Shown: positions 1 through 64,000 of the stretch, in pieces | Position numbering within the stretch: position 1 is the stretch's first letter | Layout of the letters: each line of letters begins with the position of its first letter | NCBI GenBank assembly: GCA_045656605.1 | Contig: JAZORO010000070.1 | Span: 731-64,730, forward strand | Length of the DNA: 64,000 bases | DNA from: Eubacteriales bacterium | GTDB taxonomy: Bacteria > Bacillota > Clostridia > Oscillospirales > CAG-272 | Direction of reading: 5' to 3' | Notes under the pieces: model-generated | What the model saw: the letters and a program-made list of their open reading frames with translations, nothing else | Databases searched by the model: none | What the model was told of the DNA's origin: nothing | Position numbers and translations under genes: made by a program

Positions 1-1
1 A

Positions 2-712
2 CTTGAAGTTAAAATAGAAGAGACGATTACAACTGAACAAGCACCTACGGTTCTATTGCAAGCGTTTCATTTGGCCTTTCCTAATGCTCTAATAAGTACA
101 TATTGCAAAAAAACAACAACTGATTATTATAAAACATTTTGGAAGCCCACAATTTTATTTTCTTATTATGGAGATACTGAATATGCTTGCGCCAAAAAAA
201 TCGAATTACAAATGGAAGATTTGGAACGCCTGAAAACATGGCATGAACTTTTAATTTCACATCATAAGGAGTGCAAAACCAATGCAAATCTTCATTGCTC
301 TACTTGGAATTATGCATTTAACGAATATCTTGATGCCGTATATTGTGGCATCGCAGAAAAAGAGTTCGCCCATTTGATTACTGCGTTAGAAGCTTTAGTG
401 GTAGACAGCACAACCGAATTGAATTTTAGAACTGCACTATATACTGCTACTCTTTATTCTGAAAATCCTGAAACAAGAGAATCTATATACAATTTAATTA
501 AAGACTGTTACAACTTGAGAAGCAAAAGCGTTCACGGCGATGTGAAAGATTTGAGGAAGAAATTTAAGAAGAAGGAAATCTACGATAGTCTGTTTGCCTT
601 GAAAAGAGTTGTTGCAGAGCTTCTTTTTAGGTTTTACGGCAAAGAAAAGAAAGATATTGTTTCCGTTATATTAAAATCTTTATTCAAAGCACCGAAAGCA
701 ACTATAATATGA
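2..712 (+). CDS. HEPN-like protein (Rx4H motif), 5' partial
   Basis: This frame has no stop codon back to the window edge, so the listed TTG at 56 is probably internal. The C-terminal part contains 'NLRSKSVHGD', which fits the HEPN Rx4-6H motif in an alpha-helical context. The region is AT-rich relative to the rest of the window. Confidence 0.4.
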   Translation, partial: LEVKIEETITTEQAPTVLLQAFHLAFPNALISTYCKKTTTDYYKTFWKPTILFSYYGDTEYACAKKIELQMEDLERLKTWHELLISHHKECKTNANLHCSTWNYAFNEYLDAVYCGIAEKEFAHLITALEALVVDSTTELNFRTALYTATLYSENPETRESIYNLIKDCYNLRSKSVHGDVKDLRKKFKKKEIYDSLFALKRVVAELLFRFYGKEKKDIVSVILKSLFKAPKATII

Positions 713-758
713 GTAAACAAAATCCATCAAGGATAATCTGTCCTCGATGGATTTTCTG

Positions 759-1019
759 TTATCTTAATGTTTCTATGGCAATCTGCATTCCTAATTTGAA
801 GGCATATTCGAAGATAGCTGCTTCTGCAAGGCTCATATACTCGTTCCAGCAATCGTGGAACTTCTCGAATATCTCCTTTTGTTTCTCTGTGAAGCTTTTC
901 TCCAAGTCCTCGTGATGCCTTGCCATGTAGCCGAGGAGTTCCTTCATCTCCGGCGAGTTCGTTCTGCTATCCTCTTGCGGTATGATATTTCCGTGCCATA
1001 GTTCTTTAATTACGTTCAT
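759..1019 (-). CDS. small hypothetical protein (mobile-element associated)
   Basis: The internal ATG giving MNVIKELWHGN... is preceded by GGAGGTATAACAAA, a good SD, so I trimmed the start from the listed 1067. The protein is charged and helical. I cannot assign a function. Confidence 0.5.
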   Translation of the reverse strand: MNVIKELWHGNIIPQEDSRTNSPEMKELLGYMARHHEDLEKSFTEKQKEIFEKFHDCWNEYMSLAEAAIFEYAFKLGMQIAIETLR

Positions 1020-1280
1020 TTTGTTATACCTCCGGTAGCACAACACAATACCACACAAATCTCGCAAAGTCCAGACTTTTGGAGAAATAAAATAGACTAT
1101 TTTTCATCGTCCATATTCTTTGTTTAGTGTTGACTAAATTTTGATCAGCGTAAGGAGCTTCTCTTTGTCTTAGGCATAGTAATTTTTCAAGGTTTAATGC
1201 AATATCGCAATGAGATGTACCCAGACGTGCACATCATGTCTAAAATGAGGGGTTTGGGAAAAATAAGTCGTTAAAAAGAC

Positions 1281-1309
1281 TTGAATATTGGAGAAGTTTA
1301 TGCTACAAT
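1281..1309 (+). promoter_or_regulatory. sigma-70 type promoter for the recombinase gene
   Basis: TTGAAT, a 17-nt spacer, then TACAAT with an upstream TGn (tgcTACAAT). It lies 33 nt upstream of the ATG at 1342. Confidence 0.5.
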
Positions 1310-1341
1310 CAAACCACTAAAATTTGAAAGGCGGTGAGTAT

Positions 1342-2919
1342 ATGACAGGTGTAATTTACGCTCGGTATTCCTCGGATAATCAGCGCGAGGAGTCGATTGA
1401 GGGGCAGATTCGTGAGAATACTGCTTTTGCCGAGAAGAACGGCATTGTTATCGTTGGGCACTACATAGATAGAGCCGTTTCTGCGAAAACGGACAATCGC
1501 CCCGAGTTTCAGCGTATGATACGTGACAGTGCTAAAAAGACATTTGACGTAGTCATAGTTTGGAAGCTTGACCGCTTTTCTCGTAACCGCTACGACAGTG
1601 CGAAATACAAGGCTGCCTTGAAGAAAAATAACGTTCGCGTTGTTTCGGCAACCGAGGCAATCTCGGAAGGTGCAGAGGGCATAATTCTTGAATCGGTGCT
1701 TGAAGGCATGGCGGAATATTATTCAGCCGACCTTGCGGAAAAGGTAACACGGGGGTTAACCGAGAATGCCTTAAAATGCCGTTTTAACGGTGGTAACGGT
1801 CTTCCTTACGGTTATACCGTTGACGAGGAGAAGCATTTTCAAATTGACCCCTTAAAAGCTCCCATAGTGGCTGAAATATTTGAGCGTTACGCTCACGGTG
1901 AATCTATTGCCGAGATAGTACATAGCCTGAACGCACGTGGACTCAAAACACAAAAGGGTAAAGCCTTTAATCACGGCACACTCAACCGAATGCTCGGTAA
2001 CAAATCCTATATGGGCGTGTATCACTACAACGGCATTGAAATTCCGGACGGTGTTCCTGCGATAGTGTTGGAAGATACCTTCAAGGTAGTCGAAAGGCGA
2101 ATGGCACAAAATAAGCACGCATCAGCCAAGAACAAGGCGGAAGAAAAGTACGTGCTTACAACCAAGCTTTTCTGCGGAAAGTGCCACACAATGATGGTCG
2201 GAGACTCCGCGCAAAAGAAAAACGGTAATATCTACCGCTACTACAAATGCGCCAGTGCAAAGAGGCACGAATGCGATAAAAAAGCCGTTCGCAAGGAATG
2301 GATTGAGAAGCTTGTACTGAACAAGGTTATCAAGGTCTTGTTTGATGACGAAGCACTTGATAAGATTGCTGACGAAATAGTCGCTCTGCTTGACGAGGAC
2401 AACAAGGTTATACCGCTTCTTGAGGCTCAACTCAAGGAAGTTCGCAAGTCTATCGACAACGTGATGAAGGCTATCGAGGCAGGAATTATCACTCGTTCAA
2501 CTAAGGCAAAGCTTGAGGAGCTTGAAGCCGAGGAAGAGCAAATCGAGCTTAATATTCTCAAAGAGCAGACAAGCACTCCCAAGCTCACGAAAGAACAAAT
2601 TTTATTTGCTTTGGACAAATTCCGTAAACTTGACTTAACAATCGAGGCAAATAAAGAGCGTTTGATTGACAGTCTTGTGAAATGTGTCTTACTTTATGAT
2701 GATAAGCTCGTTATAACCTTTAATTTCAAAAATGAGCCTGTAACTGTTCCCACAAGCGATGAGCTTCTAGCAATAGAAGGCAGTTCGGATATTGAAGCAT
2801 TTGCTTCACCAAAGCAATCCAATCCGAACTCAGATTGGGTTGCTTTTCTTTTTTGCGACTGTTGCGAGGAGTTTTGCTCGGCGACGCTATCGCAAAGAGC
2901 TCTGAGATACGCCGGATAG
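1342..2919 (+). CDS. large serine recombinase (resolvase/invertase N-domain plus recombinase and zinc-ribbon domains)
   Basis: The N-terminus 'VIYARYSSDNQREESIEGQ' carries the catalytic Ser motif, and 'VWKLDRFSRN' is present. There is a Cys cluster, CGKCHTMM...YYKCASAKRHEC, followed by a coiled-coil region. The start was set at the ATG after GGCGGTGAG. The C-terminal tail is atypical (see findings). Confidence 0.9.
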   Translation: MTGVIYARYSSDNQREESIEGQIRENTAFAEKNGIVIVGHYIDRAVSAKTDNRPEFQRMIRDSAKKTFDVVIVWKLDRFSRNRYDSAKYKAALKKNNVRVVSATEAISEGAEGIILESVLEGMAEYYSADLAEKVTRGLTENALKCRFNGGNGLPYGYTVDEEKHFQIDPLKAPIVAEIFERYAHGESIAEIVHSLNARGLKTQKGKAFNHGTLNRMLGNKSYMGVYHYNGIEIPDGVPAIVLEDTFKVVERRMAQNKHASAKNKAEEKYVLTTKLFCGKCHTMMVGDSAQKKNGNIYRYYKCASAKRHECDKKAVRKEWIEKLVLNKVIKVLFDDEALDKIADEIVALLDEDNKVIPLLEAQLKEVRKSIDNVMKAIEAGIITRSTKAKLEELEAEEEQIELNILKEQTSTPKLTKEQILFALDKFRKLDLTIEANKERLIDSLVKCVLLYDDKLVITFNFKNEPVTVPTSDELLAIEGSSDIEAFASPKQSNPNSDWVAFLFCDCCEEFCSATLSQRALRYAG

Positions 2920-2996
2920 ATGCAAGAGGCTTCGGAATATCCCCCCTTATCGGTGATGAGTAAAAAGGTATTTGGTCTGCTTTTATTAATTCTTTG

Positions 2997-3029
2997 TGCG
3001 CTTATCAGAAAAGCGCATTTTTCTTTTTT
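2997..3029 (+). terminator. rho-independent terminator after the recombinase
   Basis: The stem is TGCGCTT/AAGCGCA with a 7-nt loop, followed by TTTTTCTTTTTT. Confidence 0.6.
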
Positions 3030-3070
3030 CCGCATTGCAAAAGCCGCCATAGCTATTGCGCTCAAAAATA

Positions 3071-3099
3071 TTTACAAAAGCATCTTTGTGTGCTATAAT
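3071..3099 (+). promoter_or_regulatory. strong sigma-70 promoter of the six-gene operon
   Basis: TTTACA (3071-3076), a 17-nt spacer, then TATAAT (3094-3099) with an extended -10 (tgcTATAAT). A GGGGGA RBS precedes the ATG at 3132. Confidence 0.65.
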
Positions 3100-3131
3100 A
3101 AACAAAAGACAAAATTCTCGGGGGAAAATTT

Positions 3132-4289
3132 ATGAACAACGGATGCAGAATAAAAGCGGAGCTGCTCTCGTACGGGGTGCGAATCTCCGACGAGGCAATA
3201 AAGCGCTTCTCCTACCCGTACCTTGTCAAAAGGCGAGCGTACAGCAACACGGACAGTGCCGACTTCTTCTCAATAGATGCGCCTCAAGAAATCATAATTC
3301 TACCTGAGAATATCATTGCGGGCGTAACTCTCAACCACACCTCTCCGTGGCGCATTGAGTACAGCGAAAACGGCTACTATCTGCAAAACTCAAGCACTCT
3401 CGAAAGGTGCGACATCACGTTTACGTTAAAGCCCGATTTCTACGGAATGAAGATATACGACGGTATCAATGCGGAGAACGTAATAACCTATATATTCGGG
3501 CATACGCTCGGCATTTTTGTTAACACGTCCTGCTACTTCGCAACGCCGGAGCGTCACTGTAGATACTGCTCCATACGCTCCAACGGAGCACGTCCAAAGG
3601 ACAACGTAAGAGTGCTCGACCGTGAGCTTATCGCATCTGCGGTGAAGCTGGCAATCGAAAATGACAACGGATTTGTAAGCAGCATATTCATAAGCGGGGG
3701 GAATTTCACGGGCTTTGACGAAAGCTTTTCACGGTATGCGGACATTGCTAAAGGCGTTATGGAAGCCGTGCGCAATTCAGGCAGGGATATCCGAGTTATG
3801 TTAAGTGTTTTCCCGCCCGAAAACAAGGAATTGATTGCTCTTTTATGCGACACGGGTCTTGACATCCTGTTAGGAACAGAGGCGTTCAGTCCCGAAGCAT
3901 ATTCACGCTTCTGCCCCGGGAAATCAAAGGTGCTCTCAAAGGAAAGGCTCAAGGACGTGCTTCGTTACGCAGTCGATATACTTGGCAAAGGGCACGTATA
4001 CAGCATAGTAATACACGGTCTTGAGGACGACGAGGCGGTGGTCGAGGGTGTCGAAGAATACGCAAAGATGGGCGTATGCACAATTGTAAACGTGTTGCAC
4101 CTTGATCCCGGCACGGAGATTATCGATATGGGTGTATCTATACCCTCCCCCGAGTCAATCCTCAGAGTCGCAGGCAAGGTCTCAAAGATATACAGTGAAT
4201 ACGGCTTTGACTCATCAGTCGCATACGGCGGAAGAAGCTCGTTCGATGCGGAGTGCTCTGTTCTTAGTCCGGAGGAATTTGAAAAATGA
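3132..4289 (+). CDS. radical-SAM-like enzyme, copy A1 (non-canonical CX8CX2C cluster motif)
   Basis: 'NTSCYFATPERHCRYCS' places Cys at residues 134, 143 and 146, with an aromatic residue before the last Cys. 'FISGGNFTG' is GGE-like. 'HGLEDDE...VNVLHLDPGTE' resembles the C-terminal half of BioB/ThiH-type radical SAM barrels. It is a paralog of the 5443-6603 protein. Confidence 0.6.
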   Translation: MNNGCRIKAELLSYGVRISDEAIKRFSYPYLVKRRAYSNTDSADFFSIDAPQEIIILPENIIAGVTLNHTSPWRIEYSENGYYLQNSSTLERCDITFTLKPDFYGMKIYDGINAENVITYIFGHTLGIFVNTSCYFATPERHCRYCSIRSNGARPKDNVRVLDRELIASAVKLAIENDNGFVSSIFISGGNFTGFDESFSRYADIAKGVMEAVRNSGRDIRVMLSVFPPENKELIALLCDTGLDILLGTEAFSPEAYSRFCPGKSKVLSKERLKDVLRYAVDILGKGHVYSIVIHGLEDDEAVVEGVEEYAKMGVCTIVNVLHLDPGTEIIDMGVSIPSPESILRVAGKVSKIYSEYGFDSSVAYGGRSSFDAECSVLSPEEFEK

Positions 4290-5407
4290 AAATGAACAAA
4301 AGGATTTATCTTTATATAATAACCGCACTCGTCCTGCCAAGCATATTCCAAGAGGCTCTGATACGCCTCGGAGCTGTCGACGAGGAGCGCAAATGGCTTA
4401 TATACCTGATTCTTACTGCGTCGATAATTGCCGTGGTTCTGCTCGCAGAGTTCGTTATGTGGATCGTATATCTGTGTAAGACCCCATCGGTAGAAACAAT
4501 GCTTGAGAGAATCGACAGAATCGGCGAAAAATACGTTCTCTTCGGAGAAACGAAGATGTTCAACGTGCCGAACTCCGAGTTCGATATGTTCTACGCAAAG
4601 AACGTAAAAAACACCGAGAGCATATTCCGCAACGCACGCCCGCACACCGTGTATCACAGCCTATCTGCCAAAAAGCATTTGAGCTGGGTAGAATTTATTT
4701 TCTGGGATTTTTTAAGAGATTTAAAGGAAGAGCTCGGCTTTAACGTTATGATAGCCTTCCACGAGGATGAAAAAGGACGTGAAAGCGGAGAAAACACGGG
4801 CTCCGAAAGATACAAGGAAATGTGCCGTGAGTTCGCTCAAATCGCAAGAAACCTCATCGGAAAAGACATTAAGATAATAAATGAAGAGGAGTACCTCAAG
4901 CGTCACCCGAGATTATACTGCGACTTTCACAAGGTGTACGTAGAGAAGCTGCTCGAAAGCGCCAAGCTTGTTGCAGAGGGCAAGAGCGACTACAAGGGAT
5001 TCTGCCGAGGACTATCGTTTGCCGAGTCGGTCTTCCCTCTCATTGCCGCCGCAAAGAAGCACGACAGAATCTACGCAATAGACAGAGAAACGGCATTCAA
5101 TATATGGAACTCTCCGCCCCTCGATACGATAAAGAAGGAAGAGAGCATATACTTTATTCTTGCAGAAACTCTGAAGGACCCGGATAACAACCCATTGCAG
5201 ATATTCACCGCAGACGGCACGCTGAATATAACCGACGACCCCGAAACAGTAAGGAAAAAGCTCTTGGGAATGCCGGAGATTACAAGGCAGATAATGTATA
5301 ATATTATCTCGACGAATACTCCTTACACTCCGTCTGTCGAAGGATTCGATGATGTCGATACGGTTTATGAGTGCATAATGTTTATAAAGAATAAATACGC
5401 TATTTAG
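4286..5407 (+). CDS. membrane-anchored protein, copy B1; cytoplasmic domain resembles the class-Ic aaRS (TrpRS/TyrRS) catalytic fold
   Basis: There are two N-terminal hydrophobic helices. Its ATG overlaps the A1 stop (ATGA) and a GGAGGAA SD lies 8 nt upstream. Segments parallel TrpRS motifs (see findings), but HIGH and KMSKS are degenerate. Confidence 0.4.
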   Translation: MKMNKRIYLYIITALVLPSIFQEALIRLGAVDEERKWLIYLILTASIIAVVLLAEFVMWIVYLCKTPSVETMLERIDRIGEKYVLFGETKMFNVPNSEFDMFYAKNVKNTESIFRNARPHTVYHSLSAKKHLSWVEFIFWDFLRDLKEELGFNVMIAFHEDEKGRESGENTGSERYKEMCREFAQIARNLIGKDIKIINEEEYLKRHPRLYCDFHKVYVEKLLESAKLVAEGKSDYKGFCRGLSFAESVFPLIAAAKKHDRIYAIDRETAFNIWNSPPLDTIKKEESIYFILAETLKDPDNNPLQIFTADGTLNITDDPETVRKKLLGMPEITRQIMYNIISTNTPYTPSVEGFDDVDTVYECIMFIKNKYAI

Positions 5408-5442
5408 TAAATAATTATTTACATATTAAAGGATTGAGCCAA

Positions 5443-6603
5443 ATGCATACAAGCAATATAAGGCTGAAGGCCGAGATATTATCAGAAGGAATTTCTTTCT
5501 CCGCACGTGCGCTTGAGAATCTGCCGAGCGACGTACTTGTAAAAAGGCGTGCATATGGAAACCCCGATGAAATAAACGGAACAGAGCTTTCACTTCCGCA
5601 GGAGCTTGTGCTTTTGCCGGAGGGGATAACGGTGGGAATAAGCGCCTCGCTCCTTGCCCCCTTCACTGTCGACTATACGGGGGAAAGGTTTGTCCTTCTG
5701 CGTAACGACGAGTTTAAATGCGAGATAGGCTTTACAAGGTCCCCCGAGTTCTACGGCGCAATATGCGACTCGGGCGAGAAAGTCGAAAACGTGCTCACGT
5801 ACGTATCAGGACATTACCTCGGAATATTCGTAAATACGGCGTGCTACTTTGCCTCCCCCGGAAGGCAGTGCAAGTACTGCTCTATTAGAGCGAACTCCCG
5901 CCGACCCGAAGCGAATCTAAAGAAGGTTACGAAGGAATCCGCAACAAGCGCCGTGAGGCGTGCCGTTGAGCTCTCACGAGATAAATTCGATTTAGTCTTC
6001 ATCAGCGGTGGAAACTTCACAAACAGGGATGAAAATTTTGTTTATTACAGAGACATCGCCTTATCTATAAGGAGCGAACTTAATACCATCGCACCCGAAA
6101 TCGAGGTGGTCTTAAACGTTTTCCCACCGGACAAGCTTGCGCTTATTGATACGCTTTGCGGCAGTGGAATCAACGTGCTTGTCAGCACTGAGGTGTTCTC
6201 TGAAGAGGGATACGCATATCATTGCCCCGGAAAATCCAAAATATTGCCTAAAAAAAGGCTATATACCGTGCTCAAAAGGTACGTAAAAGCACTCGGAAAG
6301 GGTCATGTTTACAGCATAGTAATCCAGGGTCTCGAAAGCACGGACAGTCTTATCGATGGCATATGGGACTATGCAGAAAGGGGAGTGTGCACCGTAGTAA
6401 ACGTATTGCATCTCGACCCTGACACCGAGCTTGCGAAGGAAGGGGCCAAGCGCCCCGACGCCGACGATATACTTAGAGTAGCCAAAGAGCTTGAGAAGGT
6501 ATATTCAAAGCACGGCTTTGATACAAGGCGTATTTACGGCGGAAGAAATTCTTTTGATGCCGAATGCTCTTTAGGACTTATAAGCAAGAAAGGAGATAAC
6601 TAA
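5443..6603 (+). CDS. radical-SAM-like enzyme, copy A2 (CX8CX2C)
   Basis: 'NTACYFASPGRQCKYCS' is present. With the ATG at 5443 the three Cys fall at residues 134, 143 and 146, the same as in A1. It aligns along its full length with A1 ('GKGHVYSIVI.GLE', 'GVCT.VNVLHLDP.TE', 'YGGR.SFDAECS'). Confidence 0.6.
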   Translation: MHTSNIRLKAEILSEGISFSARALENLPSDVLVKRRAYGNPDEINGTELSLPQELVLLPEGITVGISASLLAPFTVDYTGERFVLLRNDEFKCEIGFTRSPEFYGAICDSGEKVENVLTYVSGHYLGIFVNTACYFASPGRQCKYCSIRANSRRPEANLKKVTKESATSAVRRAVELSRDKFDLVFISGGNFTNRDENFVYYRDIALSIRSELNTIAPEIEVVLNVFPPDKLALIDTLCGSGINVLVSTEVFSEEGYAYHCPGKSKILPKKRLYTVLKRYVKALGKGHVYSIVIQGLESTDSLIDGIWDYAERGVCTVVNVLHLDPDTELAKEGAKRPDADDILRVAKELEKVYSKHGFDTRRIYGGRNSFDAECSLGLISKKGDN

Positions 6604-7712
6604 TGAATAAAAAGCTGTTGATATACGTGCTTATGACATTGATTGTTCCTACGCTTACGTCTGAGCTGCTCTCAACATTCTTTGAATTCAACTTTGGCTC
6701 GCCTATCGTTAACGTGCTGATACTGTCTCTGGCGATTATCTTGCTTATACTTATAGTTGAGCTAATCGTGTATTTCTTCCCAAGATTCACGGGTAAGAGC
6801 AAGGCTGCGATAAGCACAAAAATCAAAGAAATCTCCGCTCCGTATAAGCTCCCCTCGGGCAAGCCGTTCTATACCGAGGACTCAAGACTACTCGCCGCTC
6901 TTGCAAGCAAAGACAGCTATAAAAAGCTACCTCTCTTAAGCTACACCTTCTTCTTCGTTGTGATGGTACGGGAGTATTTCAGCTGGATAGAATTCGTCAA
7001 CCTCACACTGCTTGCAAAGCTCGGGCGTGAGCTCGATATTGAGGTAGTAATAATACTCGAAAGCAACGAAAGCTCGCTCGATTCATCCACCCACAGAGCA
7101 AGAGATGCGGCGAGATTCAAGGCGGAAGAGGAAACCTACAAGAGAATTATTACCTCTATATTCGGCGGTAAAGTAACGATAAGAAGCGACTCGTATTACC
7201 GCAAATCGGATTCAAAAAAATACGCTCTTGAATTCCATACGCTTTACGTAAAACGAGTTCTCGGATACGTAAGGGAGCTTGAAGAGGGGAAAATCGATTA
7301 CTCGGCGTTAAGACACAGATTTGCATATCTTGAAGCTATATTCCCCATTATATGTGCGGCAGACAAAAACAAGAGCAAGGAAGTACTCTTCATACTCGAC
7401 AGAGAGAGCTCGAAGGAAACTTGGTCGAGCGCACCTCTGAAGGACAAAATAGAAAAAACGGGAATATACTTTATAAATGCGGCTACGCTGGATGCCGACG
7501 AGAGCACGGGGAAGAATCCCGTTTCTATGCTCAACCTGCTCGCACCGCATATAAAAATCAAAGAACAGCTAAGCGTCCTCTCCGATAAATCGAAGCAAAC
7601 GATACTCTATCTGTTACGAGCGGCGACCGACGACTACGAGCAATACGACGAGAACAAAGACGTCGAGATAACGATGATAATCCAAAAAATCAAGGCAAAG
7701 TACAACATCTGA
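6603..7712 (+). CDS. membrane-anchored protein, copy B2 (divergent paralog of B1)
   Basis: There are two N-terminal TM helices. Its start overlaps the A2 stop (TAATG) and follows an AAGGAG SD. It shares blocks with B1: 'SW(V/I)EF', 'E..FP(L/I)I.AA.K', '(I/L)DRE' and the C-terminal 'IK.KY.I'. Confidence 0.4.
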   Translation: MNKKLLIYVLMTLIVPTLTSELLSTFFEFNFGSPIVNVLILSLAIILLILIVELIVYFFPRFTGKSKAAISTKIKEISAPYKLPSGKPFYTEDSRLLAALASKDSYKKLPLLSYTFFFVVMVREYFSWIEFVNLTLLAKLGRELDIEVVIILESNESSLDSSTHRARDAARFKAEEETYKRIITSIFGGKVTIRSDSYYRKSDSKKYALEFHTLYVKRVLGYVRELEEGKIDYSALRHRFAYLEAIFPIICAADKNKSKEVLFILDRESSKETWSSAPLKDKIEKTGIYFINAATLDADESTGKNPVSMLNLLAPHIKIKEQLSVLSDKSKQTILYLLRAATDDYEQYDENKDVEITMIIQKIKAKYNI

Positions 7713-7722
7713 GGGTCTTTCT

Positions 7723-8877
7723 ATGAATATTAAAATATCCTCATCCGTAAGAGGCGTAAAGCCTATATATATGGGGGATGATTGTTTTCCCATCATATTC
7801 TCAAACATCGGTATGTCAACCGAGTGCGACTCCTTCTCCCGAGAACTTAGCAAGGTACGCGCCGTCGTCGCCGGAGGCGCAGATGCGGTATCCGACCTGA
7901 CGCTCATCGGAGATATCGAGGACGAGCAAAAAAGAATGCTCGAGAGCGTAAGCGTGCCCTTCGCATCAGTGGCGGCGTATGAAGCGTTTTCAAAGGCAAG
8001 AGGCTCCGAGGGTAAAATCCGAGCCGAGGACTTCATAAGAGTATTCGAAAAGCAGGCAGAGCGCGGAGTTGATATAATAACTCTGCACGCCACCGTGTTT
8101 TCATCGGATAATGAAGAGTTGGGAAGGGGCAAAAGAATTATTCCCTGCACCAGCCGAGGCGGAGCTATGATGCTCGAGCTGATGCGTAAGGGGGGGTACG
8201 AAAATCCCTTCTATACATACTTCGACGACATCATTTCGGTATGTAAAAAATACGGCACGTGCATAAGCCTCGGCCCCACCTATCGCCCGGGCTCTGTCGT
8301 AGACGCAGAATTTTCGGACAACCCGCATTTTACCGAGCTGTACCGTATGGCGAAGCTGGCAAAAAAAGCGACGGACGCCGGTGTCGGCATTGCAGTCGAG
8401 GGGATAGGTCACGCTCCGCTCGACAAAATCCCCGACCTTGTAAAAGAGGCGAAAAGAATAACCGGCAACGTGCCATACCGTGTTCTTAACGTAGCGACAG
8501 ATATCGCTATCGGCTTCGACCACGTTTCTTCAGCGATAGGTAGCTCCGTCGCCGTACAGTACGGCGCTGACAGCATAACAGCGGTAACACGCTCGGAGCA
8601 CCTCGGTATACCGACCGAGGTAGACCTCGTTGAAGCGGTAAGGAGCGCAAAGGTTGCGGCGTATTGCGGATATTCGGCAAGAACGGGTATACGAAAACGT
8701 GACGAGGAGATGTCACGAGCGAGAGCAGAGCGAGGCTGTATAGGGTGCTCCGAGGCAGCGCTTTTCCCCGAGCTTGTGAGCGAATATATCGAAAAAAACG
8801 GTATAGAAAAAAAGGACGCTTCCTGCACTATGTGCGGAGATTGCTGTCCGTTCGTTATTCTAGGTAAGAAAGGATAA
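7723..8877 (+). CDS. ThiC-family radical SAM enzyme, short divergent paralog
   Basis: ThiC-like blocks are present: 'NIGMSTE', 'ITLHAT', 'TSRGGA', 'ENPFYTYFDDIISVCKKYG..ISLGPTYRPG', 'EGIGHAP', 'TDIAIGFDHVSSAIG' and 'VTRSEHLGIP'. The C-terminal Cys cluster is 'CTMCGDCC'. At 384 aa it is shorter than typical ThiC. Confidence 0.7.
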   Translation: MNIKISSSVRGVKPIYMGDDCFPIIFSNIGMSTECDSFSRELSKVRAVVAGGADAVSDLTLIGDIEDEQKRMLESVSVPFASVAAYEAFSKARGSEGKIRAEDFIRVFEKQAERGVDIITLHATVFSSDNEELGRGKRIIPCTSRGGAMMLELMRKGGYENPFYTYFDDIISVCKKYGTCISLGPTYRPGSVVDAEFSDNPHFTELYRMAKLAKKATDAGVGIAVEGIGHAPLDKIPDLVKEAKRITGNVPYRVLNVATDIAIGFDHVSSAIGSSVAVQYGADSITAVTRSEHLGIPTEVDLVEAVRSAKVAAYCGYSARTGIRKRDEEMSRARAERGCIGCSEAALFPELVSEYIEKNGIEKKDASCTMCGDCCPFVILGKKG

Positions 8878-8883
8878 TGGCGT

Positions 8884-9426
8884 ATGTCTGACAGTGTTAA
8901 AGAAGAAGTATGGGATCTTTACGACGCAAGAGGTGTGAAGACCGGACTCGTCGTATCGAGGAGCGATAGGATTCCCGAGGGGCTATACCACCCGGTTGTG
9001 CACGTATGCGTCTTCAACGAAAAGGGAGAAATGCTCATACAAAAGAGAAATGCAGACAAGGCTCTTGAGCCCGACAAGTGGGACGTATCGAGCGGCGGAG
9101 GAGGTATATGCGGTGAAGAAATATACGAATCTGCCGAAAGAGAGCTCAAGGAAGAGCTCGGGATAATTGCAGATTTATCTAACACGCCCCCGCACGTTAC
9201 TCTGTTTTTTGAAACAGGATTTGATACTTATTATATTATCAAGGTAGACTCTCACACCTTCTCTCCGAGTATTCAGAAAAAAGAGATACAGGCTGTAGAT
9301 TGGGTGACAGAGGATAAGATTCTCTCTATGATAGAAAGCGGCAGCTTTGCGTCCTTCAAAAAGAGCTTTATATCTATGCTCTTCGAGCTGAAGGAAACAA
9401 GAGGCTCTCTATCATATAACGTATAA
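8884..9426 (+). CDS. Nudix hydrolase
   Basis: The Nudix box is 'GGGGICGEEIYESAERELKEELGI' (GX5EX7REUXEEXGU). It starts 6 nt after the ThiC-like stop. Confidence 0.85.
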   Translation: MSDSVKEEVWDLYDARGVKTGLVVSRSDRIPEGLYHPVVHVCVFNEKGEMLIQKRNADKALEPDKWDVSSGGGGICGEEIYESAERELKEELGIIADLSNTPPHVTLFFETGFDTYYIIKVDSHTFSPSIQKKEIQAVDWVTEDKILSMIESGSFASFKKSFISMLFELKETRGSLSYNV

Positions 9427-9448
9427 GAATAAAGCTATAACGAAAGCA

Positions 9449-9480
9449 AAGAGCGGGTGCCGTAAGGCTTACCCGCTCTT
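9449..9480. terminator. bidirectional stem-loop terminator between the convergent operon and the udk-like gene
   Basis: A 10-bp stem, AAGAGCGGGT/ACCCGCTCTT, is followed by ATTATTT. Confidence 0.55.
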
Positions 9481-9489
9481 ATTATTTCA

Positions 9490-10425
9490 TTAATACAAAT
9501 GCTCGTATATTCCGCCGGGAATGAACTCTCTTATGAGCGAGTTATCCGGTACACGGGACTCGTCTATCGGGTATATCTCCTTCATAGCCTCAAGGACTAT
9601 ACTTGCGTACGGATCCTTCTTTGCTAACGAGTCGTCGATAAGCGAGAGAGCTCTATCTCTCATTACTCCGGGCTCAAACGGGTGGAAGGTATTGAAAGCG
9701 AGGTCTGCAGTCTCCTTATATGGGTAGAGATAAACGTCCTCGGCGTTCAAAACGCCTCTCCACATCGAGAGAGTTCTCTCGGCGTCAGCGCCCCTATATA
9801 TACTGTCTCTCACCATACGCCTTACGAATCTCAGCTTCCTGCCGGAGAGAATCCTCTCTTCCCCCTTGTTTATATTCGTCGATACGCTGACGAAAAGACG
9901 CAGTATTCTATCCGTCGGTATGCCTGAATAGATTTTCGGATTCAAGGCGTGCAGACCCTCTATGATTACGCACCCGTCGGGCATTGCAGGATAGCTTCTT
10001 TCTTCAACACGCCTCCCCTCTTTAAAATCATAGCGAGGAAGTGTGAAGCTCTCGGAGTTCGCTATTTTCATAAGCGTATCCGAGATAAACGAGAGGTGCA
10101 AAGCCTCCGGACACTCGTAGTCAGGCGTTCCGTCCGAATGCATAGGGTACTCGGGCGAGCCGGAATCCTTATAGAAGTCGTCCAAAGATACGACCATAGC
10201 ATCCTCGCCCCTTGCAACTATTGCATCCTTCAACAGGTTTGCAGTAGTAGTCTTGCCCGAGCCGGACGGTCCCGCAAGCAGTATTATCTTTATTTTTTCG
10301 TGCCCCGTCACGTAGTCTGCAAGCCCACCTATCCTAAAGCGATAAGACTCCTCGGCATCCATAATCATACGGTCGGGGGCTTCTTTCGCCTCTTTGTTCA
10401 GTAAATCAACATCAATCTCAGCCAT
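9490..10425 (-). CDS. uridine kinase-family nucleoside kinase (P-loop)
   Basis: It has the Walker A motif 'LAGPSGSGKTT' and 'VIIEGLHALNP', and its length is typical for this family. The start was set at MAEIDV, which follows GGGAGGAG. Confidence 0.7.
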   Translation of the reverse strand: MAEIDVDLLNKEAKEAPDRMIMDAEESYRFRIGGLADYVTGHEKIKIILLAGPSGSGKTTTANLLKDAIVARGEDAMVVSLDDFYKDSGSPEYPMHSDGTPDYECPEALHLSFISDTLMKIANSESFTLPRYDFKEGRRVEERSYPAMPDGCVIIEGLHALNPKIYSGIPTDRILRLFVSVSTNINKGEERILSGRKLRFVRRMVRDSIYRGADAERTLSMWRGVLNAEDVYLYPYKETADLAFNTFHPFEPGVMRDRALSLIDDSLAKKDPYASIVLEAMKEIYPIDESRVPDNSLIREFIPGGIYEHLY

Positions 10426-10526
10426 AGCTCCTCCCACAATTTACAGAGAGCATAATCTTTATTCTGTCAGCTATATTTCGCTTCGCTGTACAAATATTAT
10501 ATGTACGAAAAAGGAAGGTGTGAGTG

Positions 10527-11030
10527 TCAGAAGCCGTTGATAGGTATATCCTCGTCGTCTGTGCCCTTCGTTACCTTAAGTATCTTTACGTAATAGCTGA
10601 GCGCCGCCGACACCTCGATAAGCACCCTCTCGCCCTCCTTGTGTCCGAGAAGCGCCGAGCCGAGAGGAGACTCCTTGCTTATCAATCCGACAAGGGCATT
10701 CTGCCTGAGGGTGGTTACTATCTGTATCTCTCTTTGCTGCCCGTTTTTCTCATTGTGAATCAAAACACGGTCGAAAAGTCCAATCTCGTCATCGCCCGTC
10801 GCAGTCTCGATGATCCTCGCCGTCCTTATCATATTTTCAAGATAGCGTATGCGACTCTCGTTGCGACGCTTCTCGCGCTTCGCCTCTTTATATTCAGCGT
10901 TCTCTGAAAGGTCTCCGAACTCCCTCGTTCTTCTAAGCTCCTCGCCAAGCTTCGGCGCAAGCACGCTTCTCCTATAGAGGATCTCCTCCTCCATCTTCTT
11001 TATATCTACCTCTGTCAGCTCGTCGTACAT
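10527..11030 (-). CDS. greA: transcription elongation factor GreA
   Basis: 'FGDLSENAEYKEAKREKRRNESRIRYLENMI' is present and the C-terminal domain is GreA-like. Confidence 0.9.
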   Translation of the reverse strand: MYDELTEVDIKKMEEEILYRRSVLAPKLGEELRRTREFGDLSENAEYKEAKREKRRNESRIRYLENMIRTARIIETATGDDEIGLFDRVLIHNEKNGQQREIQIVTTLRQNALVGLISKESPLGSALLGHKEGERVLIEVSAALSYYVKILKVTKGTDDEDIPINGF

Positions 11031-11098
11031 TATCAGCTTCTCCCTATCGTATCGCCTATAACCATATAATTATGGGGCGAAGAACGCCCCATAAGAAA

Positions 11099-12301
11099 TT
11101 ACTTTTTAAGCTCGCTTACTATCGCAAGAGTATCTCTCGCAATAACCAGCTCCTCGTTGGTAGGAATAACGAACACCTTGACAGCGGAATCGGAGCTTGA
11201 GAGCTCGATCTCCTTGCCTCTTATAGCGTTCTTTTCCTTATCAATCTTTACGCCGAGGAAAGCAAGCTTATCGCATACACGCTCTCTGTAAAGTGCGGTA
11301 TTCTCTCCTATTCCACCAGTGAAGACGATAGCATCTACACCGCCCATAGCAGCGGCGTATCCGCCAACAAACTTAAGCATCTGGTGAACGTACATATCTA
11401 TAACGAGTCTTGCTCTGTCGTTGCCCTCTTCAGCCATACGGAGTATCTCCTGGTTATCACTTGTAACCTGCGAAACGCCGCGCATACCCGACTTCTTATT
11501 CATCATAGCGTCAATCTCATCGGCAGTGGTAACCTCGCCCTTCCTCATAAGATAAGGAATAATAGCGGGGTCTATGCTACCGCACCTCGTACCCATCATA
11601 ATTCCCTCAAGAGGAGTGACGCCCATAGAGGTATCGAAACACTTACCGTCCTTTACAGCCGCAAAGGATGCGCCGTTACCGAGGTGGCAGGTAATGATCC
11701 TCGTTCCCTCAGCCTTGCCGCCGAGGAGCTCAACAGCCCTCTTGCTGACAAATCTGTGAGATGTGCCGTGGAATCCATAGCGACGGATTTTATACTTCTC
11801 GTAATACTCATACGGAAGCGCATACATATATGCATAATCCGGCATCGACTGATGGAACTCGGTATCAAATACCGCTACTTGCGGAACGTCCATAATGCTC
11901 TGGCAAGCCTTGATTCCCGTGAGGTTCGCCGGGTTATGTAACGGGCCGAGATCGATACAATCGGTTATGATCTGTTTAACCTCTTCTGTGACCAAAGCGC
12001 TCTTCGCAAGCTTATCTCCGCCGTGAAGAACTCTGTGTCCGACAGCGCTTATCTCGTCTACGCTCTTTATTACGCCTCTGTTCTCGTCAACAAGAGTGTT
12101 GAGCACGAGCTTCAGCGCATCGGCGTGATCTGCGATAGAGCACTTGATGGCATAATCTTCTCTGCCGGGTACCTTATACTTAAAGCCCGACTTGCCGCCT
12201 ATCTCCTCACAGATACCCTTGGCAATAACCTCTTCATTCTCCATATCTATCAGCTGGAACTTCAAAGAAGAGCTGCCCGCATTGATTACAAGAATTTTCA
12301 T
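11099..12301 (-). CDS. ackA: acetate kinase
   Basis: 'MKILVINAGSSSLKFQL', 'GFHGTSH' and 'FTGGIGEN' are all present. Confidence 0.95.
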   Translation of the reverse strand: MKILVINAGSSSLKFQLIDMENEEVIAKGICEEIGGKSGFKYKVPGREDYAIKCSIADHADALKLVLNTLVDENRGVIKSVDEISAVGHRVLHGGDKLAKSALVTEEVKQIITDCIDLGPLHNPANLTGIKACQSIMDVPQVAVFDTEFHQSMPDYAYMYALPYEYYEKYKIRRYGFHGTSHRFVSKRAVELLGGKAEGTRIITCHLGNGASFAAVKDGKCFDTSMGVTPLEGIMMGTRCGSIDPAIIPYLMRKGEVTTADEIDAMMNKKSGMRGVSQVTSDNQEILRMAEEGNDRARLVIDMYVHQMLKFVGGYAAAMGGVDAIVFTGGIGENTALYRERVCDKLAFLGVKIDKEKNAIRGKEIELSSSDSAVKVFVIPTNEELVIARDTLAIVSELKK

Positions 12302-12328
12302 TTCAAATCCGTCCTTTATTTTTATTTT

Positions 12329-12838
12329 TTATTTTGCAAATAACGAGGCGTCAGCCATATACGGCGCCTTAATGATAAGGCAGTAGATAACGGCGACAAC
12401 CACGCCGAGGAAAAAGCCGAAGAAAACCTGCAACGGGGTGTGCCCGACCAGCTCCTTAAGTCTTTCTATCCTTATCTTCTCATCCTTATTTTTAACTAAA
12501 TCATTGAGGAGCTCTGCCATTTGCTTAATCGTTACAGCCTGCTTACCGGTCTCGCGTCGGACGCCCATAGCATCGTGCATAACCACTGCGGCAAGAACAG
12601 CGGAAATAGCAAACTCCACACTCCCGAACCCGTAAAGCCATCCGCACATAGCCGCAAGAGCTCCGACCGTCGCAGAATGACCGCTCGGCATACCGCCGTC
12701 ACCCCACAGGCGCTCAATGATAAGCCTGCGCTCCACAACAAGATTGATTATTATCTTAAATACCTGAGCGAAAAACCAAGCGAAGAATGCGCAAAGAAGC
12801 AATCCGTTAGTAAAAAAATCAACAATATAATTCATCAT
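12329..12838 (-). CDS. divergent PAP2 / DUF212 family membrane protein
   Basis: 'GGMPSGHSATV' is present in a multi-TM protein of about 165 aa. Confidence 0.75.
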   Translation of the reverse strand: MMNYIVDFFTNGLLLCAFFAWFFAQVFKIIINLVVERRLIIERLWGDGGMPSGHSATVGALAAMCGWLYGFGSVEFAISAVLAAVVMHDAMGVRRETGKQAVTIKQMAELLNDLVKNKDEKIRIERLKELVGHTPLQVFFGFFLGVVVAVIYCLIIKAPYMADASLFAK

Positions 12839-13081
12839 ATACCTCTTTTCTCATTCTATATTATTTTACCATCTTTGTTTAAATATTTCAACCCCTTTTA
12901 AAAACAAAGAATCTCCGATGTGTAAAATCAGCGAGGAATAACAAGGTATGCTTCGGAATAAGCTTATAGTACATCATTTGCAAGGGAAAAACTTTATATC
13001 CGCATCGGGTATTGACATATGTATATTCGTTATGTTATACTTATCTAAAAAACGGCACAGCCGTCAAAAAAGGAGATTACT

Positions 13082-13324
13082 ATGGCTTCCACTTCTCTTA
13101 CCGCTACTTACGAGGCGCTCCCCAAAATCGCTAAGATTCTTATCCAGATTTTCGCAGGAGCTATTGTCGGCGGAATTTACAGAATTCTTCGCTATCTAGA
13201 AACTAAGAATACCATAACCCTTGTTGCAGGTATCCTTAACTTCGTAGGTCTTGGGGTTGTGTTCTGGGTAGTTGACCTCGTTACCGAGATAACAAACGAC
13301 AGAATCACCGTCCTTGCCGACTGA
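13082..13324 (+). CDS. small hypothetical membrane protein
   Basis: AAAGGAG lies 7 nt before the ATG. There are two hydrophobic segments, and a downstream hairpin (AGGGGG...CCCCCT plus a T-rich run) follows. Confidence 0.45.
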   Translation: MASTSLTATYEALPKIAKILIQIFAGAIVGGIYRILRYLETKNTITLVAGILNFVGLGVVFWVVDLVTEITNDRITVLAD

Positions 13325-13406
13325 TTTCGAGCGGACACTAAGAACTTTTTAGGGGGTGGACTCAGTCTTCCCCCTTTTATCTTTAAAAAAGAAAGGAGAA
13401 AGAAAA

Positions 13407-13940
13407 ATGTCAAACATCTGGCACGATATATCGCCGAAAAGAATAACGCCCGAGGACTTCATCTGCGTCATCGAAATTACAAAAAGCAGTAAGAAAAAGT
13501 ACGAGCTCGATAAGGAAACAGGATTTATTATGCTCGACAGAATTCTCTACACCTCTACTCACTACCCTGCGAACTACGGCTTTATACCCCGTACCTACGG
13601 AGACGACGGAGACCCGCTCGACGTCTTGCTTATCTGTGCAGAGCCTATTGAGCCTATGACGCTCGTCAGAGCCTATCCCATAGGCGTCATCACTATGATA
13701 GACAACGGACGCCACGACGAAAAAATAATAGCTATTCCTTACAAAGACCCAAACTACAACCACTATACCGATATCGACCAGCTGCCCGCACATATCTTTG
13801 ACGAGATGAGGCACTTCTTCACGGTCTACAAAAGCCTCGAGAATAAGACGACAGCAGTCAATGAAGTATCGCCGAGAGCCGAAGCTCTGCGTGTTATAAA
13901 AGATGGTATTGAGAACTATATAAACACTTTTTGTAAATAA
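13407..13940 (+). CDS. ppa: inorganic pyrophosphatase (family I)
   Basis: 'KKYELDKETG', 'YPANYGFIPRTYGDDGDPLDVL' and 'DEKIIA' are present. The start was set at MSNIW, which follows AAAGGAGAAAG. Confidence 0.9.
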   Translation: MSNIWHDISPKRITPEDFICVIEITKSSKKKYELDKETGFIMLDRILYTSTHYPANYGFIPRTYGDDGDPLDVLLICAEPIEPMTLVRAYPIGVITMIDNGRHDEKIIAIPYKDPNYNHYTDIDQLPAHIFDEMRHFFTVYKSLENKTTAVNEVSPRAEALRVIKDGIENYINTFCK

Positions 13941-13961
13941 TTATTTTCATTTTATCGAAAA

Positions 13962-14012
13962 AAGCAAACGAGCGCCCCGTTCTACCGAAGAATCGCTCGT
14001 TTGCTTTTTTCG
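13962..14012. terminator. bidirectional rho-independent terminator (ppa / feo operon)
   Basis: A 13-bp stem, AAGCAAACGAGCG/CGCTCGTTTGCTT, is flanked by an A-run and a T-run. Confidence 0.75.
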
Positions 14013-14069
14013 CTTTTTAATCTTTTTTAAGAAAAGCAGGTCATATGGATAGCCCAAGATCTCCCTATA

Positions 14070-14270
14070 TTAAAGAGAGTCCTCTCCATCCTCGTCATCC
14101 CGATCCTTAAGCGCTCCGCATACGTTACCGTATCTGCACTTCTCGCAGGATTTTGACTCAGGGCAGCCTATGCAACCCTTGCCCCTCTTCTTCGAGATTA
14201 CAATATACGCTATTGCCAAGCCTACAATCAGAGCTATGACAAGAGCAATCACTATTTCCTTAGCGTCCAT
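14070..14270 (-). CDS. FeoB-associated Cys-rich membrane protein
   Basis: An N-terminal TM helix is followed by 'GCIGCPESKSCEKCRYGNVC'. Its start overlaps the feoB stop (TAATG). Confidence 0.8.
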   Translation of the reverse strand: MDAKEIVIALVIALIVGLAIAYIVISKKRGKGCIGCPESKSCEKCRYGNVCGALKDRDDEDGEDSL

Positions 14271-16276
14271 TATTTAACCTCAGATTTTTCCTTGTTTTCG
14301 GTCTTCCTTTTCAGCTGCGCATTCCGTCTCAATACAAGTATAAGTATAACCGCCACTATCAGAGCAAATACGCTCCATCCGAGCACAGGCGCCCAAGGGG
14401 TCGGAAAAACTCCGCCCGTAATCAGCGTGCCGAAAAAGTATACGAGATGCCCGATCGAGAAGCCTACAGCAAGCTGAAGCGCTATGCCCGAGAAGAACCA
14501 TTTCTTGTTACCTATCTCCGCATTCATCGCTCCTATTGCCGCAAAGCAAGGGGGAGAAAACAGATTGAACATCAGGTATGCGAGCGCCGCTACCGACGTA
14601 ATGCCGAACACACTCGCAATCTCAACCGCAGCTCCGTCTATAATTACGAACTGCTCCGTGTCGATAAGATTGGATATACCGTAGGATACCGCCAAGCTTC
14701 CTACAACGTTCTCTTTTGCTATAAATCCCACGATTGCCGCCGCCGCAAGCTGCCAAGCTACGACTCCGACAACAGGCGCTATAACGTATGCAAACGGGGT
14801 TGCGATAGTTGCGAGTATCGAATCCTCAGCATCGCTGACGGCTCTGAAATCCCAGCCGAAATTCTGCATCAGGTGAATTGCAAAATTACATACAAGTATC
14901 ACAGTGCCCGCCTTAACAATATATGCCCAGCCTCGCTCAAGCGTGGATGAAACAGCTCTCAAAAAGTTCGGCACCTTATATTCGGGCAGCTCCATAATAA
15001 AGAAGTTCTTCTTTTTTCTGTTGCCTGTTATAAGATTTATAAGTAAAGCTCCTATGAGAATAACAACGATACCGACAAAATACATCAGCGTGCCTACCCA
15101 CGGATTGTCGCCGAAAAACACCCCTGCGAACAGGGCTATTACAGGAAGCTTAGCTCCACAGGGCATAAAGGGTGCGAGCATAGCGGTAGCTCTGCGCTCC
15201 CTCTCGTTGCGTATCGTACGGCAGGACATAACACCGGGTATAGCGCAGCCCGTGCCGATTATAAATGGTATTGCCGACTTACCGGAAAGTCCGACCTTCT
15301 TGAATATGGGGTCAAGAACAACGGTAGCCCTAGCCATATATCCCGAGTCCTCGAGCAAGGCAATAAGGAAGTACATCACCATAACGAGCGGCAAAAAGCC
15401 GATTACGGCGATAACTCCGCCTATAATTCCGTCAACAAGGATGAACGACCACACGCTCTCTGTACCGACAAGACCGGATACAAGCTCCTTTCCCCGCTCG
15501 AGCACGCCGACGAAAAGATCTGCGAGCCAAACGCCGGGACCTGCCTGTGAAAGCCAGAACACGGCAAACATAACCAGCGCAAAAATCGGAATACCCAGCC
15601 ACTTATTAGTGAGAATTCTATCCACCTTATCCTGCACGGGGTGCTCGATAAGTGCGGGGTTACGCCGTTCGACGTTGGATACTACCCCATCGACAAATCT
15701 ATATCTCTCTCTGTCCGATTCCCGAGACTCTGCGGGAGTCAGAGGCACGGCGGAATCCGAGTACGGAGCTGTCTGAACGCCACCCGCAAGAGAGATAGCC
15801 ATAGACACGAGCTTGTCAAGCCCTCTGCCCGAGGTCGACGCAGTTTCAATAACAGGGCAATTCAGAAGAGCGGAGAGCGCCTCTGTATCTATAAACGTCT
15901 CGCGCTTCTCATTGACGTCCGTCTTGTTTAAAGCGATGACAACGGGAATGCCTATCTCAAGAAGCTGTGTCGTGAAAAACAAACTCCTCGAAAGATTTGT
16001 AGCGTCAACTATATTTATAATAACGTCGGGGCGCTCGTTCTTTATAAAAGAGCTGGTTATACTCTCCTCGGACGTAAAGGGCGAGATAGAATATGCGCCC
16101 GGCAGATCTATAGCAATTATACCCGCCTTACCCGAAGTATATCTCCTTCTGATAAGGCGCTCCTTTCTCTCTACGGTTACTCCCGCCCAGTTTCCAACCT
16201 TTTCTTTTCCGCCGGTAATGACGTTGTACATTGTGGTCTTTCCGCTGTTCGGATTGCCCGCAAGCGCAATTCTCAT
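14270..16276 (-). CDS. feoB: ferrous iron transporter FeoB
   Basis: It has the G-domain motif 'IALAGNPNSGKTT' and a large polytopic C-terminal domain. The start was set at MRIALAG, which follows GGGAGGGAAG. Confidence 0.95.
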   Translation of the reverse strand: MRIALAGNPNSGKTTMYNVITGGKEKVGNWAGVTVERKERLIRRRYTSGKAGIIAIDLPGAYSISPFTSEESITSSFIKNERPDVIINIVDATNLSRSLFFTTQLLEIGIPVVIALNKTDVNEKRETFIDTEALSALLNCPVIETASTSGRGLDKLVSMAISLAGGVQTAPYSDSAVPLTPAESRESDRERYRFVDGVVSNVERRNPALIEHPVQDKVDRILTNKWLGIPIFALVMFAVFWLSQAGPGVWLADLFVGVLERGKELVSGLVGTESVWSFILVDGIIGGVIAVIGFLPLVMVMYFLIALLEDSGYMARATVVLDPIFKKVGLSGKSAIPFIIGTGCAIPGVMSCRTIRNERERRATAMLAPFMPCGAKLPVIALFAGVFFGDNPWVGTLMYFVGIVVILIGALLINLITGNRKKKNFFIMELPEYKVPNFLRAVSSTLERGWAYIVKAGTVILVCNFAIHLMQNFGWDFRAVSDAEDSILATIATPFAYVIAPVVGVVAWQLAAAAIVGFIAKENVVGSLAVSYGISNLIDTEQFVIIDGAAVEIASVFGITSVAALAYLMFNLFSPPCFAAIGAMNAEIGNKKWFFSGIALQLAVGFSIGHLVYFFGTLITGGVFPTPWAPVLGWSVFALIVAVILILVLRRNAQLKRKTENKEKSEVK

Positions 16277-16322
16277 TCTTCCCTCCCGAAAACTTCGTCT
16301 CAATCTTCACTAAGCTCCAACA

Positions 16323-16344
16323 TCGGTTAGCCTCTGCTAACCGA
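16323..16344. promoter_or_regulatory. DtxR/IdeR-box-like palindrome between feoA and feoB
   Basis: TCGGTTAGC-CTCT-GCTAACCGA has perfect 9-bp arms. Its core, GTTAGCCTCTGCTAACC, is identical to the site at 16622-16638. Confidence 0.5.
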
Positions 16345-16368
16345 CTTTCAAAAAAAGCAGCCGGCGCA

Positions 16369-16584
16369 TCAGCGCACGGTTATCGCTTCTGCAAGATTAA
16401 TATCTATGCTGTACCTGCTGTTTTTAACCATTAACACGCATCCGCTCTTGCGGCGTGAAATAAGCCTTACGCTCTCGCCGCTATAGCACCCTATGGAGAA
16501 TAGGAAAGCGTTCAGCTCCTCGTCCTCGGTTTCTATACTGTCAACTATATAGTCCTTACCTTCCTCGGCATAGCGTAAATTCAT
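16369..16584 (-). CDS. feoA: FeoA family protein
   Basis: A 71-aa SH3-like FeoA sequence lies immediately upstream of feoB. Confidence 0.85.
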   Translation of the reverse strand: MNLRYAEEGKDYIVDSIETEDEELNAFLFSIGCYSGESVRLISRRKSGCVLMVKNSRYSIDINLAEAITVR

Positions 16585-16621
16585 ACATTCCCCCCGGGGT
16601 GTTTCTAAAAATTCGATGTCA

Positions 16622-16638
16622 GTTAGCCTCTGCTAACC
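16622..16638. promoter_or_regulatory. DtxR-box-like operator overlapping the feoA transcription start
   Basis: GTTAGC-CTCT-GCTAAC(C) lies directly downstream of the -10 of the feoA promoter. Confidence 0.55.
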
Positions 16639-16645
16639 ACAAGTT

Positions 16646-16674
16646 ATTATACACTAAGGAGAAAATTTTGTCAA
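16646..16674 (-). promoter_or_regulatory. consensus sigma-70 promoter of feoAB
   Basis: On the minus strand: TTGACA (16674-16669), a 17-nt spacer, then TATAAT (16651-16646). Confidence 0.7.
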
Positions 16675-16849
16675 TAGATTTTCTTCATTTTTTTACCTTC
16701 CACACCATCTTTTTATTCAGCGTTAGGCTGTCGGCCGTCGTTGCGGATATATCGCCGTTTTCCCCTTCTGCTTTTTGCTCTTGATTTTTTGGGCTGAGTG
16801 TGTTATGCTTAAATTAAGAGATGTTAATAACCTTATTTAGGAGATAAAG

Positions 16850-17212
16850 ATGATTTTACAAGAATCCGGCGAGATGTATCTCGAAACAATACTTGTACTC
16901 ACTGAGAAAAATGCGCACGTTCGCTCTATAGATGTTTGCGAGCATATGGGATTTTCGAAGCCGAGCGTAAGCCGTGCCATAGGACTTCTCAAAAAAGGCG
17001 GATACGTCGAGGTAGACAAAGACGGATATATCACTCTTACGAACGAGGGCTACTCCGCTGCAAGAAGAATATACGAAAGGCACAGAATGATTACCGATAT
17101 GCTCGTATCTCTCGGTGTGCCTGAGAATATAGCCTCTCAGGATGCCTGCAAGATCGAGCACCACGTCTCCGACGAGACCTTCGAGGCTTTGAAAAAGCAT
17201 ATATCCAAGTAA
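16850..17212 (+). CDS. DtxR-family metal-dependent transcriptional repressor (short form)
   Basis: 'GEMYLETILVL', a winged HTH ('VCEHMGFSKPSVSRAIGLLKKGGYV') and metal-site residues ('RHRMITDML...KIEHHVS') are present. Confidence 0.85.
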   Translation: MILQESGEMYLETILVLTEKNAHVRSIDVCEHMGFSKPSVSRAIGLLKKGGYVEVDKDGYITLTNEGYSAARRIYERHRMITDMLVSLGVPENIASQDACKIEHHVSDETFEALKKHISK

Positions 17213-17364
17213 GTGTCATAGAATCAGTAAATCGTTCCGTTAAAAATGCCGCAAGCTTACTTGTGCGCACCGGGGCAGAAGCGTGGTGCAGTATTCACGG
17301 CTTAGGCTCATAGAAATCGGAGCGATATCTTACCTCACGCAATAAGCTTTATATAAAAAATCAA

Positions 17365-17393
17365 GGCGAGGCTACCTTTCGGTTAGCCTCGCC
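17365..17393 (-). terminator. rho-independent terminator of the PFOR gene
   Basis: A 10-bp stem, GGCGAGGCTA/TAGCCTCGCC. In the minus sense it is followed by TTGATTTTTTAT. Confidence 0.7.
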
Positions 17394-17435
17394 CTTTCGG
17401 CTTGCCTTACGGCAATCCTATTTTATCAGAAACGA

Positions 17436-20400
17436 TTAGCTGTAGAAGTCAACCATCTTCTTAAGTCTCTCGTACTTCGCCTTTGCGGAAGCCTCAGCCT
17501 TTGCGAAGAGCTCCTTCGCTCTCTCGGGGAATGCCTGAGCAAGACGAGTGTAACGAGCCTCTCCGCCGATGAAGTCCTGATAAGAAGCTGTGGGCTCCTT
17601 GGAATCAAGGGAGAAGGGATTCTTGCCCTCTGCCTTAAGAGCAGGGTTGAATCTGAAGAGCTGCCAGTAGCCGGCCTCAACAGCCTTCTTCATCTCAGCC
17701 TGGCAGTTAGCCATACCGCCCTTGATGGAGTGCATCTCACAAGGAGCGTAACCGATGATGATGGAAGGTCCGGGATAAGCCTCAGCCTCTGCCATAGCCT
17801 TAAGAGTCTGGTTCATATCAGCGCCCATAGCAACCTGTGCTACGTAAACGTAACCGTAGGACATAGCGATCTCTGCAAGATTCTTCTTGCCGATAGCCTT
17901 ACCTGCCGCTGCGAACTGAGCAACCTGACCGATGTTAGAAGCCTTGGAAGCCTGTCCGCCGGTATTGGAGTAAACCTCGGTATCGAATACCATAACGTTT
18001 ACGTCCTCGCCGGATGCAAGCACGTGGTCAAGACCACCGAATCCGATATCGTATGCCCAACCGTCTCCACCGAAGATCCATACTGCCTTCTTCGAAAGGA
18101 ATGCCTTCTCAGCAAGGATAGCGGGAGCAACGGGACAGCCTGCAGCTGCAGCCTTCTCAAGCTCAACTACGAGAGCCTTGGTAGCAGCCTCGTTAGCCTT
18201 ACCGTCCTCAAGAGTAGAGAGGTAAGCATCGGCAGCTGCCTTGAACTCAGCGGATGCCTTATCGGACTCTGCCATAGCTCTAACCTTTTTAATGAGCTTC
18301 TCACGAACAGCCTTCTGACCTACGTACATACCAAGACCGTGCTCTGCGTTATCCTCGAACAGCGAGTTAGCCCAAGCGGGTCCTCTGCCGCTCTCCTTGT
18401 TTACGGTGTAAGGAGTTGCAGGAGCGGAGCCACCCCAGATAGAGGAGCATCCGGTAGCGTTGGATATATACATTCTCTCACCGAAGAGCTGGGTGATAAG
18501 ACGAGCGTAGGAGGTCTCTGCACAGCCTGCGCAAGAGCCGGAGTACTCGAGAAGGGGCTGCTTGAACTGGCTACCCTTGATGCTGGTAGCGACAAGTTCG
18601 GTCTTCTCAGATACGTTAGCAACAGCGTAGTCGTATGCAGCCTGCTGATCAAGCTGAGTAGCGATAGGCTTCATCTCAATTGCGGGAGCCTTGCCGGTCT
18701 TCGCAGAGTTTGCGGTAACGGGGCAAGCCTTTACGCAAAGAGTACATCCCATACAGTCAAGCGGAGAAACAGCCATAGTGAACTTGTACTCGGTCTTAGC
18801 AACGTTGTTCTTTGTGAACTTGGTAACAGCGGGAGCTGCCTCTGCCTCTGCGGCAGTCATTGCGAAGGGACGGATACAAGCGTGAGGACATACGAATGCA
18901 CAGTTGTTACACTGGATACAGGTCTCGGGATTCCACTGAGGAACGGTAACCGCAACACCTCTCTTCTCATATGCGGAAGAGCCCTGGGGGAAGGTACCGT
19001 CAGCGTACTTAGCAAAGGTAGCAACAGAGAGTGTGTCACCCTTCATTGCGCCTACGGGAACAACGATATCGTTTACGAAATCGATGAGGTCAGCTCTCTT
19101 ACCGGAGAACTTAGCTGCGGGTGCGGTAACACCTGCGTCAGCCCAAGCTGCGGGAACGTCAACGGATACGATAGCATCCTTACCTGCGTCGATAGCCGCA
19201 TAGTTGAGGTCAACGATAGCCTGTCCCTTCTTGATGTAGGACTTGTAAGCAGCCTTCTTCATATGCTCGATAGCTTCGTCGATGGGAAGAATCTTAGCAA
19301 GAGTGAAGAATGCAGACTGAAGAACGGTGTTCTTTACCTTAGCGTTACCGAGGTCGATAGCAATCTTGGTAGCGTTGATGATGTAGAACTTAACGTTATT
19401 CTTTGCGATATAGCTCTTAACCGATGCGGGAAGATGAGCATCAAGCTCGTCTACAGACCAGGGGCAGTCAAGAAGGAATGCGCCGCCCGGCTTAACGTCG
19501 GAGATCATATCGTACTTTGCAAGATATGCGTTGTTGAGGCAAGCAACGAAGTCAGCCTTGCTGATATAGTAAGAAGACTTGATGGGGCTGTCACCGAATC
19601 TGAGGTGAGAAATGGTGATACCTCCGGTCTTCTTGGAGTCATACTGGAAGTAAGCCTGAATGAACTTATCGGTATGGTCGCCTATGATCTTGATAGAGTT
19701 CTTGTTTGCACCAACGGTTCCGTCGCCGCCAAGACCCCAGAATTTGCACTGAATCATATCAGAGGGTGCAGTGTCGGGAGCTGCAGTCTCGGTAAGAGAA
19801 AGACCGGTAAGATCGTCAACGATACCAACGGTGAAGTGGCACTTAGGCTCAGCCTTAGCCATATTCTCGTAGATAGCGAAGATAGAAGCGGGAGTAGTAT
19901 CCTTAGAGCCAAGACCGTATCTGCCGCCGAGAACCTTCACGCCGCATCTGCCAACCTCGTTGAGAGCTGCGATAACGTCGAGGTAAAGGGGCTCGCCAAG
20001 AGAGCCGGGCTCCTTTGTTCTGTCAAGAACGGATACAACCTTTGCGCTTGCGGGAATAGCCTCAGCAAGCTTAGCCGCAACGAAGGGTCTGTAAAGACGA
20101 ACCTTAACAAGACCAACCTTCTCGCCCTTAGCAAGAAGATAATCAATAACCTCCTCTGCAACGTCGCAAACCGAGCCCATAGCGATAATAACACGCTCAG
20201 CATCGGGTGCGCCGTAGTAGTTGAAGAGCTTGTAATCGGTACCGAGCTTAGCGTTAACCTTACCCATATACTCCTCAACGATTGCGGGAAGAGCATCGTA
20301 GTAGGGGTTGCAAGCCTCTCTGTGCTGGAAGAAGATGTCGCCGTTCTCAGCCGAGCCGCGAAGTACGGGATGCTCAGGGTTGAGAGCTCTGTCACGGAAT

Positions 20401-21029
20401 GCCTGTACAGCATCCATATCAACCATCTCGAGAAGATCCTTATAATCCCAAGCGGCAACCTTCTGTACCTCGTGAGAGGTTCTGAAGCCGTCGAAGAAGT
20501 TAAGGAAAGGAACTCTACCCTTGATAGTAGCTAGGTGAGCAACTGCACCAAGGTCCATAATCTCCTGTGCGTTGGTCTCAGCAAGCATAGCAAAGCCGGT
20601 CTGGCGGCAAGCATAAACGTCCGAGTGATCGCCGAAGATGTTAAGAGCGTGGGAAGCTACGCATCTTGCGGAAACGTGAATAACGCAGGGCAGAAGCTCG
20701 CCCGCAATCTTATACATATTCGGGATCATAAGAAGAAGACCCTGAGAAGCAGTATAAGTGGTGGTGAGAGCGCCTGCACCAAGAGAACCGTGAACAGCGC
20801 CTGCTGCGCCTGCCTCAGACTGCATCTCTACAACCTTAACGTTCTCGCCGAAGATGTTCTTAGCGGGCTCGCCAAAGATGTTCTTGTCGGATGCAGACCA
20901 AGTGTCTGTTACTTCCGCCATAGGGCTGGAAGGGGTGATAGGATAGATAGCAGCAACCTCTGTGAACGCATAGGATACGTGCGCCGCAGCGGTGTTACCA
21001 TCCATAGAAATTTTCTTTCTTTCTATCAT
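17436..21029 (-). CDS. nifJ: pyruvate:ferredoxin (flavodoxin) oxidoreductase
   Basis: The protein is about 1200 aa with 'MDGNTAAAHVSYAF', two ferredoxin-type motifs (CIQCNNCAFVCPH and CMGCTLCVKACP) and the TPP domain motif 'GGDGWAYDIGFGG'. The start is probably MIERKK after GGAGGAAAAACC; an alternative ATG lies at 21044. Confidence 0.95.
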   Translation of the reverse strand: MIERKKISMDGNTAAAHVSYAFTEVAAIYPITPSSPMAEVTDTWSASDKNIFGEPAKNIFGENVKVVEMQSEAGAAGAVHGSLGAGALTTTYTASQGLLLMIPNMYKIAGELLPCVIHVSARCVASHALNIFGDHSDVYACRQTGFAMLAETNAQEIMDLGAVAHLATIKGRVPFLNFFDGFRTSHEVQKVAAWDYKDLLEMVDMDAVQAFRDRALNPEHPVLRGSAENGDIFFQHREACNPYYDALPAIVEEYMGKVNAKLGTDYKLFNYYGAPDAERVIIAMGSVCDVAEEVIDYLLAKGEKVGLVKVRLYRPFVAAKLAEAIPASAKVVSVLDRTKEPGSLGEPLYLDVIAALNEVGRCGVKVLGGRYGLGSKDTTPASIFAIYENMAKAEPKCHFTVGIVDDLTGLSLTETAAPDTAPSDMIQCKFWGLGGDGTVGANKNSIKIIGDHTDKFIQAYFQYDSKKTGGITISHLRFGDSPIKSSYYISKADFVACLNNAYLAKYDMISDVKPGGAFLLDCPWSVDELDAHLPASVKSYIAKNNVKFYIINATKIAIDLGNAKVKNTVLQSAFFTLAKILPIDEAIEHMKKAAYKSYIKKGQAIVDLNYAAIDAGKDAIVSVDVPAAWADAGVTAPAAKFSGKRADLIDFVNDIVVPVGAMKGDTLSVATFAKYADGTFPQGSSAYEKRGVAVTVPQWNPETCIQCNNCAFVCPHACIRPFAMTAAEAEAAPAVTKFTKNNVAKTEYKFTMAVSPLDCMGCTLCVKACPVTANSAKTGKAPAIEMKPIATQLDQQAAYDYAVANVSEKTELVATSIKGSQFKQPLLEYSGSCAGCAETSYARLITQLFGERMYISNATGCSSIWGGSAPATPYTVNKESGRGPAWANSLFEDNAEHGLGMYVGQKAVREKLIKKVRAMAESDKASAEFKAAADAYLSTLEDGKANEAATKALVVELEKAAAAGCPVAPAILAEKAFLSKKAVWIFGGDGWAYDIGFGGLDHVLASGEDVNVMVFDTEVYSNTGGQASKASNIGQVAQFAAAGKAIGKKNLAEIAMSYGYVYVAQVAMGADMNQTLKAMAEAEAYPGPSIIIGYAPCEMHSIKGGMANCQAEMKKAVEAGYWQLFRFNPALKAEGKNPFSLDSKEPTASYQDFIGGEARYTRLAQAFPERAKELFAKAEASAKAKYERLKKMVDFYS

Positions 21030-21209
21030 TGGTTTTTCCTCCATATAAAATATTTTATAAACAAATTAAGGCTGAGGTTTCCCTCAGCCCACTATTATAT
21101 CACATATATGTAGAAAAGTAAATAGAGAAGCTAAAAATTATTGTGAAAAAATTCACAGACCGTAAGCGAGCGCATGCGAAATCTTTAGCGCAACTCTATT
21201 GTTTTTCTG

Positions 21210-21833
21210 TCAATTATTTTTCTTCTCAAGTTCATCAACTGCCGCTCTGTATCCGTCAAGGTCGGTAAGAATATTCAACGCCTCGATCAACGCCTTTGCC
21301 GACATATTCTCAGGTAGTCTGAAGTGTAGAGCAAGGCGTTTTCTCCTATCTGATGAGTTATCTTTGCCGGACAGACCATCAAGATAAAAATGCGTTTTTG
21401 TAATCAATTCTTTACTTTTTCTCTGCGTTTCTCCATCTTCCGAGTCAATAAACGGCGACAGCACTCGGAGTATTTCTTCTTTTTTCATCCCTTCGACGCC
21501 GAGGATACCTTCCTTCGAAGGGGTGCTCTTTCTTCTCTCTTTGCCTTCAATCCTCGGTATATAAGCCGAGAAAACCCTATCCTTTGGCAGTATACCCTTT
21601 ATATACGAGCGTATTACGGCCCCCGCTCCATCCGAATCGGTAAGAATAACTATGCCGTCGCAGGACAGAGCTCTGATGAGAGCTTTTTTCTCGCTTGACG
21701 AAAAGATTTCGAAGCCGCCGGACGTTATCACAGTACCGTCGACAGCGGATAGCAACGCTATCTTATCATATTTACCCTCGACTATAACCGGGTAGCGCAG
21801 TTTCGGCTTACCCGTGTGCGATTTTTCAGCCAT
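21210..21833 (-). CDS. Toprim-domain protein, RNase M5-like
   Basis: 'PVIVEGKYDKIAL' and 'IVILTDSDGAGAVIRSYI' form the Toprim acidic motif. It overlaps the nth 3' end by 8 nt. Confidence 0.6.
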   Translation of the reverse strand: MAEKSHTGKPKLRYPVIVEGKYDKIALLSAVDGTVITSGGFEIFSSSEKKALIRALSCDGIVILTDSDGAGAVIRSYIKGILPKDRVFSAYIPRIEGKERRKSTPSKEGILGVEGMKKEEILRVLSPFIDSEDGETQRKSKELITKTHFYLDGLSGKDNSSDRRKRLALHFRLPENMSAKALIEALNILTDLDGYRAAVDELEKKNN

Positions 21834-22488
21834 TATCAGCTCTCCTCTCGTTATGTAGGCACAGGTCGGAAAGCGGACATTCCCCGCATTTAGGATTTCG
21901 GGCGGTGCAGGTTTCTCTACCGAAATAAACTATCCTGTGGCAAAAATCCGAGCCTTCCGATGCATCTATAAGCTCGGTAAGAATCTTCTCTATCTTATAA
22001 GGGTCTCGCAATGATTCGGGATACATTCCGAGCCTGCCGGCTATACGCATACAGTGAGTATCGCAAACCACAGCCGGAAGAGAGTAAACGTCGCCCAAAA
22101 GCAAGTTTGCAATCTTTCTGCCTACCCCTGGGAACTTAAGCAACGTATCCATATCATTCGGGAGTACTCCGCCGTATTCATCTGCGAGCATACGGGATGC
22201 GTCACGGATATTCCGAGCCTTGCTCTTGTAAAGTCCGCAGGGCTTAACTATCTGCTCTATCTGCGCAAGATCGCCCTCTGCCATCGAGCGTGCGTCGGGA
22301 AAGCGAGAAAACAGCTCCTTACACACTATATTCACCCTCGCATCCGTACACTGAGCAGACAGCCTGCCCATCACCAGCAATCGCCAGGGATCGCCCTCGT
22401 ATTCGAGTGCGCATTCTGCATTCGGATAAACCTCCTTGAGCCTGTCTACAATCAAAGCAAGCCTATTCTTTTTTTCTCTCTTTGTCAA
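21826..22488 (-). CDS. nth: endonuclease III
   Basis: It has the HhH-GPD motif 'LLKFPGVGRKIANLLLG' and the 4Fe-4S loop 'CTARNPKCGECPLSDLC'. Confidence 0.9.
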   Translation of the reverse strand: MTKREKKNRLALIVDRLKEVYPNAECALEYEGDPWRLLVMGRLSAQCTDARVNIVCKELFSRFPDARSMAEGDLAQIEQIVKPCGLYKSKARNIRDASRMLADEYGGVLPNDMDTLLKFPGVGRKIANLLLGDVYSLPAVVCDTHCMRIAGRLGMYPESLRDPYKIEKILTELIDASEGSDFCHRIVYFGRETCTARNPKCGECPLSDLCLHNERRADNG

Positions 22489-22533
22489 GGCGGTTCCCCC
22501 TTTTTTTCTTATTAATGAATATTATTCCTTCTA

Positions 22534-23127
22534 TTACTTGTTATCATCATAGAAGCCGGAGTTGCGTACCAGCTTTTCCGTAAGCTTAATGCATAGGCCG
22601 ATTACCGTGTCCATCTCTCCTTCGTATGAAAGCACAAATCTGCCCCCATCTCCTTGTATGCCGTACGATCCCGCTTTATCCATAGGCTCACCCGAGTCTA
22701 CGTATGCATAGATTTCTTCATCCGAAAGTTGCTTGAAGGTTACGGATGTCGTATCAACGCCCGAAAACATTCTGCCCTTATAATGAACCGCAACACCGGT
22801 GTGTACGTGATGCGTCCTGCCTGAGAGTGAGCGCAACATTCCTGCCGCATCCTCTCTATCCTTCGGCTTTCCGAGAGCGACGCCGTCAATTTCGACAACT
22901 GTATCGGACGAAATAATTAGTCTGTCCTCACCCACCTTAGCGAGTACAGCTCTACCCTTCCTCTCGGCGATAACCGCAGTACCGTCTCTGACCGACATAT
23001 TCTCGGGAAACGATTCATCCACATCCTCTGTTATCACGTCAAAACTCGAGAACAATCCGCCGAGAAGCTCTCTGCGCCTCGGGGATTTAGAGGCGAGGAC
23101 GACCTTTTCTTCCTTATATAACATCAT
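22534..23127 (-). CDS. maf: Maf-like nucleoside triphosphate pyrophosphatase
   Basis: 'LASKSPRRRELL', 'DKAGSYGIQG' and a length of 197 aa all fit Maf. Confidence 0.9.
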   Translation of the reverse strand: MMLYKEEKVVLASKSPRRRELLGGLFSSFDVITEDVDESFPENMSVRDGTAVIAERKGRAVLAKVGEDRLIISSDTVVEIDGVALGKPKDREDAAGMLRSLSGRTHHVHTGVAVHYKGRMFSGVDTTSVTFKQLSDEEIYAYVDSGEPMDKAGSYGIQGDGGRFVLSYEGEMDTVIGLCIKLTEKLVRNSGFYDDNK

Positions 23128-23189
23128 ATCTCCTTTTATAGCCTGTGCGGAGTCAGTCGAATGAGTAAAGCTAAAATCTTCTGCGCTCC

Positions 23190-23229
23190 CCCGAAAGAAA
23201 CGCCCCCGAGCCCGAAGACTCGAGGGCGT
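23190..23229 (-). terminator. probable terminator of the lipoprotein gene
   Basis: An 11-bp stem with one mismatch, ACGCCCCCGAG/CTCGAGGGCGT. In the minus sense it is followed by TTTCTTTC. Confidence 0.45.
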
Positions 23230-23267
23230 GCCTCTTGTGCTTATATTCTATTAATTCAAATCTCGAA

Positions 23268-25049
23268 TTATTCCTCATCGGCAGTCTCGGAGGAGAACTT
23301 AGCATACTCCTCAACGAGCAGGTTCAGATATTCTTCCTTAGTACCGCGAATGTTGCCGTACTTGGTGTGCATATTATCGAACTTGAATCTTGCTGCCTTG
23401 ATCATCTCGTGCCACTTGTTAGCACTTGCCTCGTCGTCCTCGGTGCTGAAGAACTTAGCGATAGCATCCTCGAATACCTTATCGAAGGCAGTACGTACGT
23501 GCTCACGGATGTAGTCAAGCATATCTGCGTTTCCAACAGCGTTATCACCACTCTGAGCAACCTTACCCTTAAGCTGAGACTCATAGTACTCGTTAAGGAT
23601 GTCGGTAGAGTTAAGAGACTGATAGTTGAGGTAAGCAGAGCACTGAGCAAACTTGTTGGTGCAGGCTGCAACTGCGCCTATACGTCCAAGGTTGTGAATC
23701 TGAGTGAGGTATGTATCCTGTACGGGGTTACCCTCTGCGTCAACAGTTCTGTAAAGAGGAACGGGAGCGATACCGAAGCCGCCGTCCATATTCTGATACT
23801 GCTCATACTCAAGCGCACCTACGCAGATAACGTTACCGAAGAGAACCTCGCCCTCGGCGAATCTGGTTCTGATAGCAGCTCCGGGAGAAGTACCGTAATC
23901 ATAAAGCTCGGATGTATCGTTCTTTTCGATTCTAACGGAGATTACGCCCTTCTGTGAGAAGAGGTTAGAAAGATTCTCGCAGAACTTCTCAAGATCAACG
24001 TTGGTTGGGGGATACGAATACACGTAATCGTTGTCTTCTGTGTTGAACTCTCTCTTGATGATGGTGATAGACGTGGTGTAAAGCATACCGGAAACGCAAA
24101 GACCGGAGTTAGCATCGAGAGCAAATCCTACTCTGTCGTACAGGTCGTAGAGGTTAGCTCCGCCCGTGGTGCTGGTTCTGTCGATAGATACGTCGTCAGC
24201 GAACTCAGCCATAGTGTCATAGTTCCACTCCATATCCCAGATGAGCTCGAAGAAGTCATCCATAGTGAAGTCATCATCGTCGGTACGGTCAGCTCTGTGA
24301 GGAGCCTCACCGGTAGTATCAACGTCAAGACCGTTCATAAGATTGGAGTTAACAGGGATAACGTAGAATGCACGAACCATATCAGTGAAGTAGTCACTGG
24401 ACAGGCAGTACATCTTCTCTCTGGAGAGAGTAAGAGACCACATGTAATCGAACATGTATCCCTCGCCCTTATCGGTGTAGGTAGGATCGTTAGCAAACTC
24501 GAAGTAGTTCTTACCCTTAAGCTCTCCAGCGCCTCTGATAGTAGAGTTAAGGTTAGCGAATGCGCCCTTAAGAGAAGCAGAAGTCATATCAAAGACGAAG
24601 TTACAGAAAATATCAGGGCAGGTCGAGGAAGCCTCGTTTACTGCTGTGTTAATTCTGTCGATGTTGGCACCCCATCCGTAAGCGGACGTATCGGGGAGCT
24701 CATCCCAGTTGATTTTGGATACCTTAGTGATACCATTTGCAAGAGTGTTTCTCTGAGTAACCATGGTGTCGATAAGCTCGGGGGTAACGCCATCGGAAAG
24801 CTGACCCGCTATGTATCTTCTACACTCAGAAGAAAGCTGCTGTCCGTCAGAGTTGAGGGTGTACTGGAACTTAAGCTGAACGTCGTCCCAAGGGTAGGTG
24901 ACCTGGCTGTTACCGCCGCCACCGCCACCGCCGCCACCGCCGCCACCGCCGCCACCGCCGCCGGGCTCTTCTTCGGGCTTCTTACAAGCGGCGAACATTG
25001 TGACAACCATGACAAGAACAAGCAGTAACGCAAGTAATTTGGTTTTCAT
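23268..25049 (-). CDS. lipoprotein, large extracellular solute-binding-protein-like, with a poly-Gly linker
   Basis: It has a signal peptide with the lipobox 'MFAAC', followed by EEEP, 17 Gly, and a mature domain of about 540 aa. No ABC permease genes are adjacent. Confidence 0.6.
   Translation of the reverse strand: MKTKLLALLLVLVMVVTMFAACKKPEEEPGGGGGGGGGGGGGGGGGNSQVTYPWDDVQLKFQYTLNSDGQQLSSECRRYIAGQLSDGVTPELIDTMVTQRNTLANGITKVSKINWDELPDTSAYGWGANIDRINTAVNEASSTCPDIFCNFVFDMTSASLKGAFANLNSTIRGAGELKGKNYFEFANDPTYTDKGEGYMFDYMWSLTLSREKMYCLSSDYFTDMVRAFYVIPVNSNLMNGLDVDTTGEAPHRADRTDDDDFTMDDFFELIWDMEWNYDTMAEFADDVSIDRTSTTGGANLYDLYDRVGFALDANSGLCVSGMLYTTSITIIKREFNTEDNDYVYSYPPTNVDLEKFCENLSNLFSQKGVISVRIEKNDTSELYDYGTSPGAAIRTRFAEGEVLFGNVICVGALEYEQYQNMDGGFGIAPVPLYRTVDAEGNPVQDTYLTQIHNLGRIGAVAACTNKFAQCSAYLNYQSLNSTDILNEYYESQLKGKVAQSGDNAVGNADMLDYIREHVRTAFDKVFEDAIAKFFSTEDDEASANKWHEMIKAARFKFDNMHTKYGNIRGTKEEYLNLLVEEYAKFSSETADEE
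24912..24962 (-). repeat. GGC/GGT codon microsatellite encoding Gly17
   Basis: Read on the minus strand the tract is (GGC GGC GGT)x4, GGC GGT, GGC GGC GGT. Confidence 0.95.
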
Positions 25050-25283
25050 GTTTGTTTTCTCCTTTTTTGATTTTATACCGTAATGTTTTTACCGTTTTTT
25101 GCTCGACCCACGGTAGAAGACCGTTGCAAAAAGCTTTGTGTCCCCACGGTGATTAAATGCAGAGAAGCAGTTCCTCATACGAGCTGCCGGGGGGATTCTG
25201 CCCGCAACACCCCATCCTACGTATCACGTAATGAGCGAGGCGCAAAACAGAGCGTGCAGTAATCACTCCACTTTCGCGTGTAT

Positions 25284-25313
25284 ATAATAACACAAAACAT
25301 ATAAACAAGTCAA
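25284..25313 (-). promoter_or_regulatory. promoter of the lipoprotein gene
   Basis: On the minus strand: TTGACT, an 18-nt spacer, then TATTAT with TGn (tgtTATTAT). It implies a 5' leader of about 230 nt. Confidence 0.5.
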
Positions 25314-25420
25314 GAAGAAGAAATGAACAGAAACAATTTTCTCGAACTTTGCACAACGAAAACAATCGAATTTTGTGCATACTGTCTCAAATAAATTAAC
25401 AGATTTTTAACGTAGCGACC

Positions 25421-25930
25421 TTAGTGATTCTGCACATTCCTGAATCTCGCACTGTCTCGCACGCTATCCACACCTATTGCCAATGCTACGAGCAGGGCTT
25501 CCTCACTCGGCTCGAGTACTTCGAGCCTATAGCTGTCTCTGAGGAAATCCGATGCGCCCTCGTACGCCGCTCCCATCCGAGCGACCTCAACACCGTTCTT
25601 TATCACCCTGATAGGCTTGAATAAGCCTTGCGACTCGAATCGGATATCATCGGAACACCTGTCAACACCGACAGCTCTGCCGAAGAATCGCTCCTTAAGC
25701 CTGCAATAAAGCTCTCCGTCCGCAGTGTAAACAAGTGCCCTCTTAAACAGGGATATCCAGTACTGGTTTCTCACGATGAAAATGAGCTTCCCCTCTGTGT
25801 CGTATATGAACTTCTTGTTTGTTATCGAAAAGAACTTCCCTCTAACCTCAAAAAGAGATCTGCCCTCTTCATCCCTCACGTAGGAATTACCTCTGATGCT
25901 GAATAGCTTGTTTTTTACGTATACAACCAT
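25421..25930 (-). CDS. LURP-one-related (DUF567, tubby-like) family protein
   Basis: 'KLFSIRGNSYVRDEEGRSLFEVRGKFFSITNKKFIYD' shows the repeated beta-strand pattern of this family. The start was trimmed to the ATG with GGAG 9 nt upstream. Confidence 0.55.
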   Translation of the reverse strand: MVVYVKNKLFSIRGNSYVRDEEGRSLFEVRGKFFSITNKKFIYDTEGKLIFIVRNQYWISLFKRALVYTADGELYCRLKERFFGRAVGVDRCSDDIRFESQGLFKPIRVIKNGVEVARMGAAYEGASDFLRDSYRLEVLEPSEEALLVALAIGVDSVRDSARFRNVQNH

Positions 25931-26215
25931 ATTCTCCATCTCCGTTCGATTTTTAAAAACAACGAAAGCGTCCCCTCGTTTTTCGCCATTTCGGCAAAAA
26001 GCAACAAAGTGCTTGCGCCATACTCGGTTGCATTTACGGGCTCTCTTTAGTTGCACCACACACTGATGAATGTAAACTTTGATTTACTTTTACTCAAATT
26101 CAAAGCCGTGATATGTCCATACCCGTATGCAATTAACAACAGTTTTCGCCGAAGCTAGCCTTGCCTTCCGTCTCGTCCGTTTTCTCAGATACCACAGCGA
26201 TGCGGCAGCAAAAAA

Positions 26216-26980
26216 TCAAGCCTCATAAATCTTCACGCCCATATCGGAAAGCGAGTCGATAAGCTCACGCTTGTCGCTCTTGTTGGTTACGAGTATATCC
26301 ATCTCTCCCGCCTCGGTTATCCTTGCGAATGCCTCACGACCGAACTTAGAGCCGTCGGCAACGACTATAACGGATGCCGCAGAGCCAATCATCTGCCTGA
26401 CTAGCGATGCCTCGTTCGAGTAATAGAGTGTCAGGCCTGCCTCCTTGCTTATACCGTCAACCGAGAGTATGCACTTTGTCGCCCTGTAATTTCTCACCTG
26501 GCTCTCTGCATCGCTTCCGTGAGTAAACTGGTATTTCGGGTCAACGTCTCCCCCAAGCAAAATCACGTTGAAGGATGCGTGCGATGCCGCAACCGTGGCG
26601 TTGTGAATCGAATTCGTTACTATGCTCACGTTTTTCTTGCCACGTATTGCCCGAAGGACGTACGTCAGCGTTGTTCCGCCGTTCATAAATATCGTATCGT
26701 TGTCCTCTATGAGAGCGGCTGCCAACTCCGCTATGCGTCTCTTCGCTGCCGAATTTGTCTTATACCTTTCGACCAAATCCATACTTGCATACGCCTTGTT
26801 CAAGGCTACCGCTCCGCCGTGCACTCGCTTCAGATGTCCCTCCGCCTCGAGCACTTCGAGGTCCTTACGTATCGAAACCTCGGACACCTCGCACTCGGCG
26901 CTGAGGTCGCACACTCTTACTCTTCCCTCTTCCTGTATTCTTGAAATGATAAATTCTCTGCGGCTCTCTGTACCCAGCAT
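26216..26980 (-). CDS. DeoR family transcriptional regulator
   Basis: It has the N-terminal HTH 'RREFIISRIQEEGRVRVCDLSAECEVSEVSIRKDL' and a C-terminal sugar-phosphate-binding domain. Confidence 0.85.
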   Translation of the reverse strand: MLGTESRREFIISRIQEEGRVRVCDLSAECEVSEVSIRKDLEVLEAEGHLKRVHGGAVALNKAYASMDLVERYKTNSAAKRRIAELAAALIEDNDTIFMNGGTTLTYVLRAIRGKKNVSIVTNSIHNATVAASHASFNVILLGGDVDPKYQFTHGSDAESQVRNYRATKCILSVDGISKEAGLTLYYSNEASLVRQMIGSAASVIVVADGSKFGREAFARITEAGEMDILVTNKSDKRELIDSLSDMGVKIYEA

Positions 26981-27279
26981 AACTGCAATTCCTTTCATAA
27001 GCAAGCTTTTTTATTGCATTATAGCATACAAAACGAAAGAACGCAAGTCATATGAAAGCCTTTTCTTTTTCTCCGCAATAATTTATTATTTCTATCAAAA
27101 TGATTCCTTTGTTATTGACTTTTGAAGTGATTTGTGGTATCATTAAGTGAATTGAAAACAAACAGAAACGAAAGTCAATCGAAATGGCAATTAAGCCATC
27201 GGAACGACGGAGTCAGCCCTGTTGCCCGAGTCTATCCCGAGGATATCAAAATTATTTTTTTACATAAAGGAGAAAAAAC

Positions 27280-27900
27280 ATGGAATTCAAGGTTTATCAG
27301 AAAGAGATCGAGCTTCAGTCGAGAGGTTGGATACCCACCTTCCACGACGTTACCAGCGACATTCTCAAAATTGTAGAGGCATCCGGAGTTAAAAACGGAA
27401 CCGTTTGCATCGCCTCTCACCACACCACCTGCTCGGTTATGGTTCAGGAGTGCTCTCACGACATAGACTCCTTCGATCTCGAGTATCTCCAGCATGATCT
27501 TCTCGATATAATGAGAAAGCTCATCCCCGACTTTGCCGAGGAGCATCAGTACCGTCATCCCGGTCCGATCCACTCTCAGTTCGGCAGATACGTTAACGAG
27601 CCCGGCGACTTCACCAGCATGAACACCGACGGTCACCTTCGTTCTGTATTCTTCGGCAGAAGTGAGACTATGACCATCAAGGACGGTGTTCTCGACGGCG
27701 GTGAGTTCGCTCACGTATACTTCATCGACTGGGATCACGTTCGTGCACGTCACAGACAGCTCAACGTAACCGTTATGGGTACTACCGAGGACGTCGAGGA
27801 CAGAAAGTACAACAACGGAGAGGTTGTCAACACCCTTCGCAAGTACACCCCCGAGGAGAAGGCGTACGACGTACACTACGACCTTCAGTGGAAGAGATAA
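27280..27900 (+). CDS. YjbQ/UPF0047 family protein (secondary thiamine-phosphate synthase family), extended form
   Basis: 'NGTVCIASHHTTCSVMVQE' is present. At 206 aa it is longer than the usual length of about 140 aa. Confidence 0.6.
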   Translation: MEFKVYQKEIELQSRGWIPTFHDVTSDILKIVEASGVKNGTVCIASHHTTCSVMVQECSHDIDSFDLEYLQHDLLDIMRKLIPDFAEEHQYRHPGPIHSQFGRYVNEPGDFTSMNTDGHLRSVFFGRSETMTIKDGVLDGGEFAHVYFIDWDHVRARHRQLNVTVMGTTEDVEDRKYNNGEVVNTLRKYTPEEKAYDVHYDLQWKR

Positions 27901-27963
27901 TTAAACACTTTTTTGAATAAAAACAGGTTGCACCAGTGCAACTCAAGATGCGAATACAAAACT

Positions 27964-28647
27964 ATGAAAATATTACTTGACACAGCAAATCTTAAGGACA
28001 TCAAATATTTCAACAAGCACTATCCCATAGTCGGTGTCACCACCAACCCCACCATTCTCTCACGTGAGGGCGGCAACCCGATAGAGACTCTCAAGGAAAT
28101 CAGGAGCATTATCGGCGAGGATAAGGAGCTACACATACAGGTTACGGAGACGAAGTTTGAAAAAATCATCGAGGAAGCTCACGCTCTTATCGATGCCTTT
28201 GGCAAGAACACTTTTGTTAAAATCCCCGTTACCGACGTAGGTCTGAGAGTTACGAAGCACCTCTCTGATTTAGGCTTCGAAGTTACGGTTACTGCCGTGC
28301 TTACCGCCGCACAGGCTATGCTCGCATCGGAAGCGGGAGCTTCCTACGTTGCGCCTTACATAAGCCGCTCGGAGAATCTCTGCGCAGACGGTGTAGGTAC
28401 GGTTGCGGACATATCAGCTATATTTGAGAAATCGGGAACAAAGACGCAGATTCTCGCCGCAAGCTTCAAGACGGCGAAAGAAGTGCTTGACGTAGCCGTA
28501 GCAGGATGTCACTCTGCTACAATTGGCTCGACTATAATGAAGATGCTCATCTCCCACACCACTACGGATACCTCTATTGCAGGCTTCGAGGCGGACTGGA
28601 GACGTGCATTTGGAGACACCACGCTCTTAAAGCTTTTAGGTAAGTAA
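27964..28647 (+). CDS. transaldolase / fructose-6-phosphate aldolase family protein
   Basis: 'MKILLDTANLKDI', 'GVTTNPTIL' and 'VKIPVT' are present. The start is taken at MKIL; the RBS is weak. Confidence 0.8.
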   Translation: MKILLDTANLKDIKYFNKHYPIVGVTTNPTILSREGGNPIETLKEIRSIIGEDKELHIQVTETKFEKIIEEAHALIDAFGKNTFVKIPVTDVGLRVTKHLSDLGFEVTVTAVLTAAQAMLASEAGASYVAPYISRSENLCADGVGTVADISAIFEKSGTKTQILAASFKTAKEVLDVAVAGCHSATIGSTIMKMLISHTTTDTSIAGFEADWRRAFGDTTLLKLLGK

Positions 28648-28695
28648 GAGCTCGCAAAACTCGTTCACACATCAGTAAATACAAGGAGTTTTACA

Positions 28696-30024
28696 ATGGC
28701 AACAGTCGTAATTATGCCCCGTCAGGGACAAAGCGTTGAAAGCTGTATCATAACTGCCTTCAACAAGAAGGTCGGCGATACCGTTGCGGTAGGCGACGTC
28801 CTCTTCTCTTACGAGACCGACAAATCCTCCTTCGATGAGCCTGCTCCCGTAGAGGGAAAGATTCTCGCTATTTTCAGGGAAGAGGGCGATGACGTACCCT
28901 GCCTTGAAAGTGTGCTTGTTATCGGCAAGGACGGTGAGGATTTCTCGGAGTTTATCCCCAAGGGTGACGCTGCACCCGCTCCCGCTCCCGCAAATACCGA
29001 GAGCGCACCCGCAAAGGCAGAGACCGCAGAAGCAGTCTCCGACGCAGCGCCCGCAGAAGCAGCCGGCTTCACCGGAGCGGCAACCTCTATCTCGCCCAGA
29101 GCGAAAAACCTTGCCGAAAAGACCTCCGCAGACCTGCTCAAGGCTGTACCCACAGGTCCTAACGGTAGAATTATTGAAAGAGACGTACAGAAGCTCGTTG
29201 ATATGGGTCTGACCGTTTCTCCCGCTGCTAAGGATTCCTACACCGAAGCCGCCGAGGGTACGGGCATCAGAGGAAGAGTAACCCTCAGAGACCTCAGCGC
29301 TCCGGCAGAAAAGCCTGCGTTCACAGGGCCCGAATTCGAGGACGTCAAGCTCCCGGGCATAAGAAAGGTCATAGCGAAGACTATGCACACCTCTCTTTCC
29401 ACTATGGCTCAACTGACTATGAATACGTCCTTCGACGCAACAAAGCTGCTTAACCTCAGAGCATCTCTGAAGGCAGGCGCTGAAAAGTTCGGTCTCGGAA
29501 ACATCACGATCAACGATATGATACTCTTCGCAGTATCAAGAGTTCTTCCTCTGCACAGAGATTTGAACGCTCACTTCCTCGATGACAAAATCAGGTATTA
29601 CAACACCGTCAACCTCGGAGTTGCGGTAGATACTCCCAGAGGGCTTATGGTTCCCACCGTATTCGGCTCTGACAGGATGACTCTCACCGAGATATCCAAG
29701 GCGGCAAAGGCTCTTATCTCAGAGGCGCAGAGTGGAACCATCAGCCCCGACAAGCTTCAGGGCGGCTCGTTCACCGTCACCAACCTCGGCTCGCTCGGCA
29801 TCGAGAGCTTCACTCCCGTTATCAACCCTCCTCAGACCGGTATACTCGGCGTAGGATGCGTAACCAGAAGAATTAAGGAAGTTGGCGGCAAGGACGTAAG
29901 CTATCCCGCTATGGGTCTTTCTCTCACCGTCGACCACAGAGCGCTCGACGGTGCTCCTGCGGCGAAGTTCTTGAAGGAGCTCTGCTTCGTGCTTGAGAAC
30001 TTCGACCTTCTTCTCGTTCAGTAA
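28696..30024 (+). CDS. 2-oxoacid dehydrogenase E2 (dihydrolipoamide acyltransferase)
   Basis: It has the lipoyl domain motif 'YETDKSSF', an Ala/Pro-rich linker, a subunit-binding domain and the catalytic motif 'DHRALDG'. Confidence 0.9.
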   Translation: MATVVIMPRQGQSVESCIITAFNKKVGDTVAVGDVLFSYETDKSSFDEPAPVEGKILAIFREEGDDVPCLESVLVIGKDGEDFSEFIPKGDAAPAPAPANTESAPAKAETAEAVSDAAPAEAAGFTGAATSISPRAKNLAEKTSADLLKAVPTGPNGRIIERDVQKLVDMGLTVSPAAKDSYTEAAEGTGIRGRVTLRDLSAPAEKPAFTGPEFEDVKLPGIRKVIAKTMHTSLSTMAQLTMNTSFDATKLLNLRASLKAGAEKFGLGNITINDMILFAVSRVLPLHRDLNAHFLDDKIRYYNTVNLGVAVDTPRGLMVPTVFGSDRMTLTEISKAAKALISEAQSGTISPDKLQGGSFTVTNLGSLGIESFTPVINPPQTGILGVGCVTRRIKEVGGKDVSYPAMGLSLTVDHRALDGAPAAKFLKELCFVLENFDLLLVQ

Positions 30025-30042
30025 AGTTTGGGAGGAGACAAA

Positions 30043-31404
30043 ATGTACGATTTGATTATACTCGGCGGAGGTCCCGCCGGCTACAATGCGGCAGAGAGAG
30101 CAGGACACGCAGGGCTCAAGACTCTTGTAATTGAAGAAAGAGCGCTCGGCGGCGTCTGCCTTAACGAGGGATGCATCCCCACGAAGACTCTGCTCTATTC
30201 GGCAAAGATTTATGATTATGCGAAGCATTCAGCTGACTACGGCGTTAGGTTCGGCTCTGCCAAGATCGACCACGCATTCGTCGTAGCGCGCAAGAACAAG
30301 GTTGTAAAGCAGCTCGTATCCGGTGTCGGAGCAAAGCTGAAAAAGGCTAAGGTCGACGTGGTTTACGCAAGCGCTAAGATCAACGGCAAAAACGCAGACG
30401 GCTTCGTAGTAACGGCAGACGGCAAGGATTACGTAGGAAAGCAGCTGCTTATCGCTACCGGCTCTTCTCCTGCTCTTCCTCCCATCGACGGACTTGCGGA
30501 TTCGCTCAAGTCCGGGTTTGCTCTTACAAACAGAGAGGTGCTCGATCTTAACGAGATTCCCAAGACGATTGTTGTCGTCGGCGGCGGAGTCATCGGTCTT
30601 GAGATGGCATCCTACTTCAACTCGGTCGGAACGAAGGTATACGTTGTCGAGATGCTCGACCATATAGCGGGCGCTACCGACAGAGAGATATCCACCCTTC
30701 TTGAGAAGGAGTATGCTAAGCGCGGCGTTGAATTCATACTCGGCGCTAAGGTTACGTCCATCAAGGATAAGGCTGTTACCTACGAAAAGGACGGAAAGAG
30801 CGTGAAGCTCGATGCAGACTATGCTCTTGTCTCGATAGGTCGCCGTCCGAGAACGGCAGGCATCGGATGCGAGAGCATCGGTCTCCTGCTTGAGCGAGGA
30901 GCTATCGTCACAAACGAGTACGGAAGAACCAACGTACCCGGCGTTTGGGCTGCAGGCGACGTAAACGGCAAGTCTATGCTTGCTCATACGGCGTACCGTG
31001 AGGGCGAGGTTTGTATCAACAACATCCTCGGAAAGAAGGACAGAATCAATTACAACTCCATCCCCTCTGTTATATACACCAACCCCGAGGTTGCCTCGGT
31101 AGGTGAAACCGCAGAGTCTGTGAAGGCTAAGGGCCTTGACGCAACCGTAGAGACCGTAACGCTCAAGTATAGCGGCAGATATATCGCTGAAAACGAGCAC
31201 GGCAACGGCATTGTCAAGCTCATTATTGACAACAAGCACCGCAACATCATCGGCGTACATATGTACGGTAGCTATGCATCCGAGATTATCTACGGAGCAG
31301 CTATGATGGTAGAGACCGAGATGCGTGTTGCTGACGTACAGAAGCTCGTATTCCCCCACCCCACCGTTTGTGAGGTAATACGTGAAGCAATGTTTATGGA
31401 TTGA
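30043..31404 (+). CDS. lpdA: dihydrolipoyl dehydrogenase (E3)
   Basis: 'YDLIILGGGPAGY' and the redox disulfide 'GGVCLNEGCIPTK' are present. The start follows GGGAGGAG. Confidence 0.9.
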   Translation: MYDLIILGGGPAGYNAAERAGHAGLKTLVIEERALGGVCLNEGCIPTKTLLYSAKIYDYAKHSADYGVRFGSAKIDHAFVVARKNKVVKQLVSGVGAKLKKAKVDVVYASAKINGKNADGFVVTADGKDYVGKQLLIATGSSPALPPIDGLADSLKSGFALTNREVLDLNEIPKTIVVVGGGVIGLEMASYFNSVGTKVYVVEMLDHIAGATDREISTLLEKEYAKRGVEFILGAKVTSIKDKAVTYEKDGKSVKLDADYALVSIGRRPRTAGIGCESIGLLLERGAIVTNEYGRTNVPGVWAAGDVNGKSMLAHTAYREGEVCINNILGKKDRINYNSIPSVIYTNPEVASVGETAESVKAKGLDATVETVTLKYSGRYIAENEHGNGIVKLIIDNKHRNIIGVHMYGSYASEIIYGAAMMVETEMRVADVQKLVFPHPTVCEVIREAMFMD

Positions 31405-31427
31405 TGAAATTTAAAGGAGAATAAATT

Positions 31428-33914
31428 ATGCCTAAGAGCCAATACGTTGATCCCGCACGTGCCTTTGATGCGGGTTACATACACTTCGAAGACATTCCCG
31501 TATGCCAGTACAACAAAACCCTTGCTGAGGAAAAGAAGATTTATACGAAGGATGACTTCCTTCGCATTTACCGTGACATGGCTATCATCCGTGAGTTCGA
31601 GACTATGCTCAACGAGGTTAAGGTCAAGAGCGAGTACAACGGTGTTAAGTACAACAACCCCGGCCCTGCGCACCTCTCCATAGGTCAGGAGGCTTCGGCT
31701 GTCGGCGAGGCTTACTGCCTTGATATCAACGACCTTTCCTTCGGTTCGCACCGTAGCCACGGTGAAATTCTTGCAAAGGGTCTTTCGGCTATCTACAAGC
31801 TTGAGGACGCTGAGCTTTACGACATTATGAAGGAGTTCCTCGACGGATCTGTTCTCTCGGTTGTCGAAAAGCATATGAACGCAGGCGGAAACGTCAAGGA
31901 GCTTGCTATCAACTTTCTTCTTTACGGCGCTCTGGCAGAGATTTTCGCACGTAAAACCGGCTTTAACAGAGGTCTTGGCGGATCGATGCACGCCTTCTTC
32001 ATCCCCTTCGGTCTTATGCCCAACAACGCTATAGTCGGTGCGAGCGCACCCATAGCTCTCGGAGCTGCTCTCTACAAGCGCTCCAACCACAAGCCCGGTA
32101 TCATTATATCCAACTGCGGCGACGGTGCTACCGGCAGAGGCCCCGTGCTCGAGGCTCTCAACTTCGCTTCTATGGATCAGATCACCAAGCTTTGGGGTAT
32201 GGACGGCAGATATTCCTCTGACGGAATGCCCATACTCTTCAACGTATTCAACAACCACTACGGAATGGGCGGTCAGACCCGCGGTGAGACTATGGGCTTC
32301 GATATGGTTGCCCGTCTCGGCGCAGGCTTCAACCCCAGCCAGATGCACGCAGAGCGTGTAAACGGTTACGATCCTCTTGCGGTTATCGATGCGGTTACAC
32401 GCAAGAAGAAGCTCCTGCTTGAGGGCAAGGGTCCTGCTCTTCTTGATGTTGTTACCTACCGTGTATCCGGTCACTCCCCCTCAGACTCCTCTACTTACAG
32501 AACTCAGGAGGAAATCGACGCTTGGAAGGCAGCAGATCCCATTCTCGCATTCAAGAATAAGCTCATCAAGGGCAAGCTTGCAACCGAGAACGAGATCGCT
32601 AAGCTCCACGAGGAAATTACCGCACGTATGACCGAGATTATGAAGCTCGCTATCAACGACGACGTTTCTCCTCGCATGGACCTTGTCAAGGAGCCCGACG
32701 CTATCTCCTCTATTATGTTCTCTAACGGCAAGGCCGTCAGCCTCGATCCCGAGCGTGAGGCAGAGATGCTTATGCCTAAGGAAGAGTGCCCCCGTGTCAA
32801 GGAAATCAAGGGTAAGATCCGTACCGCAAAGGACGAGAACGGCAAGCCCGTATCCAAGATGAAGATGTACAACATCTGCGACGGTCTTTTCGAGCCGATT
32901 ATCGACAAGTTCTATGATGACCCCACGCTTATCGCTTACGGCGAGGATAACCGTGACTGGGGCGGTGCGTTCGGCGTATACAAGAAGATGACCGACGCTG
33001 TTCCTTATCACAGATTCTTCAACTCTCCTATCTCGGAGTCTGCAATCGTCGGCTCTGCGGTAGGCTACGCTATGTGCGGCGGTAGAGCTATCGTTGAGCT
33101 TATGTACGCAGACTTTATCGGATGCGCAGGCGACGAAATCTTCAACCAGATGGCAAAGTGGCAGGCTATGTCCGCAGGCATACTCAAGATGCCCATCACT
33201 CTCAGAGTTTCAGTCGGCTCCAAGTACGGCGCTCAGCACTCTCAGGACTGGACTGCGCTCTGCGCTCACATCCCCGGTCTTAAGGTTGTATTCCCCGCTA
33301 CTCCCACCGACGCTAAGGGTCTTATGACCTCTGCGCTTGACGGCACAGACCCTGTAGTCTTCTTCGAGTCTCAGAGAATTTACGGCATAGGTGAAGAGTT
33401 CAGAAAGGACGGTGTACCCGAGGGTCACTTCGCAATCCCCTTCGGCGAGCCCGAGGTTAAGAGAGAGGGTAAGGACGTTACCATTCTCACTATCGGCGCA
33501 GTTCTGTACAGAGCTCTCGAGGCAGCTGATATCCTCAAGGAGAAGTACGGTATATCCGCAGAAATAATCGACGCACGCTCTATCGTTCCCTTCAACTACG
33601 AGAAGGTTATCGAGTCTGTTAAGAAGACAGGTAAGATTCTGCTTGTCGGAGATGCCTGCGAGCGCAACTCCGTAATGAGAGATATGGCTTCCAACATCAC
33701 CGAGATGTGCTTCGACTACCTTGACGGCCCGCCCGTAGTAGTCGGCTCTCGCAACTGGATCACTCCTGCATTCGAGCTTGAGAAGTCCTTCTTCCCCCAG
33801 GCTGACTGGATCATTGATGCTCTGCACGAGAAGATTATGCCCCTTAACGGCCACGTACCCACCAACAATTTCACCGACCTTGAGAAAGTTGAAAGAGCTA
33901 AGAAGGGTCTTTAA
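31428..33914 (+). CDS. fused E1 alpha/beta component of a TPP-dependent 2-oxoacid dehydrogenase
   Basis: This single 828-aa ORF has an E1-alpha-like N-terminal half ('GQEA..VG', 'GDGATGRG') and an E1-beta/transketolase-like C-terminal half ('PISESAIVGSAVGYAMCG'). Confidence 0.85.
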   Translation: MPKSQYVDPARAFDAGYIHFEDIPVCQYNKTLAEEKKIYTKDDFLRIYRDMAIIREFETMLNEVKVKSEYNGVKYNNPGPAHLSIGQEASAVGEAYCLDINDLSFGSHRSHGEILAKGLSAIYKLEDAELYDIMKEFLDGSVLSVVEKHMNAGGNVKELAINFLLYGALAEIFARKTGFNRGLGGSMHAFFIPFGLMPNNAIVGASAPIALGAALYKRSNHKPGIIISNCGDGATGRGPVLEALNFASMDQITKLWGMDGRYSSDGMPILFNVFNNHYGMGGQTRGETMGFDMVARLGAGFNPSQMHAERVNGYDPLAVIDAVTRKKKLLLEGKGPALLDVVTYRVSGHSPSDSSTYRTQEEIDAWKAADPILAFKNKLIKGKLATENEIAKLHEEITARMTEIMKLAINDDVSPRMDLVKEPDAISSIMFSNGKAVSLDPEREAEMLMPKEECPRVKEIKGKIRTAKDENGKPVSKMKMYNICDGLFEPIIDKFYDDPTLIAYGEDNRDWGGAFGVYKKMTDAVPYHRFFNSPISESAIVGSAVGYAMCGGRAIVELMYADFIGCAGDEIFNQMAKWQAMSAGILKMPITLRVSVGSKYGAQHSQDWTALCAHIPGLKVVFPATPTDAKGLMTSALDGTDPVVFFESQRIYGIGEEFRKDGVPEGHFAIPFGEPEVKREGKDVTILTIGAVLYRALEAADILKEKYGISAEIIDARSIVPFNYEKVIESVKKTGKILLVGDACERNSVMRDMASNITEMCFDYLDGPPVVVGSRNWITPAFELEKSFFPQADWIIDALHEKIMPLNGHVPTNNFTDLEKVERAKKGL

Positions 33915-33969
33915 TTAAAAAACTACGTCGGGCGCTCGTCGCCCGACGTATTGATATTTAGGTGCTTTT

Positions 33970-34944
33970 ATGAAATTTCTTGTTCTGAAAACACACGATC
34001 CTTATTACAATCTCGCAATAGAGGAATACCTCTTTGACACGTCGGATGAGGACGTTTTTATGCTATGGCAGAACGAGCCCTCGGTCATAGTGGGAAAAAA
34101 TCAGAATGCCATAGCCGAAATCGAGCCACAGTACGTGAAAGAGAACAACGTACACGTTGTTAGAAGGATTACCGGCGGCGGAGCGGTATATCATGACCTC
34201 GGCAACGTCAATTATACTTATATTACAGTCGGGCACGACTGGAATGCCGATTTTTCCTACTTTACTCTTCCTATATGCGAGGCTATACGCTCGCTCGGAG
34301 CGGAAATTCAGCCGGGGGGCAGAAACGACCTTATTCTGTCCGATGGCAGAAAGGTATCCGGAACAGCTCAGCACGTTCGGGGCAAAAAGGTTCTGCATCA
34401 CGGCACTCTGCTCTATTCCTCTAACCTCGACGCCATAGCGAAGGCTCTGCGCCCCTCGAAGGAGAAGCTTTCAACAAGAGCGGTAAAATCTGTAAGTTCA
34501 AGGGTAGCAAATCTATCTGAGGCTCTCATGCAAAAAATCACTGTAGAGGAGCTTATATCTCTTATCGGAGAGGAAATAATCAAGGCTTACAAGCCGACGG
34601 TCATAGAGCCCCCCGTGTCGGAAGAAATAGATAGACTGTACACGAGAAACCGCTCCGAGGAATGGATATATCCATCTAGAGATTATCTTACGGATTTCGA
34701 CATAAGGAGAAGCAAGAGGTTCTCCTTCGGCACGCTGGACATAGATATCTCATACTCAAAGGACCGTATCAATTCGGTAAGAATACAGGGCGATTTCTTC
34801 GGCAGAAAATCTATCGCCAAGCTCGAATCTGCCGTAACGTGTATTGATTTTTCGAATTTAGACCTCGCACTTGAAGCAATTGACGTCGGGGAATACGTAG
34901 ACGGAATGACAAAAGACGAGTTAAAGGAGCTCTTGCTTCCGTAA
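33970..34944 (+). CDS. lplA: lipoate-protein ligase
   Basis: 'NLAIEEYLF', 'VVRRITGGGAVYHDLGN' and 'KVSGTAQ' are present. Confidence 0.85.
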   Translation: MKFLVLKTHDPYYNLAIEEYLFDTSDEDVFMLWQNEPSVIVGKNQNAIAEIEPQYVKENNVHVVRRITGGGAVYHDLGNVNYTYITVGHDWNADFSYFTLPICEAIRSLGAEIQPGGRNDLILSDGRKVSGTAQHVRGKKVLHHGTLLYSSNLDAIAKALRPSKEKLSTRAVKSVSSRVANLSEALMQKITVEELISLIGEEIIKAYKPTVIEPPVSEEIDRLYTRNRSEEWIYPSRDYLTDFDIRRSKRFSFGTLDIDISYSKDRINSVRIQGDFFGRKSIAKLESAVTCIDFSNLDLALEAIDVGEYVDGMTKDELKELLLP

Positions 34945-35019
34945 AGCGTCCCTAACTATAAATGCCGATTTGAATTTCGCTTAAATTCCAATTGTTTGAT
35001 TGTATTTAGCTAATAAAAG

Positions 35020-35060
35020 AGAGCCCGACGGCAACCGATTGTTTGCCGTCGGGCTCTTGT
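35020..35060. terminator. bidirectional terminator
   Basis: A 15-bp perfect stem, AGAGCCCGACGGCAA/TTGCCGTCGGGCTCT, sits between convergent genes. Confidence 0.7.
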
Positions 35061-35116
35061 GCTGCGGACTTAAGCGCACGATACTTTTTAGAAGTTAGAT
35101 AGATCAGAAGCGAGCC

Positions 35117-36922
35117 TTATGCAAGAGAATACTTTTGCTTATATTCATTGAAGGCGGTCTCGTACTCTTCGCTTCCCTCTCTGACCTCGGAAAGATACTT
35201 GTGCATATCGAGCAACTCCTTGGTGGACAGCTCGATAACGCAACCCGCTATATTGGAGCAATGGTCGGATACACGCTCAAGATTAGTGAGTATATCGGAT
35301 AGAATGAATCCGTGCTCAATGCTGCACTCGCTCTTCTGAAGCCTTATAATATGACCTGCCTTTATATCATCTCTAAGGTCGTCAATAACCTGCTCAAGAG
35401 GCTCTACCCTTGCCGCAAGCTTAACGTCGCCGTTAACGAATGCAGCCTTGGTAAGCGAAAGAATCTCTTCGACAGCCGCCACAAGCACTGAGAGCTGACG
35501 GTTAGCCTCATCCGAGAAGGATATCTTCTTATCCCTCATTTCCTCAGCCGACTCGACGATATTTACTGCGTGGTCGGATATGCGCTCGAGGTCACCGATA
35601 ATGTGCAGAAGCTCGGTTACTTGCTCCGAATCTTTTACGTCAAGGTCGGTCGCCGAAAGCTTGACAAGATAAGAGCCGAGCGAGTCCTCATAGTTGTCCG
35701 CCTTAGCTTCCATATCTCTTATCACGTTCGCCACCTTAGGGTCGTAATCCTTGAACATCTTAAGCGAATCAACAAGAGCCGATACGGAAATTTCAGCCAT
35801 AGAATACGCAACACGGGTAGCGCTCTCTGCCGCAACAGCAGGAGTACCGAGCAGACGCTCGTCGAGCATATTTGCCGTTTCCTTGTCCTCTTCCTTATCC
35901 TTAACAAGGAAGGTGGCAAGCCTTGCGAGCTGCTTGTAGAACGGTCCGAGAATGGCTACGAGGATAACCTTGAATAGCGTGTGACAAAGAGCAACGCCCC
36001 ACATATCGATAGGAAGCGATACGAATGCAAAGTTAAGTATAGCGTTAAGCAGACAGAATACCGAAAGCACGATAACTACGCCTATCACGTTGAACAAAAG
36101 GTGAACGACAGCGGCTCTCTTACCGTTCTTGTTAGCTCCGATGGACGAAAGCATTGCGGTAACGCACGTACCTATATTCTGACCCATTACGATGGGAATT
36201 GCGGCGCCGTAAGAAATAGCGCCCGTGACTGTCAACGACTGAAGTATACCGACAGACGCAGAGGAAGACTGCACTATAGCGGTAAGAACAAGACCTGCGA
36301 GAACGCCGAGAATCGGATTCTCGAACATAAGGAGTACGTTCTTAAAGCCTTCGTCTGTGGAAAGAGGCTTGACGGAATCGCTCATCATACTCATACCTAC
36401 CATAAGAACGGCAAAGCCGAGGAGTATAGCGCCGATGTCCTTCTTCTTTCCTCTCTTTACAAACATCGTGAGGCAAATACCGATGACGGCGAGAATAGGC
36501 ATCCAGCTGTCGGGCTTCAAAAGATTTAGTATATCCTGAGCGCCGCCGCTAATCTGACCTATGCCGGACATAGCCGTAAGCCACGAGGTGACGGCAGTAC
36601 CGACGTTTGCGCCGATTATTACGCCGACCGCCTGCAAAAGAGTCATAGTGCCGGAGTTTACAAAACCGACAACCATAACCGTCGTAGCGCTCGACGACTG
36701 AATAATAGCGGTAACTCCGAGTCCTAAAAGAAAACCTTTTATTGGATTTGACGTCATCTTGCCGAGAATAGCCTTAAGGCTTGAGCCTGCGCTCTTTTTC
36801 AGCGACTCGCCCATAACGTCCATTCCGTAAAGGAACAGAGCAAGACCGCAAAGCAGGGACAGAACGCTGAATACGTCAAACTTCTCAGCGCTTTCCAAAA
36901 GAAACAAGTTTAGACTGTTCAT
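35117..36922 (-). CDS. Na/Pi cotransporter family protein with C-terminal PhoU-like domains
   Basis: The polytopic N-terminal half carries the repeated 'QSSSA(T/S)' motifs. The C-terminal half is helical with 'ERISDHA' and 'ERVSDHC' PhoU-type repeats. Confidence 0.85.
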   Translation of the reverse strand: MNSLNLFLLESAEKFDVFSVLSLLCGLALFLYGMDVMGESLKKSAGSSLKAILGKMTSNPIKGFLLGLGVTAIIQSSSATTVMVVGFVNSGTMTLLQAVGVIIGANVGTAVTSWLTAMSGIGQISGGAQDILNLLKPDSWMPILAVIGICLTMFVKRGKKKDIGAILLGFAVLMVGMSMMSDSVKPLSTDEGFKNVLLMFENPILGVLAGLVLTAIVQSSSASVGILQSLTVTGAISYGAAIPIVMGQNIGTCVTAMLSSIGANKNGKRAAVVHLLFNVIGVVIVLSVFCLLNAILNFAFVSLPIDMWGVALCHTLFKVILVAILGPFYKQLARLATFLVKDKEEDKETANMLDERLLGTPAVAAESATRVAYSMAEISVSALVDSLKMFKDYDPKVANVIRDMEAKADNYEDSLGSYLVKLSATDLDVKDSEQVTELLHIIGDLERISDHAVNIVESAEEMRDKKISFSDEANRQLSVLVAAVEEILSLTKAAFVNGDVKLAARVEPLEQVIDDLRDDIKAGHIIRLQKSECSIEHGFILSDILTNLERVSDHCSNIAGCVIELSTKELLDMHKYLSEVREGSEEYETAFNEYKQKYSLA

Positions 36923-36965
36923 TTTTACTCATCCTTTATTTTCCGGTGAATCCCCCGAATTAGTT

Positions 36966-37751
36966 TTACACAATAATATCCTTCACGCTGTCGAGTATAT
37001 ACTTGGGGCGATAAGAGAACTTTGTGAGTCCGTCTCTCGTAGTAACACCGGAAAGCACGAGCACGGTATCTATCTCGGTCTCGATTCCGGCGATGATATC
37101 GGTATCCATACGGTCGCCTATCAAAGCCGTTTCAATCCTGTGAGTTCCGAGCTTCTTCAAAGCGTGGCGCATCATAAGAGGATTCGGCTTGCCGACAAAA
37201 TACGCCTTCATCCCCGTCGTCAATTCTATGGGAGAAATAAGAGCTCTGCACGCAGGCACTATCCCCTGCTCCGACGGATCGGTAAGGTCACTGTTTGTGC
37301 CTATGAGCTTTGCGCCGTTCATAACAAGCCTGCACGCCTTCTCGATTTTCTCATAGCTGAGCGCCTTCGTCGAACCGAAAACAACATAATCGGGGTTGTA
37401 GTCGTTCATACTGAAGCCCGCCTCGTAAAGAGCGTAGGTAAGTCCGGGCTCACCGATGACGTAAACAGAGCCGCCGCTACACTGACCTGCGAGGAAGGAT
37501 GCGGTTGCAAGAGCGCTGGTATAAAAATGATTCTCGGAAACGTTAAGCCCCATTCTGTAAAGCTTCTGAGAAAGCTCCCTCGGCGAGCGCTCGGACGAGT
37601 TCGTCAGAAAGAGATAATCCTTTCCTTCTTTTTCCAGCCACACAAGAAAGTCCGCAACGCCCGGTATCACCCTGTTCCCGTGATAGATAACGCCGTCCAT
37701 ATCGCATATAAAAGCTTTTTTCTCTCTTAAAACATCAAGATTCTGATCCAT
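36966..37751 (-). CDS. HAD-IIA family hydrolase (NagD-like sugar phosphatase)
   Basis: 'FICDMDGVIY', 'LTNSS' and 'IGDRMDTDI' are present. The start follows AGAGGAG. Confidence 0.8.
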   Translation of the reverse strand: MDQNLDVLREKKAFICDMDGVIYHGNRVIPGVADFLVWLEKEGKDYLFLTNSSERSPRELSQKLYRMGLNVSENHFYTSALATASFLAGQCSGGSVYVIGEPGLTYALYEAGFSMNDYNPDYVVFGSTKALSYEKIEKACRLVMNGAKLIGTNSDLTDPSEQGIVPACRALISPIELTTGMKAYFVGKPNPLMMRHALKKLGTHRIETALIGDRMDTDIIAGIETEIDTVLVLSGVTTRDGLTKFSYRPKYILDSVKDIIV

Positions 37752-37788
37752 TTTTAACTCCTCTGTCAATTTTTCAAAAGGTAAACCA

Positions 37789-38448
37789 TCAAAGAAGCTT
37801 CTGCCCGTTTACTACAAGTGTAAAGCTGATTTCGAGCTTCTCTGCCGCTCTGCGACACATAATCATACGCTCAAGGAATATCTCAAAGTAATCCATAACA
37901 GCGCTTATCTCGGAATTAATCGTAAGATTCAGCGAAAGAGTCTTTTTATCTTCGGAAAAATCTAGAGAAGCCGCCTCGACCGAATAATTGACTCTATCGT
38001 GAATATCAAATGCCGTAACGTCACAATTTCTAACCCTGGAACGTCTGACGTCGGTCTTATCCGCCAGAATAAGCGCCGCCGCAACGGGGTTAACAGCGAC
38101 CCCTGCGCCCTCATCGTGGTTTCCAATAGCGGTCACGATGGAAGCTATGTCCTTCGCAGGCATACCCAGCTTATCCAGAATTCTGAACGCTATGACCGCT
38201 CCCGTCTCGGAGTGATTTACCCTGTTAACCACGTTTCCTATATCGTGCAAATATCCCGCTATCCTGGCGATCTCGACCGTATGCTCGTCATAACCGAGCG
38301 TCTCGAGTATATACGCTGCCGTTATACTGACCTTAGTAACGTGCGCAAAGCTGTGCTCGGTATAGCCGAGAGCCTTCAGCGACGCATCCGCCTCCGTGAT
38401 ATACGTTCTTATGTCCTCGTTATTTTTTATATCTTCAAATTTTATCAT
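37789..38448 (-). CDS. HD-domain phosphohydrolase
   Basis: 'HSFAHV' and 'GYLHDIGN' are present. Confidence 0.7.
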   Translation of the reverse strand: MIKFEDIKNNEDIRTYITEADASLKALGYTEHSFAHVTKVSITAAYILETLGYDEHTVEIARIAGYLHDIGNVVNRVNHSETGAVIAFRILDKLGMPAKDIASIVTAIGNHDEGAGVAVNPVAAALILADKTDVRRSRVRNCDVTAFDIHDRVNYSVEAASLDFSEDKKTLSLNLTINSEISAVMDYFEIFLERMIMCRRAAEKLEISFTLVVNGQKLL

Positions 38449-38735
38449 ACTCTCTTTGCGACCTTACCTTCCAATATAGGATTCAAAGAAAAAAACAATC
38501 TCACTACCGACAACTGCTTCTTACGGAATACATTTTCGGCGTCACTCGGATTTGATATATCGAGCAAGCAAGCTTCGTCTCGCCCACACTACCCCATTTT
38601 ACATTATTATACTTTTTTTTACTCTCTATTTCAATAGCTTCGGGGAAAAATCAGCCATTTCCCGTCTGTTTGTATATTTTGTTTTTACCTTTTTGTCAAA
38701 AACGTAGAAATTGAATATAATTTTAAGGGCAAAGG

Positions 38736-38764
38736 TTGACTTAACCGAAAGACTGTGATATAAT
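38736..38764 (+). promoter_or_regulatory. promoter of the mgtC-like gene
   Basis: TTGACT, a 17-nt spacer, then TATAAT with TGn (tgaTATAAT). Confidence 0.6.
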
Positions 38765-38795
38765 ATTTAATTATTGTTTCTGTAAAGGGGAGCCT

Positions 38796-39497
38796 ATGAA
38801 AGCTATACTTGAATACCTTGCAGGTCTTGATGTTTTATGGAAAACTCTGTTCCGTGTTGCGCTCGCCATTATTATGGGCGGAGTTATGGGAATGGAAAGA
38901 GGAAAGCAGGGCAGAGCCGCAGGAATGCGTACGCATATGCTTGTGTGTCTGGGCGCAACCCTCACCGCAATGACGGGCGTATACACATTTAAGGTTCTTG
39001 AATTTGGTAACGATCCGCTCCGTATTGCCGCTCAGGTCGTATCCGGCATAGGCTTCCTCGGAGTAGGAACTATATTAATAAAAGGACGCTTCCAGATAAC
39101 CGGTCTCACCACCGCTGCAGGCCTGTGGACGGTCGCTACCGTGGGTATTGCCCTCGGCATCGGCTTCTATGCGGGCGCCGTCGCTACTTTTATCGCCGCC
39201 GTCGTCGCTATTACGATTATGGCAAGGTTTGAGTACCGTATTAAGAATAAGCACACAAGATTCGGTATATACGTCGAGATACGCTCGGATAAGGAAGTCA
39301 GAAAGGTAATCAATTATCTTGAGGAACACTTCCGTGTCAGCGACATACAGGTAACCCCTTCGAGGAGCGGTATATCGGGCAACGTGGGAATTGAAGCAAA
39401 CGTGCACGCATACGACAACATAAATCTCGATCCCAACCTTATATCCGCCGAGATCGAAAGGCTCGAAGAGGTTGTATTCGCCGTAGAGTCTATATAA
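38796..39497 (+). CDS. MgtC/SapB family membrane protein
   Basis: 'GGVMGMERGKQGRAAGMRTHMLVCLGA' is present, followed by a C-terminal ACT-like soluble domain. Confidence 0.85.
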   Translation: MKAILEYLAGLDVLWKTLFRVALAIIMGGVMGMERGKQGRAAGMRTHMLVCLGATLTAMTGVYTFKVLEFGNDPLRIAAQVVSGIGFLGVGTILIKGRFQITGLTTAAGLWTVATVGIALGIGFYAGAVATFIAAVVAITIMARFEYRIKNKHTRFGIYVEIRSDKEVRKVINYLEEHFRVSDIQVTPSRSGISGNVGIEANVHAYDNINLDPNLISAEIERLEEVVFAVESI

Positions 39498-39524
39498 ATC
39501 AAAAACAAAAAGTGAAAGTTCGCA

Positions 39525-39570
39525 AAAAACGCCTGTACCTGCACTGCGCTAGACAGGCTTTTTTGTTTTT
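39525..39570 (+). terminator. probable rho-independent terminator
   Basis: A GCCTGT/ACAGGC stem is followed by TTTTTTGTTTTT. Confidence 0.5.
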
Positions 39571-39717
39571 ATGCCGTATTTTCAAGGCAAGCGTTTTGCA
39601 AAAGTGCCCCTATAACAGCATCTTTTCCAAAAAATGTCCATAAACTCTTGATAATTCGATTTTATTAGTGTATAATAGCATTGCGAATTTTTAAAAAACG
39701 GAGGAAAAGAGAGCAAA

Positions 39718-40902
39718 ATGAAGGAATTGCTCAGTCTTTTTGAAACCATCCTCGCCTTCGGCAAGGACGGAAACTGGAAAATGATTCTTATGTGGGTTAT
39801 CGGCGGAGTTCTGATATACCTCGCAATTAAGAAAGAAATGGAACCCACACTGCTTTTACCCATAGGCTTCGGTTGTATTATTATGAACTTCCCCGGCTCG
39901 GGCGCAGCAGAGCCTCTGCATACACTTTACGAGGCAGGTATAGCTAACGAACTGTTCCCCCTTATACTCTTCATCGGTATCGGAGCTATGATAGACTTCG
40001 GTCCTTTGCTCACAAACCCCAAGCTTATGATATTCGGCGCGGCGGCTCAGTTCGGTATTTTCTTTACTCTTTGCATGGCGTCGATCTTCTTCCCCGACTT
40101 CCGCGACTTTGCTTCTATCGCAATCATCGGTGCGGCAGACGGCCCCACATCGATAGTTGTAGCTACAAAGCTCGGCTCTCAGTACGTAGGCGCTATTACG
40201 GTAGCGGCATACTCTTATATGGCTCTCGTGCCTATTATTCAGCCCCCCGTAATCAAGCTTCTTACTACAAAAAAGGAGAGAATGATACGTATGGCGTACA
40301 AGCCTGCGAGCGTATCCAAGACTACGAAGATTCTCTTCCCCATTATTATCACAATCATCGCCTGCATCTTCGCTCCCGGAGCCGGTTCGCTCATCGGATT
40401 CCTTATGTTCGGTAACCTTATCCGCGAGTGCGGAGTCCTGGACTCGCTCTCTGAGACAGCTCAGAAGGTGCTCGCTAACCTTGTCACCCTCTTCCTCGGT
40501 ATCACCATCGCCTTCAATATGACGGCAAGCCAGTTCCTGAACGTAAACACCCTTCTCATTATGGGACTCGGTCTTATTGCGTTTATAGTTGATACCGCAG
40601 GCGGCGTCCTCTTCGCCAAGCTTTACAACGTCGTAGCAAGAATATTCGGTATGGAGCTTATCAATCCTATGATCGGTGCGGCAGGTATATCCGCCTTCCC
40701 GATGTCGGGCAGAATCGTACACAAGATGGCTCTGGCTGAGGACAATCAAAACTTCCTGCTTATGCACTCCATAGGCGTAAACGTATCCGGACAGATAGCA
40801 TCGGTTATTGCAGGCGCTCTTATTCTCAACTTCTTCGTGCCTATGCTCGGCGGAGCTGAGAGCGCATCGGTGCTCGATGCACTTGCATCCCTGTTCGCTT
40901 AA
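39718..40902 (+). CDS. sodium ion-translocating decarboxylase beta subunit (OadB/GcdB/MmdB family)
   Basis: This polytopic 394-aa protein has 'LLLPIGFG', 'IGAMIDFGPLLTNP' and 'GAADGPT'. Confidence 0.85.
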   Translation: MKELLSLFETILAFGKDGNWKMILMWVIGGVLIYLAIKKEMEPTLLLPIGFGCIIMNFPGSGAAEPLHTLYEAGIANELFPLILFIGIGAMIDFGPLLTNPKLMIFGAAAQFGIFFTLCMASIFFPDFRDFASIAIIGAADGPTSIVVATKLGSQYVGAITVAAYSYMALVPIIQPPVIKLLTTKKERMIRMAYKPASVSKTTKILFPIIITIIACIFAPGAGSLIGFLMFGNLIRECGVLDSLSETAQKVLANLVTLFLGITIAFNMTASQFLNVNTLLIMGLGLIAFIVDTAGGVLFAKLYNVVARIFGMELINPMIGAAGISAFPMSGRIVHKMALAEDNQNFLLMHSIGVNVSGQIASVIAGALILNFFVPMLGGAESASVLDALASLFA

Positions 40903-40920
40903 AGATTGAAAGGAGAAAAA

Positions 40921-41064
40921 ATGGACTTTATACCTTCCAATTTTGTAACCAACCTTAAGTATATGGGCGTAGGAATGCTCGGCGTCCTTATGATTGTCGC
41001 AATAATTATGGGAGCAACCTACCTTATCGGTTATATCTCCGGCAAGGCGAGCAAGGGTGAATAA
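40921..41064 (+). CDS. 47-aa single-TM mini-protein, possible OadG-like gamma subunit (not in the ORF track)
   Basis: AAAGGAGAAAAA precedes the ATG at 40921. The product is MDFIPSNFVTNLKYMGVGMLGVLMIVAIIMGATYLIGYISGKASKGE. It starts 19 nt after the oadB-like stop and is followed by a strong terminator. Confidence 0.5.
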   Translation: MDFIPSNFVTNLKYMGVGMLGVLMIVAIIMGATYLIGYISGKASKGE

Positions 41065-41094
41065 CCGCACCGCCTTTCCATGTTAAACAAAAAA

Positions 41095-41130
41095 ACTGCC
41101 GACTCAACTCTCTGAGTCGGCAGTTTTTTT
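41095..41130. terminator. bidirectional rho-independent terminator
   Basis: A 12-bp stem, ACTGCCGACTCA/TGAGTCGGCAGT, is flanked by an A-run and a T-run. Confidence 0.8.
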
Positions 41131-41148
41131 ACAAATGCTCGCAAGCTA

Positions 41149-41646
41149 TTACAAAAGCATACCTGCTCCGATAAATGCGGAGTACACGCCTTCACCAAGC
41201 ATTATGGCGATGATTGCGCACAGATAAACCGCAACGTATACAACGCCAACGACTGCGCCCACGATAGCTGCGATTCCGCAGGTCTTCGCATACTCGGGCT
41301 GACTCTCCTTCCAAACAATCCACAGAATGAGTCCGATGATAGGCATACCTACGCATACGCTTGCCAGAGCGCCCTTAGCCGCTGAAACAGCGAGGCCGGG
41401 GTTTTTATCCTTGTTGAGCGCCCAGATGATAAGACCTATCCACCAGAAGAAGAAGGAAAGCACAGCGATTCCGCCGTTTCTGCCCAACTTATTATCAGCA
41501 ACGCCGCTGAGGTCTACCGGGGGTACTGTCCCGTCCGTATCGGTTGCGAAATCGGTATCTGCCGATGCTTCAATCTTTGCGCCGCAGCTCTGGCAGTAGA
41601 GGTCCGTATCCTCAACCTTATTGCCGCAATATTTGCAAAACTTCAT
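41149..41646 (-). CDS. zinc-ribbon domain membrane protein
   Basis: The N-terminal 'CKYCGNKVEDTDLYCQSCG' is followed by several TM helices. The start follows GGAGG. Confidence 0.6.
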   Translation of the reverse strand: MKFCKYCGNKVEDTDLYCQSCGAKIEASADTDFATDTDGTVPPVDLSGVADNKLGRNGGIAVLSFFFWWIGLIIWALNKDKNPGLAVSAAKGALASVCVGMPIIGLILWIVWKESQPEYAKTCGIAAIVGAVVGVVYVAVYLCAIIAIMLGEGVYSAFIGAGMLL

Positions 41647-41710
41647 TTTTACCTCCACAAGTTTTATTTAATAGCAAAAGCTTACTATTACCTGAAAATT
41701 CACGACTCTG

Positions 41711-42535
41711 TCAGGAGTCGGGGAACAAACGCTTCAGGAAGAACTCCATAACGTGCTCGTTGTTCCCGACGGCGATATTCTTCGCAACCGCCTTAAGCTC
41801 GTCGCACGCATTCTCCATAGCGTAAGAATTCGGAGTGATAGCGACCATCGAGATATCGTTTCTGCTGTCTCCTACAGTAATTATCTCATCGACCGAAAGT
41901 CCCAGCGCTTCGCACAGAGTGAATACCATCTTACCCTTGCCTGCCTCGGGAGAATATATCTCGAGATTGACGTCATCCGATGCGGCTACGGAGTGACCGA
42001 GAGCGGTGAGCTCTCTATAACACTCCTCCCTCTCGCTCGCACTGTGGAAGAAAGGAATGAGCATCTCCAGCTGGTGCGTACCGTCAAAGCAAGAGTCGAT
42101 ATCATCAGTATACACTGCGTAAATGTGAAAGTGATGAATAAATGAGTCGGAGACTCTGTAATACTTAAACGCTGCATCTAAGTCAGCCATTGTTTCGCAA
42201 AGGCACTCTCCGTCACAATGAATATTTATATATGCGTCATACTTTCTTAAGACAGATAAAAGCTCGCCGTGCTTATCTGCGGGTATCATCCTCGTGATTC
42301 TCTCGCCCGTAACAAGATTCTCAAGCACCGAGCCGTCGGAAGAAATAAGATATTTTATACCAGGGTGATTCAGCACCTCGGTCGGTATCTCCGATTTTCC
42401 CCTACCCGAAGAAGGCACCACGATAACGCCCCTCTCGGCAAGCTCGCTTATCGCCCGTGAATTTCTCTCGGAGAGCAATGCATCATCATCCAAAAGCGTG
42501 CCGTCGAGGTCTGTAACTATCGGCTTAATTGCCAT
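41711..42535 (-). CDS. Cof-type HAD-IIB family hydrolase
   Basis: 'IVTDLDGTLL', 'SGRG' and 'GDSRNDISM' are present. Confidence 0.85.
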   Translation of the reverse strand: MAIKPIVTDLDGTLLDDDALLSERNSRAISELAERGVIVVPSSGRGKSEIPTEVLNHPGIKYLISSDGSVLENLVTGERITRMIPADKHGELLSVLRKYDAYINIHCDGECLCETMADLDAAFKYYRVSDSFIHHFHIYAVYTDDIDSCFDGTHQLEMLIPFFHSASEREECYRELTALGHSVAASDDVNLEIYSPEAGKGKMVFTLCEALGLSVDEIITVGDSRNDISMVAITPNSYAMENACDELKAVAKNIAVGNNEHVMEFFLKRLFPDS

Positions 42536-42747
42536 CTGTACTCCTTAGCTTTATACAATTGCGCAAAGAGGACAACAAGGCTTCCCGAAAGCGCATTTTT
42601 AATTTCAAAACGATTATACCAAATGAATCCCGCAAATGCAATAGAAAAATGGAAAAAGCGTACTTTTTGTTGACTTTCGTCATCTTGTATGCTAGAATTC
42701 TGTGTGTTTGTATTTAACGGTAGAGAATTTTAATTTAAAGAGGATTT

Positions 42748-44142
42748 ATGAAAAGCTTATTCGGAGACAGAAAATTTTATAATAGAGTCCTGACGATATT
42801 CATCCCTATAGTCATTCAGATGGCGGTGACGAACTTCGTGAGCCTGCTCGATAATATAATGGTCGGCGCACTGGGTACAGAATCAATCTCCGGTGTCTCC
42901 ATCGTCAATCAGTTTATATTCATATTTAACCTTATAATTTTCGGTGCACTATCTGCGGCAGGAATATTCACTGCGCAGTACCACGGCTCGAACGACGAAG
43001 ACGGAATCAGATATACCTTCAGATTCAAGCTGATGTTCAATATAGTCGTCTCCCTTCTTTGCACTCTTGTTTTCTTCTTGTTCAGAGCCGAGATTATCAA
43101 CCTGTTTATTCACGACGACGGCAGTGTGGGGAACATAGAGCTCGCATTTCTCGAAGCAGAAAAATATCTTATGTATATGCTTATCGGGCTTGCGCCTTAC
43201 GCCGTGGCGCAGGTCTTCGCATCCACGATGAAGGAGACGGGAGAAACGGTAGTGCCGATGATATCGAGCATTGCGGCAGTGGCTGTAAACTGCGCTCTGA
43301 ACCTCGTGCTTATCTTCGGTATGCTCGGCTTCCCTGCCCTCGGGGTTGTAGGCGCAGCTATCGCTACGGTAATCTCCAGATTTGTAGAGCTTCTTATCCT
43401 CGTAATATGGTTCATTTATAAGCGCCGCAACGGCGGATATATAAGAGGCGCTTTCGCTTCTATGTACGTGCCTATGCACCTTATTCGAAAAATCATCCGT
43501 AAGGGCCTTCCTCTTATGGCGAATGAGTTCTTCTGGTCGCTGGCAGTCACTATGAGGAATCAGTGCTATTCCACAAGAGGTCTCGAGGTGCTTGCGGCTA
43601 ACAGCATATCAACAACGGTATCAAACTTCTTCGGAGTCGTTTATCTTGCGATGGGCGCATCAATCGCAATAATCCTCGGTAACACGCTGGGGGCGGGAGA
43701 TATCGAGGGCGCTAAGAGCGAGTCGAAAAAGCTCATAACCTTCTCCGCCCTTCTCTCGGCAGGTATCGGCTTGATTGTCGCTGCGCTTTCCGGAGTATTC
43801 CCCCTTATGTACGACGTAGAGCCTGAGGTTAGAAGCCTCGCTACCGTTATGCTGGTCGTCACCGCCCTTTTGACACCCGTATACGCTTTGAGCAACTCGA
43901 CCTACTACACTATACGCTCGGGCGGCAAAATCTTTACCACCGTGCTTCTCGACAGCGCCTTTATGTGGAGTATCGTCGTGCCTGTGTCACTGATTCTTGC
44001 GCACTTTTCCTCTCTTGATATCGTGCCTCTGTTCATAATCTGTCAGTGCACGGAGATGCTCAAGGTCGTGCTGGGATTCATTCTTCTGAAGAAATCCAAC
44101 TGGGCTAACCGTATGGTCGCTCCCGGGGAGAACGCAGAATAG
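42748..44142 (+). CDS. MATE family efflux transporter
   Basis: The protein is a 12-TM type with 'PIVIQMAVTNFVSLLDNIMVG'. Confidence 0.85.
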   Translation: MKSLFGDRKFYNRVLTIFIPIVIQMAVTNFVSLLDNIMVGALGTESISGVSIVNQFIFIFNLIIFGALSAAGIFTAQYHGSNDEDGIRYTFRFKLMFNIVVSLLCTLVFFLFRAEIINLFIHDDGSVGNIELAFLEAEKYLMYMLIGLAPYAVAQVFASTMKETGETVVPMISSIAAVAVNCALNLVLIFGMLGFPALGVVGAAIATVISRFVELLILVIWFIYKRRNGGYIRGAFASMYVPMHLIRKIIRKGLPLMANEFFWSLAVTMRNQCYSTRGLEVLAANSISTTVSNFFGVVYLAMGASIAIILGNTLGAGDIEGAKSESKKLITFSALLSAGIGLIVAALSGVFPLMYDVEPEVRSLATVMLVVTALLTPVYALSNSTYYTIRSGGKIFTTVLLDSAFMWSIVVPVSLILAHFSSLDIVPLFIICQCTEMLKVVLGFILLKKSNWANRMVAPGENAE

Positions 44143-44151
44143 CTTACCCTT

Positions 44152-44961
44152 TTACTGCTCCTCACCTTCAACTCGGGAGAAACGAAGCGCATACTCGGAT
44201 GCGGAAAGTGAAAAACAGTTTTTGAAAGCCCTTGAGAAAACAAATACGTCGGAATATCCGACAGAGGCGGCTACGACGGAAAAGGAGTAGCCGCCTTCCT
44301 TTATCATTTCCTCGGCTCTTTTCATTCTCAGCTCCTTAAGGTACGCCCCCGGAGTCTGCCCCGTTTTCTCTTTGAAAATCTGTTGAAAATAAGTACGGGA
44401 AAGATGCAGTCTTTTCGCTATATCCGATGCCGTGATGCCATTCGAATATTCCTTCTCTATCATACTTACCGCCGTATGAATATATCCGTCGGGCGAGGAA
44501 GCCTTTTCGTCCCGTGCGAGGAGAATAGAAACAATCCTATACACAGAGGCAAGGAGATGCTCCTCATAGCCTCTGCCGGATGCAAATTTTTCGTCTTTAT
44601 CATACGCAGACAGAAACACATCTCTAAGCTCGGGAGCGTATATGTAATCGCCCTTTAACCCCTCGGGCAATGCGATACTACTCTCAAAGCCTATCCAATA
44701 ATACTCCCAAGGGTCGCTCCTGTCTGCCTCATAATAGGTGACCTCGTTCGGCTTAATTATAAAAATATCTCCCGCCGAAAGGTGCGCCACGCCTCTCTTT
44801 GTTCTGAATATACCTTTGCCTGACAATACAAAATGCAAAAGAAAGTATTTTCTAATCGCAGGTCCGAAGCTGTGTCCCGAATCGCAAATTTCCCGTCCGC
44901 ATAGGACAGGATTTATTTCTTTAAACCCTTTATCAAGAATATTTTTACTTTCAGACGCCAT
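44152..44961 (-). CDS. AraC family transcriptional regulator
   Basis: It has a cupin-like N-terminal domain and a C-terminal AraC HTH ('IAKRLHLSRTYFQQIFKEKTGQTP'). It is divergent from melA. Confidence 0.85.
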   Translation of the reverse strand: MASESKNILDKGFKEINPVLCGREICDSGHSFGPAIRKYFLLHFVLSGKGIFRTKRGVAHLSAGDIFIIKPNEVTYYEADRSDPWEYYWIGFESSIALPEGLKGDYIYAPELRDVFLSAYDKDEKFASGRGYEEHLLASVYRIVSILLARDEKASSPDGYIHTAVSMIEKEYSNGITASDIAKRLHLSRTYFQQIFKEKTGQTPGAYLKELRMKRAEEMIKEGGYSFSVVAASVGYSDVFVFSRAFKNCFSLSASEYALRFSRVEGEEQ

Positions 44962-45092
44962 TTTTTCCCTTCCTCTTGTTACGGAATTATATCTTTATTA
45001 TACATAAACAAAAGACAAATTGCAATTGTACTTGAAAAATTTTTGTAGTATAATTAAATCGAAATTCAACAAAACCGAAAAGGAGACTTAAA

Positions 45093-46418
45093 ATGATTAA
45101 AATTACGTTTATGGGTGCAGGAAGCACCGTTTTCGCAAAGAACGTACTCGGCGACTGTATGCTCACCCCCGCCCTTGATGAGCTGAATATTTCTCTTTAC
45201 GACATTGATTCGGACAGACTCGAGCAATCCTTCGTTATGGTAAATCTTCTTAAAAAGAACCTAAACAGAGACAGCGTTATCGTTGAGAAGTACCTCGGTG
45301 TTGAAAATCGTAAGGACGCTCTTCGCGGAGCCGACTTTGTAGTAAACGCCATCCAGGTCGGCTTCTATCGCCCTGCAACAGTTATAGATTTTGAAGTACC
45401 GAAGAAGTACGGTCTAAGACAGACTATCGCTGATACTCTCGGCATCGGCGGCATATTCCGCGCACTCAGAACGATACCCGTGCTTGAGGATTTTGCAAGA
45501 GATATGGAAGAGGTTTGCCCCGACGCATACTTCCTCAACTACACCAACCCTATGGGAATGCTCGCAGGGTATATGCAGAGATATACAGGCGTCAAGACCG
45601 TGGGTCTCTGTCACTCCGTGCAGGTATGCTCGAAAAAACTCCTCTCCGGTCTCGGAATCGAGCCTAAGCTCCCCCTTAAGGAGAAGATTGCGGGAATCAA
45701 CCATATGGCGTGGCTGCTCGAAATAAAGGACGCCGACGGTGTCGACCTCTACCCCGAGATTAAGAAGAGAGCCTTCGCAGAGCTTGCGAAAATGCCCGAG
45801 AGCGAGTGCAAGGACCTCGTCAGATACGAATACATACGCCGCTTCGGCTACTACTGCACAGAGTCGAGCGAGCACAACGCAGAGTACAACAACCTCTTCA
45901 TCAAGTCGAAGTACCCCGAGCTTATCGACAGATACAATATTCCTCTCGATGAATATCCCCGTCGCTGTGAAAACCAGATAAAGGGCTGGGAGGATGCAAA
46001 GCTCGCATATATGTCGGGGCAAATCACTCATACACGCTCAAGAGAGTACGCCTCCGCTATAATGGAAGCTATCGTTACCAACGTACCCACCCAGATAGGC
46101 GGAAACGTCATTAATAACGGATGCATCGAGAACCTTCCCCGCGAGGCGTGCGTAGAAGTCCCCTGTCTTGTAAACCGCCTCGGCATTCAGCCGACGGTAG
46201 TAGGCAGACTCCCCGTCCAGCTCGCAGCGATGAATATGACTAATATCAACGTACAGCTACTCACAATCGAGGCTGCTGTGACGAAGAAAAAGGAGCATAT
46301 CTACCAGGCGGCTATGCTCGATCCCCACACCTCGTCGGAGCTCTCTATCGACGACATCGTAAGTATGTGCGACGACCTCATCGAGGCGCACGGCGACTAC
46401 CTGCCTAAGTATCACTGA
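45093..46418 (+). CDS. melA: alpha-galactosidase, glycoside hydrolase family 4
   Basis: 'KITFMGAGSTVFAKNVLGD', 'GLCHSVQ', 'INHMAW' and 'TESSEHNAEY' give a close full-length resemblance to MelA. Confidence 0.85.
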   Translation: MIKITFMGAGSTVFAKNVLGDCMLTPALDELNISLYDIDSDRLEQSFVMVNLLKKNLNRDSVIVEKYLGVENRKDALRGADFVVNAIQVGFYRPATVIDFEVPKKYGLRQTIADTLGIGGIFRALRTIPVLEDFARDMEEVCPDAYFLNYTNPMGMLAGYMQRYTGVKTVGLCHSVQVCSKKLLSGLGIEPKLPLKEKIAGINHMAWLLEIKDADGVDLYPEIKKRAFAELAKMPESECKDLVRYEYIRRFGYYCTESSEHNAEYNNLFIKSKYPELIDRYNIPLDEYPRRCENQIKGWEDAKLAYMSGQITHTRSREYASAIMEAIVTNVPTQIGGNVINNGCIENLPREACVEVPCLVNRLGIQPTVVGRLPVQLAAMNMTNINVQLLTIEAAVTKKKEHIYQAAMLDPHTSSELSIDDIVSMCDDLIEAHGDYLPKYH

Positions 46419-46813
46419 TATCAGACCCTTTGCAAGGGCAGAGGCGGATTAGCGTAATACCCTTAACGGATAACAAGTAAACGTAAAAAGAGATAGCATT
46501 TCGGTCAAATACCGTTTTGTTATCTCTTTTGTTTATAGAGTAGACTCGGGCTTTTTGCGTTTAATTATCAAAAGACGATAACCGCACTTAGCAGCGCCAA
46601 AAATTTTTCCGCATTACAAACAAAGATACTTTCTCCGACGTCAAGACCGCAAAAGAAGGGTTGCGCTTTCAAAAAAGAAGACACTATCATTCAAGTACAA
46701 TTATAAGCCATTAAAGTTCAACAATACTGTTGATTTTCATCTGCGATATATGATACAATTATGTTAATCCGAAAAGCTCGTATAAGACTCGAGCAAGAAA
46801 AAGGGGCATAGCC

Positions 46814-49800
46814 ATGAATTTATCTATCGCAAAGATAAAAAGAACGCTCGACGTTCTTAAGGAATCCTCTTCTACTTTAGTAGAAAAAATCGACAATCTC
46901 ACGGCGTTAGAGGTTTTCGACTACAAGGAGTCGAACGAGCCGCCAAAAGGTGAATTACGCCCTTCTCCGTCGTAGACGGCCTTGAAAAAAGATACTGGAT
47001 AAAATCGTCCTTCAAGACACCCAAGGACGAGACGAACTGCAAATATTTTCTCAGAGTAAATACAGGCGTTAAGGGCTGGGATGCTATCAACCCTCAGCTC
47101 ATATTCTACTCTAACGGCAAAATGGTGCAAGGACTCGATATAAATCATTTTCTTGTGCCTCTCGAGGGCGATAAGGACTACGATACGTATTGCTATCTCT
47201 ATTCCGGCAGTCAGGTCTCTCATTTTCCCGTTAAGTATGAATTGATAAAGATAAACAAGCGTGCGGAAAAGCTATATTATGATATGGTAGTACCGCACGA
47301 CGCCTGCCGCGACGTATACCCCGAGGATTCCAAAGAATATTCCGAGACTCTCAGGGCGCTTGATATGGCTGCAAATGCGATTGATTTTCGCAATATCGGC
47401 TCTAGGGAGTTCTATGAGAGCGTGGAAAAGGCTCTTAGCATTATGGAAGAGGAGTTTTATGAGAAGCTCTGCTCAATCGAGGGTAAGCCTATCGTCAACT
47501 ACGTAGGTCACACTCATATAGACGTCGAATGGCTCTGGGACAGGCGACAGACGAGAGAAAAAATACAGCGCAGCGCCTCTACCGCCGTTACGCTTATGAA
47601 GGAATACCCCGAATATAAATTTATGCTCTCTCAGCCAGAGCTGTACCGATATCTCAAAGAGGGCGCACCCGAAAAGTACGAAGAGGTGCGTACACTAATC
47701 GACTCGGGAAGATGGGAGGTCGACGGCGCTCTGTACCTCGAGTGCGACTGCAACCTGACTAGTGGCGAGAGTCTCGTGCGTCAGCTTATGTACGGCAAGA
47801 GGTTCTTTGCGTCCGAGTTCGGACGTGACAGCAGAATCTGCTTCCTGCCCGACGTGTTCGGATACAGCGCAGCGATGCCTCAGATACTTAAGAAGAGTGA
47901 CGTAGACTACTTCATCACATCGAAAATCAGCTGGAACGATACTAACACAATGCCGCACGACGCATTTATGTGGCAGGGCATCGACGGTACGGAGATATTC
48001 TCCGCCTTTATAACCGCTCAGGATTATAAAAAAGGAAAAGCGCCGACAAACGGCACTACGTACGTCGGTAATATCACCGCCGCAAACACGAAGGGGGCGT
48101 GGGAGAGATTTAAGGACAAGGATTACTCATACAACGTAATCTCGACATACGGCCACGGAGACGGCGGAGGTGGACCCACCCGTGAGATGCTCGAGCGCGG
48201 AAGAAGACTCGAAAAGGGTCTGCCCGGGATGCCGGTAGCTAAATTCAACCACCTGCGCCCGTACTTGGATACTCTGGCCGAGGAATTCTTTAAAAACGCA
48301 GATAGGCTTCGAGTCACTCCCAAGTGGGTTGGCGAGCTATATCTTGAATACCACAGAGGAACGTATACAACGCAGGCCGCCGTAAAGAGGGGCAACCGAA
48401 AGTCCGAGCTGGCGCTGGGCGCTCTCGAGGCAATCTCGTCACTGGGTCTGCACTGTGGCGAGGACTTCGACAGAGCAAAAATCGCAGATGCCTGGCGTGA
48501 CGTATGCACAACCAATTCCACGACATTCTACCTGGCTCGAGCGTAGAGTCGGTCTATCGCTTTGCCGCCGATGATCACGCACGTGTGATTGGCTATGCGA
48601 CAGCCGAGAGCGAAAGAAGGCTCAGGAATCTTGCGAAAAAAATCAACACGGGTGGCGGTGTGCTCGTATACAATCCCACGGGATTTTCACGGAGCGGCAA
48701 CATATCCTTAGACGGAATGACTGTTAGCACGGGGTGCGGAATACCCGCCTTCGGATATGCCGTTATTCAGCCTAAGGCGCCCGTATGCGAGGTTACCGTA
48801 TTGGGCAACACGGCAGAAAACAGCTTCTACAAGCTCACGCTCGACAGTGCCGGAAGGATAAAATCTCTATACGACAAGCGTGCAGAGCGTGAGGTTGTGC
48901 TCGACGGCTCTTATATGAATGAGTTCTCTACCTACGAGGACTATCCTCAGACCTATGATGCGTGGGAAATCGAATCCTATGCTTTCACCAAAGGGTACAA
49001 GCTCGACTCCGACGCTGTTATAGCTCCCGTATACGACGGAGAGAGAGCAGGCCTTACCGTTACAAGAAAATATCAGAGTTCCGAAATAAAGCAGACAATA
49101 TGGCTATACTCAGCTTCCGAGAGAATAGACCTCGACCACCATATAGATTGGCACGAGAAGCATCAGCTGCTTAAGCTCGCCTTCCCTCTGAATTTGCACG
49201 CAACGAAGGCAAGCTACGATATTCAGTTCGGACATCTGGAGCGTCCCACGCACCAAAACACAAGCTGGGACAAGGCGAAGTTCGAGGTTTGCGCACACAA
49301 ATGGGTCGATATTTCCGAGCACGGGTACGGCGTCTCCCTGCTTAACGATTGCAAATACGGCTATTCCGCAGAAGGCAGCACAATTAAGCTCACCTGTATT
49401 AAATGCCCCGAATATCCCGCCCCCAATGCGGACGTCGGAGAGCACGAGTTCACCGTTTCTCTCTATCCGCACGAGGGCGATTTCCGAGAGGCGGGAACAA
49501 TCCGAGAAGCGTATGCCCTTAACAGTCCTCTTATGGCTATGAGGATTGAAAAGAACGACGGCGTTCTTCCCGAAAGCTTCTCGCTTGTATCGTGTGATAA
49601 CCCTGCCGTTGTTCTTGAAACCGTAAAGCCGGCAGAGGAATCCGACGATATTGTAATAAGGCTGTACGAGTCCTTCGGCGGTAACGCAAAAGCGAGAATC
49701 CAGCTTGCCGACGGATTTACCAAAGCCTATCTCACGACCTTGACCGAAAAGAATGTACAGGAGCTTCAAATTACAGACGGATGCCTTGAGCTCAAATTCC

Positions 49801-49841
49801 ACGCTTTCGAAATTCACACTCTCAGGCTTGCACGCTCGTAA
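46814..49841 (+). pseudogene. GH38 alpha-mannosidase interrupted by two frameshifts
   Basis: Three consecutive frames together encode one GH38 protein: 46814-46972, then about 46954-48546 ('GHTHIDVEWLW'), then 48504-49841 ('NQFHDILPGSS'). The frame changes are near 46950 and 48500. Confidence 0.75.
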
Positions 49842-49965
49842 TTGCAAAAGCGCAATGGCAATATAGGCTTAGTACAAACGTACGGATATCGTTTTTTACA
49901 CCTTCACTTCCTCTTATTCGTACCGCTTTGCTCCTCGAACGCAAAAAGCTAAATAAAACAAACTA

Positions 49966-49999
49966 AGGGCGCTCCTGCGGGAGCGCCCTTCTCTTTTTC
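49966..49999. terminator. bidirectional terminator
   Basis: The stem AGGGCGCTCC/GGAGCGCCCT has a 4-nt loop and is followed by TCTCTTTTT. Confidence 0.75.
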
Positions 50000-50007
50000 A
50001 AAAGCTA

Positions 50008-51357
50008 TTATTTTTCCGTATCGACCCCGGCGCCTACAACCTTCTTAAGCAAGGGCACAAGAGCGATGAGGAGCAAGGTAACAGCTCCCGCTACGAGGAA
50101 TATCTCCGGCGCAGGTATATATGCCGTAGTCATCGCATCTGCGCCTGCGTCCTCGAGAGGAATGTTTCTCGCCTTGTTTATCGCATTTCCGATAAGCGGA
50201 CCGGCAATCATAGGAATTAAAACGCTGAATACCATACGCACGCCCTGGAGCTTGCCCGTATCCTTCGGGGGCGTGTAGTCTCTGACGATAGAGCCGGTCA
50301 ATTGCGCCAAGAATATATATCCCGTAATCATAACGAAGCCTGCGATACCGAAGAGTATAAGAGTCGGGAGCTTGTCGATACCCTTAACAAGATACATAGC
50401 AAACAGCCCCGCCGCCATAACAGCGCCTGCAATGTACAGCAGCTTTACCTTATCGAGTTTATCGCTGAGCCTACCGAGATAAAGGTTTATTATTGCGCCG
50501 AATATTATCGCTGCGCCGAAAACGATACTGTACTCGATTACGCTGAAGTCAAGGAAGGTCTTCATATAAATTATGAGGTAAGGCATAAATATCTGGCAGG
50601 CAATGCCGTATACCACAATTATAATCAGTGTAATATAGAGAGGCAGGTTCTCCTTAATCACAGATGAGCGGAAGCCGTAGAATATATCCTTAAGTCCGCC
50701 GTTTTTCTCAAGGGTATCGCTGTCACGTATAACAAACACACCAACGACACCCGACACGGAAATGACTGCTCCGAGCCCGACAAAAACGGGTGTATAGCTG
50801 AATGCATCCACAAGTATTCCGAAGCCGCCGGCAACTATAAGCATGGCGAAGAGGGGCATCACAGCTACAACTCCCTCTATCTTGCCTCTTATTTTTGAGG
50901 TAGTGTTATCGGTGACCCAAGCGTTGAAGCAAGCGTCGTTTGCCGTCGAGCCGAAGAGCGTCATAACGCAATCGCCAACAATAACCGCCGCAAGTGCGAG
51001 AGTAACGGCTCCGCCCTCGTCAAGGCTGAAGAGCTTCGCCATAAGCTCTGGAGAGATACATCCGAACAGAGCAACAGTCACTCCCCAGATAGCATAGCCA
51101 TATGATATAAAGTGACGCCTTACGCCAACCTTGTCAGAAAGGGTGCCCGCAATCAGAGTCGCCACAGTCGCCATAACTCCGCTGAGCTGAACCATAAGCG
51201 TTATAGCCTCAAGGTTAGGGGCAATTGTGTCGAAAACAAAAAGATTAAAGTACATATTCTCGACACTCCAGGCAATCTGCCCCGCAATGCCGAAAAGTAT
51301 GAGGGTAAGCCAACTTCTTCTCGAAAAGCCGCCGTTCGGCGTATCAATACTCTTCAT
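50008..51357 (-). CDS. MFS transporter (possibly glycoside/cation symporter-like)
   Basis: The 449-aa protein has about 12 hydrophobic segments and sits in a glycosidase neighbourhood. Confidence 0.65.
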   Translation of the reverse strand: MKSIDTPNGGFSRRSWLTLILFGIAGQIAWSVENMYFNLFVFDTIAPNLEAITLMVQLSGVMATVATLIAGTLSDKVGVRRHFISYGYAIWGVTVALFGCISPELMAKLFSLDEGGAVTLALAAVIVGDCVMTLFGSTANDACFNAWVTDNTTSKIRGKIEGVVAVMPLFAMLIVAGGFGILVDAFSYTPVFVGLGAVISVSGVVGVFVIRDSDTLEKNGGLKDIFYGFRSSVIKENLPLYITLIIIVVYGIACQIFMPYLIIYMKTFLDFSVIEYSIVFGAAIIFGAIINLYLGRLSDKLDKVKLLYIAGAVMAAGLFAMYLVKGIDKLPTLILFGIAGFVMITGYIFLAQLTGSIVRDYTPPKDTGKLQGVRMVFSVLIPMIAGPLIGNAINKARNIPLEDAGADAMTTAYIPAPEIFLVAGAVTLLLIALVPLLKKVVGAGVDTEK

Positions 51358-51568
51358 ACTGCATTATTCCTTTCTTATCGGTAAAAATAGTTTTATCAAA
51401 ATACCAAAAAACCGTTCAAGATAAACTTGGGCAAGTATAATGGATTTAACAGGGACATTATAGCACCGAGATAGCATTTTGTCAACACAAATGACTTCCC
51501 CACCCTTGATTTTCGAGAATTCGTGTGCTATAATTTTTGTGTTTGAATAATATCGAAAGAGTGAAAAA

Positions 51569-52936
51569 ATGGCAACAAGCATATCAAAAGATTTTACACG
51601 TGGCAGTATTCCGAAGTCATTGCTTATGTTTATGCTCCCCTTTATGGCGTCAAATGCGCTCCAAGTGCTGTATAGCACGATAGATATGGTTATAGTCGGG
51701 CACTACGTAGGTACTCCGGGACTTTCCGCCGTATCGCAGAGCAGCCAGATTGTGAACTTTGCGGTTATGGTGTGCCTCGGCTTTGCCAATGCGGGCCAGG
51801 TGCTCATATCCCAGGCTCTCGGCGCAGGTAAGAAAAAAGAGATGAACGATATCATCGGTACTCTGTTCTCCTACCTTGTAATCCTATCCGCCATACTGTC
51901 CGTTATAATACTGGCAATCCGAGTCTGGATATTAAACGTGATGAAGATACCCGATGAGTCCTACGCTATGACTATGGATTATCTGGTCATATGCACTGCG
52001 GGTCTTGTATTCACCGCCGGATACAATATGGTATCCGCCGTGCTCAGAGGTATGGGTGACACGAAGCGCCCCTTCCTCTTCATTGCGCTGGCTTCTGTTG
52101 TCAACCTGATTCTCGACCTATTGTTCACAGGTCTTTTCGGCTGGGGCGTTGCCGGTGCGGCGTGGGCTACCATAATCGGTCAGGCGGTATCCTTCGTTTT
52201 CTCGGCGGTCTACCTATACAGGAAGAGGGAAGAGTTCGGCTTCGACTTCCGCCGCAAGAGCTTTATACCTCGTAAGAAATTCTGTCTGATGATTACGGGG
52301 CTCGGCACACCGATGGCTGTGCAGTCCGGATTTATCAACGTATCTATGCTCTTCGTAAACGCTATGATAAACGACGTCGGCGTTGTAGCCTCGGCTACCT
52401 TCGGTGTCGGTGTCAGAATCGATGATATTATAAACAAGATTTCTCAGGGAATCCAGTATGCCGCAATGCCTATGATAAGCCAGAACATCGGGGCAAAGCA
52501 GGAGAAGAGAGCTACGAGCGTCGTATACTACGCTATCATATACTCGCTTGCTCTGACTCTTATTTTCGTGCTTCTGTATATTCTTCTCGGACGGCAGCTC
52601 TTTATGATGTTCTCCGACGACCCCCTTGTGCACGAGATGTCCTCGACGTTTATAAAGGCTATAATCTGGATGTTCCCCGCCTTCGCAGTTATGAGAGGAA
52701 GCGGAGCATTTATTCAGGGTATCGGAAATGCGAAGCTCGGTATGGTGCTCGCAATACTCGACGGAGTAGTACTGAGAATAGGACTCAGCTGGATTTTCGG
52801 AAGCCTTATCGGCTGGGGCTTCTACGGATATGTCCTCGGCTATGCCTTGGCTCCGTACGGCTACGCTGTCCCGAGTATAACCTACTTCTTCTCGGGAATC
52901 TGGAAAAAGAGAAAGGTACTCGCAGACTCACTGTAA
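51569..52936 (+). CDS. MATE family efflux transporter
   Basis: 'LPFMASNALQVLYSTIDMVIVG' is present in a 12-TM type protein. Confidence 0.85.
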   Translation: MATSISKDFTRGSIPKSLLMFMLPFMASNALQVLYSTIDMVIVGHYVGTPGLSAVSQSSQIVNFAVMVCLGFANAGQVLISQALGAGKKKEMNDIIGTLFSYLVILSAILSVIILAIRVWILNVMKIPDESYAMTMDYLVICTAGLVFTAGYNMVSAVLRGMGDTKRPFLFIALASVVNLILDLLFTGLFGWGVAGAAWATIIGQAVSFVFSAVYLYRKREEFGFDFRRKSFIPRKKFCLMITGLGTPMAVQSGFINVSMLFVNAMINDVGVVASATFGVGVRIDDIINKISQGIQYAAMPMISQNIGAKQEKRATSVVYYAIIYSLALTLIFVLLYILLGRQLFMMFSDDPLVHEMSSTFIKAIIWMFPAFAVMRGSGAFIQGIGNAKLGMVLAILDGVVLRIGLSWIFGSLIGWGFYGYVLGYALAPYGYAVPSITYFFSGIWKKRKVLADSL

Positions 52937-53008
52937 CAAAAAAGTGCATCCCACGGCGACGAAGGCTCGATCGAGAGCGCCACGCTGATGTGGGATGCGC
53001 TTTTTATT

Positions 53009-53497
53009 TTAAAGGTCTGCTATAAGCTGATTTCTGCTGTGCTTATCAAGCTCTCTGTAATCGGCTATAACGTATCTGTTATCATCAGAATCCCTGACAC
53101 GTACCCTTCCGTCGGGATAAACACGGATATCGTGGTTTCTGTTTCTGATATCAAATTCCTTTCTGCCTCTGTCTGTGTCAACGACCCAGTGTATCTTTCC
53201 GTTTTTCTCGCTGACTGAAAGTATTCTATCTATATTCGGCACAAGGTAATAATCGTCGAGACTGTCGGTGACAACCCTCTTTGACTCAGGGTCTAAGTCA
53301 TCAAGATTTCGAACGACCGCTTTTTCTATCCCTTCCGCATCGAGAAAAGTAATATAGCCGGTCAGTCTGCTGACGGGGAAAAGCCGCCTTGGCTCAAGCT
53401 CCGTCATAACCTCTCCCGTCTTAAGGGTGAGCGTCACAAGATTGTTCTCTGCGCAAGAAACCTTATCCGTATCGGTTAAAAAAATCCTCGTACTCAT
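53009..53497 (-). CDS. DUF1854 domain protein
   Basis: 'EPRRLFPVS' and 'YITFLD' are present. Its start overlaps the stop of the upstream ABC gene (ATGA). Confidence 0.65.
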   Translation of the reverse strand: MSTRIFLTDTDKVSCAENNLVTLTLKTGEVMTELEPRRLFPVSRLTGYITFLDAEGIEKAVVRNLDDLDPESKRVVTDSLDDYYLVPNIDRILSVSEKNGKIHWVVDTDRGRKEFDIRNRNHDIRVYPDGRVRVRDSDDNRYVIADYRELDKHSRNQLIADL

Positions 53498-55809
53498 CAG
53501 AATCTCTCCTCCTCTCTCATCCTCTCGGCATCCTGCGCCATAGACTGTATTTGTACAAGCTTATAGTATTTCCCCTTCATAGCCATAAGCTCCTCGGGAG
53601 AGCCGTTCTCGATTATCCTACCGTCGTCGACGACGATAATTCTGTTAGCTCTTTTCAGAGTAGAAAGCCTGTGGGCGATCATCAAGGTCGTCTTTCCTTC
53701 AATAAGCCTGTCTATGGCCTCCTGTATCAGATGCTCGGTCTCCGAATCAACGGCTGCAGTAGCCTCGTCAAATATAAGGATTGACGGCGACTTCAATACC
53801 GCTCTGGCTATCGATATTCTCTGCTTTTCTCCACCGGAGACGCCTACTCCACGCTCTCCGAGCATAGTATCGTATGCGTCGGGCTGGCGCGCAATAAAGC
53901 CGTGGGCATTCGCTATGTCGGCGGCGTTGATCACGTCTTCTACCGTAGCATCGGGATTACTGTATGCTATGTTATTAAATATCGTGTCGCTGAACATCAT
54001 CGGCTCTTGCTGAACGTATCCTATCTGCCCTCGATAGGCTGAGAGGTCGAAGTTCTTTATATTATGCCCGTCTACAAGTATCTCGCCGGAGTACCCGTCG
54101 TAGAATCGCATAAGAAGATTCACAAGAGTTGATTTTCCCGAGCCGGTCGTTCCTACGATACCGACTATTTCTCCGGGATTTATGGTGAGGGATACATCGT
54201 CGAGCACCTTTTTCGTTCTGTCGAAGGAGAATGTGACGTGATTGAACTCTATCTTTCCGTCGAGCTTATTCGGCACGGTATGCATCTCGGCCTGTGTCTC
54301 CGGCTCAGCCTCCAGTATATCGAGAATTTTCTCGGTAGATGCCAAAGCCCCCTGGAAGGAATCCGAGAGGTTTGCAAAGAAGGTAACCGGATTGTAAAAC
54401 ATAGACGCATATGAAATGAAGGAGACTACAAGTCCTGCGGAATAACCGCCGACCCCCTCGATAACCTTCGTTCCGCCAACCATCCATATTATAAGAGAGC
54501 CGCAGGTAACGAGGAAGGATATAATCTGCGGGAAAGAGGTTGCAAGCTTTCCTATCTTCAGGTCCATATCAAGCCAGTCCTCGTTCTTTTTTATGAACTT
54601 ATCAGCCGACCTATCCTCACCCGTGAAGGACTTTACAACCTTAATACAGGGTATTGTATCCGACAGGGTAGAAAATACCGACGCCCACCTGCGCCAGATT
54701 CTTCTGTAATACGGGCGGATTTTCTTCGAAAAGATTCTCGTAGCTATAACGATGAATATAACCGGAACCAAGGAATAAAGGGTCAGCGTTGGGTTGAGTG
54801 CAAGCATTATGATAACTATACCGACAAGCTGGAATGCGTGGACCACGGCCTCCTGCGTTATTCTCAGCATAAACTGCTGAAGAGTAGCCGAGTCGCCCGC
54901 AATACGGTTTATTACAGAGCCCGTAGAGGTTTTGTCATAGAACTTCATCGGCAGGTATTGCGCCTTAAGATAAATATCGTTCCTCAGCGCAGCGACCGCT
55001 TTGTCACCGACGGTACGCATAAGATACGCTCTTACTATTCCGATTCCGTACTGGAAAATATACGTGAACAGAAGGCAGGCTATCATAGTGAATAACAGCC
55101 GCACGCCGCCCTCTCCGACAAGAGAGGCGATTTTATTAAGAAGCGTGACCTCGGAGACACCCTTCCCCCCAGGGAATACGACGTCAACTATATAACCCGT
55201 AACCGTGGGTGGAACAAGGGATAGAGCCGTGGTAATCAGCGAAAGTATAATACATACGATGAGAGTTTTTACCTCGGGTAATATGTATTTCGAGAGCTGC
55301 TTCACTATCTTAAACTTTGAACGGCACATAATGCATTCAGCGCCCGGATGAAGCAGAGTTCTACCGCACTTCGGGCAAACGCTGAGAGCTCTTTCGAAGG
55401 TTATCGACATAACGGCGAGCTCTTCGTTTTTATTTCCGCCCTCATTCAAGTGATTAATAAATAAAGCCGCCGCATCACACAGAGCGGCGACCGAGTAGGT
55501 ATATCTGAAGAACACCTCTCTCTTACCGCTCGGCATTATTGCCGAAAGCGTAGCGTTTCCGTACATTCTCTTCGCTACAACATCCTTCATATCACGGTAA
55601 AGGAGCTTGTCCTCTCCGCCATCGCCGTCGCAGCTCAACAGATACTCATCCGTAAAGATCAACGCCGTGGTGGAATATCTTCCTTTTTTTGACAAATCGC
55701 CGACAATTACGAAAAGGACGGAGTCTCCATCTTCATAAACTCTGTCGACGACGGGAGCTATGCTCTTAGGCAAATCCCTGTTTTTTAACACGTACCGTTC
55801 GTTCTGCAT
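53497..55809 (-). CDS. ABC transporter ATP-binding/permease fusion with an N-terminal extra domain containing a zinc ribbon
   Basis: The N-terminal ~190 aa contain 'CPKCGRTLLHPGAECIMC'. A six-TM exporter domain follows, then the NBD with 'GTTGSGKST', 'VSGGEKQR' and 'ILIFDEATAAVD'. The start is ambiguous: either the ATG at 55809 after GGGGAGG, or a TTG at 55926 after AAGGAGAGG. Confidence 0.8.
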   Translation of the reverse strand: MQNERYVLKNRDLPKSIAPVVDRVYEDGDSVLFVIVGDLSKKGRYSTTALIFTDEYLLSCDGDGGEDKLLYRDMKDVVAKRMYGNATLSAIMPSGKREVFFRYTYSVAALCDAAALFINHLNEGGNKNEELAVMSITFERALSVCPKCGRTLLHPGAECIMCRSKFKIVKQLSKYILPEVKTLIVCIILSLITTALSLVPPTVTGYIVDVVFPGGKGVSEVTLLNKIASLVGEGGVRLLFTMIACLLFTYIFQYGIGIVRAYLMRTVGDKAVAALRNDIYLKAQYLPMKFYDKTSTGSVINRIAGDSATLQQFMLRITQEAVVHAFQLVGIVIIMLALNPTLTLYSLVPVIFIVIATRIFSKKIRPYYRRIWRRWASVFSTLSDTIPCIKVVKSFTGEDRSADKFIKKNEDWLDMDLKIGKLATSFPQIISFLVTCGSLIIWMVGGTKVIEGVGGYSAGLVVSFISYASMFYNPVTFFANLSDSFQGALASTEKILDILEAEPETQAEMHTVPNKLDGKIEFNHVTFSFDRTKKVLDDVSLTINPGEIVGIVGTTGSGKSTLVNLLMRFYDGYSGEILVDGHNIKNFDLSAYRGQIGYVQQEPMMFSDTIFNNIAYSNPDATVEDVINAADIANAHGFIARQPDAYDTMLGERGVGVSGGEKQRISIARAVLKSPSILIFDEATAAVDSETEHLIQEAIDRLIEGKTTLMIAHRLSTLKRANRIIVVDDGRIIENGSPEELMAMKGKYYKLVQIQSMAQDAERMREEERF

Positions 55810-56161
55810 TACGCCTCCCCGAAGAAGCGTGAAGCCGAAAGCAACAGGCCTCATTTGCGATAGAACAGGCCGATATAATATCTCAATAACGTGGCCTGTT
55901 TTACTTAAATCCGCGCGCTGTTGCAATCAGCTCGCCTCTCCTTTCATCCCGCACCAATGTGTGCGTGCCTTCGCATTATGAAAATATTATTCCCTCATCG
56001 GGTAATGCTATAATAGCACACGGTTTTTGAAAAAGCAACCCTTTTTCGAAAAAAAGAAAAAACTATTTTCACCCTGCTTTTTCGATGAAATTATTCTAAA
56101 AAAATAGGGGAGCCGGCACGCCTTTAGTACGGCGTGGGCTTCCCTGTTTTTCAATCCTAAA

Positions 56162-56899
56162 TCATATCACGTACGAGTCATTGTCCGTAATTTTTCTCAC
56201 GTGAGGGCAGAAGAGCTCTGCACGGTATCTCGGTGTCAAGAATCTCACGGCATTTTTTATGATAGTCTGTACCTCGGGCACCTTATAGGTCGGGAAGGTC
56301 TCGTGTCCGGGCTGGAAATAGAAAATCTTTCCGTTTCCTCTCTCGTAAAGAAGCCCCGAGCGGAAGACCTCGCCGCCGGAATAGCTACTTATCAAAAGCA
56401 CCTTTTCCGGGTTAGGAACGATGAACGGCTCACCGTACGTTTCCTCGTTATCAAGCGTAAAATATCTGTCGATCCCCTGCGTTATAGGATGAGAAGGGTC
56501 GACAACCCACAAGACCTCGGAATCACTCGACTCACGCCAGCACAGATGACAGGGCGTGCCCATAAGACGCTTAAAGGGCTTGGAGTGATGGGCCGAATGA
56601 AGAAAAATCATCCCCATTCCGCTATGCACGGCGTCGCATACAAGCTCTGCTGCCTCGTCAGGCACTCTTCCGTGCGCTATATGACCCCACCAAATCAAAA
56701 CGTCCGTTTCTTCGAGAATCTCTTTGGTTATTCCGCAATTCTCATCGTCGAGCGTTGCAACTCTTACGGTTATATCATCCTCTTCACCGAGGAAATCAGC
56801 GATTGTGCGATGGATACCTTCCGGGTAGACAGTCGCTACCGCCTCGTCCTCTTTTTCGTGTATAAATTCATTCCAAACAAGTACACGTATCAAAATCAA
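56162..56899 (-). CDS. ThuA domain-containing protein
   Basis: 'VLVWNEFIHE' and 'DVLIWWGH' are present and the overall pattern is class-I glutamine-amidotransferase-like. Confidence 0.7.
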   Translation of the reverse strand: MILIRVLVWNEFIHEKEDEAVATVYPEGIHRTIADFLGEEDDITVRVATLDDENCGITKEILEETDVLIWWGHIAHGRVPDEAAELVCDAVHSGMGMIFLHSAHHSKPFKRLMGTPCHLCWRESSDSEVLWVVDPSHPITQGIDRYFTLDNEETYGEPFIVPNPEKVLLISSYSGGEVFRSGLLYERGNGKIFYFQPGHETFPTYKVPEVQTIIKNAVRFLTPRYRAELFCPHVRKITDNDSYVI

Positions 56900-57073
56900 A
56901 TCCTTCTTTTCAAATGCTTTATTTTTTACTTCATTATATCACTCACAAAAACAGTTTTCAATACTTTTAGAATTTTTTAAAGCAAACCGTGCCCGGGCAA
57001 GCCCTTGACAACACTCGAAAAATTTGATATACTCGTCCAAGACAAAAACCTTAACCGGCATTTGGAGGAACCT

Positions 57074-57889
57074 ATGCTACTTTGCGATTATCACGTACAT
57101 ACACGCTTCTGCGATGGGAATGACGAGCCTTCGGCTATTGCTAAAAGAGCCTATGAGCTCGGCTTCTCTTACCTCGGTTTTTCCCGTCACGGCTTCTTTG
57201 AATTCAAATTAGATAAGAGCTTTGAGTTAATTGACAATGAATATAAAAATGCGATATCCGCACTTAAGGAAGAGTACGGAAAGAAGGGTCTGACCATATT
57301 CACAGGGGCAGAGGTCGATTATATATCCGAGGAAAAGCTAACGGGCTACGACTATACTATCGGCTCGGTGCACTACCTTTCCTGCGGCGGTAAGGAGCTG
57401 ACGTTCGATACTCGAACGCCCGATATGATTTACTCAATGACAGACGAGTACTTCGACGGTAGCTTTGATAAGCTGGCTGAAGCTTATTTTGCAAGGGTCG
57501 GCAGCCTCTTTGACAAGAGGAACTTTGATATAATCGGTCACTTCGACCTTATATCAAAATTTGCGGAAAAGGAGAATTTCCGTCTGACCGATAAATATTA
57601 CCTTGCCGGATTTGAGGCGATAGACCGACTTTTAAAAAGCGGAAAGCCCTTCGAAATAAACACCGGCGCAATAGCGAGAGGTTATCGTAAGACGCCTTAT
57701 CCTTCTCGCCCCTTTCTCGAGTACATAAGAAAAAAAGGCGGAAAGATAGTGATAACGGGAGATTGCCACTCCCAGGAACATCTCGGCAGGTACAACTCAC
57801 TCGGTGTAAAATTTGCAAGAGACTGCGGTTTCGACTCAAGAATGATTCTCACGGAGATGGGCTGGGTAGAGATAGATCTCTTCGCATAA
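57074..57889 (+). CDS. histidinol-phosphatase HisJ family / PHP-domain phosphoesterase
   Basis: 'CDYHVHTRFCDG' and 'GSVHY' are present. The start follows GGAGGAA. Confidence 0.75.
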   Translation: MLLCDYHVHTRFCDGNDEPSAIAKRAYELGFSYLGFSRHGFFEFKLDKSFELIDNEYKNAISALKEEYGKKGLTIFTGAEVDYISEEKLTGYDYTIGSVHYLSCGGKELTFDTRTPDMIYSMTDEYFDGSFDKLAEAYFARVGSLFDKRNFDIIGHFDLISKFAEKENFRLTDKYYLAGFEAIDRLLKSGKPFEINTGAIARGYRKTPYPSRPFLEYIRKKGGKIVITGDCHSQEHLGRYNSLGVKFARDCGFDSRMILTEMGWVEIDLFA

Positions 57890-57893
57890 AATT

Positions 57894-57936
57894 AAAAACG
57901 AGCAAAATGCGAAATAAAGCATTTTGCTCGTTTTTT
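57894..57936. terminator. bidirectional rho-independent terminator
   Basis: A 13-bp stem, ACGAGCAAAATGC/GCATTTTGCTCGT, is flanked by an A-run and TTTTTT. Confidence 0.8.
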
Positions 57937-57966
57937 GCAAACATCTATTTACATATATGGCTATTA

Positions 57967-58728
57967 TTACTCCTTTACCGAAAGGGTGGCGATATAAGTT
58001 TCAACTCCTAGGTCTTCAAGATACCCTGTCCCATTCGTATCGCTGTATATATCGACGAGACGGAATCCCGCCTTCAGCTGTCCCCCTATCTGCTCGGATA
58101 CAGTATGAGAGAACTGCATTCCGCAATCCTCTTCTTCGAGCATACGCCTTTGCTCTGCGTTTACAAGAGGGTTGAAGGGCATATGATTCATTATCTGTCT
58201 CTCATCCTCATTCACAAGATAATTCACCTCGTTGCCGAGCCCCGAGAGAAGTCTGCCGCCCCTCTTAAGAATTCTGTAGCATTCCTTGAATATAGGCTCT
58301 ACACTCTCGACGTAGCAGTTCGAAACGGGGTGGAAAACGAGGTCAAACTCTCCGTCGGGAAACGGCAACGGCTTAGTCATATCTGCCTTTATTATATCTA
58401 TACTGTACCCCTCTCTTTCAGAAACCAGCCTCTCGCTCTCAAGCTGTCTTTCCGAATAATCTAGTACGGTGCATTCCGCCCCGAGTGCGGCAAAAATCGG
58501 CATCTGCTGACCGCCGCCAGAAGCAAGCCCGAGAACCTTCCTTCCCTTCAAGTCTCCGAACCACTCCTTCGGTACGGGCTTCGTGGGTGTGAGAAGAACA
58601 CTCCACTCACCCGACTTCGCCTTCTCGAACTGCTCGTGGCTGATTGGTACACCCCATTCCCAGCCCTCGTCGACCCATCTATCGATTGTTCTTGAGTTTA
58701 TCTCCTGATAGCTTAAATTCTTATCCAT
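57967..58728 (-). CDS. class I SAM-dependent methyltransferase
   Basis: It has the SAM motif I 'VLGLASGGGQQ' and an acidic residue after beta-2 ('VLDYSE'). Confidence 0.75.
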   Translation of the reverse strand: MDKNLSYQEINSRTIDRWVDEGWEWGVPISHEQFEKAKSGEWSVLLTPTKPVPKEWFGDLKGRKVLGLASGGGQQMPIFAALGAECTVLDYSERQLESERLVSEREGYSIDIIKADMTKPLPFPDGEFDLVFHPVSNCYVESVEPIFKECYRILKRGGRLLSGLGNEVNYLVNEDERQIMNHMPFNPLVNAEQRRMLEEEDCGMQFSHTVSEQIGGQLKAGFRLVDIYSDTNGTGYLEDLGVETYIATLSVKE

Positions 58729-58938
58729 ATGCATTTCCTTTTATGACTTTAATGATACTATTTTATCATTCTTAAAAAGACTTTTCAAGAAAAACATAAA
58801 AATCTTTTCCTTTATATTGGTTTTGTACACAAAAAAACTCATTTAACGGCTCACCTTGACTTTTACTAAGCTTTAAAGTATAATGAAGGCGAATTACTCG
58901 GTAGAATACGCCGCATCAATTCAAAAAGGAGCCAGATA

Positions 58939-59754
58939 ATGAAAACCGACCCTAGCGTAAAGAGTATTATTCTAAAATGGTATAAGACCCTCGGATTTAA
59001 GGATGAATACGACGCTGAATTTGAAAAAGGACTTGACTCGGTATACGTCGATAAGTGTGCGAATGTTGATAGCTACGGCTTCGACTGTGAGGACGGCGTA
59101 GCTAACTTCCTTCATTATTTATACTTTCTTGAAAAGATGGAAAAAGATTACGTAGAAAAGCGTATACCCTATGAAATTTTTCTTGACACGGCTATCGACG
59201 TTGTAAGGTGGACTGATATATGGAGCGAGCTTAAGGGTAGGCTGTATCTCGGCGAGCTGGAATGGCTCTGGCATATACTGACTCTTAGGATTATCAAGCT
59301 CGGCAGACTTCAGTTCTGCCGCAAGAGCCTATCGTGCGACATACCAGAATACGGACTAAAAAAAGGAGACCCCGTGCTCGACGTACATATACCCGCCGCA
59401 GGACCTATGACCCCCGAGGAATGTGAGCGCTCCTTTGCTCTTTGCAAGGAGTTCTTCCCTGAGTTCTACCCGGATTTCGACTACAAGTGCTTTACCTGCC
59501 ACTCGTGGCTACTGGACGATACGATAGCCGACCTTGTGGGTTATGAGAGCAACATTATGTCCTTCGGCAGAAGGTTCAAAATTATAAAAAAAGAGCCTTC
59601 ATACGCAATACTCAGCTACACGATACGCTGGAAGACGAACAAGGATAACGTCAGCGAATCAAATCCCTCGACCCGTCTCGGTAAGGCGGTGAAGGAAGCC
59701 GTGCTTAACGGAAGAGAGCTTTACGCAGGATTTGGCATAATACCGAGAAATTAA
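58939..59754 (+). CDS. N-acyltransferase-like protein (NAT_N / GNAT-like C-terminal architecture)
   Basis: 'LDVHIPAAGPMTPEECERSFALCKEFFPE' and 'FTCHSWLLD' fit a family I recall as acyltransferase-domain proteins. This is recognition only. Confidence 0.4.
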   Translation: MKTDPSVKSIILKWYKTLGFKDEYDAEFEKGLDSVYVDKCANVDSYGFDCEDGVANFLHYLYFLEKMEKDYVEKRIPYEIFLDTAIDVVRWTDIWSELKGRLYLGELEWLWHILTLRIIKLGRLQFCRKSLSCDIPEYGLKKGDPVLDVHIPAAGPMTPEECERSFALCKEFFPEFYPDFDYKCFTCHSWLLDDTIADLVGYESNIMSFGRRFKIIKKEPSYAILSYTIRWKTNKDNVSESNPSTRLGKAVKEAVLNGRELYAGFGIIPRN

Positions 59755-59796
59755 CGCAAACATACAAAGATCGCCACATCGAAAGGAGACGTACAA

Positions 59797-61116
59797 ATGA
59801 CAGAGCTTATCTTTTCCTTTGATACAGAGGACTTCACCTCCAACACGGCCGCCGACTCTATAAGGGACGAGGCGCGCATACTGAGAGAAGAGGGGGTCAG
59901 AGGCTGCTTTCTTATGGTTGGGCTTCTCGCAAGGTCGCTCGAGAAATGGCAGAGAGACGACGTAATAGAGGAGCTGAAGCACCACGAGGTCGGACTGCAC
60001 AGCTACGGTCACACCCTGCACCCCACTATAAACGAATATACAGACGTCGAGGACTTCTCTGTGGCGTACAATCTCGTTATGAAAGAGGAGACGCTTGCAA
60101 ACGAGCTTGTAAAAAGAGTTGCGAAAAGAGATAGACTATATGCCGCCTGCCCTCCCGGAAACCAGAAGAACTACGTAGCGATGTACGCCTACCGTGATAT
60201 GGGCATTCCTATATACACCGACACTCTGTGCGATACGGCAGACGGAGACGGCGCTTACTACTGCAACATTTACCAGATTAGGTACACGTTTATGATGGAG
60301 AGCCTGCTCTTTAAGGAGTGCTCCGATGATGACTTAAAGCAGGTGCTCGACGAGCTGGCTTTGAAGAAGAGAGCCGTGATCTTCACCCACCCGAACAACG
60401 TGCTTTTCAGCCAGGCGTGGGATGAGCAATTCTACAAGTACAACCGCACCGAGTTCGACTGCTGGGTAGAGGGCGAGAGACGTCCTATTGAGGATTCTAT
60501 GCGCTTCTACGAAAACTTCAGACGGCTTGTCAGAATGGTTAAAAACGATAAGCGCTTCAAAATCACGACCTACTCCGAGATCGCCGAGAGGCTGGAGAGT
60601 GAGCCCGAGAGAAGAGTGACTGTCGACGACGTACCCGAGATACGCCGCAGGATAGAGGAGAGGCTCTATCCGATATCCTCACCCTTAAATTTGTCGCTCT
60701 CGGATATTTTCTATTCCTGCGTAGACCTTCTTTGCGGCAAGAAAGTTCACAAATGCGAGAAGGTATACGGGCTATTATATCAGCCGTATGCTATCACCGA
60801 GCCGCTCACCGTACACGCCGGAGCAATCAGAGACAGCGCAAAAAGTCTCTCTTACGGCTTTATTCCGGAGAAAGTAAAGGTTGCCGGCGTCGATCTCGGC
60901 CCTGCGGATTGGCTCAGAGCGGCCCTCGCTATACTGTCGGGTGAAGAGAGCTATACCATAATGCCGAAGGAGAATATGCCCTCTCTGGATGCATTCCCGA
61001 GACTGGACACGATAAGCTTCAAGGGCGGATGGATGCAGAGCGACGAGTTTATGGACAACTACGTATCGGACCGTCTGAGACTGCAAAGCTGGACTATGAG
61101 ATTCCCCGAAATATAA
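59797..61116 (+). CDS. polysaccharide deacetylase (CE4/NodB)-like protein
   Basis: 'FSFDTEDF' is TFDDG-like, and 'LHSYGH' matches the H(S/T)xxH motif. Confidence 0.4.
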   Translation: MTELIFSFDTEDFTSNTAADSIRDEARILREEGVRGCFLMVGLLARSLEKWQRDDVIEELKHHEVGLHSYGHTLHPTINEYTDVEDFSVAYNLVMKEETLANELVKRVAKRDRLYAACPPGNQKNYVAMYAYRDMGIPIYTDTLCDTADGDGAYYCNIYQIRYTFMMESLLFKECSDDDLKQVLDELALKKRAVIFTHPNNVLFSQAWDEQFYKYNRTEFDCWVEGERRPIEDSMRFYENFRRLVRMVKNDKRFKITTYSEIAERLESEPERRVTVDDVPEIRRRIEERLYPISSPLNLSLSDIFYSCVDLLCGKKVHKCEKVYGLLYQPYAITEPLTVHAGAIRDSAKSLSYGFIPEKVKVAGVDLGPADWLRAALAILSGEESYTIMPKENMPSLDAFPRLDTISFKGGWMQSDEFMDNYVSDRLRLQSWTMRFPEI

Positions 61117-61122
61117 AAGAAA

Positions 61123-61160
61123 AAGGCGAGAGCAGAGGGTTTTCCTTCTATTCTCGCCTT
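61123..61160. terminator. possible bidirectional terminator
   Basis: The stem AAGGCGAGA/TCTCGCCTT has a 20-nt loop. Confidence 0.4.
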
Positions 61161-61174
61161 ATTCAGTTTCGGAT

Positions 61175-61495
61175 TTAATCCTCAAATATCAGCACGTCGA
61201 AGAAGTCTATCTTGCAAATCTCGGCGTACAGCATAATGTCCTCAATCTGCGGCTTGCTGACTCCCCTCTCCCAATTGAGTATCACGCTGTCGGATACGTT
61301 AAATATCTCGGCGAGCTCAGCCTGGCTGATGCTGCTGTCCATCTCAAAGCGGCACTTCTCGCAATTGCCGTCGCCTCTGCACTCCAGAGTTCCCTCTCTC
61401 AGCGTTTTACATACGAATCTTCTGAGATTAATATTATCCCTTCTGAGAAGCTTCAGATTCTGACCTGTGGTCGTCCAATCGATAAACTTGCGCAT
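61175..61495 (-). CDS. XRE-family HTH protein with a Cys-rich insertion
   Basis: 'ISQAELAEIFNVSDSVILNWERG' forms the HTH and is preceded by 'CKTLREGTLECRGDGNCEKC'. The start is set at MRKF, which follows GGGGGTGG. Confidence 0.65.
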   Translation of the reverse strand: MRKFIDWTTTGQNLKLLRRDNINLRRFVCKTLREGTLECRGDGNCEKCRFEMDSSISQAELAEIFNVSDSVILNWERGVSKPQIEDIMLYAEICKIDFFDVLIFED

Positions 61496-61733
61496 ATGTC
61501 CACCCCCGTGTATGCTTGTGCGGAGCGGATATCCGCCTCGCCCCCAATTTCTTGTCTTTATTCTACCATAGATAAAAACACAAGTCAACGGAGTTTTTCG
61601 CAATTTCACCTCACCTCTTTTCAAAAAACCGTTTACTATTCGGAATATTTAAAAAGGCGGCCGCCTCTTCTTGACAAAAGCATCGGATAGTGATAGAATC
61701 ATTGATGTTATAATCAGAGAAAAAGGAAAACAA

Positions 61734-62660
61734 ATGGGAATAAAAAGATTTTTTCACCCCTTGATACTCCTGCTTGCGGCGGCTCTTTGGGGATTTGCCT
61801 TCGTTGCGCAGGAAAAGGCGTCCGGGGTGGGCGCATTCGCTCTCGGAGCAGCCAGGAGCGCACTAGCTACGGTATTTCTCACAATACTTATTATAGTGTT
61901 TGATAAAATCACTAAAAACGGTCGCCGTCTTGTTTCCAAGAGCGGCATAGACTTTACAAAATCCGAGCTTATCGGCGGATGCGTCAGCGGACTTGCACTT
62001 ACCGTCGCATCGGCCTTCCAGCAGCTCGGTATAAACCAGGGCACGGACAGTGGTAAAGCGGCGTTTGTCACCGCTCTTTACGTAGTACTCGTGCCTGTGT
62101 ACGCTTTGGCGCTTAAAAAGAGAGCTCCGATTAACGTATGGATAAGCGTGGTTATAGCCGTTGTCGGCTTCTACCTTTTGTGCATAAAGAACGGGCTGTC
62201 CATTCTCCCGTCCGATGCGCTGGTGCTCGCCTGCGCCTTTACCTTCCCTCTGCAAATTCTCTCGATAGACCATTTCTCGAAAAAATGCGACTGCATAAGG
62301 CTCTCCTGCATACAGTTTGCCTCTGCGGCAGTATTCAATACCGCAATATCTCTTGTACTCGAAGAGCCTGTCTTGGAGATGAGTCACGTGATCGATGCGT
62401 TCCCGTCGGTGCTCTACCTTGGAATCGTATCGAGCGGTATCGCTTACACTCTGCAAATTGTCGGACAGAAGGGCGTTAACCCCACGGCAGCAACGCTGAT
62501 TATGTCCTTGGAATCCGTGTTTGGCGTTATCGGAGCGACCTTAATTATCGGCACGAGGCTCGAGCCGAGGGAATACGTCGGTTGCGCCGTCGTGCTAAGT
62601 GCTGTAATTATCTCACAGCTTGAATTCAAGAAGACGCCGAAGAAGAGCTTCAAAGAATAA
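61734..62660 (+). CDS. DMT (EamA) family transporter
   Basis: It has 10 TM segments in two EamA-like halves. The start is set at MGIKR, which follows AAAGGAAAA. Confidence 0.8.
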   Translation: MGIKRFFHPLILLLAAALWGFAFVAQEKASGVGAFALGAARSALATVFLTILIIVFDKITKNGRRLVSKSGIDFTKSELIGGCVSGLALTVASAFQQLGINQGTDSGKAAFVTALYVVLVPVYALALKKRAPINVWISVVIAVVGFYLLCIKNGLSILPSDALVLACAFTFPLQILSIDHFSKKCDCIRLSCIQFASAAVFNTAISLVLEEPVLEMSHVIDAFPSVLYLGIVSSGIAYTLQIVGQKGVNPTAATLIMSLESVFGVIGATLIIGTRLEPREYVGCAVVLSAVIISQLEFKKTPKKSFKE

Positions 62661-62739
62661 GGAAAAAGAATATAATAGCTAAGAAGGAGCGTTAAATTGT
62701 AAAAACCGCTCGCTTCTAAAATCGCACGGAGAAACAAGA

Positions 62740-62775
62740 AACGGCGAGGATGTAAAAATCCTCGCCGTTTTATTA
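62740..62775. terminator. bidirectional terminator
   Basis: A 12-bp stem, AACGGCGAGGAT/ATCCTCGCCGTT, is followed by TTATTAT. Confidence 0.7.
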
Positions 62776-62790
62776 TGCTTAAAAAAATAC

Positions 62791-63942
62791 TTAGAGGTCT
62801 ATGTCTCTGTTCTCAAGTGCGCTGAGTCCTACACGGAACGCTCTTGAGGCTACTAGTCTGTCTTCCTCATTCTCGCTCTGCATCATAGGCAGAAGCCTGC
62901 GATAAATTTCTCCCGCAACAGACATATCTCTCTCGAAGTACTCTGTGCCGTAAAGAGGTACGGTCTTATCCTCAAGCTTGAAGTAATAAAGGCCAAAAGC
63001 ATCGCATTCCAGACTCTTGGGAACGATAAACCTCGGGTCTACGTACCCTGTCAGCTCAACGGAGAGAGCCGTATCGACGCCGTACTTCTTGCTGCTTATA
63101 AGCTGGCTGATTCTGTTCGTTATCTCGTTATTTGCGCTGACTCCCGTTATGTCTATTTGTTCGGTAACAAATCTAAGATGGCCGAAGGTGACGTGCTTTC
63201 CGTCTATCGAGAGCTCTCCGTCGTTGTAATCAACCGAAAGGAGCTTTACACCGCCGACGTACGGATTGTCAAAGCCTGTACACTCGAGCGAGCCGCAATA
63301 GCTGTACATAGATCCGCCCTTCTTGACAAACTCGGTCTTCTCGTGGCGTGAGCCGAGCGCATAATAATCCGCTCCAAAACGGCTCATATCCGTAAGAGAA
63401 ATCGGGCAGGTCGTAGAATCGAGCTCACCGCCCAAATCCGCATATCCGCACACGATATTTATCTTCGTGCCGTCGTCAACGTGGCTGTCGTATAAGGGAT
63501 TTGTCGTCATATTCTCATCCTGAAACGCCCAGCCGTATACGGTAACCCTGTCCTCCTCAAAGTCAAACCTGGAGAGGCTCTCAGAGGAGAATACGTAACA
63601 GTTCGACGGAAGCCTGCCGGACAGATAAATAGGATTATCTCTGTAAGCGTCGCTCCTGCCGGGTGCGATAACAAACTTTGTATCAGGGCAGTTTCTAAGC
63701 TCTCTGATAATAACCTCAGCCGTATTATTAGTCACGTATTTAGTATCAAAGAGGTCGCCGCTTACAAGAACGTAATTAACCCCGCGCTCTCTGATGAACT
63801 CCATCATACGCATAAAGGTCGCTCTCTTCTCTCTGTGGCGCTCAGCGCTCTTTTCTGCAGTCATACCAACGTAAGGCAAATCAAGATGTATGTCACTGCA
63901 ATGAAGAAACTTAAGCTTCTTGCTAAAGCTCGACTTTTCCAT
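62791..63942 (-). CDS. metallophosphoesterase, SbcD/YhaO-like DNA repair exonuclease
   Basis: 'FLHCSDIHLD', 'VLVSGDLFD' and a later 'GSRH' are calcineurin-like phosphoesterase motifs. Confidence 0.75.
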   Translation of the reverse strand: MEKSSFSKKLKFLHCSDIHLDLPYVGMTAEKSAERHREKRATFMRMMEFIRERGVNYVLVSGDLFDTKYVTNNTAEVIIRELRNCPDTKFVIAPGRSDAYRDNPIYLSGRLPSNCYVFSSESLSRFDFEEDRVTVYGWAFQDENMTTNPLYDSHVDDGTKINIVCGYADLGGELDSTTCPISLTDMSRFGADYYALGSRHEKTEFVKKGGSMYSYCGSLECTGFDNPYVGGVKLLSVDYNDGELSIDGKHVTFGHLRFVTEQIDITGVSANNEITNRISQLISSKKYGVDTALSVELTGYVDPRFIVPKSLECDAFGLYYFKLEDKTVPLYGTEYFERDMSVAGEIYRRLLPMMQSENEEDRLVASRAFRVGLSALENRDIDL

Positions 63943-64000
63943 AGTCTTCCCCCTTTAGAAACATTCTTTCATTTATACTAAGTATATCACCTTATAATAG

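What the first reader, a model, noticed from the sequence alone, without database searches (positions are those of the whole stretch)
7723..8877. Short, divergent ThiC-family paralog with an altered C-terminal cysteine motif
The protein keeps most ThiC core blocks ('ITLHAT', 'SRGGA', 'ENPFY..FD....C.KY...SLG...RPG', 'EG.GH.P', 'TDIA.G.DH..SAIG', 'SEHLG.P'). However, it is only 384 aa, lacks the long N-terminal region of many ThiCs, and has substitutions in otherwise conserved blocks: 'VLNVATD' where I recall 'LGP..TD', and 'VTRSEHL' where I recall 'VTPAEHL'. It ends in 'CTMCGDCC' rather than the CX2CX4C spacing I associate with ThiC. ThiC homologs have been recruited to other chemistry before: BzaA, BzaB and BzaF make 5-hydroxybenzimidazole from the same substrate. 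A divergent copy embedded in an accessory operon may therefore make a different heterocycle.
Basis: partly seen in the sequence, partly recalled or inferred. Interest (0 to 1): 0.65.

Follow-up and report, generated by a model that had tools for sequence, protein, structure and literature searches.

The report
Remodelled ThiC-like enzyme in defence cassette
This gene encodes a relative of the thiamine-pyrimidine synthase ThiC that keeps the radical-generating machinery but has lost the residues needed to make the vitamin precursor, and it belongs to a rare undescribed subfamily found beside nucleotide enzymes and membrane proteins in bacterial anti-phage gene islands.

Summary
The ORF at 7723-8877 is real: 384 aa, Pfam ThiC_Rad_SAM at E 6e-96. 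It scores below every NCBIfam cut-off for ThiC and BzaB.

The conserved cysteines are C368, C371 and C375, giving CX2CX3C. Bona fide short-form ThiCs have the same spacing.

The active site does distinguish it. In 142 clade members against 131 true ThiCs:
- The cluster, second-metal, SAM, 5'-dAdo and phosphate ligands are all kept.
- Asp383 (At numbering) is never Asp.
- Tyr449 is always Arg.
- The catalytic Cys474 (Cc numbering) is Thr.
- Pro487 is always Arg, and an invariant Trp is Cys.

Published D383A and C474S ThiC mutants make no HMP-P. BzaF has Asn at the Asp383 position, and this clade does not.

The clade is monophyletic and rare, and I found no members in the viral or phage collections. 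It forms the only shared gene of three cassette types. Its partners are Nudix, nucleoside/nucleotide kinases, deaminases and two-TM proteins with ligand-binding folds. Several cassettes lie next to Lamassu, Gabija, Mokosh-like and other defence genes.

There is no TPP riboswitch and there are no thi genes nearby.

Best reading: a new ThiC-derived radical SAM enzyme that makes a nucleotide-like molecule in a defence system. The product is unknown.

The parts
7723..8877 (+). ThiC-like radical SAM enzyme (ThiCL), 384 aa. It is the core gene of the cassette and a member of the 'RRC' subfamily (R253, R290, C339).
   Evidence: Pfam PF01964, 322 bits. Below the ThiC and BzaB equivalog cut-offs. Clade-specific active-site substitutions. 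Clade is monophyletic.
3132..4289 (+). Variant radical SAM protein A, 385 aa, with a CX8CX2C cluster motif (C134, C143, C146).
   Evidence: NCBIfam NF045502 variant_rSAM, 208 bits against a cut-off of 125. Pfam Radical_SAM. AF2 model pLDDT 93.9, and Foldseek returns only generic rSAM cores such as AprD4, PFL-AE and LIAS. Only 29 homologous clusters were found; several have a longest contig of the same length as a ThiCL cluster, so they probably share contigs.
4286..5407 (+). Membrane-anchored class-Ic aminoacyl-tRNA-synthetase-like protein A, 373 aa. Two N-terminal TM helices followed by a TyrRS/TrpRS-like Rossmann domain.
   Evidence: No Pfam hit. AF2 pLDDT 88.1, pTM 0.84. Foldseek top hits are TyrRS/TrpRS at E about 1e-7 and TM-score about 0.5. 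TM segments at 7-26 and 35-67. The family has only 47 representatives among 1.84 billion proteins.
5434..6603 (+). Variant radical SAM protein B, 389 aa; paralog of A.
   Evidence: 47% identical to A. NF045502, 207 bits.
6603..7712 (+). Membrane-anchored aaRS-like protein B, 369 aa; divergent paralog of A.
   Evidence: 26% identical to A over 264 aa, E 1e-24. TM segments at 5-24 and 28-64.
8884..9426 (+). Nudix hydrolase, 180 aa, with an intact Nudix box (GGGICGEEIYESAERELKEELG).
   Evidence: Pfam NUDIX, E 9e-15. Found directly after ThiCL in all type-1 cassettes where the downstream sequence is present; in L001/L002 an AAA_17 kinase follows ThiCL instead.
3071..3099 (+). Promoter-like site of the six-gene operon: TTTACA, 17 nt spacer, TATAAT with an upstream TG.
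   Evidence: Matches 11 of 12 consensus positions, preceded by a terminator-like hairpin at 2996-3018. This is a consensus match only.
9450..9489 (+). Inverted repeat AGAGCGGGT...ACCCGCTCT followed by a T-rich tract. Likely the operon terminator, shared with the convergent gene.
   Evidence: Read directly from the sequence. Not reported by the terminator scan.
1324..2919 (+). Large serine recombinase directly upstream. Context only; it suggests the cassette lies on or next to a mobile element.
   Evidence: Pfam Resolvase, Recombinase and Zn_ribbon_recom.

Best explanation
The gene encodes a ThiC-derived, non-canonical radical SAM enzyme that no longer makes HMP-P. It is not an HBI synthase either.

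Shown by residue conservation:
- It keeps everything needed to bind the [4Fe-4S] cluster and the second metal.
- It keeps the residues that bind SAM and 5'-dAdo.
- It keeps the phosphate and ribose anchor of a 5'-phosphoribosyl substrate.
- The pocket that holds the aminoimidazole of AIR has been rebuilt, and so has the cysteine that finishes pyrimidine formation. The replacements are clade-invariant.

Inferred: it uses 5'-dAdo radical chemistry on a different phosphoribosyl compound (a nucleotide or nucleotide precursor) to make a modified nucleotide-like small molecule.

Inferred from neighbourhoods: this enzyme is the constant core of modular cassettes that function in phage defence or a similar conflict.

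Favoured but weakest step, for the window's type-1 cassette:
- The product, possibly further tailored by the variant rSAM proteins, is a ligand for the membrane-anchored aaRS-like partners. These would act as effectors.
- The Nudix hydrolase, and the kinases present in sister loci, set or clear the phosphorylation state of the product.

Layered confidence:
- Not an orthodox ThiC or Bza protein: about 0.85.
- Nucleotide-type chemistry in a defence or conflict cassette: about 0.55.
- Ligand for two-TM effector model: about 0.3.
For: Family scores:
- Below the ThiC and BzaB equivalog cut-offs: 322 against 410, 287 against 460, 212 against 650, and 254 against 700.
- True short ThiCs score 560-655.

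Residues, comparing 142 clade members with 131 ThiCs. Roles come from the AtThiC structures (PMC4389238).
- Kept: Y86, H122, S144, R145 (Lys in the six sister-branch members), G146 and R188 (phosphate and SAM carboxylate); E226 (ribose); H230 and H293 (second metal); E292 (dAdo ribose); M370; C368, C371 and C375.
- Changed: D383 to P/T/A/C (0 of 142 are Asp); Y449 to R (142 of 142); Cc-Cys474 to T (139 of 142); P487 to R (142 of 142); W to C339 (142 of 142).

Published mutants and comparison:
- AtThiC D383A and CcThiC C474S consume AIR but make no HMP-P (PMC11117688).
- BzaF differs from ThiC at this position by Asn (PMC12661338).

Phylogeny: the clade is monophyletic in an NJ tree. Identity to ThiC is 34%, against 46-51% within groups.

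Cassettes. ThiCL is the only shared gene of three cassette types. Its partners are:
- Nudix, dNK, AAA_17, thymidylate-kinase-like and HD proteins.
- Cytidine deaminase and a cupin.
- Two-TM proteins with an aaRS-like domain or a GAF-like domain (weak).

The active-site triad at positions 28/59/185 tracks cassette type.

Defence context:
- The cassette directly follows LmuA/LmuC/LmuB in L096 and GajB in L095.
- It lies near PD-Lambda-3_B in L166, a MkoA-like gene in L169 and PDC-M33A/B/C in L168.
- Neighbours elsewhere match mad3, CARF and MTase models.

Other points:
- A serine recombinase lies upstream in the window.
- There is no TPP riboswitch and no thi genes nearby.
- The doubled rSAM plus two-TM pairs recur in independent contigs, consistent with cognate enzyme-receptor pairs.
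Against: - There is no biochemical or phage-challenge evidence of any kind. The substrate and product are unknown.
- None of the cassette proteins except a weak Nudix hit matches PADLOC models.
- Defence-island association was seen in roughly a quarter of the loci with usable flanks. It was not compared with a matched background.
- Radical SAM enzymes of the ThiC type are slow. ThiC gives at most 0.3 product per enzyme in vitro (PMC11117688), which is awkward for a fast signalling role.
- The kinases fit a substrate-supply or antimetabolite model at least as well as a signalling model.
- Type-2 cassettes have no TM protein.
- The aaRS-like assignment rests on an AF2 model with TM-scores near 0.5. 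The GAF-like assignment rests on E 0.011.
- One sister-branch locus (L099) looks like a secondary-metabolite cluster and not like a defence system.
Confidence: 0.45

Rival explanations
1. Viperin-like antimetabolite model. ThiCL converts a common nucleoside monophosphate into an analogue. Neighbouring kinases raise it to the triphosphate, and it poisons phage polymerases. Nudix supplies the monophosphate substrate or protects the host. The two-TM proteins are regulators or unrelated.
For: - Nucleoside or nucleotide kinases recur in all cassette types: AAA_17, dNK and thymidylate-kinase-like.
- A Nudix follows ThiCL in type 1, in every locus where the downstream sequence is present except L001/L002.
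- The phosphate anchor for a monophosphate is conserved.
- ThiC abstracts the 5' and 4' hydrogens of a ribotide (PMC11117688). Viperin also starts at the 4' position (my own knowledge).
- The defence-island context applies here too.
Against: - It does not explain why a two-TM protein with a ligand-binding fold sits next to ThiCL in types 1 and 3.
- It does not explain why rSAM plus two-TM pairs are duplicated together.
- Type-2 cassettes have neither a kinase nor a Nudix.
Confidence: 0.25
2. Secondary-metabolite model. The cassette makes a nucleoside-type antibiotic or a thiamine/pyrimidine antivitamin used against competing bacteria. The membrane proteins serve in export or self-protection.
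For: - The sister-branch locus L099 places ThiCL between a B12-rSAM, a PhyH-like dioxygenase, a divergent SHMT-like protein and a carbamoyltransferase. This gene set recalls high-carbon nucleoside antibiotic pathways (my own knowledge).
- Tailoring-type partners (cupin, deaminase, Nudix) are present.
- Distribution is patchy and linked to mobile elements.
Against: - Two TM helices are not a transporter.
- Most cassettes are only 3-6 genes and lack typical export or resistance genes.
- Repeated adjacency to Lamassu, Gabija, Mokosh-like and PDC systems fits defence islands better.
Confidence: 0.15
3. Orthodox or merely fast-evolving HMP-P synthase (ThiC) serving thiamine biosynthesis.
For: - Strong Pfam ThiC match.
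- The cluster, metal, SAM and phosphate residues are intact.
- The host uses TPP enzymes such as PFOR.
- No other thiC is present in the 64 kb window.
- Some database records name clade members 'phosphomethylpyrimidine synthase'.
Against: - It scores below all ThiC equivalog cut-offs.
- Asp383 and Cc-Cys474 are replaced. Single mutations at either abolish HMP-P formation (PMC11117688).
- Tyr449 is replaced by Arg.
- There is no TPP riboswitch, and no thiD, thiE, thiG or thiS neighbours appear in any locus.
- The clade is rare and linked to mobile elements.
Confidence: 0.04
4. BzaA/BzaB/BzaF-type 5-hydroxybenzimidazole synthase for the cobamide lower ligand.
For: - Same superfamily.
- There is precedent for ThiC paralogs recruited to other chemistry on AIR (PMC12661338).
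Against: - TIGR04386 (BzaB) scores 254 bits against a cut-off of 700. That is lower than true ThiCs score on the same model (480-584).
- BzaF keeps a ThiC-like active site with Asn at position 383. This clade has P/T/A/C there and also lacks Tyr449 and the catalytic Cys.
- No cob or bza genes appear in any cassette.
Confidence: 0.02

Closest known systems
ThiC (phosphomethylpyrimidine synthase; Pfam PF01964, NCBIfam NF009895/TIGR00190)
   Same: - Same fold and domain order over residues 11-379.
- Same C-terminal cluster motif as short-form ThiC (CX2CX3C).
- Same second-metal histidines, SAM and 5'-dAdo contacts, and phosphate/ribose anchor.
   Different: - About 47 residues shorter at the N-terminus than even short ThiC.
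- 34% identity to ThiC.
- Below the equivalog cut-offs.
- Asp383, Tyr449, Cc-Cys474, Pro487 and a conserved Trp are replaced by P/T/A, R, T, R and C.
- No TPP riboswitch and no thi neighbours.
- Rare, and found in defence or mobile contexts.
BzaF / BzaA-BzaB (5-hydroxybenzimidazole synthase)
   Same: A ThiC paralog recruited to a different product. This is the precedent for neofunctionalisation in the family (PMC12661338).
   Different: - BzaF keeps the AIR pocket, with Asn for Asp383.
- The present clade dismantles that pocket.
- Its score on the BzaB model is far below the cut-off.
- It has no cobamide gene context.
Prokaryotic viperins (pVips) with neighbouring nucleotide kinases
   Same: This is a functional analogy only. 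Both are radical SAM enzymes acting on a nucleotide, encoded in defence islands and often beside nucleotide kinases (the kinase and defence context for this clade is shown).
   Different: - No homology.
- Viperins are canonical CX3CX2C rSAM enzymes that act on NTPs.
- ThiCL is a non-canonical ThiC-fold enzyme with a monophosphate anchor.
- The product is unknown.
Signal-plus-effector defence systems with two-TM effectors (Pycsar PycTM, CBASS two-TM effectors)
   Same: - Similar architecture: one small-molecule-making enzyme is constant.
- The adjacent partners vary and combine two TM helices with a ligand-binding domain.
   Different: - No cyclase or CD-NTase is present.
- The putative synthase is a radical SAM enzyme.
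- The ligand-binding domains are aaRS-like or GAF-like.
- No experimental link between product and effector exists.
MSMEG_0568-type variant radical SAM proteins (NCBIfam NF045502 / TIGR04043)
   Same: The two rSAM genes of the operon match the 'variant_rSAM' domain model over its full length.
   Different: - Only 58-83 bits on the MSMEG_0568 equivalog, whose cut-off is 304.
- Different gene context.
- Function is unknown in both cases.

Membership tests
ThiC (HMP-P synthase) | ThiC_Rad_SAM fold/domain (PF01964) | tested here: met
   322 bits, E 6e-96. PDB ThiC chains match at E 9e-46.
ThiC (HMP-P synthase) | Score at or above the curated equivalog cut-off (NF009895 410; TIGR00190 460; NF006763 650) | tested here: not met
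   322, 287 and 212 bits. Control short ThiCs score 560-655 on NF009895.
ThiC (HMP-P synthase) | C-terminal three-cysteine [4Fe-4S] motif with the Met that packs on adenine | tested here: met
   C368-T-M370-C371-G-D-C-C375. C368, C371, C375 and M370 are invariant in the clade. The spacing is the same as in short-form ThiC.
ThiC (HMP-P synthase) | Second-metal histidines, SAM/5'-dAdo contacts and phosphate anchor (At H426, H490, R386, E489, Y286, H322, S342-G344, E422) | tested here: met
   H230, H293, R188, E292, Y86, H122, S144-G146 and E226 are conserved.
ThiC (HMP-P synthase) | AIR imidazole contacts Asp383 and Tyr449 | tested here: not met
   Pro185 and Arg253 in the window protein. 0 of 142 clade members have Asp and 142 of 142 have Arg. 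In ThiC, 131 of 131 have Asp and 128 of 131 have Tyr. D383A makes no HMP-P.
ThiC (HMP-P synthase) | Catalytic cysteine (Cys474 of CcThiC) | tested here: not met
   Thr286. 139 of 142 clade members have Thr, against 131 of 131 Cys in ThiC. C474S makes no HMP-P.
ThiC (HMP-P synthase) | Thiamine regulon context (TPP riboswitch, thi genes). Usual but not strictly defining. | tested here: not met
   No Rfam hit in the window. The UTR is about 30 nt. No thi genes appear in any of about 26 loci.
ThiC (HMP-P synthase) | Converts AIR to HMP-P; complements a thiC mutant | not testable with these tools
   Needs anaerobic enzymology or genetics.
BzaA/BzaB/BzaF (HBI synthase) | Score at or above the TIGR04386 cut-off (700) | tested here: not met
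   254 bits.
BzaA/BzaB/BzaF (HBI synthase) | ThiC-like AIR pocket with Asn at the Asp383 position | tested here: not met
   Pro in the window protein; P/T/A/C in the clade. The BzaF feature is taken from PMC12661338. No Bza sequence was available for direct alignment.
BzaA/BzaB/BzaF (HBI synthase) | Cobamide lower-ligand gene context (cobT, bzaC-E) | tested here: not met
   Absent from the operon and from related loci.
Anti-phage defence system (generic) | Recurrent location in defence islands or on mobile elements | tested here: met
   Neighbours include Lamassu, GajB, PD-Lambda-3_B, a MkoA-like gene, PDC-M33A-C, mad3 and CARF. A serine recombinase, an integrase and IS elements are nearby. 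No matched background control was run.
Anti-phage defence system (generic) | Match to a described defence family | tested here: not met
   PADLOC gives no hit for ThiCL, the rSAM proteins or the two-TM proteins. The Nudix matches PDC-S07 only weakly. No literature was found.
Anti-phage defence system (generic) | Protects cells from phage | not testable with these tools
   Needs phage-challenge experiments.

The most novel reading that the evidence does not exclude
ThiC-like enzymes are a new class of immune small-molecule synthases. A radical-SAM rearrangement of a phosphoribosyl compound would yield a nucleotide-derived messenger. That messenger would be read by interchangeable membrane effectors: two TM helices plus an aaRS-like domain, or two TM helices plus a GAF-like domain. 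Nudix, kinases and deaminases would tune or clear it. This would be the first radical-SAM-made second messenger in prokaryotic immunity, and a third chemistry for the ThiC fold.
Probability: 0.3. Interest if true: 0.9.

Novelty: new variant of a known kind. Interest (0 to 1): 0.72.

Why it matters
Only two chemistries are known for the ThiC fold: HMP-P and 5-hydroxybenzimidazole. Both start from AIR. This clade is cleanly delimited and keeps the radical machinery and the phosphate anchor, but it has a rebuilt base pocket and lacks the catalytic cysteine. That makes it a ready-made test case for how this fold steers one of the most complex known radical cascades.

Its steady association with nucleotide enzymes, membrane-anchored ligand-binding proteins and known defence systems suggests a new small-molecule branch of bacterial immunity, or otherwise a new nucleoside natural product.

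It also has a practical consequence. Several of these proteins are named 'phosphomethylpyrimidine synthase' in public records. That would wrongly credit their hosts with thiamine pyrimidine synthesis in metabolic reconstructions of gut and rumen bacteria.

Tried and rejected
1. The cysteine motif as the distinguishing feature: rejected. CX2CX3C is the norm in short ThiCs.
2. TPP riboswitch or any Rfam family in the window: none.
3. A second thiC in the window: none. The rest of the genome could not be examined.
4. PADLOC on the cassette proteins: no hits except a weak Nudix match.
5. Literature searches for ThiC-like proteins in defence or with Nudix/rSAM partners: nothing relevant. The 'Ophion' rSAM defence system is a different gene set.
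6. Phage origin: no clade member in IMG/VR or in GenBank phage records. The only matches were ordinary ThiCs at 31-35% identity.
7. Sequence searches of the two-TM protein against PDB, Pfam and NCBIfam: only a marginal TrpRS hint at E 0.09. It was resolved by an AF2 model plus Foldseek.
8. Foldseek of the variant rSAM: only generic rSAM cores, with no substrate clue.
9. Pfam on the type-2 partner (185 aa), the F8 protein and the 218-aa ORF at 56-712: no assignment.
11. Source record of the window: the look-up found no exact match.
Full report
**1. The observation**

The ORF at 7723..8877 (+) starts with ATG and encodes 384 aa. The protein matches Pfam ThiC_Rad_SAM with E 6.1e-96, residues 11-379 on profile positions 47-417 of 420. 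It matches solved ThiC structures at E 9e-46. So it is a real member of the ThiC superfamily, and it lacks about 47 N-terminal positions of even the short-form model.

It falls below every curated NCBIfam cut-off:

| Model | Score (bits) | Cut-off |
|---|---|---|
| NF009895 (ThiC) | 322 | 410 |
| TIGR00190 (ThiC) | 287 | 460 |
| NF006763 (ThiC) | 212 | 650 |
| TIGR04386 (BzaB) | 254 | 700 |

No Rfam family reaches its gathering score anywhere in the 64 kb. No second thiC is present in the window.

**2. The cysteine motif is a red herring**

I aligned 38 relatives. The invariant cysteines are C368, C371 and C375, giving CX2CX3C. C374 is variable. The same spacing (CSMCGEFC, CTMCGKYC, CTMCGQYC) is found in many ~400-450-aa ThiC homologues from bacteria and archaea. 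Seven of these were checked and score 560-655 bits on the ThiC equivalog NF009895. CX2CX4C (CSMCGPKFC) belongs to the longer cyanobacterial, proteobacterial and plant forms (PMC4389238).

**3. What does set it apart**

I aligned 273 non-identical family members with MAFFT and compared 142 clade members with 131 bona fide ThiCs. The clade includes a small sister branch. Residue roles come from the AtThiC complexes (PMC4389238).

Conserved in both groups:
- Phosphate and SAM carboxylate anchor: Y86, H122, S144, R145 (Lys in the six sister-branch members), G146, R188.
- Ribose ligand: E226.
- Second-metal histidines: H230 and H293.
- 5'-dAdo ligand: E292.
- M370 and the three cluster cysteines.

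Changed, in a clade-invariant way:

| Reference residue | Role | In the clade | In ThiC |
|---|---|---|---|
| At-Asp383 | H-bond to N3 of AIR | P/T/A/C at position 185; 0 of 142 Asp | 131 of 131 Asp |
| At-Tyr449 | Stacks on the AIR amino group | R253, 142 of 142 | Tyr 128, Phe 3 |
| Cc-Cys474 | Catalytic cysteine | T286, 139 of 142 | 131 of 131 Cys |
| At-Pro487 | – | R290, 142 of 142 | 131 of 131 Pro |
| Invariant Trp | – | C339, 142 of 142 | 131 of 131 Trp |
| At-Pro424 | – | I228 | Pro (131 of 131) |

Published mutants bear directly on this. AtThiC D383A consumes AIR but makes no HMP-P, and D383N is only partly active. CcThiC C474S makes no HMP-P (PMC11117688). BzaF is reported to have a ThiC-like pocket with Asn at position 383 (PMC12661338), and the clade does not have this.

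In a neighbour-joining tree at 80% non-redundancy, the 92 clade sequences are monophyletic against 56 ThiCs. Mean identity is 34% between groups and 46-51% within them.

The protein is therefore neither an orthodox ThiC nor a Bza protein. It is a member of a distinct subfamily that keeps the radical-generating and phosphoribosyl-anchoring parts and has rebuilt the rest of the pocket.

**4. The operon**

- A promoter-like site lies at 3071-3099 (11 of 12 consensus positions, with TG). It follows a terminator-like hairpin at 2996-3018.
- Six tightly packed genes run from 3132 to 9426.
- They end at an inverted repeat plus T-tract at 9450-9489.

Gene order:
1. Variant rSAM A, 3132-4289.
2. Two-TM protein A, 4286-5407.
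3. Variant rSAM B, 5434-6603.
4. Two-TM protein B, 6603-7712.
5. ThiCL, 7723-8877.
6. Nudix, 8884-9426.

The rSAM proteins match NCBIfam NF045502 'variant_rSAM' (208 and 207 bits, cut-off 125). They carry an invariant CX8CX2C motif and are 47% identical to each other. An AF2 model (pLDDT 93.9) matches only generic rSAM cores.

The two-TM proteins are 26% identical to each other and have no Pfam hit. An AF2 model (pLDDT 88, pTM 0.84) shows two N-terminal helices, which are predicted TM segments. These are followed by a class-Ic aminoacyl-tRNA-synthetase-like domain; the top Foldseek hits are TyrRS/TrpRS at E about 1e-7 and TM-score about 0.5. The HIGH-like stretch is degenerate and no KMSKS motif is evident (my reading). 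A ligand-binding role therefore seems more likely than an adenylating one.

This family is tiny, with 47 representatives among 1.84 billion proteins. The cassette-specific rSAM family is also small, with 29 clusters; several have a longest contig of the same length as a ThiCL cluster, so they probably share contigs.

A large serine recombinase lies just upstream at 1324-2919. Downstream, convergent genes are ordinary housekeeping genes: a uridine-kinase-family protein, a GreA-like ORF, an acetate-kinase-like ORF (both judged by eye from the translations) and inorganic pyrophosphatase.

**5. Relatives elsewhere**

The clade is rare. About 210 clusters were found in the 5.8-billion-protein collection through the word index. 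At least six loci were found among 185,579 species genomes: Clostridia MAGs, a Gastranaerophilales MAG and the cultured Pumilibacter muris. A few were found in JGI metagenomes. No members were found in IMG/VR or in GenBank phage records.

I clustered the neighbours of 26 non-redundant loci, supported. ThiCL is the only gene shared by three cassette types:
- **Type 1:** variant rSAM, two-TM aaRS-like protein, ThiCL, Nudix, with or without AAA_17, dNK or HD. The window's doubled rSAM plus two-TM layout recurs in L170 and L172. A 1b variant has dNK and no variant rSAM.
- **Type 2:** ThiCL followed by an unassigned 185-aa protein. Upstream lie HTH proteins or a 292-306-aa protein.
- **Type 3:** cupin, ThiCL and a 231-241-aa protein. 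That protein has two TM helices and a GAF-like domain. The GAF assignment is weak: a profile search hits PDE6 GAF-A at E 0.011. Cytidine deaminase and a thymidylate-kinase-like gene are sometimes present.

One locus (L091) has a dCTP-deaminase-like gene (E 4e-36) and a dNK-like gene directly upstream.

The residues at positions 28, 59 and 185 correspond to At N228, L259 and D383. They track cassette type:

| Cassette type | Positions 28-59-185 |
|---|---|
| 1a | N-L-P |
| 1b | H-V-P |
| 2 | S-H-A/C/S |
| 3 | S-H-T |

This argues that the pocket and the partners evolve together.

**6. Defence context**

PADLOC models match the immediate neighbours of several cassettes:
- L096: a complete Lamassu system directly upstream, with LmuA 3e-42, LmuC 4e-10 and LmuB 2e-129.
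- L095: GajB at 5e-206.
- L166: PD-Lambda-3_B at 1e-63, plus an SNF2 helicase.
- L169: a MkoA-like helicase at 4e-79.
- L168: PDC-M33B and PDC-M33C.

A scan of 135 neighbour proteins from 20 loci adds mad3 (three proteins), a second MkoA-like protein, PDC-M33A, a CARF protein and type II methyltransferases. Integrases, a serine recombinase and IS elements are also nearby. I did not run a matched background, so the enrichment is a judgement and not a statistic.

None of the cassette proteins themselves match PADLOC, apart from a weak Nudix hit. I found no paper describing this clade.

**7. Mechanism**

Shown by conservation: the enzyme can bind the cluster, the second metal and SAM, and it keeps the phosphate and ribose anchor of a 5'-phosphoribosyl substrate. 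It lacks the residues required to hold aminoimidazole and to finish HMP-P.

Inferred: the 5'-dAdo radical attacks C5' or C4' of a different phosphoribosyl compound, probably a nucleotide, given the Nudix, kinase and deaminase partners. Two new invariant arginines (R253, R290), T286 and C339 would shape a new pocket.

Inferred from context: the product acts in phage defence or a related conflict.

I favour a model in which ThiCL is the constant small-molecule synthase and the adjacent, interchangeable membrane-anchored proteins are ligand-gated effectors. In type 1 the co-duplicated rSAM plus two-TM pairs would be cognate tailoring-enzyme and receptor pairs. Nudix and the kinases would set or clear the phosphorylation state. 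This last layer is the weakest, at about 0.3.

The main rival is a viperin-like antimetabolite model, which explains the kinases better and the two-TM proteins worse. A secondary-metabolite reading is kept alive by L099. There a sister-branch ThiCL sits with a B12-rSAM, a PhyH-like dioxygenase, a divergent SHMT-like protein and a carbamoyltransferase. Orthodox ThiC and Bza functions are unlikely.

**8. Novelty and verdict**

This is a new, well-delimited functional variant of a known enzyme family, inside gene cassettes that are not in the defence catalogues searched. Nothing about its chemistry or biology has been tested.

Limits of this analysis:
- No Bza sequences were available for the tree.
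- The rest of the host genome was not seen.
- The fold assignments of the partner proteins are of moderate strength (aaRS-like) or weak strength (GAF-like).
- The defence association has no background control.

Interest is 0.72.

Noticed in passing
L099:579-8672 (soil metagenome contig Ga0134125_10000597): A sister-branch ThiC-like gene (2992-4269) lies in a cluster that looks like a biosynthetic gene cluster. The other genes are a B12-binding radical SAM, a PhyH-like 2OG/Fe(II) dioxygenase, a divergent SHMT-like protein, a carbamoyltransferase and a normal SHMT, followed by an IS110 transposase. From my own knowledge, the dioxygenase plus SHMT-like pair recalls the uridine-5'-aldehyde and glycyluridine steps of high-carbon nucleoside antibiotics. 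That would fit a nucleotide substrate attacked at C5'.
   Followed up: partly
L091:6695-9748: A dCTP-deaminase-like gene (PF22769, E 4e-36) and a dNK-like kinase sit directly upstream of a ThiC-like gene, and a one-TM protein sits downstream. This pair could be a split version of the known kinase-dCTP-deaminase nucleotide-depletion defence, or it could be part of the ThiCL cassette.
   Followed up: partly
window 3132-4289 and 5434-6603: Both radical SAM proteins use an unusual CX8CX2C cluster motif (C134, C143, C146) and have an invariant C261-P-G-K264. They belong to NCBIfam 'variant_rSAM' and are distantly related to the MSMEG_0568 family. The N-terminal ~130 residues form a separate beta-rich domain in the AF2 model.
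   Followed up: partly
window 9490-10437 (-): A 315-aa phosphoribulokinase/uridine-kinase-family protein lies convergent to the cassette and immediately after it. It is followed by a GreA-like ORF and an acetate-kinase-like ORF (judged by eye from the translations), so it is probably housekeeping. However, sister cassettes carry a nucleoside or nucleotide kinase inside the operon and this one does not.
   Followed up: no
window 1324-2919 and 56-712: The large serine recombinase ORF contains a strong terminator-like hairpin at 2811-2846. It also has a cysteine-rich, odd-looking tail, so its true stop may lie earlier. The 218-aa ORF at 56-712 has no Pfam, NCBIfam or PADLOC match. The island boundaries and att sites were not determined, because the left end may lie outside the window.
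   Followed up: no
window 17436-21044 (-) and 31428-33914 (+): The host encodes thiamine-diphosphate enzymes: pyruvate:ferredoxin oxidoreductase and an E1/transketolase-type protein. It therefore needs thiamine. Whether it has a true thiC or imports the vitamin could not be seen from this window.
   Followed up: no
alignment position 287 of the window protein (clade-wide): Next to the Thr that replaces the catalytic Cys474 of CcThiC, 83 of 142 clade members carry a Cys one position later. The window protein has Ala there. This could be a shifted catalytic cysteine in part of the clade.
   Followed up: no
L011 (Pumilibacter muris CLA-AA-M08, NZ_CALPCN010000006.1) 5431-9643: A cultured mouse-gut isolate carries a type-2 cassette: two HTH proteins, ThiC-like, then a 185-aa protein. 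A ~470-aa ORF that looks like an integrase (judged by eye only) and phage-like genes lie nearby. This is a tractable organism for experiments.
   Followed up: partly
database records for P0014, P0015, P0024, P0026, P0034, P0085 and others: Several clade members are named 'phosphomethylpyrimidine synthase (ThiC)' by JGI or NCBI. Given the missing catalytic residues, this is probably a misannotation, and it would inflate predicted thiamine prototrophy.
   Followed up: partly
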